Source of the DNA: Torpedo marmorata
Taxonomy: Eukaryota
DNA length: 64,000 nucleotides
Direction: 5' to 3'
NCBI GenBank assembly: GCA_977017645.1
Contig: OZ360254.1
Location: 35,030,001-35,094,000, forward strand
Under the pieces are notes generated by a model. That model did not search any database and had not been told where the DNA came from. It saw only the letters and a list, made by a program, of their open reading frames with translations. The position numbers were made by a program, and so were the translations under genes. This document shows positions 1 to 64,000 of this stretch, one piece after another; the stretch's first letter is position 1, and each line of letters begins with the position of its first letter.

Positions 1-182
1 TGAAAATCACTGCTCTAGAACCTTCTCCCCAATGGGAGAAAGGAGAGCATCTGAGGTGGAAAGGGTCCTTCAGTATGCTAGTCAATATTGTAATCTGATC
101 ATTAAAATTTTCATTTAATATGATGCGCCAAGTATAAATTTTATTTATAGTTCTAATTAAGATAATTTAGCTATTTTTTAAA

Positions 183-425
183 ATTTAGACATACAGCACA
201 GTAACAGGCCATTTCGGCCCATGAGCCTGTGCCGCCCAATTACACCCAATTAACCTGCACTTCTGGTACGTTTCGAACGGTGGGAGGAAACTGGAATCCC
301 CAGGTAAAACCCACGCAGACACAGGGAGAACGTACAAACTCCTTACAGACAGCGCGAGATTTGAACCCTGGTCCCGATTGCTGGCACTGTAACAGTGTTG
401 TGCAAACCGCTACGCTAACTTGTGA
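183..425 (-). mobile_element. tRNA-derived V-SINE-like element
   Basis: tRNA-like head (GTTAGCGTAGCGG...GGTTCAAATC), central GTTTGTACGTTCTCCC..GCGTGGGTTT domain and tail CTGTATGTCTAAA, shared with other copies in the window. Confidence 0.8.
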
Positions 426-2507
426 AGTAAATTAAAATGTTTGCAAAACATAACCAGTTACTTAAAGCCATCCAAAACATTTTCTTTATTTTCCCAAACA
501 TCAACTCTGTTAAACATTGTAGACAATATTGGATTGATCCACATTCTTTCTTCCCAACTCCCACATCTTTCAGTCATCAAATGTTTACTCTGGAGCAAGA
601 CTAGTAAACACCAGTTATCTTGAACCTTCAAAACATCCAACCTTGGCTCACGATGGAGTTGGAAGAAAAAAAGTGCACCAACCGAATGCATTTCAACTCG
701 GCAGCAAGGGTTTCTAAACATCTCTCCATCTAATTCAATACCTGACAGTTATAAACAATCCACAACCAGCAGGACGAGCAGATCTACATGCCCTGTGCAG
801 ACTTGCATTAAAAGTTTAAAACCCAAAACCCTACTGTACATTTCTACACCCATTTGCAGAAATACAAAATAGAAATCTGCCTTCCGTTCAATTCTCCTAC
901 GACTGCAGCCCAGTTACACAATGTGCAAGGACAATAACGAACCGCCATTAGGGTTTATAAAAGGAGATTCAAGTTCATTGCGAAGTTAAATATTTTACTT
1001 AGAAGGAATCTCAGAATATATCATTGTTTTTATTCATAACACTGTTCCCTGTTCCAAGAATTCCACATGAATAAAGTGCACAGCTGCATAAACATGGAAA
1101 AAAGCAATGTGATACTAATTACAAATGCAGGCCTAAACTATCCTCTAGCAATCTGTATTCTGTATGTGACTGGTACAAGTAGGATTAATGTCATAGATTT
1201 GATTTTTTTTTTGATTTTTTTTAAAGGGAGTCCCAGAGACACAAATAGGTACAAATCAGGGTCAAAGTTGAACCAGAAGATTTGAATCCCAGGCAGGGTG
1301 ACAGGATCGTTAACTTTCTGGTAATAACAAAATTACTATCTTTAACTATTTTTAATCACATTTACCAAAGCAGAATCATGATCCAGCACTAAGATTTAAG
1401 AGAATACAAAGATTGCCAGCAGCTTTGTCAAAGGAGGGATGCCAAGCTGGAAAGACAGAATTTGGGACTCAAACAAAAGCCAAGATTACCAATGAGGCAA
1501 AATGGGGCTCTGTCAAGGTTAGAGCTGGCATCAACCAGAACAGTTTACCTTTCAAAACTCTTTAGATTATATTTGTGACTGTTGATAGTTTTGTTTTTAA
1601 ACAATGAAAATTTTTCACCAATATCAGAAAACTTTTATTTCACATGGAAGTGCCAGAATGAAATGCCCTGCTTTATTCACAAATTGGCTCTTGAATGGCA
1701 GGAACGGGGAACTGATAGTGGATGATCAGCCATGGTCACAGTGAATGGCGGTGCTGGCTCGAAGGGCCGAATGGCCTACTCCTGCATCTATTGTCTAATG
1801 AAGTGGACTGAATACAAGGCTTCTCCCAAATGCAGTACAACAGAACTTCTCTCAACAATCCTTGCCAAGTGATCTGTGGAAATCATAAAAGAAATTCAGT
1901 CTGGTGGGAAAGCCAGCAAGTGCTCATCTCAACTGAGAAAATAGAAAACCTTTTGGTTATTCTGTAATGTTTACAAAATCTAATCTTGTAAAATTACACA
2001 GTTCATTTCTTCACCAGAGAATCTGCAGCTGTGTATGTAATTTGTTCAGTTCAAAGCTAGTGGAACAGTAGGAGGCTAATACAACTGTTTCTCCGGTCCC
2101 GTAGTTCACAAGTAACTCACTAGTGGAGAGGTGAGTCAGAGGGGTGGGCCACAGATATTCATCTATAAGCTGCTAAATACTGCCCCCACCCCCAAGGTAA
2201 AACTTAATGAGGCAGGTAATCTACCATTATTAAACTTCTCTCAGAACATGCTTATGGGTTGAGATATTTACGGTACATCAAACAAGTCAGTTGTGACTGC
2301 ATCCAATTTACTTGGTGTGTCATTTTAACATGACAAACTTTCAGGCTTAATTAAAAAGCAATTGGAAGGTGAAATTTCATCAAGGTCAGGAATGGAATAA
2401 GGCTCCAGATTTGAAAGAGAAATAGTGGTCATGTCCAAATTAAAGGACAATAACACAAACTGCTTAACAATTGGGAATCTTGGGCTGACAGGAACATGAA
2501 CCTTATT

Positions 2508-2755
2508 TTTTAAGACATACAGCACAGTAACAGGCCCTTTTGGCCCACGAGCCCGTGCCGCCCAATTACACCCAATTGACCTACAACCCCCGGTACGCTT
2601 TGAACGGTGAGAGGAAACCGGAGCACCCGGAGGAAACCCACGCGACAAGGGGAGAACGTACAAACTCCTTACAGACAGCGAGGGATTCGAACCCCAGTCC
2701 CGATCGCTGGCGCTGTAGCAGTGTTGTGCTGGCCGCTACGCTAACCGTGCCGCCT
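2508..2755 (-). mobile_element. V-SINE-like element
   Basis: Same layout as 183-425, with A/B-box-like motifs (GGTTCGAATCC). Confidence 0.85.
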
Positions 2756-2759
2756 TTGT

Positions 2760-3215
2760 AAAAAAACTTACACCTTATGTCTCCCCTAGATTTCCCTCCT
2801 TTCACTTTGTAGAGATGTCCTCTGGTGTTTGCTATTCCTGCCCTGGGAAACAGGTGCTGGCTGTCCACCCTATCTATGCCTCTCAGAATCTTGTAGACCT
2901 CTATTAAGTCTCCTCTCATCCTTCTTGCCTCACAAGACTTATTTTCCAATCCAGACAACATCCTGGTAAATCTCCTCTGCACCCTCATAGCTTCCACATC
3001 CTTCCTATAATGAGGTGACCAGAACTGAACACAATATTCTATGCGTTGTCTCACCAGAGATTTGTAGAATGACCTCTCGACTCTTGAACTCAATGCCCCG
3101 ACTAATGAAGCCCAGCATCCCACAGGCCTTCTTAACTATCCTATCAACCTGTGCGGCAACCTTGAGAGATGTATAGATTTGGACCCCAACATCCCTCTGT
3201 TCCTCCCCACTGTTA
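2760..3215 (-). mobile_element. CR1-type LINE 3' fragment
   Basis: YCVQFWSPHYRKDVEA..RVQRRFTRML..RGDLIEVYKILRG..TRGH is the typical CR1 ORF2 C-terminus. Confidence 0.9.
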
Positions 3216-3615
3216 AGTAATTTGGAAAGCAAAAGAACGAAAGCACAGATTGCATAATTCCTTGGCAGTACATTGGAGCCTTCTTTTTGTCATATGCACA
3301 AGTGCAATGTACAGATGCACCAAAATTCTTACTTGCTGCAGTCAGGAAGGGAAGATACACCAAATTAAATTATCATACTATGCCAAGACAGAAAAAGAGA
3401 ATAAATATTCACAGATGCAATAAAAAAAATGACATTTTAATCATGTAGACAGATATTTTTGCTGGTCCTGAAATAGTTATCGTTCGGGTAATAAGGAAGC
3501 TCAAGAGCCTGATAGCTGTTGGAAAAAAACTTTTCTTGAACCTAGAGGTGCTGGTTTTCAGGCTCTGTACCTTCTGCCTGAAGGTAGCAGTGAGAAGAGG
3601 ATGTGACCAATATAA

Positions 3616-5116
3616 AAAAAAAACACAAATGCTGGAGAAACTCAGCAGGTCAAACAGTGTCTTTTATGTAGCAAAGGTAGAAATACATAACCGACGTTTC
3701 GGGCTTGAGCCCTTCATCAAAGTATGAGAAAATGCCGGCAGGCGTCCGAACAAAAGAGTGAGGGGGGAAGGGGGGGGAGTGGCAAAGGCAGGAGATGATA
3801 GGTGGAGAAAGGAGGGAGGGGACAGCAGCAAAGAGGGGGAGGAGGGATGGCTGGGTGGGTGGAGAAAAGCAGGAAGGACAGGTGAGGGGGGAGGGGAAGG
3901 AAACGACAAGCAAGTTTAGTGGAAAGCAGAAAAGTCAATATTAATGCCATCTGGCTGGAGAGTGCCCAGACGGAAAATGAGATGTTGTTCCTCCAATTTG
4001 CGGGTAGTCTGGGTGGGATAGTACATAAGGCCATGGACAGACATGTGAGTGTGGGAGTGTGACCCAGAATTGAAATGGCTGGCTACTGGGAGGTCGCTGT
4101 TGTTGCGGACGGAGAGGAGGTGCTCAGCAAAGTGGTCTCCCAATCTACGACCGGTCTCTCCGATGTAGAGAAAGCCACAAAGGGAGCACTGGATGCAGTA
4201 AATAAGTTCTCTGGATGTACAATTGAAGTGTAGTTTCACTTGGAAGGCCTGTTTGGGGCCCTGGACCGTGGTGAGGGGGGAGGTGTGGGCGCAGGTGTTG
4301 CACCTCCTGTGGGCACAGGGGAAGGTGCCGGGGGTGCGATGGGTGGGGAGGGATGAGTGCACGAGTGAATCGCGGAGGGAGCGGTCCCTACGGAAGGCCG
4401 AGAGGGGAGAAGGAAAAATGTGTCTGGTGGTGGGATCCTGTAGTAAGTGCCGAATATTCCGGCGGATAATGTGTTGGATGCGGAGAACTTATTTACTGCA
4501 TCCGGTCGGTGCTCCCTTTGTGGCTTTCTCTACATCGGAGAGACCGGTCGTAGATTGGGAGACCGCTTTGCTGAGCACCTCCTCTCCGTCCGCAACAACA
4601 GCGACCTCCCAGTAGCCAACCATTTCAATTCCGGGTCACACTCCCACACTCATATGTCTGTCCATGGCCTTATGTACTATCCCACCCAGACTACCCGCAA
4701 ATTGGAGGAACAACATCTCATTTTCCGTCTGGGCACTCTCCAGCCAGATGGCATTAACATTGACTTTTCTGCTTTCCACTAAACCTGCTTGTCGTTTCCT
4801 TCCCCTCCCCCCTCACCTGTCCTTCCTGCTTTTCTCCACCTACCCAGCCATCCCTCCTCCCCCTCTTTGCTGCTGTCCCCTCCCTCCTTTCTCCACCTAT
4901 CATCTCCTGCCTTTGCCACCCCCCTTCCCCCCTCACTCTTTTGTTCGGACGCCTGCCGGCATTTTCTCATACTTTGATGAAGGGCTCAAGCCCGAAACGT
5001 CGGTTATGTATTTCTACCTTTGCTACATAAAATACACTGTTTGACCTGCTGAGTTTCTCCAGCATTTGTGTTTTTTTCTTCAACCACGGTGTCTATAGAT
5101 TTTTGGGTTTTACTCC
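3616..5116. mobile_element. Penelope-like element: inverted pair of GIY-YIG/3' ends (3616-4482 minus, 4483-5116 plus)
   Basis: ORF LIYCIQCSLCGFLYIGETGRRLGDRFAEH...PVA.HF...KLEEQHLIFRLGTLQPDGIN is a PLE GIY-YIG endonuclease with a Cys-rich linker. 15-bp TSD ATGTGACCAATATAA at 3601-3615 and 5117-5131. Confidence 0.9.
4968..5008 (+). ncRNA. Minimal type I hammerhead-ribozyme-like motif (PLE-associated)
   Basis: CATACT-TTGATGA-A-GGGC TCAA GCCC-GAAA-CG-TC-GGTTATG: core boxes, stem II, palindromic ACGT in place of stem III, and a bulged stem I. Core has U rather than C at position 3. Confidence 0.6.
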
Positions 5117-5546
5117 ATGTGACCAATATAACTTTGCAACATCGTTTTGGAAGAGTAAATGTCCAAAAGGTCACTCCAACATGGGCAATTTGATTTTCTG
5201 TCCTCTGTTGCAACCCTTGCAAGTCAATAGGAAATACAAGACTGATCTTGTCCAAATCTGGAACATCCTTACTGGAAACAGGTGTAACTGAGTCAGCTTG
5301 CTTCACAGCAGGTTGGGTAGAGGCTATCATTCAATTCAGGCATTCATTCAATAATTAAGATAGCATTGCAGCTCAACAAGACCAACAACATCTTTCCTCA
5401 TATCTTAGATCTGGTTTACCAGTTTCACTCAAGTCTGGGGCCTCGTAGCCAAAATGATAGGTGTCTTGCTGTGCCTGATTCATAGACACCACCTAAAACA
5501 GAGCACATAGACCCTTCCCCACAAAGCTCTTTCTGTAGAGTGATTA

Positions 5547-6159
5547 CACTGGACAAAAATGCTTTCAAAAGGTTTGCTTCCTGAAAGAGAATTGGGGATT
5601 ATGATAGACAACGTCAAGCTGAACACAAAGATAATTTCAGATTTGCTGTATCACAGAGGATGTTGGAGAAACATTAAATTAACTTTTATTGAATTTAGCA
5701 TGTTTAATCACATAATGATGCTGACACATTGTGTTAGTTCAACTGACCTAAAATGTTTTGCCGCTGATTTTCATTTGTACTCAGCATCTGATGCCTCTCG
5801 TGTCAGTGTCTAACAATAGTCAGCCAGCATTAATCGATTCCAGTTGCCCTGATACCGCTTTTCCATGGTCGCAATGTCCTGGTGAAACCTTTCACCGTGT
5901 TCGTCACTGACTGCACCAAGATCAGCAGGGAAGAAGTCCAAGTGCGAATGCAGAAAATGAATTTTCAATGACATGTTGCACTTCATGGTTTTGTATGCGT
6001 GAAGTAGACTTAAAATATGACAGGAAATCACAAAAATAGGTTATATCTAAACAATGGTACATGTTTGGAAAATTTTAAGATGATTTTCATGATCAGCAGC
6101 CCAAAATCCATAAAATACACCCAAAAGTGTTCAGGAAGCAAAATCTTCATTGTCCAGTG
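5547..6159 (-). mobile_element. Non-autonomous Chapaev3-like (CMC) DNA transposon
   Basis: TIRs CACTGGACAA...TTGTCCAGTG; internal transposase C-terminal remnant CNMSLKIHFLHSHLDFFP.DLGAVSDEHGERFHQDI..MEKRYQG; second copy at 46655-47256. Confidence 0.75.
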
Positions 6160-9100
6160 TTTCCAGTAGGAAATTCAACTTTTAACTCTCCCCACTTCTT
6201 TCCCCCTTTATACATGTAATTTTACCCATTTTCTGTTAGTCTTGATAAAGATTTCAGACCAGAAACGTTGACTGGTGATTTCTACCCTTGACCTGTCGAG
6301 TTTATCCAGAAATCCTTTGCCTGGCTTCAACTACACGTGCCTAGCTTTATTTTTCAACCAGAGGCGGCTGACTTGTACAGCAAGGGCTCCTGCACATCAA
6401 CTGCTTCTCGAACTCAAAAGAACCCATGGTCAGTGAAACAAAAACACAGAACTTAATAGAAAACACAAATTATTAATCAATTGGAAAAGGAATTTGCATC
6501 CAGGAGCAGATTTAAAGTAGCACAGAAACAAGTGAATGAAGCTGAGTTCACCTTTGATCTTCTCCAAACATTTTAAGCAATAAATTCCCTAACAACCTCC
6601 AATGCCGGCAGTCTGTACCAACATGACAGGGCTAAAGAGCCAGTAAGGCTGCACACATGTGCAAGGGGAGCCAACCTTAAAATTACAAAGAAAAGCAATT
6701 AAGCAGTAATCGTTAGCTTCTGTTTAAGATGAAGTAGGCAATAACAAGTAAAATGAAACTATAAAACAAGTTATGATTGTTCATTAAATGAAAACTCACC
6801 TGCAGCTCGTTATTAGTGGATTTCTTCCCACTAAATCAAAGCAAGCAGCTACTGTTGGAACCCAAACAAATCAATTTGCTGAAACTCACAGGAGACCATA
6901 GTCTAAACTTCAAAAAGTCGTGATTTGCACATGTGGTCATCTACAGACATGCAAAATGGTCAGTCTCAAAAAGTGATCTATCACAACCAGACACCTAAAC
7001 AAAAAAGTTTAAAATGTCTTGCTTTGGTTCAAGGCTGTGTTAACATCTCCAACTGTGCCATCCTCAATCCCAATGGCCACTTCCTTCAGATCTTTTAAAA
7101 AAGCGAAGTCAAGTGGCTTTGATGTTGTAGTGGAAGACAGAGCCAAACACTTTGTGCAGAAAAGCTTGTTTGCAATCAGAGGACAAAGACTGTTATTTAG
7201 CCAATAAACAATTCTTAACAATGAAGGCTGTTAAAACAATTTGAACGAGAGTATCTTAGCAATCTTCTATTTCCCACCCTTTGTTTACTTTTATTATTCA
7301 TTTATCACCCCCAGGATGTGGCATTCCTAAACACCATTCCCTTTTTCCCCAAAACTACATTATTCACAATACATACAACCGAGACATCGTTCTCTACGTT
7401 CATTGTATCACCAGTTCAAAACACTCTTGCAATTGCCTCTGAATAGGATGCCCGTGCTAGACCATTTGAGAGATTTAAGAGACAACTACCTTGCTTTGAG
7501 TCTAGTCACTTCTGTGCAAGGGTGGCAGAATTCTTTTGATATACATTGGTGAATATAGTAATTTTGTGGTAATCAATACCAATTATTGGCCGTTCTTTTA
7601 AAAATGCAAAATCGGCATTATTAAATTTAAATTCCACAGCAAGATTTAAATTTGTCTCTGGGTTGCTTTCATAGCTCTCTAGGTTACTTGCCTGATAAGC
7701 ACTGTCTGATTGTACCATATTTAAAAGTATAAAAAATTTTTTTTTTTTTTTAAAAAGAGTGATTGAGTTTTTCCTGTGCCAATTGCCATTTGGACATTCA
7801 TTTTTAGTAAACAGGAACTGCATGAGCCACAAGTAATTATGCTGTTTCCTGGATAAAATCTCTCAGACTTTTTTCCTCTATTCACCAAAAGTCAAATCTT
7901 CCCATTTCTTCTCCCACTCCCCACCCTCTACCATACTCCTTCCACGGTACTAGTTCCAGAATCACTTGTCTCTCAACAAGCGTGTCATTTCCCCATTCCT
8001 AACACCATCCTAGTGAATCAGCATCTAATTAAGACAGAAATGCTGGAGAAACTCAGCCAGTCTCGCAGCATCCATTGGAGGTAAAGATACATTACCGACG
8101 TTTCGGGCCTGAGCCCTTTAACATCTAATGACGCTAATGTAACAGAGGTACATCCAGCCCCAAGATGAATTATGGTAGGAACAGCTATATATTGCCATGT
8201 TAAAACACCTCTGGTGAGACAAGCAAGAACCATTTAGGTTTCTTGGAATACACCGTTCAATTATCATTGTCAGGTTAGTTGTATGGATACTGCAATTAAT
8301 GGCCAAGCCAAGGAAGTAAGGGTTCCTTGCATCCCAAAGTCAGTCAGGATATTTGCTTTTGTTTTCAAGCCAGAGTACCACAAAGTTGACTCTGATCTCC
8401 AGACAAATGGACAAAGATTATCACCATCATAAAATCAGAATCAGAATTTATTGTCATGAACAAGTCATGAAATTGATACTGAATACAGTTAAACAAGAAA
8501 GCCTGGAGATGTTGGGGTCAAGTGCAATACACAAACGTTGGTTATCATTTACTTCCTATGGATGCTGCATGACCTGCTGACTTTCTCCAGCACGTTTGTG
8601 TAGATGCTAGATGCATTTTCCAGCTCTGTGAAATTATGTTCAGGCACAAATTAATCTTTTTTAAGAGGATTAAGCAAAGACATGCCTCCAGTTTAACCAG
8701 TGTGGCTATGTGCCGAGTCTGCATTGGTCACTCTTCTAATGTTTGTTAGTGCACCATTCACACACTAACCCTTTCAGAATTGCCTCTTGTCACCCACCCA
8801 TGCATAAAAATAGCCTGTGAAAGCACCCTTATGCAAGGTAGGTCCGCTTCTATAGAAAGTGAGGATGTGTCATGAGGGAGCCGTCTTTTTTTTTTTTGCC
8901 AACATGAAGTTGAGAAGATAGTACCTGTACTCGAAATGGAGATTCAACCAATGAAGATACAGCACCATGACAATACTTCCACAAGAACCAGGGCATGTAC
9001 AGTAAATCAATGTACTAAGCCTCAGAACTTTTAGTACAATTTCCTCACCTCATATCAAGTTACTCTAAGAAAATTTTACATCCAGTATTCTGATGAAGGA

Positions 9101-10120
9101 TCACTTGAAAAGTTAATGCTTTCCAGAGGCCAGTGAGTGGAGTTGAGTGGGAAAATGGATCAGCTCATGATTGAATGGCGAGACAGACTCGATGGACTGA
9201 AGAGCCTATTTCTTGACAATAACAACTTTGCCTGTGTATCTCCAGCAATTTAATGCAAAGCATCCACAATAATGAACAGTTAAGCACGTTTCCTTGAGGA
9301 AAAAAGAGATACTGAATATGCAATTTCCTTTCCTATCACATCAGCATCTAGAATTTTCTTCTCTTCCTTGCAATTATATAAATGTTTGCACTGTGATGCT
9401 GCCACAAAACAATGAATTTCGTGACATGTTCATGACAATACATTCTGATTCCGATTCTACCAGTATATCTAAAAGTGTGTTTTCGCCTGCAGAATAAAAA
9501 TCAAGGCTCATTGGGGGTATCTCCTCCAATTCACTCCTTTCCTGCGAGCTTCCTCTTGCCCATCAAAAGTTTATTTTATTGTCAACCAATCATCTTGGCC
9601 CATACAGATGGCTTGATAAATCAGCCGACCTGTGCATGCCAGCACAGTTTGAAAGTGAGAAGTCTGCTGCAGGCAGTTATGAATCTGAGTCGGTATTAGC
9701 TCATTTTGCTGGAAAGCCGCTCCATTTACAGGCAACCTGAAGCAATTCTATATTTTATGTAACAAAGATCCAAAGTAATACACCATTTCTGTTTTAGGAT
9801 TCTTGATAAGAGAGGCCCGTTATGTTTTCTCCCAAGTGATGACCAGACTTGGATTTGCACAGTTTGGAAATTCAGTCTTATTGTATGCTTTGAACAAACT
9901 AATTATCCTTAGTTGATGAGGCAGTACAGGGGCAGAAATTTAAAATTTAACACTGGGCTCTTGGGAATTTTTTTGAATACCAAAAACAGCTGCATGAACA
10001 AAACGTTTTAAATAACTTTTTTAAAATTTGGAATAAAAGAAAAGTTAAAGTCACGGAGGATGGGACCTAGCAGATGAGAAAAGCACAGTGGTGGGTGGAA
10101 CAAAAGGCCTCTGCTGAAAA

Positions 10121-10412
10121 TCCATGTACAGAGCCCCCCCCACCCCCCCCCCCCCGTTTGCTGCTGTGCCCTCCCTCCCTTATCCACCTATTACCTCCTG
10201 CCTGTAGGACCGTGCTCCTCCCCCGCCCCTCCCCCCCAACATTTTGTTTGGGCACCTGCCTACATTTTTCTCATACCTTGAAGGGCTCAAGCCCGAAACG
10301 TTGGTTTATGTATCTTTATCTTTGCTATATAAAGTACGCTGTTTGACCTGCTGAGTTTCTCCAGCATTGTGTTTTCACTTCAACCACGGTGTCAGCAGAC
10401 TTTTGTTTTACT
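10121..10412 (+). mobile_element. PLE 3'-end fragment
   Basis: Homologous to 39270-39549; 12-bp TSD CTCTGCTGAAAA at 10109-10120 and 10413-10424. Confidence 0.85.
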
Positions 10413-10889
10413 CTCTGCTGAAAAATGTGATGATTGTGGTGGGAGAGGAAAAAGATTCATCTTTCTCTCCATCTCACAACATACCATCAGGTATCACTGT
10501 TCTGAGCAATACCTGAAGCAAATTAGACATTGTCCACAATTGTTAAATACACCTGCAATGTTAGATTTGAGTTATTCAATATTAAATGTAGCAGCAATTA
10601 AGAGGTGATTACAAGTTTTCATCCAGCACAACAAAGTTTGCTTAAAATCTAGATGTCTAAACCCTTTGCCTTAAAATAGATTGTAGCATGAAATTTAAAT
10701 TTATTTGTAAATTCACATGTGTATCAATCTATAATTCACAAGAGGTACGGTAATTCTCTTAAAAATAGGTCTTCAAAGCCTCCATGACCACTTAGGATAA
10801 AGTAGCAACTAAATGCAGAGTTAGCCTGATTTTCAAAGGCTAGACTCTCAGAGACAAGGGAGTCACAAGCCTCATTCACATTGGCTAAC

Positions 10890-11709
10890 CAATAAATTGG
10901 CCGTTCAGTGTCCCGGTTAAAGAAGCCGTTTTTGCAGTTCACTCTGGGTCAATGTTAACCGGGACACTGCGTCCTTTCACATTCATCACAAGGCATCCCC
11001 GGGGATAGGGGAGTTTATCCTCCACCGGTGACGTCTGAGTGACGCATCGAGCGATGGTGGACCTGCCCTAAATCCTGATCATGTACAGCACAGTATGAGC
11101 CCTGTTGTTGTGCCGATCTATATAAATCTTTATAAATTTATAAAGGACCGTGGGAAAGTTGTAGCTGCAATAGCGGACAATTTATAAAGACCATGGGAAC
11201 AATAGCGCACAATTTATAAAGACTGTGGGAAAGAGTGATGGCGGACCTGCCCTCCCAGAATTCCGTGCGGCAGAGAAAGCGCTGTATGCACGGAGCACTC
11301 ATGGAGGGGTTTCTCCGCCGTACGGAATTCTGGGAGGGCAGGTCCGCCATCGCTTTCTCTCTCTCCCGCTGCGACTTTCCCACGGTTCTTTAGAAATTTA
11401 TAAAGGTTTATGTAGGTCGGCAAAGTTTATACCTTCTTTTTAATCTTTTGTTTCCTTCACGTTCCTGCACTCACGCAAAAACGTCATCAAAGCGTCACTA
11501 CTTTGTCCCTGGATAGTAAGTGTCCTTTTCACACTGTGCTAATCGGCATGCAGGCGTCAGTTGACGCCGGGGATGAGAGTAGGGGTCAAGGCTGTCCATC
11601 CCCGGCGTGATTTGACGCCTGCATGCCGATTAAATCGCTTACACACTGGACCCTTAACCAGTAAATTGGCCGTCAATTACTAGGACAAGGTGCCAGTGTG
11701 AAAGGGGCT
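10890..11709. mobile_element. Hairpin-rich non-autonomous DNA transposon, probably PIF/Harbinger-like
   Basis: Right end CAGTGTGAAAGGGGCT|A; repeated TTTCACA(C) motifs; several nested inverted repeats. The left terminus is not resolved. Confidence 0.55.
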
Positions 11710-11959
11710 ACAGATAATGTTAAACAAGTTCAGGGGCATTAGCTCTGAGTACAGCTGTTGAGATACGGTGACAGATGAGAATCCTCAATAATCCACATCT
11801 CTGAATGGTAACTGCACAAAAGGCAACAATTTGCTCAGCTGGTCTGTACAAGCTCCTCAGGAGAGCAATTTTGTTGGTCCCATTCCCCCACCCTGTCCTG
11901 ATGGTCATAAGACCACAAGACATAGGAAGGTGTTCCAAGAGATCAGATATACTTGGATA

Positions 11960-12068
11960 GTCAGGGACTGACAAGAGATAGTCAACATGGCTTTGCGTGT
12001 GGTAAGTAGTGTTTAACTAATCTTAGAGTTTTTCGAGGAGGTTACCAGTAAAGATTATGAAGGAAAGA
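11960..12068 (+). mobile_element. CR1 RT fragment (left part; continues at 16021)
   Basis: Degenerate SQHGF..G.SCLTNL.EFFEEVT-type sequence that joins A.DVVY.DF.KAFD-type sequence at 16021. Confidence 0.75.
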
Positions 12069-12150
12069 ATCAGAATCAGAATTTATTGTCATGAACAAGT
12101 CATGAAATTCGGTGTTTTGCGGCAGCATCATAGTGCAATTAACATTCATA

Positions 12151-15100
12151 TCAGAATCCGAATTTATTGTCATGAACAAGTCATGAAATTCGGTGTTTTG
12201 CGGCAGCATCATAGTGCAATTAACATTCATATTAGCCATTCTAACGACATTACTATAAAAATTATAAACAATAGTGCACGAAAAGTAAGGCAGTGTCTTT
12301 GGTTCACTGATTATTCAGGAATCTGATGGCAGCGGGGAAGAAGCTGTCCTTGTGCCGTTGAGTGCTCGACTTTAGGCTCCTGTACCTTTTCCCTGATGGA
12401 AGCAGAGTGAAGAGGGCATGGCCTGGGTGGTGGGGGTCCTTGAGGATAGAGGCTGCTTTTTTAAGACACCGCCTCATGTAGATGTCCTCGATGGAGTGAA
12501 GTTTGGTGCCTGTGATGTCACAAGCCGAGTTAACAACCTTCTGGAGTTTACTCTTGTCCTGGGAGTTGGCGCCACCATACCAGGCAGTGATGCAACCAGC
12601 CAGAATGCTCTCCACGGTACACCTGTAGAAGTTTACGAGAGTCTTTGGTGACATACCGAATCTCCGCAAACACCTCACAAAGTATAGCCGCTGACGAGCC
12701 TTCTTTGTGATTGCATCCACGTGGATGCTCCAGGACAGATCCTCGGAGATGTTGACACCCAGGAATTTGAAGTTCTTGACCCTCTCCACGACTGAGCCCT
12801 CGATGAGGACTGGGTCGTGTTCCCCTGACTTCCTCCGGAAGTCCACAATCATCTCCTTGGTTTTGCTGACGTTGAGCTCAAGGTTGTTGTCATTACACCA
12901 TTCAACGAGCTGATCTATCTCCCTCCTGTACGCTTCCTCATTGCCGTTTGTGATTCTGCCAACAACTGTGGTGTCATCGGAAAACTTGTATATGGCATTG
13001 GAATTGTGCCTGGCCACACAGTCATGAGTGTATAACGAGTAGAGCAGTGGACTAAGCACGCATCCTTGGGGTGCGCCTGTGTTGATAATCAGTGAGGAGG
13101 AGACGTTGTTTCCAATTCGTACTGACTGTGGTCTTCCGATGAGAAAGTCAAGGATCCAGTTGCAGAGTGGGGTACAGACCTAGAGTTTGTAGCTTCTTGA
13201 CCAGCACTGAGGGAATAATGGTATTGAAGGCCAAGCTGTAGTCGATGAAGAGCAACCGTATGTATGAATTGCTGTTTTCGAGGTGATCCAGAGCTGAGTG
13301 GAGAGCCAGCGATATTGCATCTGCTGTGGAGCGGTTGTGGCGATAGGCGAATTGCTGTGTGTCCAGATCTTTGCTTAGGTATGTGTTAATTCTGGCCATA
13401 ACCAGCCTCTCAAAGCATTTCATCACAGTAGAAGTTAGTGCTACTGGGCGGTAGTCGTTGAGGCAGCTCACACTACTCTTCTTGGGTACCGGGATGATTG
13501 ATGCCCTTTTGAAGCAGGTGGGAACCTCTGACTGCCGCAATGAGAGGTTGAAAATGTCCGTGAACACTCCGGCTAGTTGGTTGGCGCAGATTTTCAATAC
13601 CCTGCCAGGTACGCCGTCAGGGCCTGACGCCTTGCGAGGGTTCACCCTCTTGAATGATGTTCTGACGTCGCCCTCAGAGACAGATATCACAGGGTCCTCA
13701 GCCTTTTCAGGGATTCTAGTAGGCACTGTTTTGTTCTTCTTCTCAAAGCGGGCATAGAAGGTGTTCAGCTCATCGGGTAGTGAAGCATCACAGCCGTCTA
13801 TAGTGTTCGCCCTCACTTTGTAGGCTGTAATGGCCTGCACTCCCTGCCATAGCTGGCGTGTATCTGTCTCTGTCTCTAGCTTCCTTCGGAATTGCCACTT
13901 TCCTTCAGAGATGGCCTTCCGCAGGTCGTGCCTGGACTTTTTGTAAAGATCCCGGTCCCCGGCCTGAAACGCCCTTGTTCTCGTCCTCAGCAGGTTGTGA
14001 ATTCTTTGATTCATCCAGGGCTTCTGGTTGGGGAACACCCGGTACTTGCGCGTGGGCACACACTCATCCACGCAGGTCTTGATGAAGTCAGTGACACCTG
14101 TTGCATATTCATTTAGGTTTATGGCTGAGTGCTTGAATATGTTCCAGTCCACCGATTCAAAGCAGTCCTGCAGACGCTCCTCCGCCTCCCTCGACCACAC
14201 TTTCGCCGTCCTCTCCACTGTTGCTGTGGTCTTCAGTCTCTGCTTGTACGCCGGGAGTAGAAGTACAGCCAGGTGATCAGACTTGCCGAAGTGCGGTCGT
14301 GGTATGGCTCGGTATGCGTTCTTCACGGTGGTGTAGCAGTGGTCGAGTGTGTTGGTTCCCCTGGTCTTGCAAGTGATGTGTTGGTGGTAGTTTGTCAGTG
14401 ACTTCTTCAGATTGGCCTGATTGAAGTCTCCCACAATGATCGGGAAGGCATCAGGATGTGCTGTCTCATGGCTGTTTATCACAGTGCTCATTCCCTCCAG
14501 TGCCAGCCTGACGTTAGCCTGGGGCGGAATGTACACTACGACCAGGATGATGGCGGTGAACTCCCTCGGCAGATAGAATGGGCGACACTTGATTGCCAGA
14601 TGTTCCATGTCGGGGGAGCAGGACTGGGACATGACCGTCACGTCTGTGCACCACGATGAGTTGATGATGACACACACACCGCCTCCCCTGGTTTTTCCAG
14701 ACGCCGGTGTTCGGTCAGCGTGATGGAGGGTGTAGCCCTTGGGCTGTAGCGCCGTGTCTGGAATGTCCTTGTTTAGCCACGTTTCTGTAAAGCACATCAC
14801 GCAGCACTCCCTGATGACTCTCTGATGTTGAAGTCTGGCTTGGAGTTCATCAAATTTGTTCTCCAAGGATTGTACGTTGGCCAGGAGGATGGTAGGGAGC
14901 GGAAGCTTCAGGTCCCCGCGTCTCAGCTTGACTTGTAGCCCCCCTCTGCGTCCACGTGGTCAGGACTTCTTTACCTGGCCCTTGGGTCCGCTGCCGGTAG
15001 GTCCTGCAGTGTTTAAATGGTCGGTGCGCTGTCCCTTTAAATCCTGCGCGATTTGTAATTGTGTTGAGCGCCTGCTGTTTGCGACTCCCGAAGTTTAAAT

Positions 15101-15394
15101 GGCCCGTTCTCTGGCCGTTTAAAACTCCCGCGGTGTTGCAGCAGTACTTGCGTGAGTTGTTTAAAGGTCCCGCGGCCCGACGGAGACTGCTGCTGTACTT
15201 GCGTGAGTTGTTTAAAGGTCCCGCGGTGCCGATTCCTAGTTCTGCCAGCGATCTTTGGACATCCACGTTGTTGGGTAAGTTTGCTTTTGTGTTCCTTGTT
15301 TTTTGTCTGATTTTTAGAAGTTCTGAACGGGAATATTTGATTATTCCCGTCAGAGCTGCACGCAAAGAGTCGCCGGTGCAAGGCGCCATTTTTC
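12151..15394 (-). mobile_element. Near full-length Rex1/Babar LINE (subfamily A, TTCTGA tail)
   Basis: 5' AAAATGGCGCC; APE endonuclease (FTETWL, GDFN, TLDHCY, SDH) plus RT in ORF 13148-14866; C-terminal part in 12304-13059 ([28 protein letters not shown]). Frameshifts near 14990 and 13180. Confidence 0.92.
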
Positions 15395-16020
15395 CATCTA
15401 ACGACATTACTATAAAAAATTATAAACAATAGTGCACGAAAAGTAAGGCAGTGTCTTTGGTTCATTGATTATTCAGGAATCTGATGGCAGCGGGGAAGAA
15501 GCTGTCCTGGTGCCATTGAGTGCTCGTCTTTAGGCTCCTGTACCTTTTTTCCCGATGGAAGCAGAGTGAAGAGGGCATGGCCTGGGTGGTGGGGGTCTTT
15601 GAGGATAGAGGCTGCTTTTTCAAGACACTGTCTCATGTAGATGTCCTCGATGGAGTGAAGTTTGGTGCCTGTAATGTTACAGGCCGAGTTAACAACCTTC
15701 TGGAGTTTACTCTTGTCCTGGGAGTTGGCGCCTCCATACCAGGCAGTGATGCAACCAGCCAGAATGCTCTCCACGGTACACCTGTAGAAGTTTACGAGAG
15801 TCTTTGGTGACATACCGAATCTCCGCAGACACCTCACAAAGTATAGCCGCTGACGAGCGTTCTTGGTGATTGCATCAACGTGGATGCTCCAGGACAGATC
15901 CTCGGAGATGTTGACACCCAGGAATTTGAAGTTCTTGACCCTCTCCACGACTGAGCCCTCGATGATGACTTCCTCCTGAAGTCCACAATCATCTCCTTGG
16001 TTTTGCTGACGTTGAGCTCA
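15395..16020 (-). mobile_element. 5'-truncated Rex1/Babar A copy whose 3' tail lies at 12069-12150
   Basis: ORF 15469-15948 is near-identical to 12304-13059; the 3'UTR breaks at 15395 and resumes at 12150. Confidence 0.88.
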
Positions 16021-16665
16021 AGGCTGTGTATGTTGTCTACATGGTCTTTTGTAAGGCCTTTGACAAGTTCCCACATGGGAGGTTAGTCAGGAAGGTTCAG
16101 ACGCTCGGTATTCAAGGCTGTTAACTTGATTCGACACTGGCTTTACAGGAGAAGCCAGAGAGTGGTAGTGGATGATTGCCTCTCCGACTGGAAACCTATG
16201 ACCAGTGATGTGCCTCAGGGATCAGTGCTAGGTCCATGGCTGTTTGTCATCTCTATCAATGATCTGTATGTTAATATGGTAAATTGGATCAGCAAATTTG
16301 CAGATGACAAAGATTGGAGCTGTAGTGGACAGCAAAGAAGGCTTTCAAAGCTTGCAGAGAAATCTGGACCAGCTGGAAAAATGGGCTGAAAAATGGCAGA
16401 TGGAATTTAATGCAGACAAGTGTGAGTTGTTGTGTTTTGGAAGGACAAACCAAGAAAGGACATACACGGTAAATGGTAGGGCACTGAGGAGTGCGGTAGA
16501 ACAGAGGGATCTGGGAATACAGATACACAATTCCCTGAAAGTGGCGTCACAGGTGGATAGAGTCATAAAGCTTTTGGCACATTGGCTTTCATAATTCAAA
16601 GTATTGAGTACAGGAGTTGGGATATCATGGTGAAGTTCTACAAGACATTGGTGAGGCCAAATTTG
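16021..16665 (+). mobile_element. CR1 RT fragment (right part)
   Basis: VPQGSVLGP.LF, SKFADD and WQMEFNADKC motifs; frameshifted. Confidence 0.9.
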
Positions 16666-17291
16666 GGAGGTGGTGAATGGGTCATGGGCAACACGTGCAT
16701 GCGGCAAATCAAACATACTCCCATCTCCAATATCCCAGATCATCACAGCCTGCCCTCAATCCCAATTAAATGGAAACACCTACTGGACATTCCTTTCCCT
16801 GAAAAGTCTGCATGGTGACAAATGAACCTCAAATTCAAATTATAAATATTGTCAAGCCATTGAGGAAAACAACACTTTTGGATTGTTTGCAATGTTAACT
16901 TTCACCATGGAATGGAACAAATTGAATTGAGCAGCAGGTCTTGAATGATTGGGGGGGATTGAACATGTACAGAATTTAACTACTCATGTTCTCTTTAAAT
17001 TCCTCATCATTTGATTTCCCCCACCCGCCTCAATGTAAAATGTAATCATTCTGGACTGATTGACAACACGAATCAGACAACCTTGCCCATACCAACCAAA
17101 ATGGTTTCTTTTTTTGACAACAACCTTCAAAAGTGGAGCCAAAATAGAACTTAACTGCATAATATACTGGTACTTCACTTAGTACTGACGAGGCATTCCG
17201 TGAACTAGAGTGCTAATTGAACCAGCTTTAAAAGGGGTCATTATATACCACAATTTAATTGGCTGAGTGCCAATGCTACAGTGCACTCATT

Positions 17292-17647
17292 TATGACTTT
17301 TACACAGCCGCTGCATAATGGTAAAATCTCGGAAATTTCCCGTTATGCTGGCTGTGTAAAAATGTCGTGATGGAAACTAGTAACTAATTTCCGTCCCGAC
17401 ATTTTTCCTGCAGCAGCCCTAGACATTTTTGCGGACTGCCTGCAGTCTAAACTGAACTGCAGGCGTTCCGCAAAAATGGGCTAATGAATACGACGTCTGA
17501 GTCGACGTCGACCCACGTCCACCCTCCGGAATCACCGCAACGCAGGAAGTTAGTGTAAACGTCCATCCTGTATGAACGGCTACTCCGGAGGGTAAGTATG
17601 CAAATTGATGACGGGAAAATCTCAGTACTTCTGTCTAAAAGTGGTAA
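17292..17647. mobile_element. Possible Harbinger-like MITE
   Basis: Degenerate terminal inverted repeats ACTTTTTACACAG / CTGTCTAAAAGT and a CpG-rich interior. Confidence 0.4.
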
Positions 17648-17791
17648 CAGACAGAGCAAGTGTACACAACAGGGCTATGTTCAACAAGATGGTGAGTTTA
17701 TGGTCTTTTTTAATTTATTTTTACTAATATACTGGAGGTCACTTTCCCCGATCTAAGAGTGCTGCAATGGGTCTGTAGGATAGTGCTAGAG

Positions 17792-18141
17792 CAGTGGTTT
17801 TCAAACTTTTTCTTTCCACTCACATACCACCTTAAGTAATCCCTATGCCATAGATGCTCTGTGATTAGTAAGGGATTACTTAAGGTGGGTCTGTGAGTGG
17901 GAAAAAGAGGTTGAGAACCACTGCTCGAGAACCAATTGTTACTGAAATATTTTGCTTGAGAAAAATTGTCATTGGCCCATTTCCTTTGGAGTTATGAAAC
18001 CATGCACATAACGAGTTTTCAAACTTTTTCTTTCCACTCACATACCACCTTAAGTAATCCCTTACTAATCACAGAGCACCTATGGCATAGGGATTACTTA
18101 AGGTGATATGTGAGTGGAAAGAAAAAGTTTGAAAACCACTG
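17792..18141. mobile_element. hAT (Charlie-like) MITE, dimeric
   Basis: TIR CAGTGGTTTTCAAACTTTTTCTTTCCACTCACAT at both ends; perfect 8-bp TSD TGCTAGAG at 17784-17791 and 18142-18149. Confidence 0.92.
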
Positions 18142-20088
18142 TGCTAGAGGGTTCCAAGGTGAGAAATCACATTGCGGGTGAGAAGGGAACCATTGAAACA
18201 GAGCATCATTTAAGGGAAATCTGGATGCATTTTAAATGAACTACTGTTCAATGAGAAAAGTCACAGCAAAATTTGTTTATAAAGTAGCTGACTTGCACAA
18301 AGTTGCAAAAGTCACTGGTGCTCAGAAGGCACTGCCAACTGCTCGTATTCCACTTTTACAATCTAGGTCATTATTGAAAACTCTTGGGTGCAGCTCACAC
18401 TTTATTGCAAATGTAACATATGTACACTTGTCAAAATTATTTTTTCTCAACACATCGCCAAATTGGCTCTGTGAAGTGACCTTGCAAGTGCAAATACAAG
18501 CTTCCAGTGGTTTCTTGGGGACCTCTGATCCAAATTATGTGTAATTGCACACCCCAAACAAATCATTTTGGGGAAGCCCAGAGGCCAACAACTTGGAAAC
18601 ATTGGTGCACTGTTACCACCAGGAAAACTGTGTGACTGACTCATCGTCTAATCAGCTTTCAGAACTGTGTACAAGGTTCATCTGTTATGCAACCACGAGA
18701 AAAGGGTAATTTTCGTGCAAGGCTAATGTCCTGATGAGGAACTGGAGCTCAATAAAAGTTACATGAATGCCTTGAGGTTGTTCAGACACTACAGTCAGAA
18801 TAAAGTCGGGGGAAACTTGGCAACTATAGGAAGAAATGAAACACATGCGAAAGGTTATTGTAGAATATGATTTTTTTTCCTCACTTTAAAGACACTAACT
18901 CAACCACTTGGATCCAAAGGGATGAACACTCTGAATGAATATCAACTGAAAATACTTTCGGTCTCCAAAGATCAAGTTTCTTATCATAACCAGGCTCAAT
19001 ATCCTAAACACTCAGCAGGGGGGTTCCAACAACAGAGCCACTGGCTGACCTATTGAAACTCCCGAGGCAACAGAAAGCAAGGAATTGTTCAAAAAGTACT
19101 TTTCTTGACAACTGGGGGACCCCCAAGGAACATTACAACAGTGAATGCACTCATTTAACAAAAAGGTAGAAAATGAGTCCGCTATATACTTGCACACACC
19201 ATGTTCATATAAATAGCAATGTGATAATGACCCATTTATTTAAAAAGAAATGTTGGTTGAAGGGCAAATATTGGCCAGAGGTCTTCCCCTGGTCTTCCAA
19301 CTGAACCTCAAGATCTTTATATCCACAAGGGCTGGACAAGGCTTGAGTTTAAAACTTGAAACAATATAGTGCTAACCCTAACTGGACTCAAATCCCTACA
19401 ACTTTCTTATGCAGATGCAAGAATGCCAGCAATCGAAGCAGCATCAAAATGATTTCCCAGCCAATGATTCAATAGAGGGGGCAGGGAAAGCCAATGGAAA
19501 AAGCAGGAAAAATCTACCATGGGGGTGGGAGAGCACATCCTTCTACAGTACAGGAACACTTGGTGGTTCGTGCAACTAGGAATACATCACAGAGCCCCAT
19601 TTATTTTGTTTTGAATGGAAGGTTGTGCCCCAAGCCATTTGAAGTTATTTTATTATGACTTCACTAATGTGGGAAAATGTTCCATTTCCACTGTCTGGGG
19701 ACCACTCGAGCATCGTAAAAGGAAGTCCATTACTTAACTTGTTCTGCTAAAAGCTGCACAATGCCAAGTTGGTACTGTAATCTAGACCTTGTTAATAGCT
19801 CCTTAAAAATTATACCTGCTTTACAAGCTAGTCAAGTGGCAATAGGAGAGCAATGCAACAAAAAATCAAGCCACAGTGATTTAAAGAAAGATTTCAATCC
19901 CACACCCATAACAAACCACCAAATGCTTTTTCCACAGTTGCAAATCTCGATGGGCCCAAGGCATTCCTCCTACATGCAGGCTGCAAGAGGAAGTAAGCCC
20001 TTCTCCAAACATCCTGAAGAGAATTTCCATCGTCCTGTACTCTGGTGCACAAAATTAGAAGCAAACAACATACTTTGAAGTCTTAAAC

Positions 20089-20314
20089 CCAAGCAGTGGT
20101 GTTCGGGAGTGCCACTGTACCATATCCAAGCAGTGGTGTTCGGGAGTGCCACTGTACCATACCCAAGCAGTGGTGTTCGGGAGTGCCACTGTACCATACC
20201 CAAGCAGTGGTGTTCGGGAGTGCCACTGTACCATATCCAAGCAGTGGTGTTCGGGAGTGCCACTGTACCATATCCAAGCAGTGGTGTTCGGGAGTGCCAC
20301 TGTACCATATCCAA
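20089..20314. repeat. 6 x 37-bp minisatellite with an internal hairpin
   Basis: Unit CCAAGCAGTGGTGTTCGGGAGTGCCACTGTACCATAY starts at 20089, 20126, 20163, 20200, 20237 and 20274. Confidence 0.97.
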
Positions 20315-20335
20315 ACTGCAACTTTCCATCAGTTA

Positions 20336-20584
<249 letters not shown>

Positions 20585-20832
20585 CTAAAAATAAACGCAC
20601 AAAAAAAAAATTGAACAACCGAACCGTCGTCGGAGACCAGGACATACAGTTGAAGAACCAAATGAAAACAATATTCTGAAAATAAAATACTTGCAAAATG
20701 TGGTCCAAGCTTCCAAGAAATCAGATCAATATTACTGGTTTACAAAGTGAAAAATAATTTCAATTCCCAGCTTTCAACATACCAGTAAAGGAAACAACAT
20801 GCAAGAGAGCAAATTGTGAGCATGATGCTCAC

Positions 20833-21446
20833 TGGGTGTCAACATCTCCGAGGATCTGTCCTGGAGCCTCCACGTTGATGCAATCACAAAGAAGGCTCGC
20901 CAGCGGCTATACTTTGTGAGGTGTCTGAGGAGATTCGTTATGTCACCGAAGACGCTCGTAAACTTCTACAGGTGTACCATGGAGAGCATTCTGGCTGGTT
21001 GCATCACTGCCAGGTATGGAGGCGCCAACTCCCAGGACAAGAGTAAACTCCAGAGGGTTGTTAACTCGGCTTGTGACATCACAGGCACCAAACTTCATTC
21101 CATCGAGGACATCTACATGAGGCGGTGTCTTAAAAAAGCAGCCTCTAGCCTCAAAGACCCCCACCACCCAGGCCATGCATGCCCTCTTCACTCTGCTTCC
21201 ATCGGGAAAAAGGTACAGGAGCCTAAAGATGAGCACTCAATGGCACAAGGACAGCTTCTACCCCGCTGCCATCAGATTCCTAAATAATCAATGAACCAAA
21301 GACACTGCCTTACTTTTCGTGCACTTTTAATATATATATTTTTATAGTAATGTCGTAAGATGGTTATAATATGAATGTTTGCACTATGATGCTGCCGCAA
21401 AACACCGAATTACATGACTTGTTCATGACAATAAATTCTGATTCTG
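20833..21446 (+). mobile_element. Rex1/Babar A 3' fragment
   Basis: Homologous to the subfamily A C-terminus and 3'UTR; ends AATAAATTCTGATTCTGA. Confidence 0.9.
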
Positions 21447-22120
21447 ACATCACATACAACCCTGAGATTCCTTTTTCCTGTGGGCGAGGCAGAATTACCA
21501 CTTATTAGTAGTGCAAAAAAAACTGTACACAACGCACACATGTAAACAAATAAAGAAATGTAAACAAACTGCAATACAGAGAGGAAAAATATCAATAAAG
21601 TGCAAAAGAGTCCTTAAATGTGTCCCTGATTGAGTTTGTTGAGGAGTGTGATGGTGGAGGGGTAGCAGCTGTTCCTGAACCTGGTGGTGTGAGTCTTGTG
21701 GCACCTATACCTCTTTCCTGATGGCAGCAGCGAGAACAGAGCGTGTTCTGGGTGGTGTGGGTCTTTGATGATTGCCGCTGCTCTCCGACGGCAGTGCGTT
21801 CCCTGCAGATGCTCTCAATATTGGGGAGGGTTTTGCCTGTGATGTCCTGGGCTGTGTCCACTACCTTTTGCAGGGCTTTATGCTACGGGGGTATTGGTGT
21901 CCCCATAACAGACCGTGATGCAGCCGGTCAGCACACTTTCCACCACACATCTGTAGAAATTTGCCAGGGTTTCCATTGTCATACCAAATCTCCACAAACT
22001 CCTGAGGAAGTAGAGGCGTTGACGTGCTTTCTTCACGATGCCATTCGTGTGTTGGGTCCAGGAAAGATCCTCCGAGATAGTGACTCCCAAGAACTTAAAT
22101 TTGCTCACCCTCTCCACTGG
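21447..22120 (-). mobile_element. Rex1/Babar subfamily B 3' fragment
   Basis: [33 protein letters not shown]; homologous to 58016-58770. Confidence 0.88.
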
Positions 22121-22138
22121 TGATTATTAATTGAAGCA

Positions 22139-22325
22139 GTGAAACAAAAGTTTGCAGACGCTGTGATTGGAGTAAAAACAAAAATGCTGGAGGAACTCAG
22201 CAGGTCACACAGCGTCCATAGTAGGTAAAGACACATAACCAACGAAGGGCTCAGGCCCGAAACGTCGGTAATATATCTTTACCTCCTATGGACGCTGCGA
22301 GACCTGCTGAAGTTCCTCCAGCATC
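22139..22325. mobile_element. Palindromic PLE-end derivative with a central hammerhead-like remnant
   Basis: Arms ATGCTGGAGGAACTCAGCAGGTC / GACCTGCTGAAGTTCCTCCAGCAT around GAAGGGCTCAGGCCCGAAACGTC; imperfect TSD AATT(G/T)AAGCA. Confidence 0.7.
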
Positions 22326-22792
22326 AATTTAAGCAGATACATTGCTCACGAGAAATGATTCCTGTAACATCACAATGGCAACTCTAGCTGTAAATACCAG
22401 CCACCCTCCTTCATCAGAAACCACAGCAGTTAGCTTTAAGCAGTTTACTTGTACAAACAACCATTCCGACTCACGAGAGAATAACTAATTCAAAGCAATT
22501 TGGAAAGCATGAAGACCATTTTTGGCCACTCAGCCCATTCTTTCCACCCATGAAGTACAACTTAACCTGCCATGGACTCCACCCAAGCCTTGAATAGAAG
22601 TGGCATGGCATTTACCCTCTATAGCATAGAACATTACAGCACATTTCAGGCCCCTCGATGTTGTGCTGACCTATATATTCCTTCCAAAAAAAGTACTAAA
22701 CCCTTCCTACCTCGTAACCCTCTATTTTCCTTTCATCCATGTGCCTGCCTAAGAGTCTCTTAAATGCCCCTAATGTTTCAGCCTCCACCACT

Positions 22793-24716
22793 GCGTGGAT
22801 GAGTGTGTGCCCACGCGCAAATACCGGGTGTTCCCCAACCAGAAGCCCTGGATCAATCAGAGAATTCGCAACCTGCTGAGGGCGAGAACAAGGTCGTTTA
22901 AGGCTGGGGATCGGGATCTTTACAAGAAGTCCAGGCACGTCCTGCGGAAGGCCATCTCTGAAGCAAAGTGGCAATTCCGGAGGAAGCTGGAGACAGAGAC
23001 AGATACACGCCAGCTATGGCAGGGAGTGCAGGCCATTACAGCCAACAAAGCGAGGGCGAACACTATAGACGGCTGTGATGCTTCACTACCCGATGAGCTG
23101 AACATCTTCTATGCCCGCTTTGAGAAGAACCAAACAGTGCCTACTAGAATCCCTGAAAAAGCTGAGGACCCTGTGATATCTGCCTCTGAGGGCGACGTCA
23201 GAACATCATTCAAGAGGGTGAACCCTCGCAAGGCATCAGGCCCTGACGGCGTACCTGGCAGGGTACTGAAACTCTGCGCCAACCAACTAGCCGGAGTGTT
23301 CACGGACATTTTCAACCTCTCAATGCGGCAGTCAGAGGTTCCCACCTGCTTCAAAAGGGCATCAATCATCCCAGTACCCAAGAAGAGTAGTGTGGGCTGC
23401 CTCAACGACTACCGCCCAGTAGCACTAACTTCTACTGTGATGAAATGATTTGAGAGGCTGGTCATGGCCAGAACTAACACGTACCTAAGCAAAGATCTGG
23501 ACCCACTGCAATTCGCCTATCGTCACAATCGCTCCACAGGAGATGCAATATCGCTGGCTCTCCACTCAGCTCTGGATCACCTCGAAAACAGCAATTCATA
23601 CATACAGCTGCTCTTCATCGACTACAGCTCGGCCTTCAATACCATTATTCCCTCAGTGCTGGTCAAGAAGCTACAAATTCTCGGCCTCTGTACCCCCCTC
23701 TGAAACTGGATCCTTGACTTTCTCATCGGAAGACCACAGTCAGTACGAATTGAAAACAACGTCTCCTCCTCACTGATTATCAACACAGGCGCACCCCAAG
23801 GATTCGTGCTTAGTCCACTGCTCTACTCATTATACACCCATGACTGTGTGGCCAGGCACAATTCCAATGCCATCTACAAGTCTGCCGATGATACCACAGT
23901 TGTCGGCAGAATCACAAACGACAATGAGGAAGCGTACAGGAGGGAGATAGATCAGCTCGTTGAATGGTGTAATGACAACAACCTTGAGCTCAACGTCAGC
24001 AAAACGAAGGAGATGATTGTGGACTTCAGGAGGAAGTCAGGGGAACACGACGCAGTCCTCATCGAGGGCTCAGTAGTGGAGAGGGTCATGAACTTCAAAT
24101 TCCTGGGTGTCAACATCTCCGAGGATCTGTCCTGGAGCCTCCACGTTGATGCAATCACAAAGAAGGCTCGTCAGCGGCTATACTTTGTGAGGTGTCTGAG
24201 GAGATTCGGTTTGTCACCGAAGACTCTCGTAAACTTCTACAGGTGTACCGTGGAGGGCATTCTGGCTGGTTGCATCACTGCCTGGTATGGAGGCGCCAAC
24301 TCTCAGGACAAGAGTAAACTCCAGAGGGTTGTTAACTCAGCCTGTGACATCACAGGCACCAAACTTCACTCCATCGAGGACACCTACATGAGGCGGTGTC
24401 TTAAAAAAGCAGCCTCTATCCTCAAAGACCCCCACCACCCAGGCCATACTCTCTTCACTCTGCTACCATCGGGAAAAAGGTACAGGAGCCTAAAGACGAG
24501 CACTCAACGGCACAAGGACAGCTTCTTCCTCGCTGCCATCAGATTCCTGAATAACCAATGAACCAAAGACACTGCCCTACTTTTCGTGCACTATTATTTA
24601 TAATTTTTTATAGAAATGTCGTAAGATGGTTCTAAAATGAATGTTAATTGCACTGTGATGCTGCTGCAAAACACCGAATTTCATGACTTGTTCATGACAA
24701 TAAATTCTGATTCTGA
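22793..24716 (+). mobile_element. 5'-truncated Rex1/Babar A inserted into a CR1 3' end (22620-22791 and 24717-25098, minus)
   Basis: RT ORFs 22795-23448 and 23806-24561 with in-frame stops; the flanks rejoin as CR1 GCCTCCACCAC..ATCCCTGGCAAGGCATTCC. Confidence 0.9.
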
Positions 24717-25498
24717 TCCCTGGCAAGGCATTCCAAGCACCCACAAATCTCTGGGTAAAAAAACATACCCCTGATATCTCCCCTAAACCTTCCTCCCTTC
24801 ACTTTGTACAGATGTCCTCTGGTGTTTGTTATTCCTGCCCTGGGAAAAAGGTGCTGTCTGTCCACCTTATCTATGCCTCTCAGAATCTTGTCGACCTCTA
24901 AGTCTCCTCTCATACTGTTTCGCTCCAATGAGACAAGTCCCAGCTATGCTAACCTTGCCTCATAAGACTTATTTTCCAATCCAGGCAGCATCCTCCCCTG
25001 CTCCCTCTCCATAGCTTCCACATCCTTCCTATCATGAGGTGACCAGAACTGAACACAATATTCTAAGTGTGTTCTCACCAGAGATTTGTGGAGTTGCTCC
25101 TAGTTTGCTGGCAGTTTATACCCAAGCATTTTAGCACAGTTGCCATTCCACAAAACACAACCTGACACACTTAAAACAGATTTCTTTAACGACATGCCTT
25201 CTGAATTTAGCACTCCACCTGCCAACTCGCACAGACTTGAAAAACAAAACCAAATTCCAAACACCAGAACCAAACCAGGCATCAGAAAATCAGATCCTGT
25301 TGATGCCAACACTGGCACCTGGAAGTTGGTTGCAATATTACCTGTGAACACTGACTGCACTCGTGCAAGTCTTTCTCATGACAAGATTAAGTCTTGGCCC
25401 ACTTACTCTGAGCAACTTCAACACAAGAATTTGATACAGCTACATTGGGAAATCGTTTAATGTCAACAACAGTCTTTCGTGGACTGGGGCTAATAGAT

Positions 25499-25885
25499 TG
25501 TGGCGGCCCGCCACGGCGGCGATCAAGCCGGCGCTCCGGGCGGCGAGCGCAAAGGCCAGCAGCCCACGCAGCGGCAATGGCCCCAACAAGCAAATTGGCG
25601 GGTGAACGGCAAGGGCAGCTTAAAGGCCAGCGACCCCAAAATGGCGCTGGCCTTGCTGCGCAGCCAACAGACAGGGACAGCGTGCGGGGAAGAAGGGTAT
25701 TGTTATGCAGGAAAGAACCCCCGCGCAGGAAACCCACTTTTGTTATGCATGTGGTGACGTCAGCCAAAGGAGGCCACGGCGGGAACAGTGCAAATATAAA
25801 AGTCGGGCCTGAGCCCTAATAAAGACTCAGACCTTAACCTGACTACACTACGTGTGTGTCTTCTTTTGAGTAGCGCACGACTACA
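25499..25885 (+). mobile_element. Solo LTR (Gypsy-like, 387 bp)
   Basis: TGTGG...CTACA termini; 4-bp TSD AGAT (25495-25498, 25886-25889); TATAAAA near 25796; AATAAA at 25818. Confidence 0.85.
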
Positions 25886-26974
25886 AGATCATGAAACACA
25901 ACAACCTGCACAGTCATGCAATATTCTCAGTGTGTTACGTCAAATATGCTGCGCACCCTGACTACTATTAATGACATCGCTGGAGCTTAAAATTCTCTGC
26001 AATTGCAAACATGAAAATTGCACTGATTTTTTTTTTCTCACCACAGTTGAAGCACACACACACCATCCTCCAAAAATAACAAGGTTCCAGGTTATGATCA
26101 AAGAAAGTGCAATTTAGACCTTGTTAAAGTTTCAAATGGCAAATGCTTTTAGCAAGGCAATTTAAACATCGTACAAAACTAACCCAGATTGAAAAAGGAG
26201 TTCAAGGTGGATTAGCACAACAATCACCTTAGTGCCACAGCCTTTAACCCTCCTTGACATCTCCCATTACCATCAAGCATCAATCGTGGCTCGGTTTGTC
26301 GTACTCTCGCAAGGTTGAAGTTCAAGGCCAACTCAGAAATGTCGGTAATATATCTTTACCTCCTATGGACGCTGCGAGACCGGCTGAGTTCCTCCAGCTT
26401 TTCTGTGTTTTTACAAACTGACGGCTGCACATCATCCACTGCACCAGTGCCACATTGGATATGATGAATGAGAGAGGTACCACACAAACCCAATCTGTGT
26501 GCCAGTCCTATTCCAGATTTAGCAAATTGAAAGCGACACAAGAAACCACAAACCACTCTGTTTATCTTGGAAATTTCGGCTTTGAAGTGGAAAGGCTTTG
26601 TTATGTTTTTTTTTGCTCGCTGCCACAGCCTCAATTGTCTCGAGACTAAGTTGCGTCAGTCCCCAATTGTGGGATTGGTACATCCGGACGTGGGTGAAGG
26701 AGGGGAATGTCTGATGGCATTTTTATTTTCACACTGAGATAATCAAGACCCTCAGTTACTGGAGATACACAGGAGATGCTGGAATTGGAGGCCAAACACC
26801 ATCTTCATAAAGGGTTCCAACACGAAACAATGACTTTTCTTTTTCTACCACCGATGCTGCTCATCCCACTGACTTCCTCCAGCAGATTCTATTAAGTTTA
26901 AATCCACAGTTAAAATCCACTTTCCACAGAGCTGTTTGTTTTGGATACTTAAAGGAAGCCTCTCGGAAATGTCT

Positions 26975-27437
26975 ACGTGTACCGTGGAAAGCATTCTGGC
27001 TGGTTGCATCACTGTCTGGTACAGAGGTGCCAACGCTCAGGACAAGAAAAATCTCCAGAGGGTTGTTAACTCGGCCTGCGACATCACAGGCACCAGACTT
27101 CACTCCATCGAGGATATCTACAAGAGGCGGTGTCTTAAGAAAGCAGCCTCTATCCTCAAGGACCCCCCACCACTCAGGCCATGCCCTCTTCACTCTGCTA
27201 CCATCGGGAAAAAGGTACAGGAGCCTGAAGACGAGCACTCAGCGGCACAAGGACAGCTTCTTCCCCTCCGCCATCAGATTCCTGAATGAACAATGAACCA
27301 CGGACACTAACTTACTTTGTCTTTTTCTTGCACTATTTTTATTTATTTTGTAAGGTGGTTCATATAAATGTTTGCACTGTGATGCTGCCACAAAACAATG
27401 AATTTCGTGACATGTTCGTGGCAACAAATTCTGATTC
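26975..27437 (+). mobile_element. Rex1/Babar A-related 3' fragment
   Basis: [15 protein letters not shown]...[13 protein letters not shown] plus the 3'UTR. Confidence 0.85.
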
Positions 27438-29289
27438 TTATTTAAGAATCAGGGCACACATCACATTACACCCAACAATATTCACCCTTTGAGGTTCGAC
27501 CCTCAATAGTAGACACTAGTCCGTCAAGCACATAGACACCTTCACCAACACAAGATAGAAAAGTTACTGTCTACGAAACAAATCAATTTCAGTCAACAAA
27601 TCTTGCAGATTAACTTTTTGGATTAGTACTTGGACAAAGAGATTAAAATTGGAATGCATACACAAGATAATACCCAGCTGAACTGATGCACTACCAAACT
27701 ACCACTGGGTACATACAATATGAATTTAATCAGTCTGATTAAATATGAGGACATAGCTACCAAAAGGACTGAGATCATTATGAGCCACATTACCCAATTA
27801 TTTTAACAGAACCACTCAGGGCACAGATGAGCAGCAAAAAGGCCCAGACCAGTATCTTGGCTGAAGGCACAATTCAAGTCCTCGGTCTCTTTCACAACAA
27901 ATCAATATTTAAAAATTAACTCCAGAAACACGAACCTCTGGCAATGTGATTAAAGTAACTCATGCCTGAATCATGCCTATCTTGACCAGCTTTCCGACCT
28001 TCCCTTTGGGGCAACAGTCCACACCCACATCCTCAGGGAGATGGAAATGGAAAGAAAAGGGGGGTGGGTAAAAATAGTCAGACGGAAATAAGAACATGCA
28101 CTCCCACCCTTGCTGACACACACCTCTTGAATGTAGTTCCTGTGGAAACAATACCAGTCTTCAGGAACAAATGTACTCTCGTGCTAGCAGGCAAGAAACT
28201 CGTAATCCATCAACAATCAAGAATGCACAGACTAAAAACAGGTCAGGCACATTTCAGAACTTGCACCAAATTTTTTAAAAAACTGATATTTTTCCATTAG
28301 CAACTACGTGAAAACAAAAAGATCCTTTTCTCCACATTTCAGTCACACTTCTTTCAAACAAACTTGCACGTCTGGTATCACAAGCAATTCTATTTGTCAG
28401 TTAATTTTAATATTTTTATCTGACTCTTAACACACATGTACAGAAGAAAGCTCTTGCTTTTCTCAAGTTTTGGTCTTCATGATTTGGAAAGAGCATTGTG
28501 CAAATGAAGTCAACAGAGAAAACAAAACATCAATTAAAGCAGTTAGCTCAACTATTTTGCAGTAAATTACTGCAAAATGTCTGTACTTTGTCTGTGTTTT
28601 GTCTGTTGAACCACAAAACCAAGACTGTAAAGTGCCAAAATCTTTCACCAACATTCAATGGCAAAAATCGACCAGACTCCAATGCACAATGACTTCCACT
28701 GCAGGCATTAAATGTGGGTGCCAATCTTTACATTAAGACGCAGAGAGCAAAAAAAACTGGGGGGGAGGGGGGAGAGAAAATAAATTGTTTAATTCCAATC
28801 ATTTAATAAAAATTATTCAAATCCATAGAGCACTAGGAGTCTTTGACAAAGCTATGCAGGTTCCATTTAACTCAGTACATTTTTAACCCCAAGCAATTAA
28901 TTCAAACTCAATTTCTTTCCCCTTATTCAATTTCCTCGTTTCCCCAGTCATTGCAATGATTTCTCATTCCTTTCTCCCACATTAATTGAAGGTTGGGGAA
29001 TTTTTTATTTAAAAAAAAAATATATATATAGGTTTTTAAATCCCAGTGCAACTCGGTCACATCTTCCCCCTCAATATATATCTATATATAAATGTTTTAA
29101 AATGAGCTGGGTATGGGACAAAAACAGTAACTCAAAAGCAAGCAGGGCAAATTTCATGAATAAAAGTGAAATTACATAAAGAAAAGTTAAACCGAATCTT
29201 CACAATCTGTGGGGGGGGGGAATAAAACACAATAAACATTTCTGGGTACAAAAATCTGGCAAAACAAAGAGATGAGGGAAGAAATGAGA

Positions 29290-31568
29290 GGAGAAATTAC
29301 ATTGAGAGAGTTTTTTTTGATGAGGGGAGGAATAACATTGAGAGGGTTTTTTTGATTAGAGGAGGAATAACATTGAGAGGGTTTTTTTGATTAGAGGAGG
29401 AATAACATTGAGAGGGTTTTTTTGATTAGAGGAGGAATAACATTGAGAGGGTTTTTTTGATTAGAGGAGGAATAACATTGAGAGAGGGTTTTTTGATTGA
29501 GGAGGAATAACATTGAGAGGGTTTTTTTGATTAGAGGAGGAATAACATTGAGAGGGTTTTTTGATTAGAGGAGGAATAACATTGAGAGGGTTTTTTGATT
29601 GAGGAGGAATAACATAGAGAGGGTTTTTTGATTGAGGAGGAATAACATTGAGAGAGGGGTTTTTGATTAGAGGAGGAATAACATTGAGAGGGTTTTTTGA
29701 TTGAGGAGGAATAACATTGAGAGGGTTTTTTTGATTGAGGAGGAATAACATTGAGAGGGTTTTTGATTGAGGAGGAATAACATTGAGAGGGTTTTTGATT
29801 GAGGAGGAATAACATTGAGAGGGTTTTTTTGATTGAGGAGGAATAACATTGAGAGGGTTTTTTTGATTGAGGAGGAATAACATTGAGAGGGTTTTTTTGA
29901 TTAGAGGAGGAATAACATTGAGAGGGTTTTTTTGATTAGAGGAGGAATAACATTGAGAGGGTTTTTTTGATTAGAGGAGGAATAACATTGAGAGGGGTTT
30001 TTTTGATTAGAGGAGGAATAACATTGAGAGGGGGTTTTTTGATTAGAGGAGGAATAACATTGAGAGAGGGTTTTTTGATTAGAGGAGGAATAACATTGAG
30101 AGGGTTTTTTTGATTAGAGGAGGAATAACATTGAGAGGGTTTTTTTGATTAGAGGAGGAATAACATTGAGAGGGTTTTTTTGATTGAGGAGGAATAACAT
30201 TGAGAGGGTTTTTTTGATTGAGGAGGAATAACATTGAGAGGGTTTTTTTGATTGAGGAGGAATAACATTGAGAGGGTTTTTTTGATTAGAGGAGGAATAA
30301 CATTGAGAGAGGGTTTTGATTAGAGGAGGAATAACATTGAGAGGGGGTTTTTTGATTAGAGGAGGAATAACATTGAGAGAGGGTTTTGATTAGAGGAGGA
30401 ATAACATTGAGAGGGGGTTTTTTGATTAGAGGAGGAATAACATTGAGAGAGGGTTTTTTGATTAGAGGAGGAATAACATTGAGAGGGTTTTTTTGATTAG
30501 AGGAGGAATAACATTGAGAGGGTTTTTTGATTGAGGAGGAATAACATTGAGAGGGTTTTTTTGATTGAGGAGGAATAACATTGAGAGGGTTTTTGATTGA
30601 GGAGGAATAACATTGAGAGGGTTTTTGATTGAGGAGGAATAACATTGAGAGGGTTTTTTTGATTGAGGAGGAATAACATTGAGAGGGTTTTTTTGATTGA
30701 GGAGGAATAACATTGAGAGGGTTTTTTTGATTAGAGGAGGAATAACATTGAGAGGGTTTTTTTGATTAGAGGAGGAATAACATTGAGAGGGTTTTTTTGA
30801 TTAGAGGAGGAATAACATTGAGAGGGGTTTTTTTGATTAGAGGAGGAATAACATTGAGAGGGGGTTTTTTGATTAGAGGAGGAATAACATTGAGAGAGGG
30901 TTTTTTGATTAGAGGAGGAATAACATTGAGAGGGTTTTTTTGATTAGAGGAGGAATAACATTGAGAGGGTTTTTTTGATTAGAGGAGGAATAACATTGAG
31001 AGGGTTTTTTTGATTGAGGAGGAATAACATTGAGAGGGTTTTTTTGATTGAGGAGGAATAACATTGAGAGGGTTTTTTTGATTGAGGAGGAATAACATTG
31101 AGAGGGTTTTTTTGATTAGAGGAGGAATAACATTGAGAGAGGGTTTTGATTAGAGGAGGAATAACATTGAGAGGGGGTTTTTTGATTAGAGGAGGAATAA
31201 CATTGAGAGAGGGTTTTGATTAGAGGAGGAATAACATTGAGAGGGGGTTTTTTGATTAGAGGAGGAATAACATTGAGAGAGGGTTTTTTGATTAGAGGAG
31301 GAATAACATTGAGAGGGTTTTTTTGATTAGAGGAGGAATAACATTGAGAGGGTTTTTTTGATTAGAGGAGGAATAACATTGAGAGGGTTTTTTTGATTAG
31401 AGGAGGAATAACATTGAGAGGGTTTTTTTGATTAGAGGAGGAATAACATTGAGAGGGGGTTTTTTGATTAGAGGAGGAATAACATTGAGAGAGGGTTTTT
31501 TGATTAGAGGAGGAATAACATTGAGAGGGTTTTTTGATTAGAGGAGGAATAACATTGAGAGGGTTTTT
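29290..31568. repeat. ~35-bp minisatellite/satellite array (about 65 units) in intron 1
   Basis: Unit GAGGAGGAATAACATTGAGAGGG(T)nGATT(A), with length variants in the T-run and GA/G runs. Confidence 0.97.
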
Positions 31569-31743
31569 GTGGGGTTAAAGTTGGGAGAGGGGGCATTGGT
31601 TGGGCTGGAGCTGCAATGTGACAGCTCGGGGTTTATTGCCTATTGTCTGGCGCCCCTCTCCCCGCCACCCCCCTTGTTGACTGAGGGGATTTATCCGTGG
31701 TGCCCTGGCTTGCCGTGTGGGGACGGCTCCTCGCCTGCCTCAC

Positions 31744-31917
31744 CTGCTCGAAGGGCCATTTCTCCGCCACCTTCTTGGCGCTGATGTCCAGCAGAGCGTC
31801 CGGCTTGTGGAACCTGCCGTGGCCCGGCTTTGTCTGCGCCGCTTTCGCCACCGCCGCCGCCCCGCAGCTGCCGAGGCACGGCCGCTTGGCCGGCGGCTCC
31901 CCCCTCGCGTCCGCCAT
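31744..31917 (-). CDS. ZSWIM4: ZSWIM4-like SWIM zinc-finger protein, coding exon 1 (58 codons)
   Basis: Translates MADARGEPPAKRP...KPDALLDISAKKVAEKWPFEQ, matching the ZSWIM4/5/6 N-terminus (human ZSWIM4 recalled as EPPAAKR...[20 protein letters not shown]). Strong Kozak gcgATGG; donor CAG|GTGAGG at 31744/31743 (phase 0); lies in a CpG island. Confidence 0.9.
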
Positions 31918-31963
31918 CGCCGACGACTCGCTCGCAACTGACCGCACGCCGGCTCCCGGCGAC

Positions 31964-32035
31964 GGCCGCCGCCGCTCCCGCCTCCCTCCCGCTGCCATTG
32001 GCCGCCGCCGCTCCCGCCTCCCTCCCGCTGCCATT
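31964..32035. repeat. Perfect 2 x 36-bp tandem duplication in the promoter/5'UTR
   Basis: ggccgccgccgctcccgcctccctcccgctgccatt at 31964-31999 and 32000-32035. Confidence 0.95.
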
Positions 32036-32369
32036 GGCCGTCCGACGACGCCGCCCCGCGCCTGTGTCCGTCAGCCGGCAACGCCCCGCCCCGCGCAGCC
32101 GAAACGTCAATCTCCCCTTGGCCCGCCCTCTGCTTCTGCCATTGGCTGCTGACCTGTCGATCAGGAAATGATCCCACCCCCCACAGCTCCAGGAGAATTA
32201 ATAATGTCTATTATTGCAGATGTACTCAATCATGTTCATGTCTGAAGCAGTCTGGGCTTGGACATCTTAAATCATGAGCACACAGGATCTGTTTCCAGCA
32301 AAGATCCCTTCAAAAAGTTATCTTGGCTGAATATCAGGTCTAAAGGAACCAGATTCAGATTCAGATTTA

Positions 32370-32552
32370 ACAGTGTCTTTTATGTAGCAAAGGTAGAAAT
32401 ACATAACCGACGTTTCAGGCTTGAGCCCTTCTTCAAAGTAATGTTATGTATTTCTACCTTTGCTACATAAAAGACACTGTTTGACCTGCTGAGTTCTCCA
32501 GCTTTTGTGTTTTTTACTTCATCCACGGTGTCTACAGATTTTCGTGTTTACT
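32370..32552. mobile_element. Short inverted PLE-end insertion in the microsatellite tail of a Rex B element
   Basis: ~39-bp inverted arms (32370-32408 and 32442-32480); 16-bp TSD TTCAGATTCAGATTTA at 32354-32369 and 32553-32568. Confidence 0.8.
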
Positions 32553-32762
32553 TTCAGATTCAGATTTATTGTCAGAGTACATACATGACATCACATACAA
32601 CCCTGAGATTCTTTTTCCTGCAGGCCAGGCAGAATTACCACTTATTGGCAGTGCAAAAAAAAAACTGCATCAACGTACACGTAAACAATTAATGTAAATA
32701 AACTGACTGTGCAATACAGAGAGAAATAAAATCAATAAAGTGCAAAAATAAGAGTCCTTAAA

Positions 32763-35700
32763 CTTAAGTACAACACTTTACAAACATATCAAGTGGAGAA
32801 AGCTATTTTGAGATCTAAGCAAAAATATTATGAACTAGGCGAAAGGGCCCATAAGGTCTTGTCTTGGCAATTGAAGGTAGAAGAGACATCGAGGACAATT
32901 AACGCGATTCAGTTAGGACCAGACAAGATATCACACAACCCGAAAGAGATAAATGATATTTTCAAGCAGTTCTATACAGAACTATATAAATCAGAGTCAC
33001 CCAAAGATTGAACTAAGATAGACGATTTTTTGTCCAACATTGATCTGCCCAGATTGGACCAAGACGATCAGACGAAATGAAACTCCCCTTTCTCCAGAGA
33101 GGAGATCGAAGAAGCCTTGAGTTCATTACAAGCTAATAAATCACCGGGGAAGGATGGTTTCCCGCCCGAGTTCTACAGAGAATTTAAAGAACTTCTGATG
33201 CCCCTTATTATGGATGTGGTCAACCGGGCAGTGGAAACACAGATTCTCCCGGAATCCTTTTCAACAGCTATTATTACAGTTATACCCAAGAAAAATAGAG
33301 ATCCATTAAAGCGTCTTCACATAGACCTATTTCATTGCTAAATGCTGATTATAAGATAGTAGCTAAGGCATTAGCTAATAGATTGGGTCATTATTTACCA
33401 AAATTGATAAATCCGGATCAAGTCGGCTTTGTGAAGAGGAGACACTCTGCTAACAACTTGGGTAGATTATTTAGTATAATACATTTGGCACAATCCAAAA
33501 TAGACCCGAGCATAGCATGTCTTTAGACGCGTAAAAAGCCTTTGATAGGCTGGAATGGCCTTTTTTATTCAAAGTACTTGAAAAGTTCGGATTGGGACAA
33601 TCATTTGTCCAATGGGTAAAAACACTTTACTATAAACCTCGGGCTAAAATTATAACGATTATACAGATATCGTCGACATTCTCACTGAGTAGATCTAGTA
33701 GGTAGGGTTGTCCACTGTCTCCAGGGGTTTTTGTATTAGCAATTGAACCTTTAGCGGAAGCTATCAGGAGGGATCCAGAGAATTCAAGGTGGATCAGGTG
33801 GATCACAAGATTAACTTGTTTGCAGATGATGTATTGTTATATCTAACAGACCCGGCTGAGTCTTTAACCAAATTGCGGACTGCACTGGAGGATTACGGTA
33901 TGATTTCAGGATATAAAATAAATTTAGACAAAAGTAAAATCATGCCTCTGATGAAATTTGATTATAAAAAATATCAACAGGGGAGTCGCTTTAGATGGCA
34001 ACCAGAGGTATCAAGTATCTAGGGATAATGCAGAGACTGAAGACCACAGCACCAGTGGTGAGGACGGCGAAAGTATGGTCGAGGGAGGCGGAGGAGCGTC
34101 TGCAGGACTGCTTTGAATCGGTGGACTGGAACATATTCAAGCACTCAGCCATAGACCTAAATGAATATGCAACAGGTGTCACCGACTTCATCAAGACCTG
34201 CGTGGATGAGTGTGTGCCCATGCGCAAATACCGGGTGTTCCCCAACCAAAAGCCCTGGATGAATCAGAGAATTCGCAACCTGCTGAGGACGAGAACAAGG
34301 GCGTTTAAGGTCGGGGACCAATCTTTAAAAAAAGTCAAGGCACGACCTGCGGAAGGCCATCTCTGAAGCAAAGTGGCAATTCCGGAGGAAGCTAGAGACA
34401 GAGACAGATACACGCCAGCTATGGCAGGGAGTGCAGGCCATTACAGCCTACAAAGCGAGGGCGAACACTATAGACGGCTGTGATGCTTCACTACCCGATG
34501 AGCTGAACACCTTCTATGTCCGCTTTGAGAAGAAGAACAAAACGGTGCCTACTAGAATCCCTGAAAAGGCTGAGGACCCTGTGATATCTGTCTCTGAGGG
34601 CGACGTCAGAACATCATTTAAGAGGGTGAACCCTCGCAAGGCGTCAGGCCCTGACGGCGTACCTGGCAGGGTATTGAAAATCTGCGCCAACCAACTAGCC
34701 GGAGTGTTCATGGACATTTTCAATCTCTCATTGCGGCAGTCAGAGGTTCCCACCTGCTTCAAAAGGGCATCAATCATCCCAGTACCCAAGAAGAGTAGTG
34801 TGAGATGCCTCAACGACTACCGCCCAGTAGCACCAACTTCTACTGTGATGAAATGCTTTGAGAGGCTGGTCATGGCCAGAATTAACACATACCTAAGCAA
34901 AGATCTGGACCCACTGCAATTTGCCTATCGCCACAATCGCTCCACAGCAGATGCAATATCGCTAGCTCTCCACTCAGCTCTGGACCACCTCGAAAACAGC
35001 AATTCATACATACGGTTGCTCTTCATTGACTACAGCTCGGCCTTCAACACCATTATTCCCTCAGTGCTGGTCAAGAAGCTACAAACTCTAGGCCTCTGTA
35101 CCCCACTCTGCAACTGGATCCTTGACTTTCTCATCGGAAGACCACAGTCAGTACGAATTGGAAACAACGTCTCCTCCTCACTGATTATCAACACAGGCGC
35201 ACCCCAAGGATGCGTGTTTAGTCCACTGCTCTACTCGTTATACACTCATGACTGTGTGGCCAGGCACAATTCCAATGCCATATACAAGTTTTCCGATGAC
35301 ACCACAGTTGTCGGCAGAATCACAAACGGCAATGAGGAAGCGTACAGGAGGAAGATAGATCAGCTCGTTGAATGGTGTAATGGCAACAACCTTGAGCTCA
35401 ACATCAGCAAAACCAAGGAGATGATTGTGGACTTCAGGAGGAAGTCAGGGGAACACGACCCAGTCCTCATCGAGGGCACAGTCGTGGAGAGGATCAAGAA
35501 CTTCAAATTCCTGGGTGTCAACATCTCCGAGGATCTGTCCTGGAGCATCCACGTGGATGCAATCACAAAGAAGGATCGTCAGCGGCTATACTTTGTGAGG
35601 TGTTTGCGGAGATTCGGTATGTCACCAAAGACTCTCGTAAACTTCTACAGGTGTACCGTGGAGAGCATTCTGGCTGGTTGCATCACTGCCTGGTATGGAG

Positions 35701-38059
35701 GCACCAACTCCCAGGACAAGAGTAAACTCCAGAGGGTTGTTAACTCGGCCTGTGACATCACAGGCACCAAACTTCACTCCATCGAGGATATCTACATGAG
35801 GCGGTGTCTTAAAAAAGCAGCCTCTATCCTCAAGAACCCCCACCACCCAGGCCATGCCCTCTTCACTCTGCTTCCATCGGGAAAAAGGTACAGGAGCCTA
35901 AAGACGAGCACTCAACAGCACAAGGACAGCTTCTTCCCCGCTGCCATCAGATTCCTGAATAATCAATGAACCAAAGACACTGCCTTACTTTTCGTGCACT
36001 ATTGTTTATAATTTTTTATAGTAATGTCATTAGATGGTTAATATGAATTTTAATTGCACTATGATGCTGCCGCAAAACACCGAATTTCATGACTTGTTCA
36101 TGACAATAAATTCTGATTCTGATTCTGATTCTGCCCCGCTGCCATCAGATTCCTGAATAATCAATGAACCAAAGAAACTGCCTTTCTTTTCGTGCACTAT
36201 TATTTTTATTTTTTATTGTAATGTCATAAAATGGTTATCATATGAATGTTTGCACTATGATGCTGCCGCAAAACACTGAATTTCATGACTTGTTCATGAC
36301 AATAAATTCTGATTCTGATAATGACTGATAATAATCTACAGAATTTATATAAACTCAATTACCTCCCGGTGCTTGGAAAGATTGAAGACGATTTACTTAG
36401 ATGGAGAAGCCTGCCCATCACATTAGAGGGCAGGGTTAATTGTATCAAAATCACGGTGATGCTGAAATTACAATACCTTTTTCAATCTTTACCTATCCCT
36501 TTGCCACAAACATTTTTCAAAACACTCAATGGATATGTCAGACAGTTCATCTGGAATGGTAAAGTTTCCAGAGTCTCCATGGAAAAGCTGACGTGGGATT
36601 ATAAATTGGGGGGTTTACGATTACCAGATTTTAAGAAGTATTACTTAGCGCCCAGTCGAGGTTTCTCTCATCCTGGGTGATATCCTTCCATGGGTCTAAA
36701 TTGGACTAAATACTATAGGGGAGAAAATAGCTAAGGACTTTATTTACAAATGGAATACTAAGTTAATATCAAAAAGAATGAACAACCCCATTCTGAAACA
36801 TATGAATTAAAATTTGGCAAGAAATGAATGAGTGTATTGGGGAAAAGTTGGAATATCCCCCAAAACACCTCTGTTTCAAAATGAACTTATACCCATGAAT
36901 TTGGGTAATAAAATATTGAACGTTTGGTATCAGAAGGGGATTCGGTATATTGGAGATTGTTATGATAATGGACAGCTTATGTCCTTTGAACAACTTAAAG
37001 ATAAAATATGATTTGTCTTATAGAACCTTTCACTGTTTTCTCCAATTAAGATCCTTCCTGCGAGAAAGGTGGGGTCCTTCAATGACTCCACCTACAAGCA
37101 ACGAGGTAGAGCAGTTACTTCAACTGGGAAATGCACCCAAATTTATATCCAGAATGTACTTTGTGCTCCAAGGCGAAAGCCCTAAGCCAGGTATACACAG
37201 ATCGAGGGAGAGGTGGGAGTCGGACCTGGGTACGACAATTCAGGAGCGTTGCTGGTCAGACTGGTGTCTGAATAGTATGACGACGGTTATTAATGCTAGA
37301 TACAGGTTGGTCCAGTATAATTTCTTGCACCAACTATATCTCACACCACAAAAGTTACACAAATCAAAATCCGAAATATTGGAAATGTGTTTCAGATGTG
37401 GTGGAGAAATTGGAACTTTCCTGCACTCCACTTGGTCCTGTGCAAAGGTAAGACCCTTTTGGCATGATATATCTAATACACTAACCAGAATTACGGGAGT
37501 GGCCGTTCCACTGGACCCGGAGTTGTATCTCTTAGGAAATCTAATGGACATCAGCTACAAATTATCTAAATTCCAAATTCAATTTGTGCTAGTTGCTTTG
37601 TCCGTAGCAAAAAAATGCATAGCAGTCACTTGGAAGTCCGACTCCCCCCTTCTTATCACTCGATGGTCAGCAGAAATGCGCAGCTGTATTCCTATGGAGA
37701 AAATCATATATAATCTTAGGAATAAATATGATATATTAGTCAAGGTGTGGCAACCATACCTTGAGTATATTGGTGTCCAGTTATAATTTAAACCCTAAAG
37801 TACAGTACAATGTAATGTATAAATATTTAATGGTGTGACGTCTCCAAGAAGGTTGAAAAATTAATGTAAGCACTGACGGTACGTTTATTTTTTTTTTCTT
37901 TTTCTTCTGTTTGTTTTACTTCTTTATGTTTTTTTCTTTCAGTTGGGGAGGGAGGGAGAGTTTAATAATAATGTTGTGTATAATTGGAAATTGTATATTT
38001 TTTGTTTATATTGTGAACTTTTCTTGAAAATTAAAAATATTTTTTTTTTTTTTAAAAAG
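32763..38059 (+). mobile_element. 5'-truncated, degenerate L1-clade LINE (ORF2 + 3'UTR), interrupted by Rex A
   Basis: KSPGKDGFPPEFY, NADYKIVAKALANRL, LFADDVLLYL, IKYLGI, W.SLPI...GRVNCIK and CFRC..GTFLH.TWSC motifs; T-rich 3'UTR; TSD TAAGAGTCCTTAAA at 32749-32762 and 38060-38073. Confidence 0.9.
34031..36316 (+). mobile_element. Rex1/Babar A with an open 512-aa RT ORF (34431-35969) and a doubled 3' end
   Basis: [26 protein letters not shown] and KFSDD motifs; 7-bp TSD GATAATG at 34024-34030 and 36317-36323. Confidence 0.93.
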
Positions 38060-38560
38060 TAAGAGTCCTTAAAAATGATTCGCTGATTGAGTTTGTCGTT
38101 GAGGAGTCTGATGGTGGAGGGGTAGCAGCTCTTCCTGAACCTGGTGGTGCGAGTCTTGTGGCACCTATACCTCTTTCCTGATGGCAGCAGCGAGAACAGA
38201 GTGTGCGCTGGGTGGTGTGGATCCTTGATGATTGCTGCTGCTCTCCGACGGCAGCGTTCCCTGTAGATGTTCTGGATGTGGGGGGGGAGGGTTTTGCCTG
38301 TTATGTCCTGGGCTGTGTCCACTACCTTTTGGAGGGCTTTCTGCTCAGAGGGTTTTGGTGTCCCCATACCAGACCGTGATGCAGCCGGTCAGCACACTTT
38401 CCACCACACATCTGTAGAAATTTGCCAGGGTTTCCGATGTCATATCAAACCTCCGCAAACTCCTGAGGAAGTAGAGGCGCCGATGTGCTTTCTTCACGAT
38501 TCCATTAGTGTGTTGGGTACAGGAAAGATCCTCTGAGATAGTGACTCCCAAGAACTTCAA
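38060..38560 (-). mobile_element. Rex1/Babar B 3' fragment (its tail is at about 32350-32762)
   Basis: Homologous to 58250-58745; the 3'UTR is split by the L1. Confidence 0.88.
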
Positions 38561-38851
38561 TTCACGATGTGAGTTGACATGGGTTTAGACCTTGTGCTCA
38601 GTGAGGATGTAACCATTAACCTCAACTCTCTGGGCCAGGGTACAATAAACAAATAGAAAAAACAAAGCAGGCATTGGTTCCGGCTGTGATCAATAGACAG
38701 GGATCCTTAGTAGATAAACTTTCATTATATAGCTGTTGGAGCAAAAAGATAAACTCCTCGAAGAACACAGCAGGTCAAGCAGCATCTGTGGAGGTAAAGG
38801 GATGGTTGATATTTCAGGTTGGGACCCTGCATCAGGACTGTGGTGTTAAAA

Positions 38852-39549
38852 CAGCCCTTCCAAGTGAAGCAAAACTTCACTTGTGAATCTGTGGGAGTCA
38901 TCTACTGCATCCGGTGCTCCCGTTGTGGCCTTCTCTACATCGGAGAGACTGGACGCAGACTGGGAGATCACTTCTCTGAGCACCTTCGCTCTCTCCGCAT
39001 CAGCAACAGGGGTCTGCCAGTGGCCACCCATTTCAAATCTGCGCCCCACTCCTGCGCTGACATGTCTGTCCATGGCCTCGTCCTGTCAAAACAAGACCAC
39101 CCATAAATTGGAGGAGCAACACCTAATATTCCGTCTGGGCACTCTCCAACCGGATGGCAATAGCATCGACTTCTCGTGTTTCTGCAAGACCACTCCCCAT
39201 TCTCCCTCTCTTCCCCATCCCTCTGTCACCTTTCCTCCAGTTCCCCACCCCCTTACTTCTCCATTCACAGAACTATCCCCCCTCCCCCTGTTTGCTGGTG
39301 TGCCCTCCCTCCCTTATCCACCTATTACCTCCTGCCTGTGGGACTGTGCTCCTCCCCCTACCCCTCCCCCACCATTTTGTTCGGACACCTGCCTACATTT
39401 TCCCATACCTTGATGAAGGGCTCAAGCCCGAAACGTTGGTTATGTATTTTTATCTTTGCTACATAAAGTACACTGTTTGACCTGCTGAGTTTCTCCAGCT
39501 TTGTGTTTTTACTTCAACCACGGCGTCTGCAGACTTTCGTGTTTTACTC
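38852..39549 (+). mobile_element. PLE GIY-YIG/3' fragment, second subfamily
   Basis: VIYCIRCSRCGLLYIGETGRRLGDHFSEH; hammerhead-like motif at 39404-39444; 14-bp TSD CTGTGGTGTTAAAA at 38838-38851 and 39550-39563. Confidence 0.9.
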
Positions 39550-39964
39550 CTGTGGTGTTAAAAGTTGCTTAACAACATCCGCAATCAGGCATCGCACAGA
39601 GTGGGCAGTAAAGTAATAGAGAATCGAAAATAAAATCTGCAGATACTGGAAATCTAAAGTAAAAACAGAAAATGTTGCAATACTTAGCAGATGAGACCAC
39701 AAATGTGGGAAGAGAAACAGAGGCAATAGTTCAGGTTCAAAGCTTACCCAATGACAAGGCAAAGCCTTTGACAATTGGAAGAGAGAAAATTGATTAGAGC
39801 TAAAATATACCTCAGTTTGTGCCTTCGACATTTGAAGAGAACTCAAAGTTTTGGACAATGACTGTTACGATAACTTTTATGGTCCAGCCTGCTTATATTA
39901 ATTGAATATGATTCTAGAATTTCATACAGTAGGTTTATAAAATCATTGACTTACACGTTTCACA

Positions 39965-40392
39965 AGAACATAAGAAATAGGAGCAGGAGTCGGCCATCGG
40001 GCCCGTCGAGCCTGCTCCGCCATTCAATGAGATCATGGCTGATCTGATGATAGGCTCATCTCCACCTACCTGCCTTTTCCCCATATCCCTTAATTCCCCT
40101 ACTATGTAAAAATCTATCCAACCTTGTCTGAAATATATTTACTGAGGTCGCCTCCACTGCTTCAATGGGCAGCGAATTCTACAGATTCACCACTCTCTGG
40201 GAAAAGCAGTTCCTCCTCATCTCCGTCCTAAATCTACTACCCTGAATCTTGAGGCCTAGTTCTGGTCTCCCCCACCAATGGAAACAACTTATCTACCTCT
40301 ATCTTATCTATGACTTTCATAATTTTATATGTTTCTATAAGATCCCCTCTCATTCTTCTAAATTCCAGCAAGTACAGTCCCAGACGACTCAA
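39965..40392 (-). mobile_element. CR1 3' end, followed by a PLE end (40393-40534, minus)
   Basis: Reverse-complement homology to 53580-53995; typical CR1 3' hairpin and TTCTTATG-type tail. Confidence 0.85.
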
Positions 40393-41539
40393 AAGTAAAC
40401 ACGAAAATCTGTAGACACCGTGGTTGAAGTAAAAAACACAAAAGCTGGAGAACTCAGCAGGTCAAACAGTGTCTTTTATGTAGCAAAGGTAGAAATACAT
40501 AACCGACGTTTCAGGCTTGAGCCCTTCATCAAAGTAATCTCTCTTCAAATGATTTGGACAAATTACAGATTTATTTCAGCAAATTTACTCATTTTTTTTC
40601 TCTATCCCCCCTGGCAATTTTTATAAGACTATTCAAAATCCAGACAGGTTGCATCGGCTGTGGCACAAAATTTCCAGCTGACAACGTCACATAGCAAAGG
40701 ACCCAGCCTGGCTGGGTATGGAAAGTTAAAACATTTAGCATGTGATGCACGAAATACTCCACAGATGAAGAGGTTGGAGACAATATGGATCATTATTCCA
40801 TCTCATTCTACTGTAGCTTAACTAATATTAATTTGTGGGTAACACACATTCCAAAGCAAGCATTTGCCTGCAAACCTACCCAATAGATACATGAGATCAT
40901 CAGCCCCTGAAGCCTTTCTGACATTCAATTAGATCGTGATCGTGATCGTGATTTTCCAGTGCCATTATCCCCTCCTTTCTTCCATACCCTTTCCTTTTGA
41001 CAACCTTGCACTTTCAACCACAATGCCAGAACCCCTAGTTTCCACAAACCCTTAAGAGGAATAGTGTCAGATTTTCATGACCATTTTTTTGAAAAAAGTG
41101 CTCATTAATTTTACACCTAAGTGATTCAGCTCAGAATGGTAGATTTTGTGCCCTTCGAGATGTCCTCAATGACAGGAAATAGCTTCCCTCGATTCTACTG
41201 AATCTCCATCACTGAAGCACTTTGATGAGATCAGTGTTCTATCTCCTAAAGGGAATCTAAATCGAGTTTTTGCAACCGCATAATTTAAAGCCTTGGTACC
41301 ATTCTGGTGAATCCAAACTATACTCTTTCTAAGGTTAATATATCCTGTCCAAAAATGAATGCATTTCAGATGGGTTTCAGACACTGAGGATACTGAGGCT
41401 TTGATGAAGGATCTAAACATTAAAGTGGAATTTTGTCACTTCAGTATTCAAACTGCACTGCGAACAGGCCAAGATTTCATTCGGTTTCCTGCTTGTCTTT
41501 TATACCATTTGTACATGGACGTCCAAATCCAACTATTGT

Positions 41540-42210
41540 GAAAACATTGGTGTACTGTGTGGTTCTGGTCGCCATGTTACAGGAAGGATGTGATTGCACT
41601 GGAGAGGGTGCAGAGGAGATTCACCAGGATGTTGCCTGGGATGGAACATTTCAGTTATGAGGAGAGACTAAATAGACTGGATTTGCTTCCTCGGAATGGA
41701 GGAGGGTGAGGGGTGACCTGATGGGGATGTACAAAATTATGTCAAAATTGCACAGAGTTAGTTTAAGCTGAGGAGGAATGTTTTCACCCAGAGAGTAGTA
41801 GAAATCTGGATCACATTCCCGTAGAGAATGTTGAAGGCAGATACCATCACAACGTCTCTGAAGATCATTGAGGATCCCTTCCACCCCACACACAGCATCT
41901 TTCAGCTGCTCCCGTCGGGGAAGAGATACAGGAGTATCAGAGCCAGCACCACCAGGCTGACGAACAGCTTCTTCCCACGGGCAGTGAGCGACCAAAGGAA
42001 CTGCTCACACAAGCCATCCGAGACTCTCATATTTATGAAACAATATTTATTTGTATAGATGAAATACTTGTCCTGCATATGTATTGTTTGTCTGTATGTG
42101 TGATACGTCTGGCTGTGTGTCTGCGTGTTTTGCACCGAGGACCGGAGAACGCTGTTTCGTCGGGTTGTACTTGTGCAAGCAGATGACAATAAACTTGAAC
42201 TTGACTTGGA
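41540..42210 (+). mobile_element. CR1 fragment followed by a Rex-type subfamily D 3' end (ACTTGA tail)
   Basis: CR1-like ERVQRRFTRMLPG segment, then [28 protein letters not shown]; related copies at 56280-56742 and 62098-62410. Confidence 0.75.
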
Positions 42211-42407
42211 CATTGAAGTATTTAGATGAGCACCGAATCATCAATGTACAGATGTGATCGCAAATGGGATGAGTATAGATGGTGACTGAGTCGTCAGCAT
42301 GGACATGGTCAATCGGCTTGTCCCGGTGCAGTCCATGGTGTCCCGTTGAATAGATAGAGAATGGATGGCCTCACACCCGTCCGTATTGAACTCTATTTTA
42401 ATTTTTT

Positions 42408-42577
42408 AATTTAGACATACAGCACGGTAACAGGCCCTTTCGGCCCACGAGCCCATGCTGCCCCATTACACCAAATTGACCTACAACCCCCGGTACATTT
42501 TAAATGTTGGGAGGAAACCGGAGCACCCGGGGAAAACCCACGCAGACACAGGGAGAACGTACAAACTCCTTACAGAC
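42408..42577 (-). mobile_element. V-SINE-like 3' fragment
   Basis: Homologous to 2508-2680. Confidence 0.8.
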
Positions 42578-43332
42578 CACAATCACAACATCTGCAGACT
42601 TCCGTGTTTCACCTCCTTGCCTCGTAAACCTCCTTTACACTTTCCCTCTCACCTTAAATATACGTCCTGAGCATTTAACACTTCCACCCTGGGAAAAAGA
42701 CCCCATCTATACCCTTCAAACTTCCATCAGGTCTCCGCTGAGCTTCTGATGTTCCAAACAACTCAAGTTTGTCCAACCTCTAATTATCGCGAATACTTTC
42801 CAATCCAGGCACATGATCAATGAACCAAAGACACTGCCTTACTTTGACTTTTCGTGCACTATTTTTATTTATTTTGTAAGGTTTATATGAATGTTTGCAC
42901 TGTGATGCTGCTGCAAAACAACGAATTTCATGACTTGTTCACGACAATAAATTCTGATTCTGATCCTGAGTGATATCACCTCGCACCCCAATGTTCAGAG
43001 AACAAACATTTTACCTTTACCTTCGATTTTTAATCAATTATGAAGGCAAGTTCCAAGTGACCAGCAATTCCCCTGGGGAATCTGGCCGAGGGGTTGAGGA
43101 GGTGCAATAGAGGGCAGGCTGATGGATGTGGGGGCTGGAGCGTGGAGGTGGTGTGATCCTCGACCATTCGCTGTCTCTGAAGGGACTGTCATTCCTTTCC
43201 TCCTTTTTGCAAAATGGTGCCGGGGCACGGAGACTTTGCTGGCCCTTGAAGGGCATGCCAAAGAAAACCTTTCACCGTATCTCAGGACACGTGACAACAA
43301 TAAATCAATCCAACTGCTTAGTTTTGCCTCTG

Positions 43333-44052
43333 GCCAACAACCTTGCGCTCAACATTAGCAAAACCAAGGAGATGATTGTGGACTTCAGGAGGAAGTCAGG
43401 AGAATATGAACCAGTCCTCATCAAGGGGTCAGCAGTGGAGAGGGTCATGAACGTCAAATTCCTGGGTGTCAACATCTCCGAGGATCTGTCCTGGGGCCTC
43501 CATGTTGATGCAATCACGAAGAAGGCTCGCCAGCGGTTATAATTTGTGAGGAGTTTGAGGAGATTCGGTATGTCACTGAAGACTCTCAGAAACCGTGGAG
43601 AGCATTCTGGCTGGTTGCATCACTGCCTGGTACGGATGTGCCAACGCTCAGGACATGAAAAAACTCCAGAGGGTTGTTAACTCGGCCTGTGACATCACAG
43701 GCACCAGACTTCACTCCATCGAGGACATCTACAAGAAGAGGCAGTATCTTAAGAAAGCAGCCTCTATCCTCAAGGATCTCCACCACCCAGGCCATGTCCT
43801 CTTCACTCTGCTATCATCGGGAAAAAGGTACAGGAGCCTGAAGACGAACACCCAGCGGCACAAGGACAGCTTTTTCCCCTCCGCCATCAGATTCCTGAAT
43901 GATCAATGAACCACAGACACTGCCTCACTTTGACTTTTTCTTGCATTATTTTTATTTATTTTGAAAGGTGGTTTATATAAATGTTTGCACTGTGATGCTG
44001 CCGCAAAACAACGAATTTCGTGACATGTTCATGACAATAAATTCTGATTCTG
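43333..44052 (+). mobile_element. Rex1/Babar A-related 3' fragment
   Basis: [21 protein letters not shown] through to the TTCTGA tail. Confidence 0.88.
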
Positions 44053-44444
44053 GCCTCCTTTATGAATCATGTGAATTTTGAAAAGTTTCTTAGTAGCCCA
44101 CATGGATGCCCTACACCCAATGTGCCTGTGGTCTCCAGCCTTCGAGAGAAAGGAGAAACGAATCCATCAAAGACATCTCTCACCCTTGACAGCTGCTGTA
44201 TTTCCAAGCAAGAGGCAGACACTTCTGCAGTGACTTCAAGTGGAAGTTGTGACCACAAGGTTGCCATCATCCAGAGCCACTTCCTCTGACGAATGATTGC
44301 GCATTCTGGAAATAGAGGTCAAATCTTTTGGAAAAGAGGAAATTTATACAATAAACATTTTATTGTTCTTTTTAACCCCTTGATTAAATCTTTCCTCAAT
44401 TTATGATTTAATCAAGGGGTGAAAAAAACCAATAATATGTTCCT

Positions 44445-45088
44445 TGTACATCCAGAGAACTTATTTACTGCATCCGGTGCTCCCTTTGTGGCTTTCTCTA
44501 CATCGGAGAGACCGGTCGTAGATTTGGAGATCGCTTTGCTGAGCACCTCCTCTCCGTCCGCAACAACAGCGACCTCCCAGTAGCCAGCCATTTCAATTCC
44601 GAGTCACACTCCCACACTCACATGTCTGTCCATGGCCTTATGTACTATCCCACCCAGACTACCTGCAAATTGGAGGAATAACATTTTATTTTCCGTCTGG
44701 GCACTCTCCAGCCAGATGGCATTAACATTGACTTTTCTGCTTTCCACTAAACCTGCTTGTTGATTCCTTCACCTCCCCCCTCACCTGTCCTTCCTGTTTT
44801 TTTTCACCCACCCAACCATCCCTCCTCCCCCTCTTTGCTGCTGTCCCCTCCCTCCTTTCTCCACCTATCATCTCCTTCCTTTGCCACCCCCCCCCCTTCC
44901 CCCCTCACTCTTTTGTTCGGACACCTGCTGGCATTTTCTCATACTTTGATGAAGGGCTCAAGCCCGAAACGTCGGTTATGTATTTCTACCTTTGCTACAT
45001 AAAAGACACTGTTTGACCTGCTGAGTTTCTCCAGCATTTGTGTTTTTTTTACTTCAACCACGGTGTCTACAGATTTTCGTGTTTTACT
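44445..45088 (+). mobile_element. PLE GIY-YIG/3' fragment
   Basis: Near-identical to 4483-5116; hammerhead-like motif at 44940-44980. Confidence 0.9.
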
Positions 45089-45355
45089 TTCCTTTCCTAT
45101 TTCTCTTTGCCTGATCAGTAAGCATGAGACATACATTTTAAGATTCAAGATTCCTTTATTGTCATGGAACATAACACAAAATTGCCTTCTGCCTCCCGTA
45201 GAGCAAAGAGTCGCCATTGGTGTTGCCTGGCACCCCTTTACATTATGAGAGAGAGAGAAGCAAAAGAAAGTCCCTTCAGAGTCACTGAGTGGTCGTGGAT
45301 TTCATTGGGAAGATTAGATACTGAAGAATTTCTTTTCACCTATAGACCAATAACG

Positions 45356-45592
45356 CGGCACGGTTAACGTAGCGGTTAGCTCAACACTGTTACAGTGCTA
45401 GCGACTGGAATTCGAATCTGCCGCTGTCTGTAAGGAGTTTGTACATTCTCCCCGTGTCTGCGTGCGTTTTTCCCGGGTGCTCCGGTTTCCTCCCAACGTT
45501 CAAAACTTATGGGGGTTGTAGGTTAATTGGGTGTAATTGGGCAGCACGGACTCATAGGCCGAAATGGCCTGTTACTGTGCTGTATGTCTAAA
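45356..45592 (+). mobile_element. V-SINE-like element
   Basis: Full head, core and tail as in the other copies (also 52356-52645, interrupted by a Rex tail). Confidence 0.85.
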
Positions 45593-46654
45593 TTTTTATT
45601 TATATAACATGCCTAGATGACATTGCCTGTAAACAGTGGGGGATACAGGTACATTTAAAAAGTAACTGAATCAGTTCTCAAAGAGCTTTAACTTACAACG
45701 CTGAAGACCAAAGTCTCGCAAGTAGGATCAACACTTGCTTGTACCAATACGGGTGCAATGGACTGAATGCATTGCTGAGACTTTATTTCCGATTCTAACT
45801 GAAGAGAGCAAATTGGTGCTTTTGTTCTATTAAAAGCTCATGGTGCACGGCATTCCTACAGCTGTCCCCTGACGCCATCCTTCCTGACAGTGGATAACAT
45901 GTGCAGCTCTTCTGTTCTAACACTTGGAGCCAGAGTCTCATCCTGTGATGGCACTGGGCTACGCTTTTACTTCAGACACTTGGCGAGATCCTCTCCACTG
46001 TACAAACTATACCGGCTCCCTTTCCTTGATCAAATTAACGTCCACAGGCTCTATCCTTTCCCGGAAATGTTTATTTTCTACATTACAGCAAGCATCAATT
46101 TGCACACATAGTCCCCAATCAAGATTCAATTTATTGTCATGTAATAAAGACAGTGCAATATTACACGGAATTCGTTTTCGTCTGCCGTAAGGCAGGGAGA
46201 TTCGCCATCGGCAGCAATCGCCTGAAGCGCTTCTTGCAGTCAGAGAAAGAGAAGCAAAAGAGAGTCCCCTCAGAGTCCCCGAGTGTCCGTGGATTCGCCT
46301 CCAGCGCTCCCGCAGCCTCTGCAGCCACACCAGAGTCCAGTCCAAACTATCGGCAACCCGAGCTCCAGATCCGAAACTCTGAAACGATCAGGAACCCTTC
46401 AGTGCCCTTGGCACCCTCTCGCATCCCGGTTCCAATACCTGGTACCCCTTCAGCCAGTCTCCAGCAGTCCGCAGTCCCGTGTGAATCCCTCAACATGCAG
46501 TGAAATTATCTAAAGTACTTAATTAGTGCATTAAAGTAAGAACTTAATGGAAGCCTTATAATCTGCTTCACTATTGGACAGGATCACACATGATCCTGTG
46601 GCTCAACATTACTTTCCTGTCCATCTCCATAGCCTCTGACTCTCCAATAAATTA

Positions 46655-47256
46655 CACTGGACAAATTTTTTTTTTTTAAAGTTTGCTTCCTGAAAAAAAA
46701 TGGGGGATTATGACAGACAACTTCAAGCTGAACACAAAGATAATTTCAGATTTGCGGTATCACGTAGGAAGTTGGAGAAACATTAAATTAAATTTGATTG
46801 AATTTAGCATGTTTAATGATGCTGACACATTGCGTTAGTTCAACTGACCTAAAAATGTTTTGCCACTGATTTTCATTTGTACTCAGCATCTGATGCCTCT
46901 CGTGTCAGTGTCCAACAATAGTCGGCCAGCATTGGTGGATTCCAGTTGCCCTGATACCGCTTTTCCACGGTCGCAATGTCCTGGTGAAACCTTTCACCGT
47001 GTTCGTCACTGACTGCACCAAGATCAGCAGGGAAGAAGTCCAAGTGCGAATGCAGAAAATGAATTTTCAATGACATGTTGCACTTCATGGTTTTGTATGT
47101 TTGAAGTAGACTTAAAATATGACAAGAAATCACAAAAATAGGTTATTATCTAAAGTAATTGATTGGAAAATATTAAGGTGATTTCGTGATCAGCAGCCCA
47201 AAATCCATAAAATACACCCAAAAGTGTTCAGGACGCAAAATCTTCATTGTCCAGTG
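46655..47256 (-). mobile_element. Non-autonomous Chapaev3-like DNA transposon, copy 2
   Basis: Same TIRs, similar length and same transposase remnant as 5547-6159. Confidence 0.75.
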
Positions 47257-47289
47257 TGATCAACTGTCCTTTTGAATATGCTCCACTAC

Positions 47290-47932
47290 TAACCGGCAGC
47301 AGCCACGAGGGGCTGCAGACTCCGGGGAAGCGGAGGACTGGAGCAGGGCACCAGAGGACGAGAAGATCACCTCCCGAATGAGAAGGAGAAGCGGAGGAGA
47401 CAACCCACGGGACGGTGACCATGACGGCAGACCAGTGAGGGGCTATGAGGCTGAAGGACCAGTGCGTGTGGCGGGCTGCTGACGACTCGAGGCGAGGAAC
47501 CCGCGGAGGCTGTGGGCTGCTGGAGACTGCTGGCGGGAGACTCACGCTGGGCTGCGGACTGCTGGAGACTGGCTCAAACTGGCTGGAGGAGTACCAGGTA
47601 TCGGAACCGGGATGCGAGGGGGTGCCGAGGGCGCCAAAGGGTTCCTGACCATGTCGGAGGTTCGGATCTGGAGCTCGGGTTGCCGATGGTTTGGACTGGA
47701 CTCTGTGTGGCTGCGGAGGCTGCGGAAGCGCTGGAGGCGAATCTACGGACACGCGGTGACTCTGGGGGGACCCTCTTTTGCTTCTCTTTCTCCGACTGTA
47801 AGGAATGTTAGAGGCGCTTAGGCAGTTTCTGCCGGTGGTGAATCTGTCTGCCTTGCAGCTGGCAAAAAGAAATTTCATGGAATATGACACTGTCTTATTA
47901 CTATGACAATAAATTGAATCTTGAATCTTGAA
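47290..47932 (+). mobile_element. GC-rich non-coding retroposon family with a (TTGAATC)n tail
   Basis: Ends ATGACAATAAATTGAATCTTGAATCTTGA. Minus-strand relatives at about 45140-45300, 46117-46490, 50915-52085, 54722-55430 and 62563-63110. Confidence 0.8.
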
Positions 47933-48897
47933 ACATGAACTGTTCCATCTGAGTAAAGAATCCAAAATCAGAATTTATTGTCATGAACATGTCACGAAAC
48001 TTGTCGTTTTGTGGCAGCATCACAGCGCAAACAATGCTGTAAATTATGTTTCAAAATAAATAAATCGTACAAAAAATAGGAGAAAGTAAGGCAGTGTCTG
48101 TGGTTCATTGTCCGTTCTGAAATCCGATGGCAGAGGGGAAGAAGCTGTCCTTGTGCCGCTGGGTGCTCGTCTTCAGGCTCCTGTACCTTTTTACCGATGG
48201 TAGCAGAGTGAATTCCATACTTCTACACCATGCAGGGAATAAATTTCAATATAATCTATTGTTGAGGCTGAGTCAATGGAACTATTAGGATAGGTGGCTA
48301 AAACGAAGTTGAAGGTAGGTTTGGAAATGTACAGCATCGCAAAATGTCTTCACACGGTGGGTATGTAAAGGATATTTCTTCAAGTGGGAGAATCCAGAAA
48401 CAGGGTCACCCAGTAGGGTAAAGGTTTTTTTTCTCTCAGAATTCTCTCAATTCTCCTCTGAATTGAGGAGAATTCGTACTGTTTGTTTGAAGGACTTTAC
48501 TGTTCCTTTCCCGTTCTTGCTCCTCGTTCCTTGTCACATCTGTCACTCTGGATCGGAGGATGGGTGACTGGAAGTGGATGCTCAAAAGCACCAGCGAGGA
48601 TAGTTGCCAGCATTAGAATAAGTAAGACTGTCTAATTGCCATTGGCTGCGAAACCTGGGCCACTGATACTGTCACAATGAAGCTTAAGGTTGTGGAAACA
48701 GAATCTTTGGAAATTTTAGTAAAAACACAAAAATGCTGGTGGAACTCAGCAGGTCACACAGCGTCCAGAGGAGGTAAAGATACATTACTGATGTTTTTGG
48801 CTTGAGCCCTTCTTCAAGTACCGAAACATCATTTATATATCTTTACCTCCTCTGCACACTGCGAGACCTGCTGAGTTCCTCCAGCATTTCTGTGTTT

Positions 48898-50657
48898 CAA
48901 GTCAAGTCAAGTCACCTTTATTTGTCGTTCATTACCATATACACAGTAAGACGAGATAGCGTTTCTCCAGGACCATGGGCAGATGTACATAAATATCATA
49001 ATACAATTAAAAAAACTATAACATGCTAATACACATATATATCTAGAAATTGAGGAGCCTGATGGCTTGGGGGAAAAAACTGTTGCACAATCTGGACGTA
49101 CGAGCCCGAGTACTTCGGTACCTCCTTCCAGATGGCAAAAGGGAAAAAAGTTTACCAAAGGGGTGTGAGAAGTCCTTCACAATGTTATTAGCCTTCCTCC
49201 TGCATCGTGTGTTGTAGATGTCCGTCATGGTGGGAAGAGAGACACCAATAATTTTCTCCACTGACCCCACTATCCTCTGCAGGGTCTTTCGGTCCGAGAT
49301 GGTACAGTTTCCAAACCAAGCGGTGATGCAATTGCTCAGAATACTCTCAATACATCCCCTGTAGAATGTAGTAAGGATAGGGGTTAGAACGTGAACTTTC
49401 CTCAGCCTTCTCAGGAAGTAAAGACGCTGCTGGGCTTTCTTGACTATAGAACTGGTGTTGAGGGACCAGGTGAGACTCTCCGCCAAGTGCACTCCAAGAA
49501 ACTTGGTACTCTTTACAACCTCAACGGTAGAGCCGTCCATGGTCAAAGGAGAATGATCCCCCTGGGCCCTTCTGAAGTCGACAACCAACTCTTTCGTTTT
49601 ATTTACATTCAGATGCAGGTTGTTGGCTCCGCACCATTCCAGTAGCGACTGCACCTCATCTCTGTATGCTGACTCATCGTTCTTGCTGATAAGGCCCACC
49701 ACGGTCATATCATCAGCGAACTTGATGATGTGATTCGAGCTGTGTTTTGCTGTACAGTCATGAGTCAGCAGAGTGAATGGCAATGGACTAAGCACACAGC
49801 CCTGGGGAGCCCCCGTGCTCAATGTAATGACCTTAGAAGTGCTGTTTCCAATCCGGACTGCCTGAGGTCTTCCCATCAGGAAGTCTAGGATCCAATTACA
49901 GAGGGTGTTGTTTAGGTCCAGCCCACTCAACTTCCCTATCAGGTACTGAGGTATGATCGTGTTGAATGCCAAGCTGAAGTCAATAAACAGCATGCGAACA
50001 TATGCGTCCTTATTTTCCAGGTGGGTGAGGGCTAGGTGGAGGGTGGTAATGATGGCATCATCTGTGGAGCGGTTTGATCTATATGCGAACTGTAGGGGGT
50101 CCAGTGAGGGGGGCAGCAGAAGCTTGATGTGCCCCATGACGAGCCTCTCGAAGCACTTCATGACAGTAGATGTGAGTGCGACAGGGCGGTAGTCATTGAG
50201 GCAGGACACCGTCGACTTCTTCGGCACGGGGATGATGGTAGCGGCTTTGAAGCACGTTGGAACCTTGGCACCGCTCAGGGAGATGTTAAAGATGTCGGTG
50301 AGAACATCAGCCAGCTGGGCCGCACATCCCCTGAGCACTCTGCTGGGAATGTTATCTGGCCCAGCAGCTTTCTGTGGGTTAACCTTGCTTAACACTCTCC
50401 TCACGTCGGCCACTGTAAAACACAGCACCTGATCATTTGGAGGAGGGGTGGTCTTCTTTGCCGCTACAATACTTTTCGCCTCAAAACGCGCGTAGAAGTT
50501 GTTCAGTGCATCTGGGAGGGAGGCATCACCAGCACAGTCAGATTGTGCGGTCTTGTGGCTGGTGATATCTTGAATGCCCTTCCACATGCGTCGCGTGTCC
50601 TTGCTGTCCTGAAAGTGACTCTGAATTCGCTGGGCATGTGCATGCTTTGCCTCCCTT
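48898..50657 (-). mobile_element. Rex1/Babar subfamily C (TTGAC tail) with an open 514-aa RT ORF (49043-50587)
   Basis: [23 protein letters not shown] and KFADD motifs. Inserted into a palindromic PLE-end element (48720-48897 plus 50658-50697). Confidence 0.92.
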
Positions 50658-50945
50658 TTACTACAATCACAGCGTCTGCAGACTTTCGTGTTTCACTTTG
50701 GATATTTTAAGGCAGGTGTAGACTAAGAAAGTGGCAAAAAGTTCTGGAGGCACAAAAACTGCAGATGCTCGAATCTTGGACAAACAGCAGCAGAAGGAAC
50801 TCAACGGGTTGATAAAGGGTTCCGACCCGAAACATTGACTGACCATTTCTACCCATGGATGCTGCCTGACTCGCTGACTTCCTCCAGCAGATCATTGTTC
50901 AATGGTGAAAAGTTAGATTCAAGATTCCTTTATTGTCTTGTAATA

Positions 50946-51411
50946 CAGGTGCCTAACCTTTTATCTGAAAACCTTGGGACCGGACACTTGTCGGAATTCG
51001 GATTTTTTCGGTTTATAGAATTATTTTAACGGCGGTACTTTTAAATAATCGCGTTGCTTCAGATTCGCGCAAAACAAAGGCACACTCCAACCAGAAGGGT
51101 TTCTGGACGGCGGCGTTGGATGGTGGGGGGTTGCGGCGGCGCTGGACGGGGATGTTCGTGGCTGCGCTGGGTCGCGGCGGCACTGGACGGGGGGGTTCGC
51201 AGCAGTGCTGGACGGGGGGACGGGGGGGTGGTAAATGAAGTAAGATAAAGATAGACCATAAAATTACTAGCGTACTTTTTATTTTTGAGTAAAACATACA
51301 GTAAAACTTCAAACATTAACTGGCTCAAACTAAGCTAAAAACCTGAAACTATACTGGAAAAAATGTTCAGTTTTCGGAATTTCGGGTAAAAGGTAAAAGG
51401 TTAGGCACCTG
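50946..51411. mobile_element. Tc1/mariner-pogo (Tigger-like) MITE
   Basis: TIR CAGGTGCCTAACCTTTTA / TAAAAGGTTAGGCACCTG; TA TSD; splits the tail of a GC-rich retroposon. Confidence 0.88.
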
Positions 51412-52657
51412 TAGCACAGAACCTAATATTACACGAAATTGCCTTCTGCCTGCCGTAAGGCAGACAGAGTCGCCATTAGTGTCGCCCGGCGTCCCTTACG
51501 ATAGAAGAAAGAGAAGCAAAAGAGAGTCACTGAGTGTCCGTGGATTCACCTCCAGCGCTCCCGCAGCCGCACAGACTCCTGTTCGATCCATCGGCAACCT
51601 GAGCTCCAGATCCAAACCTCCGACACGATCAGGAAGCCTTCAGCGCACGAGGCCCTTCGAGAGCCCTTCTTGCCCTCAGCGCCCTCTCGAATCCCGGCTC
51701 CGATACCTGGTTCCCATGAGCCGGTCTCCAGCAGCCCATGGGACTCCCCCCCGACCGCAAGTCGCCCATTGCCGTGGTCACCTTCCCTGTAGGGTCGTCT
51801 CCTCTGCTTTTCCTTCTTAACTAGGCGTTCTCCCTGTATCTGGTGCCCTGCGCCGGTCCGCTGCTCCCCCGGAGTCTGCAACACCTCGTGGCCACTGCCG
51901 AGCACAGGCACCGCCATCTTGGGCACAGACCTCACGGTCGCAGGATTTTACTTACAAACACCGTCGGCTCCTTTGCAGTTTAACACCTGTACGAAGCTGC
52001 CGGCATTAGGACCGGGCGGTTGAACCCTTCGGAGCAGCGCTGTGTCTCCGCTCTCCCGGGTCCACACGAGTGGCAGTGCCGCCATAGAAGCACAGTTTTC
52101 ATCTGTAGATGGAAACGCAGAGTTGGGGTTACAACCAAATCAGCCATGATCTTATTAAATCACGGAGCAGACTCGGGGGAAGGGGGTAGGGGGGTGACGG
52201 CCTAATCTAGGAGCTTCCACAAAGAATAAGGAGAGAGGACAAGAGGGGATGTGTCATTGCCTGTGGCATAACTGCACGATGGCATGCCACGATTGGTAAG
52301 GCAAAGGCCAGAAGTTGCACAAGTGACAACAAGTAAAGGAATGACTCAAATGAATGCCACAGTTAGCGTAGCGGTTAGCACAACGCCGTTACAGCACCAG
52401 CGACCCTGGTTCGAATCCGGCACTGTCTGTAAGGAGTTTGTACGTTCTCCCCAGGTCTGCATGGGTTTCCTCCAGGTGCTCCGGTTTCCTCCCACCCTTC
52501 AAAAACGTAGGTCAATTGGGTGTAATTGGGCGGCATGGGCTCGAGGGCCGAAAGGGCCTGTTAGAATCAGAATTTGTTGTCATAACAAGTCATGAAATTC
52601 GGTGTTTTGCGGCAGCATCATAGTGATACCGTGCTGTATGTCTAAAATGTTGTCAAG

Positions 52658-52764
52658 GGAGTGGAACACGAAAGTCTGCAGACGCTGTGATTGTAGTAAA
52701 AGCACACCGAAGCGCTGGAGGAACTCAGCCGGACTTTCAGCGTCCGTAAAAGACAAAGATATAT
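52658..52764 (-). mobile_element. 107-bp PLE terminal fragment
   Basis: 13-bp TSD AAATGTTGTCAAG at 52645-52657 and 52765-52777; homologous to the PLE 3' ends. Confidence 0.8.
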
Positions 52765-53399
52765 AAATGTTGTCAAGTCAAGTTTATTGCTATCGTGTTG
52801 TCTGTGCATTTCGCTCCATGGATACTGCCTGACCTGCTGAGTCCCTCCAGCTTCTGCTTGTTATGCCAGGGTAGGTGACAGAATTCAGCAGGAGAATGGA
52901 TAACTGCTCATTTGCCCTTCTCCAAGAGTGCCTTTTGTAACACAGCTGTGGTTTAACTCGCGGGATTGTTACAGGAACTGTGACAAATACTTTAATGCAT
53001 TTGAGGAACCCGTGAATGAGGTGTGAAGCACAAAAGATCATTCAAAAGCAGGGCTGTTAATAAAAGGTGCAGTACACAAAAGACTATGCCTCACACCTCC
53101 TGGAACAATGTGCAAACAGCAGTCAGGTCAGGAACCTGATATTGAAGAGACGTGTGTTCTTCCTTCTCAGAAAGTATTTGTGTACCCAGATGGATAAATG
53201 CAATACACTACTCGCTGAACATCTGTGAACAAGTCAGTGAAATGAAAAGTAAACCAGCTGATCACTAGTCAGTCTGGAGATGGGTCTCCAAGCATTTTTA
53301 CTGAGTGTGATAATGTCTTGCAACAGAAAGTGAAGGAGGGATAGAAAATAATGAGAAATGGGCTGAATAGACTCCTGGTGCTGTAAACAGGAGACACAT

Positions 53400-53995
53400 G
53401 GAATGTTGGCCTTCATTGCCAGAGGGATTGAATTAAGGAGCAGGGAGGTTATGCTGCAACTGTACAAGGTACTGGTGAGGCTGCATCTGGAGTACTGCGT
53501 GCAGTTCTGAGGCAGTGCAGAGGAGGTTCACCAGGTTGATTCCAGAGATGCGGGGGTTAGCCTATGAGGAGAGATTGAGTCGTCTGGGACTGTACTCGCT
53601 GGGATATAGAAGGATGAGGGGGGATCTTATAGAAACATATAAAATTATGAAAGGCATAGATAAGTTAGAGGTAGGTAAGTTGTTTCCATTGGTAGGGGAG
53701 ACCAGAACTTGCGGACGTAGCCTCAAGATCCAGGGTAGTAGATTTAGGACGGAGATGAGGAGGAACTGCTTTTTCCAGAGGGTGGTGAATCTGTGGAATT
53801 CGCTGCCCATTGAAGCAGTGGAGGCGACCTCAGAGAATATATTTAAGACAAGGTTGGATAGATTTCTGCATAGTAGGGGAATTAAGGGATATGGGGAAAA
53901 GGCAGGTAGGTGGAGATGAGCCTATCATCAGATCAGCCATGATCTCATTGAATGGCGGAGCAGGCTCGACGGGCCGGATGGCGGACTCCTTATGT
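53400..53995 (+). mobile_element. CR1 3' fragment
   Basis: VQRRFTRLIPEMRGLAYEERLSRLGLYSL..RRMRGDLIETYKIMKG..FFQRVVNLWNSLP. Confidence 0.9.
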
Positions 53996-56015
53996 TTACA
54001 TGAGAGACTGCATACGTCGTCTCTGAAGGGTTCCAGCCCACAATGTAGACAATTCCTTTTTCTCCCACTGATGCTGCTCGACCCGCCGAATTCCTCCAGC
54101 AGATAGTGAGTGTGGCTCCTGATGTTGTGAACTTGATATGATTCTGCCCTGACGTTACACCGTTCCCTCTGCAAGGTTCAGAGTATCAACCAAAATATTG
54201 TGCCGATCTCTGAAGTGGGACGGGAATTCCTGACCTTCTCATTTAGAAGTAAGTGCCCCTCACTGAGCCGCTACAGATATCTGAGCCACCTACTAAATAT
54301 GACCAAAACCAGCGTCATCGCAACCCTAAAATAGAAAACTCCTGGTCACATCTTAATTTGTGCAAATTCAGCTGCTTCCTTGCCAATCTGTCACGGACAC
54401 ATCCCCAAGATAAAACCTCGTACCACACATCCCTGGAACAGTTTTCTTTTCATTTTTGGCACAGTCAGTTTGCTGCGCTGCTGGGACATGCTTGTGAGGA
54501 GAGTTGATGCTGATAGAATGTTTCCCCTCCTGGGGAATCAAGAACCAGGGGGCACAGCTTCAGAAGAAGAGGTCACCCATTCATGGACTCCCAGGAACTT
54601 GAAGGCACTGACCTTTTCCGCCGTTGTCCTGTCAATGAATATGGCAACAAAAGGTACAGTCATGTTGTAGGCAATGAAGGGAGGCTGACTCTGTCAGTGT
54701 CCAACTGTCGATTTTCATCCATGATTCAAGGTTCCTTTATTGTCATGTAATAAAGACAGTGCAATATTGCACAGAATTTGCTTTCATCTTCCGTAAGGCA
54801 GACAGATTCGCCATCGGCAGAAATTGCCTGAAGCGCCTCTTACAGTCAGAGAAAGAGAAGCAAAAGAGAGTCCCCCCAGAGTCACCGAGTGTCCGTGGAT
54901 TGGCTTCCAAAGCTCCCGCAGCCTCCGCAGCCACACAGAGTCCCGTCCAAACCATCGGCAACCCGAGCTCCAGATCCGAACCTCCGACACGATCAGGAAC
55001 CCTTCAGCGCCCTCTCGCATCCTGGTTCCGATCCCTGGTACCCCTTCAGCCAGTCTCAAGCCAGTCGCCAGCAGTCCGCAGCCTGCGTGGGATCCTCGCC
55101 TCAAATCACCAGCAGCCCGCCGCCTGTGGGTTCTTCAGCCGCAGAGCCCCTCACTGTTCTGCCGCCGTGGTCACTGTCATGTGGGTCGACTCCTCGGCTT
55201 CTCCTCAAATGGGGAGGGGGGGGTGTTCTGTTGTCCTGCGCCAATCCTCTGCTCCTCCGGAGTCTGCAACCCCTCGTGGCAGCTGTCGATCTTAGGCGTC
55301 GCCATCTTGGGTCCAGACCCCGCGGTCGCGGGATTTTAAATAAAACCACCGTCGGCTCCAGTTACAGGCCGTTTAAAGCCTGTACGGAACTGACAGCAGT
55401 CGGACTGCCACATGCTACCACATCCGAGCAGACAGGTGGAAAATAGTCCCTCGGTAAAAGGGGCACCAAAACCAATTGACTCACAGCACTGTGTTCTAAA
55501 TGATGGGTCTCGGATGTCAGATGTTTTCTTTTCGTCTGCTACTCGACAGAATTGTTAGAATATTTTTCTGGTAAGATCTGTGCTGAACTCCATCTGTGAC
55601 ACATGTTCTTTATTGATAAAGTGCCAAACAGATGTAAGGATTATTGATTGTACAAAGGAGCAAAAGAGCACGACAAATATAAAAATGGGCTAATTTTCAT
55701 CCTCCGGACATTTTGACCCAACCAACAAGTTTGAATTTGTTTCAATAGAGACAATTTGAGAAGGCCTCTTTTTTTTCAGTAATGACATCCAATTATTAAC
55801 CCTGTTTCATCCTAGAAGCCAACCGAATTTCTCTTTCCGAACAAAAATGAAGCCAAATGTTTCTCATTTCCTCTTCACATTGTTGAAAGCTCAAATATAA
55901 GGAGCAGGAGGAACGCCAGGCCCACGCTGATCAAGACCATGATTAACGGCCACCATTATGTTAACCTTCTGCAGGAGCTCTATCGAGAGCATCCTTGCCG
56001 GCTGCATCACAGTGT

Positions 56016-56262
56016 GGCACGGTTAGTGTAGCGGTTAGCGCAACGCTGTTACAGCGCCAGCGATCGGGACCGGGGTTCGAATCCCGCGCTGTCTGTAAGG
56101 AGTTTGTACGTACGTTCTCCCCGTGTCTGCGTGGGTTTCCTCCGGGGGCTCCGGTTTCCTCCCACCCTTCAAAAACGTACCGGGGGGTGTAGGTCTATTG
56201 GGTGTAATTGGGCGGCACGGGCTCGTGGGCCAAAAGGGCCTGTTACCGTGCCGTATGTCTAA
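56016..56262 (+). mobile_element. V-SINE-like element inserted in a Rex D fragment (about 55960-56742)
   Basis: Complete SINE; the left flank encodes [12 protein letters not shown] and the right flank continues the Rex C-terminus. Confidence 0.85.
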
Positions 56263-58015
56263 AATTTTTTTTAATGGATCGGAGGTTAATCCACAGGACC
56301 ATAAGAGTGGCAGAGAGGATCACTGGAGTCTTCATCCCCCCCCCATCGACGTGATCTACTGTGATCATTGTCTGAAGAGGGCGCGCAAAATCATTAAGGA
56401 CCCCTTCCACCCCGCACACAGCATCTTTCAGCTGCTCCGGTCGGGGAAGAGATACGGGAGTATCAGAGCTAGCACCACCAGGCTGAGGAACAGCTTCTTC
56501 CCATGGGCAGTGAGAATGCGGAACGACAAAAGGAACTGCTCACACTAACCATCCGGGACTCTCTACACAAAACAATATTTATTTATTTATTTGTATAGAT
56601 GAAATACTTGTCCTGCATATGTGTATTTGTCTGTATGTGTGTTACGTCTGGTTGTGTGTCTGCGTGTTTTTGCATCGAGGACCGGAGAACATTGTTTAGT
56701 TGGGTTGTACTTGTGCAATCGGATGACGACAAACTTGACTTGGCCCATATCGATCACCAGATCCCCAGACTCTTCAGCATCGAAAACCAGTCAATTACGC
56801 CCAGACTTCAAGGCTAGCATAGTTAGATTTTTGGACACTAGTGGAAGTAAGGACTGTGAAGAACAAGCTAGGTTGAAGCCAAGAATAAATCAGCCATGAT
56901 CTCACTGAATGGCAGAGCAGGCTTGGGGAGGTGGGGAACAAATGGCTTTGCCCAAAACTTGGCTAAAGTGTGGAGTTCACAACCAAAGGGACTCTGGAGG
57001 CAAACAATATAGTTGTATTTCAAGGGCAAGCCAGATAGTACATAAGGAAGGAAGAATCAGAATCAGAATTTATTGTCATGAGCACGACACAAAATTTGTT
57101 GTTTTGCGGCAGCAAGAAAAAGAAAATGTCAAAGTAAGGTAGTGTCTGTGGTTCATTATTCATTCAGGAATCTGATGGCAGCGGGGAAGAAGCTGACTTA
57201 GTGCCGCAGAGTGCTTGTCTTTAGGTTCCTGTACCTTTTTCCTGATGGTAGCAGAGTGAAGAGGGCATAGCCTGGGTGGTGGGGGTCTTTGAGGATAGAG
57301 GCTGCTTTCTTAAGACACCGGCTCTTGTAGATGTCCTCGATGGAGTGAACTCTGGTGCCTGTGAAGTCACAGGATTCAATGACTGAACATATTGGAATAA
57401 ACCTGGGGTTCCAATAGCCGTGAAGACAGCAACATCATACAGGATCCCATTTTGTGCCTCGATAGCTCATTCCACCCCTGCCTCCTGGCTACTAATTCAA
57501 TTCAGCACTGCCCCTCACTGAGCTGGTCTTCGCTCCACTTTGGTGTCCGATATCATTGAAGGAAACGGGTAACTTGTCCACACAGGTGTTGGAGTTCCAT
57601 GTGGACATCCAACCAGCTCACTGCCTCAGCCGCAGCTCAGATGACAATACTCAGTGCTCAGATTTGTAACAGCCTAGTCCCAATTACCCAATTAAGACCT
57701 GGGCTTTAAAAAAAACTCTCTGGTTCAGTTTGAGGGAGGGCTACACTGCAAGAAGTCCCTCTTTCAGATGAATCATTCAACTTGAATCCTGTCTGCTCTA
57801 AAAACACAATGCTGGAGAAACTCAGCAGGTCAAACAGTGTACTTTATATAGCAAAGGTAACCAACGTTTCGGGCCTGAGCCCTTCATCAAGGTATGAGCA
57901 AAATGTAGGCAGGCGCTCAAAGTTCTGCAGAGTCTGTCCATCGCAGGTTTTAAATATTTAATAACATAAACTAAACTCATCAGCGGTGTTCCACCATGTG
58001 CTGAGTAATGCACCT

Positions 58016-59620
58016 TCAGATTTCTCAGATTTCAGATTTATTGTCAGAGTGCATACATGACATCACATACAACCCTGAGATTCCTTTTTCCTGCGGGCGC
58101 GGCAGAATTACCACTAATTGGTAGTGCAAAAAATAAACTGTACATTGTGTAAACATGTAAACAAATAAAGAACTGTAAACAGATCACAAATGTAAACAAA
58201 CTGACTGTGCAATACAGAGAGAACAAAAGAAAATAAATAAAGTGCACAAGTAAGAGTCCTTAAATGAGTCTCTGATTGAGTTTGTTGTTGAGGAGTCTGA
58301 TGGTGGAGGGGTAGCAGCTGTTCCTGAACCTGGTGGTGCGAGTCTTGTGGCACCTATACCTCTTTCCTGATGGCAGCAGCGAGAACAGAGCATGTGCTGG
58401 GTGATGTGGATCCTTAATGATTGCTGCTGCTCTCCGACGGCAGCGTTCCCCGTAGATGTTCTCGATAGTGGGGAGGGTTTTGCCTGTGATGTCCTGGGCT
58501 GTGTCCACTACCTTTTGCAGGGCTTTATGTTCAGGGGTATTGGTGTTCCCATACCAGACCGTGATGCAGCCGGTCAGCACACTTTCCACCACACATCTGT
58601 AGAAATTTGCCAGGGTTTCTGGTGTCATTCCAAACCTCCGCAAACTCCTGAGGAAGTAGAGGCGCTGACGTGCTTTCTTCACGATGCCATTGGTGTGTTG
58701 GGTCCAGGAAAGATCCTCCGAGATAGTGACTCCCAAGAACCTAAATTTGCTCACCCTCTCCACCTCTGATCCCCCAATGATCACTGGATTGTACATCTCT
58801 GGCTTTCCTTTCCTGAAGTCAACAATCAGCTCCTTAGTTTTGGTGACATTAAGTGCAAGGTTGTTTTTGGTGCACCATTCAGCCAAGTTTTCTATCTCCA
58901 TCCTGTATGCTGACTCATCCCCTTCCTTTATACAACCCACTATCGTGGTATCGTCGGCAAATTTGTAGATGGTGTTATTGTCGTACCGAGCTACACAGTC
59001 GTAGGTGTAAAGTGAGTAGAGCAGGGGGCTAAGAACACAGCCCTGTGGTGTTCCGGTACTGATGGAGATTGTGGAGGAGAAGTTCTTACCAATCTTCACT
59101 GATTGTGGTCTGGAGGTGAGGAAATCCATGATCCAATTACACAGTGGGGTGTTAACTCCCAGGTCTTGGAGTTTGCTGATCAGTTTTGAGGGGATGATGG
59201 TGTTAAATGCTGAACTGTAGTCGATAAAGAACATCCTGATGCATGCATCTTTGCTGTCCAGGTGTTCCAGGGCTTTGTTTAGAGCCAGTGAGATGGCATC
59301 CGCCGTAGACCTGTTGCTACGATAGGCGAACTGGAATGGATCCATGTCACCGCTCAGACAGGAGCTGATATGCTTCATCACCAGCCTTTCAAAACACTTC
59401 ATCACTGTTGGTGTGAGTGCTACTGGTCAATAGTCGTTAAGGCAGGTTACTGCACTCTTCTTGATTGACTCCTGTTTGAAACAGGTGGGTACCACGCCCT
59501 GCTGGAGTGAGATATTGAAGATATCCGTGAATACCTTGGTAAGTTGATCAGCACAGATCTTTAATACTCAGCCAGGTACTCCATCCGGGCCAGATGCTTT
59601 CCTCGGATTCACTTTATTCT
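58016..59620 (-). mobile_element. Rex1/Babar subfamily B, RT ORF 58260-59405
   Basis: [24 protein letters not shown] and YKFADD motifs; TCTGAAA-type tail. Confidence 0.92.
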
Positions 59621-60125
59621 GGGGCACGTCAATCTGCAGCAGCTGCTAAAGGCTCTTCAGCCCAATGGGGAAATTCCAAATTGTGATAATTTCTCCCGGG
59701 CCTTCCTGCCTTCCAAGATTCCGAAGACTTTTTCCTGCTTCTCCCAATCCCCGGACGTTGGAGAAAGGACACACCATCCAATCACGGAGACTCTTGAGAT
59801 CTCTCACCTCACAGCTCATTCTAGACTCCTGTGATGATAATATATATTTTAAAAAGCAGCAGATTATGTATGTATGTCTAAACCAGTGGTTCTCAACCTT
59901 TTTTTTGCACTCAGATACCACAGAGTGATGAACAGTGTCATTAACACTGCCGTCAATTTGATATAATATGAGATGAGAGTTTACTGTTATATACATATGT
60001 ACAACGTACAGATGCATTAAAATTCTTACTTGCTGGAGCTACACGGTGATGTAAGATACACCAACTACAATTGTATAAATTAAATGACCACAATGTGCCA
60101 TAAGACACAAAAGAGATAATAAATA

Positions 60126-60346
60126 CAGTAAAACCCCTGGTATCTAGCACCTATGAGGGTTGGTAGATGCCGGATAAGTGAATTATCCGGTTGCTTGAAA
60201 TTGCGTGTTGCGTGATTAGTGAACTAAGGGCGAGGCGCGCCAAATTTAAACTTACGTATTTTTTACCTATTTATTTTCGATGATTTTTTTTTGCCTTTTA
60301 CTTGAGGCTGCTGGTTGCTTGAATTCAGGATAACACGGTTTTACTG
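60126..60346. mobile_element. Tigger-like MITE
   Basis: TA|CAGTAAAACC...GGTTTTACTG|TA. Confidence 0.82.
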
Positions 60347-60349
60347 TAT

Positions 60350-61523
60350 CAAGTCAAGTCAAGTCACCTTTATTTGTCGTTCATTACCATATACACAGTA
60401 AGACGAGATAGCGTTTCTCCAGGACCATGGGCAGATGTACATAAATATCATAATACAATAAAAAAACGATAACATGCTAATACACATATATATCTAGGAA
60501 TTGAGGAGCCTGATGGCTTGGGGGAAAAAACTGTTGCACAGTCTGGACGTACGAGCCCGAGTGCTTCGGTACCTCCTTCCAGATGGCAAAGGGGAAAACA
60601 GTTTACCAAAGGGGTGTGAGAAGTCCTTCACAATGTTTTTAGCCTTCCTCATGCATCGTGTGTTGTAGATGTCCGTCATGGTGGGGAGAGAGACTCCAAT
60701 AATTTTCTCTGCTGCCCTCACTATCCTCTGCAGGGTCTTTCAGTCCGAGGTGGTACAGTTACCAAACCAAGCGATGATGCAATTGCTCAGAATACTCTCA
60801 ATGCATCCCCTGTAGAATGTAGTAAGGATAGGGGGTGGGAGATGAACTTTCCTCAGTCTTCGCAGGAAGTAAAGACGCTGCTGGGCTTTCTTGACTATGG
60901 AACTGGTGTTTAGGGACCAGCTGAGACTCTCCGCCAAGTGCACTCCAAGAAACTTGGTACTCTTTACGACCTCAACGGTAGAGCCATCCATGGGCAAAGG
61001 AGAATGATCCCCCCGGGCCCTTCTGAAGTCGACAACCAACTCTTTTGTTTTGTTCACGTTCAGCTGCAGGTTGTTGTTTCCGCACCATTCCATTAGCGAC
61101 TGCACCTCATCTCTGTATGCTGACTCATTGTTCTTACTGATAAGGCCCACCACGGTTGTATCATCAGCAAACTTAATGATGTGATTCGAGCTGTGTTTTG
61201 CTGCACAGTCATGAGTCAGCAGGGTGAACAGCAATGGACTAAGCACACAGCCCTGGGGAGCCCCCGTGCTCAATGTAATGACCTTGGAAGTGCTGTTTCC
61301 CATCCGGACTGCCTGAGGTCTTCCCGTCAGGAAGTCTAGGATCCAATTACAGAGGGTATAGTTTAGGCCCAGCCCTCTCAACTTCCCTATCAGGTACTGA
61401 GGTATGATCGTGTTGAATGCCGAGCTGAAGTCAATAAACAGCATTCAAACATACGCGTCCTTATTTTCCAGGTGGGTGAGGGCTAGGTGGAGGGTGGTAA
61501 TGATGGCATAATCTGTGGAGCGG
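60350..61523 (-). mobile_element. Rex1/Babar subfamily C, copy 2
   Basis: Highly similar to 48898-50070; one in-frame stop at 60740. Confidence 0.9.
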
Positions 61524-61723
61524 ATACATAAATATTCACAGTTGCTATTAGTGCAATAAAAAAATGTGACGTTATAGATCCAGTGGTCCTGGAGTAATGT
61601 ACTGGTTAGGGTAGTACGAGGAGGATCAAGAGCCTGATCGCTGTTGGAGAACTCTGTTCTTGAAACTCGAGGTGCCGTTCCTTTTGTCTCAGTGAGAAGA
61701 GAGCGTGATCAGGGTGATGAATA

Positions 61724-61952
61724 GCTCAGCCTCTGAGTCTGAAGGTCACACAGTCTGACGCCAGCGTCGGTCCATGTAAATCTACACTGGCTCTTTGGCA
61801 GTGCTGAGGGGAGGCTGCAATACCTGGGTTGCTGTTTCTCAGAATTGAAGCTGAGGGCCCTGTTCCCTGTGTAAGTGGTGGGGCAAGAAGATCCCTCTGC
61901 ATTTTCACAAGGAATAGCAGAGAGCTTCCCCTTGATGTTCATTCCGGCATTT
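61724..61952 (+). mobile_element. Degenerate Deu-domain SINE (SacSINE/AmnSINE-like)
   Basis: Ordered motifs CCTCTGAGTC.GAAGGT, CAGTGCTGAGGG, GAGGGCCCTGT, AAGATCCC and GCAGAGAGCTTCCCC resemble the recalled DeuSINE consensus. Weaker traces at about 19255-19430 and 57725-57800. Confidence 0.5.
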
Positions 61953-64000
61953 CTGTGAACGAAAGTGATGAACTGGCTACTCTTCCCATTTCTGCCTTTC
62001 TTTTGCAGCAGCAAAAAAAACAACCCTGGATGAATCTCAAAAGTAATTCATTCGTGGACAGGAGAAGGTACAAATCCCTTCTTCTGGCAGGTCTACTTCT
62101 TCCACCCCGCACACAGCATCTTTCAGCTGCTCCTGTCGGGAAAGAGATACAGGAGTATCAGAGCCAGCACCACCAGGCTGAGGAACAGCTTCTTCCCACG
62201 AGCAGTGAGAATGCTGAACGACCAAAGGTACTGCTCAGATTCAGATTTATTGTCAGAGTATATACATGACGTCACATACAACCCTGTACTCACACTAACC
62301 ATCTGAGACTCTCATACTCATGAAACAATATTTATTTGTATGTATGAATACTTGTCCTGCATATATATTCTTTGTCTGTATGTGTGTTATGTATGGTTGT
62401 GCATCCTTGGGGTGATTAAACTTAGGGAACTTAAACTTGATTCCTCCATACCCTGTGATCAAATGTTTTTGGAGTGGAAGCATTTCCAAAACTTTTAAAA
62501 CTCTGTTTCACTTTCCAAGGGCCCAGGGAGTTCCAAAAAACAGCTTCCAACAATGCAAGGTTTTCAAGATTCAAGATCTTTTATTGTCATCTAATAAAGC
62601 AGAAAATATAATATGACACAAAATTTCCTTTAGTCTACTGTAAGGCAGACAAAGATTCGCCATAAGCAGAAATTACCCGGCGCCCCTTACAGTCAGAGAA
62701 AGAGAAGCAAAAGAGAGTCCCCCCCAGAGTCACCGAGTGTCTGTGGATTTGCCTCCAGCGCTTCCGCAGCCACACAGAGTCCAGTCCAAACCATCGGCAG
62801 CCCGAGCTCCAGATCCGAACCTCCGACACGATCAGGAAGCCCTCAGCACCCTCGGCACCATCTCACATCCCGGTTCCGATACCTGGTACCCTTTCAGCCA
62901 GTCTCGAGCCAGTCTCCAGCAGTCCGCAGCCCGGTGTGAGTCCTTTGACCGCAGTCGCCAGCAGCCCACAGCCTGCGTGGGTTCCTCGCCTCGAGTCACC
63001 GCCTGTGTGGGTCCTTCAGCCGCAGAGCCCCTCGCCGGTCTGCCGTTGTGGTCACCGTCCCATGGGTCATCTCCTCTGCTTCTCCTTCTCAAACGGGGAG
63101 GGGGGGGGGTGGGTGCTTCATGTCATGGCAAAAACCATTATCAATAAATATTGTGCTTTTACAAAGAAATCCCCGAGCTGCTTCACATAATGAATTATTA
63201 TTCTGAAATGTACCAATGTACATGCAGGCAGGGGACACACAGCAACCAATATCATGTGTGAGCAGATGATAGATTTAAAGACACAAAGTGAATGGAGACT
63301 GCACAAATGGTCAAAAATAGTCTACAATTGACAACAGATGACAAGGAAGTCCCCACGGCTTTAACAATCCCGACATCTAAAGCCCAGACCACGCTATTGA
63401 CTTTAGCAGCGGTAATCAAAAAGGCAAGAGAATGTTGGTTTTATCTCAAAGAGGCTGGATTACAAAGCAGAGGAAGTTGGCGGGCCCATCTGGAACGCTG
63501 CCTTCCCTTCTGGGGAGGGTAAGTTCGGAGAGGTCCCATCTCGGCACCACAGCTCGGAGAGGGAACGGTGCAGGTTTACCAGGATACGACACCCAAAGGG
63601 TTCGAAAGAAAGGGCAGATCTTTATTCCCTTGATTTTAGAAGGAAATGTTTTGCATTTATATAGCACCTCTGCAGTTGTTTCTTTTTAAAACGCAGTACC
63701 TGTTCGGCTGCAGCCAGTAGGAATTTCGGTGCATGTGTACATTGCACAATGTGTATGACAATAAAGTCACTGCCATCATTATCATTCAGTGGTCTACGTT
63801 AGGCCGAACAAGGTACCTTCACCCTTTGGATTCTGTGTCCCGGTTTTTAGGGACTACCAACAAGCGCATACACTCCGTGTCCCTGTTTTCCGGGACTGGT
63901 TTTATACCCAACCACCAGCTGGTTCGTACTGGTGTTTGTACTGTAGTTTACCCATGGACTCAGTCCAGAGTATATATTATGAAAGGTTAAAAATGGCCGG

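What the first reader, a model, noticed from the sequence alone, without database searches (positions are those of the whole stretch)
4968..5008. Recurrent minimal hammerhead-ribozyme-like motif in the ends of Penelope-like elements
Seen: CATACY-TTGATGA-A-GGGC TCAR GCCC-GAAA-CG-TY-GGTTATG, best preserved at 4968, 39404 and 44940 (+) and 3686, ~40500 and ~57860 (-), and decayed at ~6243, 8095, 10279, 22245, 26805, 32410, 38815, 48790 and 50809. The 50809 copy has a compensatory stem II (GGGT..ACCC instead of GGGC..GCCC). Known: PLE pseudo-LTRs carry minimal type I hammerheads with a palindromic stem III that cleave as dimers. Inference: this is a variant with U at core position 3, an extra A after A9 and only ACGU as helix III, present at roughly 15 copies in 64 kb.
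Basis: partly seen in the sequence, partly recalled or inferred. Interest (0 to 1): 0.8.

Follow-up and report, generated by a model that had tools for sequence, protein, structure and literature searches.

The report
Wobble-core hammerhead in Penelope-like retrotransposon
The repeated motif is the small self-cutting hammerhead RNA that Penelope-like jumping genes are known to carry, but the most abundant family in this genome has a weakened core pair, which makes it a useful natural test of whether these elements need to cut their RNA at all.

Summary
The motif is real: 11 window matches against 0 by chance. It is the minimal type I hammerhead in the pseudo-LTR of a Neptune-like Penelope element (pLTR-ORF-pLTR; one copy has an intact 1158-aa RT/GIY-YIG ORF). 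The extra A after A9 and the ACGU-only helix III are standard for this published class, not variant features. The odd feature is U3 facing G8. One pattern gives 172,305 U3.G8, 10,141 C3-G8, 7,060 U3-A8 and 2,140 C3.A8 sites genome-wide. The first three states each mark a supported family, and helix I covaries between families. The copy at 50809 is U3-A8 and the one at 38815 is C3-G8. None of 100 tail-anchored copies starts at the cut site; 30 start in the 5' strand of helix I, so uncleaved RNA is the likely template. U3.G8 already appears, without comment, in one row of Cervera and De la Pena's Fig. S3. Best reading: a maintained but slowed hammerhead; cleavage is untested. This scan noted U3-A8 relatives on other DNA before, but not this sequence.

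The parts
4968..5008 (+). Minimal hammerhead: helix I 5' strand 4968-4973, core U3 4974 to A9 4980 (G8 4979), extra A 4981, helix II 4982-4993, G12-A14 4994-4996, ACGU 4997-5000, C17 5001, predicted cut 5001/5002, helix I 3' strand 5002-5008
4480..5115 (+). 5'-truncated Penelope-like end: last codons of the GIY-YIG domain, pseudo-LTR, hammerhead and long tail
3614..4488 (-). Inverted partner copy (head-to-head with 4480-5115): GIY-YIG fragment 3916-4488, hammerhead 3686-3726 (U3 at 3720), short tail
44455..45067 (+). Young-family pseudo-LTR copy, hammerhead 44940-44980, U3.G8
38900..39527 (+). Older subfamily copy, hammerhead 39404-39444, U3.G8, C2.1, U17
40414..40536 (-). Short copy that begins in the 5' strand of helix I; U3.G8, U11.1
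57799..57898 (-). Copy with U3.G8 (position 3 at 57890), U17, deletion in the tail
32362..32532 (.). Inverted pair: short copy 32362-32440(-) starting in helix I (U3.G8, A7, U11.1) and tail-only copy 32443-32532(+) starting one base 3' of the predicted cut
48715..48906 (.). Inverted pair of an older family; 48817(-) is U3.G8 with A7
10143..10393 (+). Pseudo-LTR fragment with a deletion in the core
8029..8120 (-). Copy truncated inside the core
22157..22328 (.). Inverted pair, both truncated inside the motif
50809..50902 (+). Copy of the old U3-A8 family (stem II GGGU/ACCC, helix I 3' strand GACU)
6236..6334 (+). Decayed copy with U3-A8 core and UAGUC/GACU helix I
38735..38840 (-). Decayed copy of an old C3-G8 family (position 3 at 38835)
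26803..26897 (+). Heavily decayed old copy, core not assignable
54024..54105 (+).

Best explanation
The motif is the minimal hammerhead of a Neptune-like Penelope retrotransposon (shown by sequence, context and covariation). It lies 180 nt upstream of the start codon in the 5' pLTR and again after the ORF. In the dominant families the tertiary 3-8 pair is a U.G wobble, inherited from the master elements (shown). The fold is still under selection (inferred from family comparison), but chemistry is probably much slower than with C3-G8 and needs the element's protein or a second copy to supply helix III (inferred from published work on other elements). Most insertions are made from uncleaved RNA: reverse transcription starts at one of two tail sites, runs through the cut site and often ends at the 5' strand of helix I, which is probably at or near the RNA's 5' end (copy ends shown, cause inferred). 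Slow cutting would then be a side or late step, such as removing the capped 5' tip, not a requirement for insertion.
For: Context: direct pLTRs of about 610 bp around the ORF in 7 of 7 full-length loci fetched, hammerhead at -180 or -179; RVT_1 and GIY-YIG hits, both just under Pfam's cut-off; C-x4-C-x2-C linker fits the Neptune/Nematis linker in PMC8557442. Inherited U3: 172,305 U3.G8 against 10,141 C3-G8 sites; U3.G8 in both pLTRs of all 7 full-length loci; 22 of 22 copies of the young cluster that were not picked by pattern. Fold kept: helix I was in no search pattern yet covaries (UA 27, CG 16, UG 8, other 7; GC 27, AU 15, GU 1, other 15 of 58); U3.G8 families with different tails differ at N7, N17, loop II and stems but share U4-G5-A6, G8-A9 and GAAACGU; with 3 and 8 masked, supported clades are 21 of 22 U3-A8, 19 of 20 C3-G8 and 25 of 32 U3.G8; 63 of the first 100 C3.A8 sites are C7-A8, as CpG decay would give. 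Slow: in a type III hammerhead all single and double core mutants except the C:G to G:C swap had low activity (PMC9901934); minimal hammerheads cut weakly even with C3-G8; the anole element's hammerhead cuts only with its protein and is dispensable for insertion in vitro (PMC11167929). Uncleaved template: 0 of 100 copies start at the cut, 2 start 2-3 nt 3' of it, 30 in helix I's 5' strand (hand tally); 1 of 30 within one base of the cut and 6 of 30 at -8 to -2 in an independent sample; 3' ends at +100-109 (29 of 56) and +135-144 (24 of 56), a 35-40 nt tail as published.
Against: No cleavage data. No RNA ends could be seen: all runs were contigs. Rfam finds no hammerhead. The monomer's best fold is a closed, inactive pairing (-11.8 against -7.7 kcal/mol) and the best dimer fold is not the double hammerhead. 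At copy level the 3/8 covariation in the old set is not significant (53 U-A, 36 U-G, 7 C-G, 4 C-A of 100; about 6 C-A expected if independent). Rows of alignment A1 were mostly picked by patterns that fix the core and part of stem II, so only helix I is an independent test, and related copies inflate the shuffle test. The intact-ORF copy also has U11.1 and A1.1 in both pLTRs, a sign of further slackening. Absence of copies starting at the cut could also mean that cut RNA is degraded or not used, whatever the rate.
Confidence: 0.5

Rival explanations
1. Catalytically dead relic: after C3U the sequence is kept for another job (internal promoter or initiator, protein binding, template recognition), and the hammerhead look is inherited.
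For: C3/G8 single mutants lose activity in published tests. Hammerhead mutants do not impair insertion in vitro and hammerhead-free Naiads thrive (PMC8557442). No copy-end signal at the cut. A subfamily adds G10.1.U11.1 (5 of 5 A7/UCAA-loop rows among the first 100; L154). An initiator-like pyrimidine-A-pyrimidine stretch overlaps helix I's 5' strand (consensus recalled, not tested).
Against: U3.G8 families differ only at positions that a hammerhead tolerates; helix I pairs change on both sides; a whole family has the compensated U3-A8 pair; the added U11.1 still pairs with G10.1.
Confidence: 0.3
2. Fully active ribozyme in its natural setting: the protein or a dimer makes up for the wobble, and U3 may even help by weakening the misfold.
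For: Natural C3, U3.G8 and U3-A8 copies of the young family give misfold energies of -14.2, -11.8 and -9.4 kcal/mol against -7.7 for the open core. A hemichordate PLE family has the same core. Tolerance of core changes depends on the surrounding elements (PMC2920678).
Against: Deep mutagenesis found low activity for such single mutants; helix III is only 4 bp between strands (-1.7 kcal/mol); almost all copies read through the cut site.
Confidence: 0.17
3. Chance likeness of a conserved repeat end to the hammerhead consensus.
For: No Rfam match; monomer folding z-score only -2.2.
Against: Position in the pLTR, sense strand, all class traits and near-identity of build to published PLE motifs; C3-G8 sister families; covariation lost when partners are slid.
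Confidence: 0.02

Closest known systems
Minimal hammerheads (min-HHR) in pLTRs of metazoan Penelope-like elements, Cervera and De la Pena 2014 (PMC4209133)
   Same: Type I, sense strand in both pLTRs, extra nucleotide after A9, G10.1-C11.1, palindromic 15.2-16.2 with no loop 3, short helix I, mostly solitary truncated copies, some inverted pairs; reported in fish Xena, Poseidon and Neptune elements.
   Different: Their descriptor and consensus have C3; here U3.G8 is the majority state, at 172,305 sites by one pattern against about 4,000-9,000 motifs in coelacanth and Xenopus. No cartilaginous fish is in their Table S1 or Fig. S3.
Saccoglossus kowalevskii family 1 min-HHR (same paper, Fig. S3, PLE-associated)
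   Same: U3 with G8 (UUGAAGAA), ACGU helix III.
   Different: One representative row; not discussed or assayed in the parts read; longer helix II.
U3-A8 min-HHR of Schistosoma Cercyon elements; natural U3-A8 hammerheads in Perreault 2011 (PMC3088659)
   Same: The old family at 50809 has this compensated core.
   Different: The finding's main family has the uncompensated wobble.
Poseidon_Ac hammerhead of the green anole, Frangieh 2024 (PMC11167929)
   Same: Hammerhead at the pLTR-ORF junction, two internal reverse-transcription starts giving a 30-40 nt tail, uncleaved RNA as template, no RNA-seq ends at the cut.
   Different: C3-G8 core; ORF starts inside the hammerhead there, 180 nt downstream of position 3 here; other clade.

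Membership tests
PLE minimal hammerhead (Cervera 2014) | Lies in both pLTRs of an RT + GIY-YIG element, sense strand | tested here: met
   7 of 7 full-length loci; Pfam hits below cut-off
PLE minimal hammerhead (Cervera 2014) | Core U4 G5 A6 N7 G8 A9 ... G12 A13 A14, A15.1-U16.1, H17 | tested here: met
PLE minimal hammerhead (Cervera 2014) | Watson-Crick pair between 3 and 8 (C3-G8 or U3-A8) | tested here: not met
   U3.G8 in the main family; met only in minor sister families. One published row shares the exception
PLE minimal hammerhead (Cervera 2014) | Extra nucleotide between 9 and 10.1; G10.1-C11.1 pair | tested here: met
   A9.1 in 79 of 86 rows; column 16/27 GC 43, GU 14, AU 1 of 58 (partly fixed by the search patterns)
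PLE minimal hammerhead (Cervera 2014) | Palindromic 15.2-16.2, no intramolecular helix III | tested here: met
   ACGU at 4997-5000; departures are mostly CpG-type
PLE minimal hammerhead (Cervera 2014) | Helices I and II with compensatory changes across families | tested here: met
   helix I is independent of the search patterns
Active hammerhead ribozyme | Self-cleavage 3' of N17 (as dimer or with protein) | not testable with these tools
   Only contigs available; copy ends give no signal at the cut
Rfam hammerhead families | Score above threshold | tested here: not met
   no hammerhead hit at E up to 5
Neptune clade PLE | C-terminal GIY-YIG with CX2-5CxxC linker after RT | tested here: met
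   the linker is shared with Nematis
Neptune clade PLE | RT phylogeny groups with Neptune references | not tested
   no reference set was fetched
Non-LTR retrozyme | Head-to-tail tandem units without an ORF, each with a type I hammerhead | tested here: not met
   window copies are solitary or inverted PLE ends; rare tandem cases elsewhere (L086, L088)

The most novel reading that the evidence does not exclude
The hammerhead sits at the very 5' end of the element's mRNA and acts as a protein-triggered decapping brake on the element. Lineages that weakened the 3-8 pair to U.G released the brake and expanded to more than 170,000 sites, while C3-G8 and U3-A8 families stayed over ten times rarer. 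The genome would then hold a natural three-step series (C-G, U.G, U-A) linking ribozyme rate to retrotransposon success.
Probability: 0.15. Interest if true: 0.7.

Novelty: new variant of a known kind. Interest (0 to 1): 0.38.

Why it matters
What the hammerheads of Penelope-like elements do is still open (PMC8557442, PMC11167929). Here the most successful family carries a core pair that in vitro work on other hammerheads predicts to be crippling, beside natural C3-G8 and U3-A8 relatives and an intact ORF. That allows a matched test of whether cutting is needed, tolerated or harmful. It also shows that searches demanding CUGA miss over 90% of these motifs in this genome. The class itself is known, and the core variant is already in one published alignment row, so the surprise is modest.

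Tried and rejected
Rfam scan: no hammerhead hit; miRNA hits are plain hairpins. Intron between the cut site and the start codon (donor- and acceptor-like letters in the tail): no GT-AG joint among the 15 joints shown of 146; not supported, not excluded. Expression and RNA ends: the runs are contigs and five of the six RNA labels are guesses; nothing can be said on level, strand or cleavage. State of position 3 in related organisms: no U-to-C row at that place among the 40 best-supported differences, 271 not shown; inconclusive. U3 as CpG decay or copy-level drift: rejected, the site is not a CpG and young-family C3 copies are about 6 of the first 100 C3 sites. Hidden C3 by a shifted register: possible where 2.1 is C, not in the youngest family where 2.1 is U. 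AUG in the core as start codon: rejected, it opens 17 codons and N7 varies; the ORF starts 180 nt further on. Pile-up of 5' ends at the cut: not found. Number and order of origins of U3: the tree has 125 columns, 68 of 118 forks open and no outgroup; not resolved. Double-hammerhead energy could not be scored as a nested structure (crashed; one search gives only unconstrained dimers). Literature search with shark terms returned only hammerhead sharks. Przybilski and Hammann 2007, the direct study of 3-8 exchanges, is not held.

Full report
1. Observation. The motif is at 4968-5008 as written. A 24-nt pattern has 11 matches with up to 3 mismatches in the window and none in 100 shuffles. A profile search recovers all listed sites and one more at 54024. 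Rfam gives no hammerhead hit at E up to 5.

2. Context. The copy at 4968 follows the end of a GIY-YIG frame and has an inverted partner at 3614-4488. Searching the genome (6.2 Gb; its repeats look to me like a cartilaginous fish, recalled and not tested) with the start of the ORF gave 40 scored matches of 2,485 candidates, 30 kept as loci. Seven of these 30 have a whole hammerhead upstream. I fetched those seven: all have direct pLTRs of about 610 bp around the ORF, with the motif 179-180 nt before the ATG and again after the ORF, U3.G8 at all 14 places. Six share a stop after codon 92 and are probably not independent. L154 has an unbroken 1158-aa frame and pLTRs 99.7% identical. It hits RVT_1 (E 3e-6) and GIY-YIG (E 6e-4), both under the curated cut-offs. 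The C-x4-C-x2-C linker fits Neptune or Nematis (PMC8557442, passages). No RT tree was made.

3. Anatomy against the known class. Cervera and De la Pena (PMC4209133; main text parts 1-2 of 4, supplement parts 1-2 of 3) define minimal hammerheads in PLE pLTRs, including fish Neptune elements. They list the extra base after A9, G10.1-C11.1 and the palindromic 15.2-16.2 as general traits. They describe U3-A8 in Schistosoma. Their Fig. S3 also has one PLE-linked Saccoglossus row with U3 and G8, which the text that I read does not mention.

4. The 3-8 pair. One CpG-tolerant pattern gives 172,305 U3.G8, 10,141 C3-G8, 7,060 U3-A8 and 2,140 C3.A8 sites; reversed-pattern controls give 0 to 3. The pattern fixes a GGG..CC stem II, so other families are missed. 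Of the first 100 C3.A8 sites 63 have C7, as CpG decay would give. C3-G8 sites look older: 2,141 match a stricter pattern without decay, against 76,690 for a narrower young-family pattern whose listed rows are 99 of 100 U3. In 86 rows not picked by pattern (344 kb plus flanks, truncated copies included, identical rows merged) the states are 47 U.G, 11 U-A, 11 C-G, 4 C.A and 13 other. In the old GGGU/ACCC set the first 100 of 2,510 are 53 U-A, 36 U.G, 7 C-G and 4 C.A by hand count, which alone does not show covariation. A tree of 122 copies (150 eligible, 28 young copies left out, positions 3 and 8 masked) has supported clades of 21 of 22 U3-A8 (holding 50809), 19 of 20 C3-G8 and 25 of 32 U3.G8; the rest is poorly resolved and many rows were picked by state. 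So U3.G8 is a trait of master elements, and it occurs on both sides of the deepest split.

5. Is the fold maintained? On 58 copies chosen by me from 98 listed representatives, 88.7% of cells pair, against 22-42% when partners are slid; 0 of 500 shuffles reach it. The core and part of stem II were fixed by the patterns, and copies are related, so the clean evidence is helix I: U-A 27, C-G 16, U.G 8, unpaired 7 at 2.2/1.2, and G-C 27, A-U 15, G.U 1, unpaired 15 at 2.3/1.3. Clusters made from the tail alone differ at N7, N17, loop II and stems and keep the rest of the core. Against: a subfamily with the intact ORF adds G10.1.U11.1 and A1.1.

6. Folding. The monomer prefers a closed fold in which the core pairs with the cut site (-11.8 kcal/mol, z -2.2); helix I plus II with an open core is -7.7. 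Natural C3-G8 and U3-A8 copies of the same family give -14.2 and -9.4, so U3 weakens the misfold. The best dimer folds are not double hammerheads, and the ACGU duplex is worth -1.7.

7. What copy ends say. 3' ends fall at +100-109 (29 of 56) and +135-144 (24 of 56) from position 3, like the two internal priming sites and the tail of the anole element (PMC11167929, parts 1-2 of 4). For 5' ends I read the first 100 of 19,780 tail-anchored matches by eye: 21 reach the edge or have internal deletions, 18 start in the 20 nt before helix I, 30 in its 5' strand, 14 in the core, 14 in helix II, 1 in GAAACGUC, 2 at 2-3 nt past the cut, none at the cut. The pattern's first letter under-counts long copies, and junctions are uncertain by 1-3 nt. 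A BLAST tally of 30 copies not picked by pattern agrees in kind: 6 at -8 to -2, 1 one base past the cut, 12 far upstream. Summed contig depth also rises at the motif's start in 4 of 4 runs. Inference: uncleaved RNA is the usual template, and its 5' end or a strong stop lies at helix I. Drosophila Penelope has an internal promoter with its start shortly upstream in the pLTR (PMC2377424, passages).

8. Expected activity. In deep mutagenesis of a type III hammerhead, core mutants other than the C:G to G:C swap had low activity (PMC9901934, passages; its supplement was listed, not read). C3G and G8C kill the anole motif, which cuts only with its protein and is not needed for insertion in vitro. 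U3-A8 is active (PMC3088659, section 8 and passages). A saltern variant with U3, G8 and a two-base insertion is mentioned in PMC7151607 (passages). Tolerance depends on context (PMC2920678, part 1 of 2). I found no measured U3.G8 rate: one search returned no paper, none on this point, and PMC1986816 is not held. PMC2837043 (passages) and the 2026 retrozyme preprint (part 1 of 5 and passages; supplements closed; it includes one cartilaginous fish) added nothing on U3.

9. Verdict. Identity as a PLE minimal hammerhead homologue is near certain. On mechanism: slowed but maintained 0.5, dead relic kept for another job 0.3, fully active in context 0.17. It works like the published class but fails its 3-8 Watson-Crick test, so I file it as a variant. 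In searches I found no paper that discusses a U3.G8 family, though the variant stands in one published row. Earlier notes of this scan cover U3-A8 motifs in other genomes and nothing like this sequence. Interest 0.38; the brake model has probability 0.15 and is confounded by family age.

Noticed in passing
window 11234-11354: 121-nt near-perfect inverted repeat (MITE-like) that hits two miRNA models well below their gathering scores, next to a 32-nt tandem duplication at 11168-11231.
   Followed up: no
window 12304-16017, 20826-21287, 22774-24561, 34329-35969, 49043-50692, 58260-59426, 60740-61444: Many long, young-looking LINE-type RT frames of at least three subfamilies; family name not tested.
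   Followed up: no
window 29287-31568: 35-bp minisatellite, 66 copies, 95% matches, with strong GC skew.
   Followed up: no
window 36920-37786: 288-aa frame resembling the C-terminal end of a LINE ORF2 with a Cys/His motif (label recalled).
   Followed up: no
L148-L153 (G000 C79, C979, C317): Six full-length elements share a stop after codon 92 and sit in a tandem satellite (38-bp unit in L150); they were probably multiplied with their surroundings.
   Followed up: partly
L086:1611-9998: Three head-to-tail units of 2.4-3.2 kb, each a C3-G8 hammerhead end followed by a 23-bp minisatellite; a candidate dimer-competent array.
   Followed up: partly
L088:4639-4712 (-): Two U3.G8 motifs head-to-tail 46 nt apart, a natural tandem dimer for assay.
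   Followed up: no
window 4967-4973 and other families: The 5' strand of helix I reads as an initiator-like element in young and old families alike (consensus recalled) and coincides with the peak of 5' ends.
   Followed up: partly
window 5004-5030 and 5049-5065: Two tail hairpins: the first takes the 3' strand of helix I and competes with the hammerhead in the young family; the second lies in the part of the tail best kept across families.
   Followed up: partly
L150:3061-3675: 57-bp coding tandem repeat in the N-terminal part of the PLE ORF, with copy number that differs between loci.
   Followed up: no
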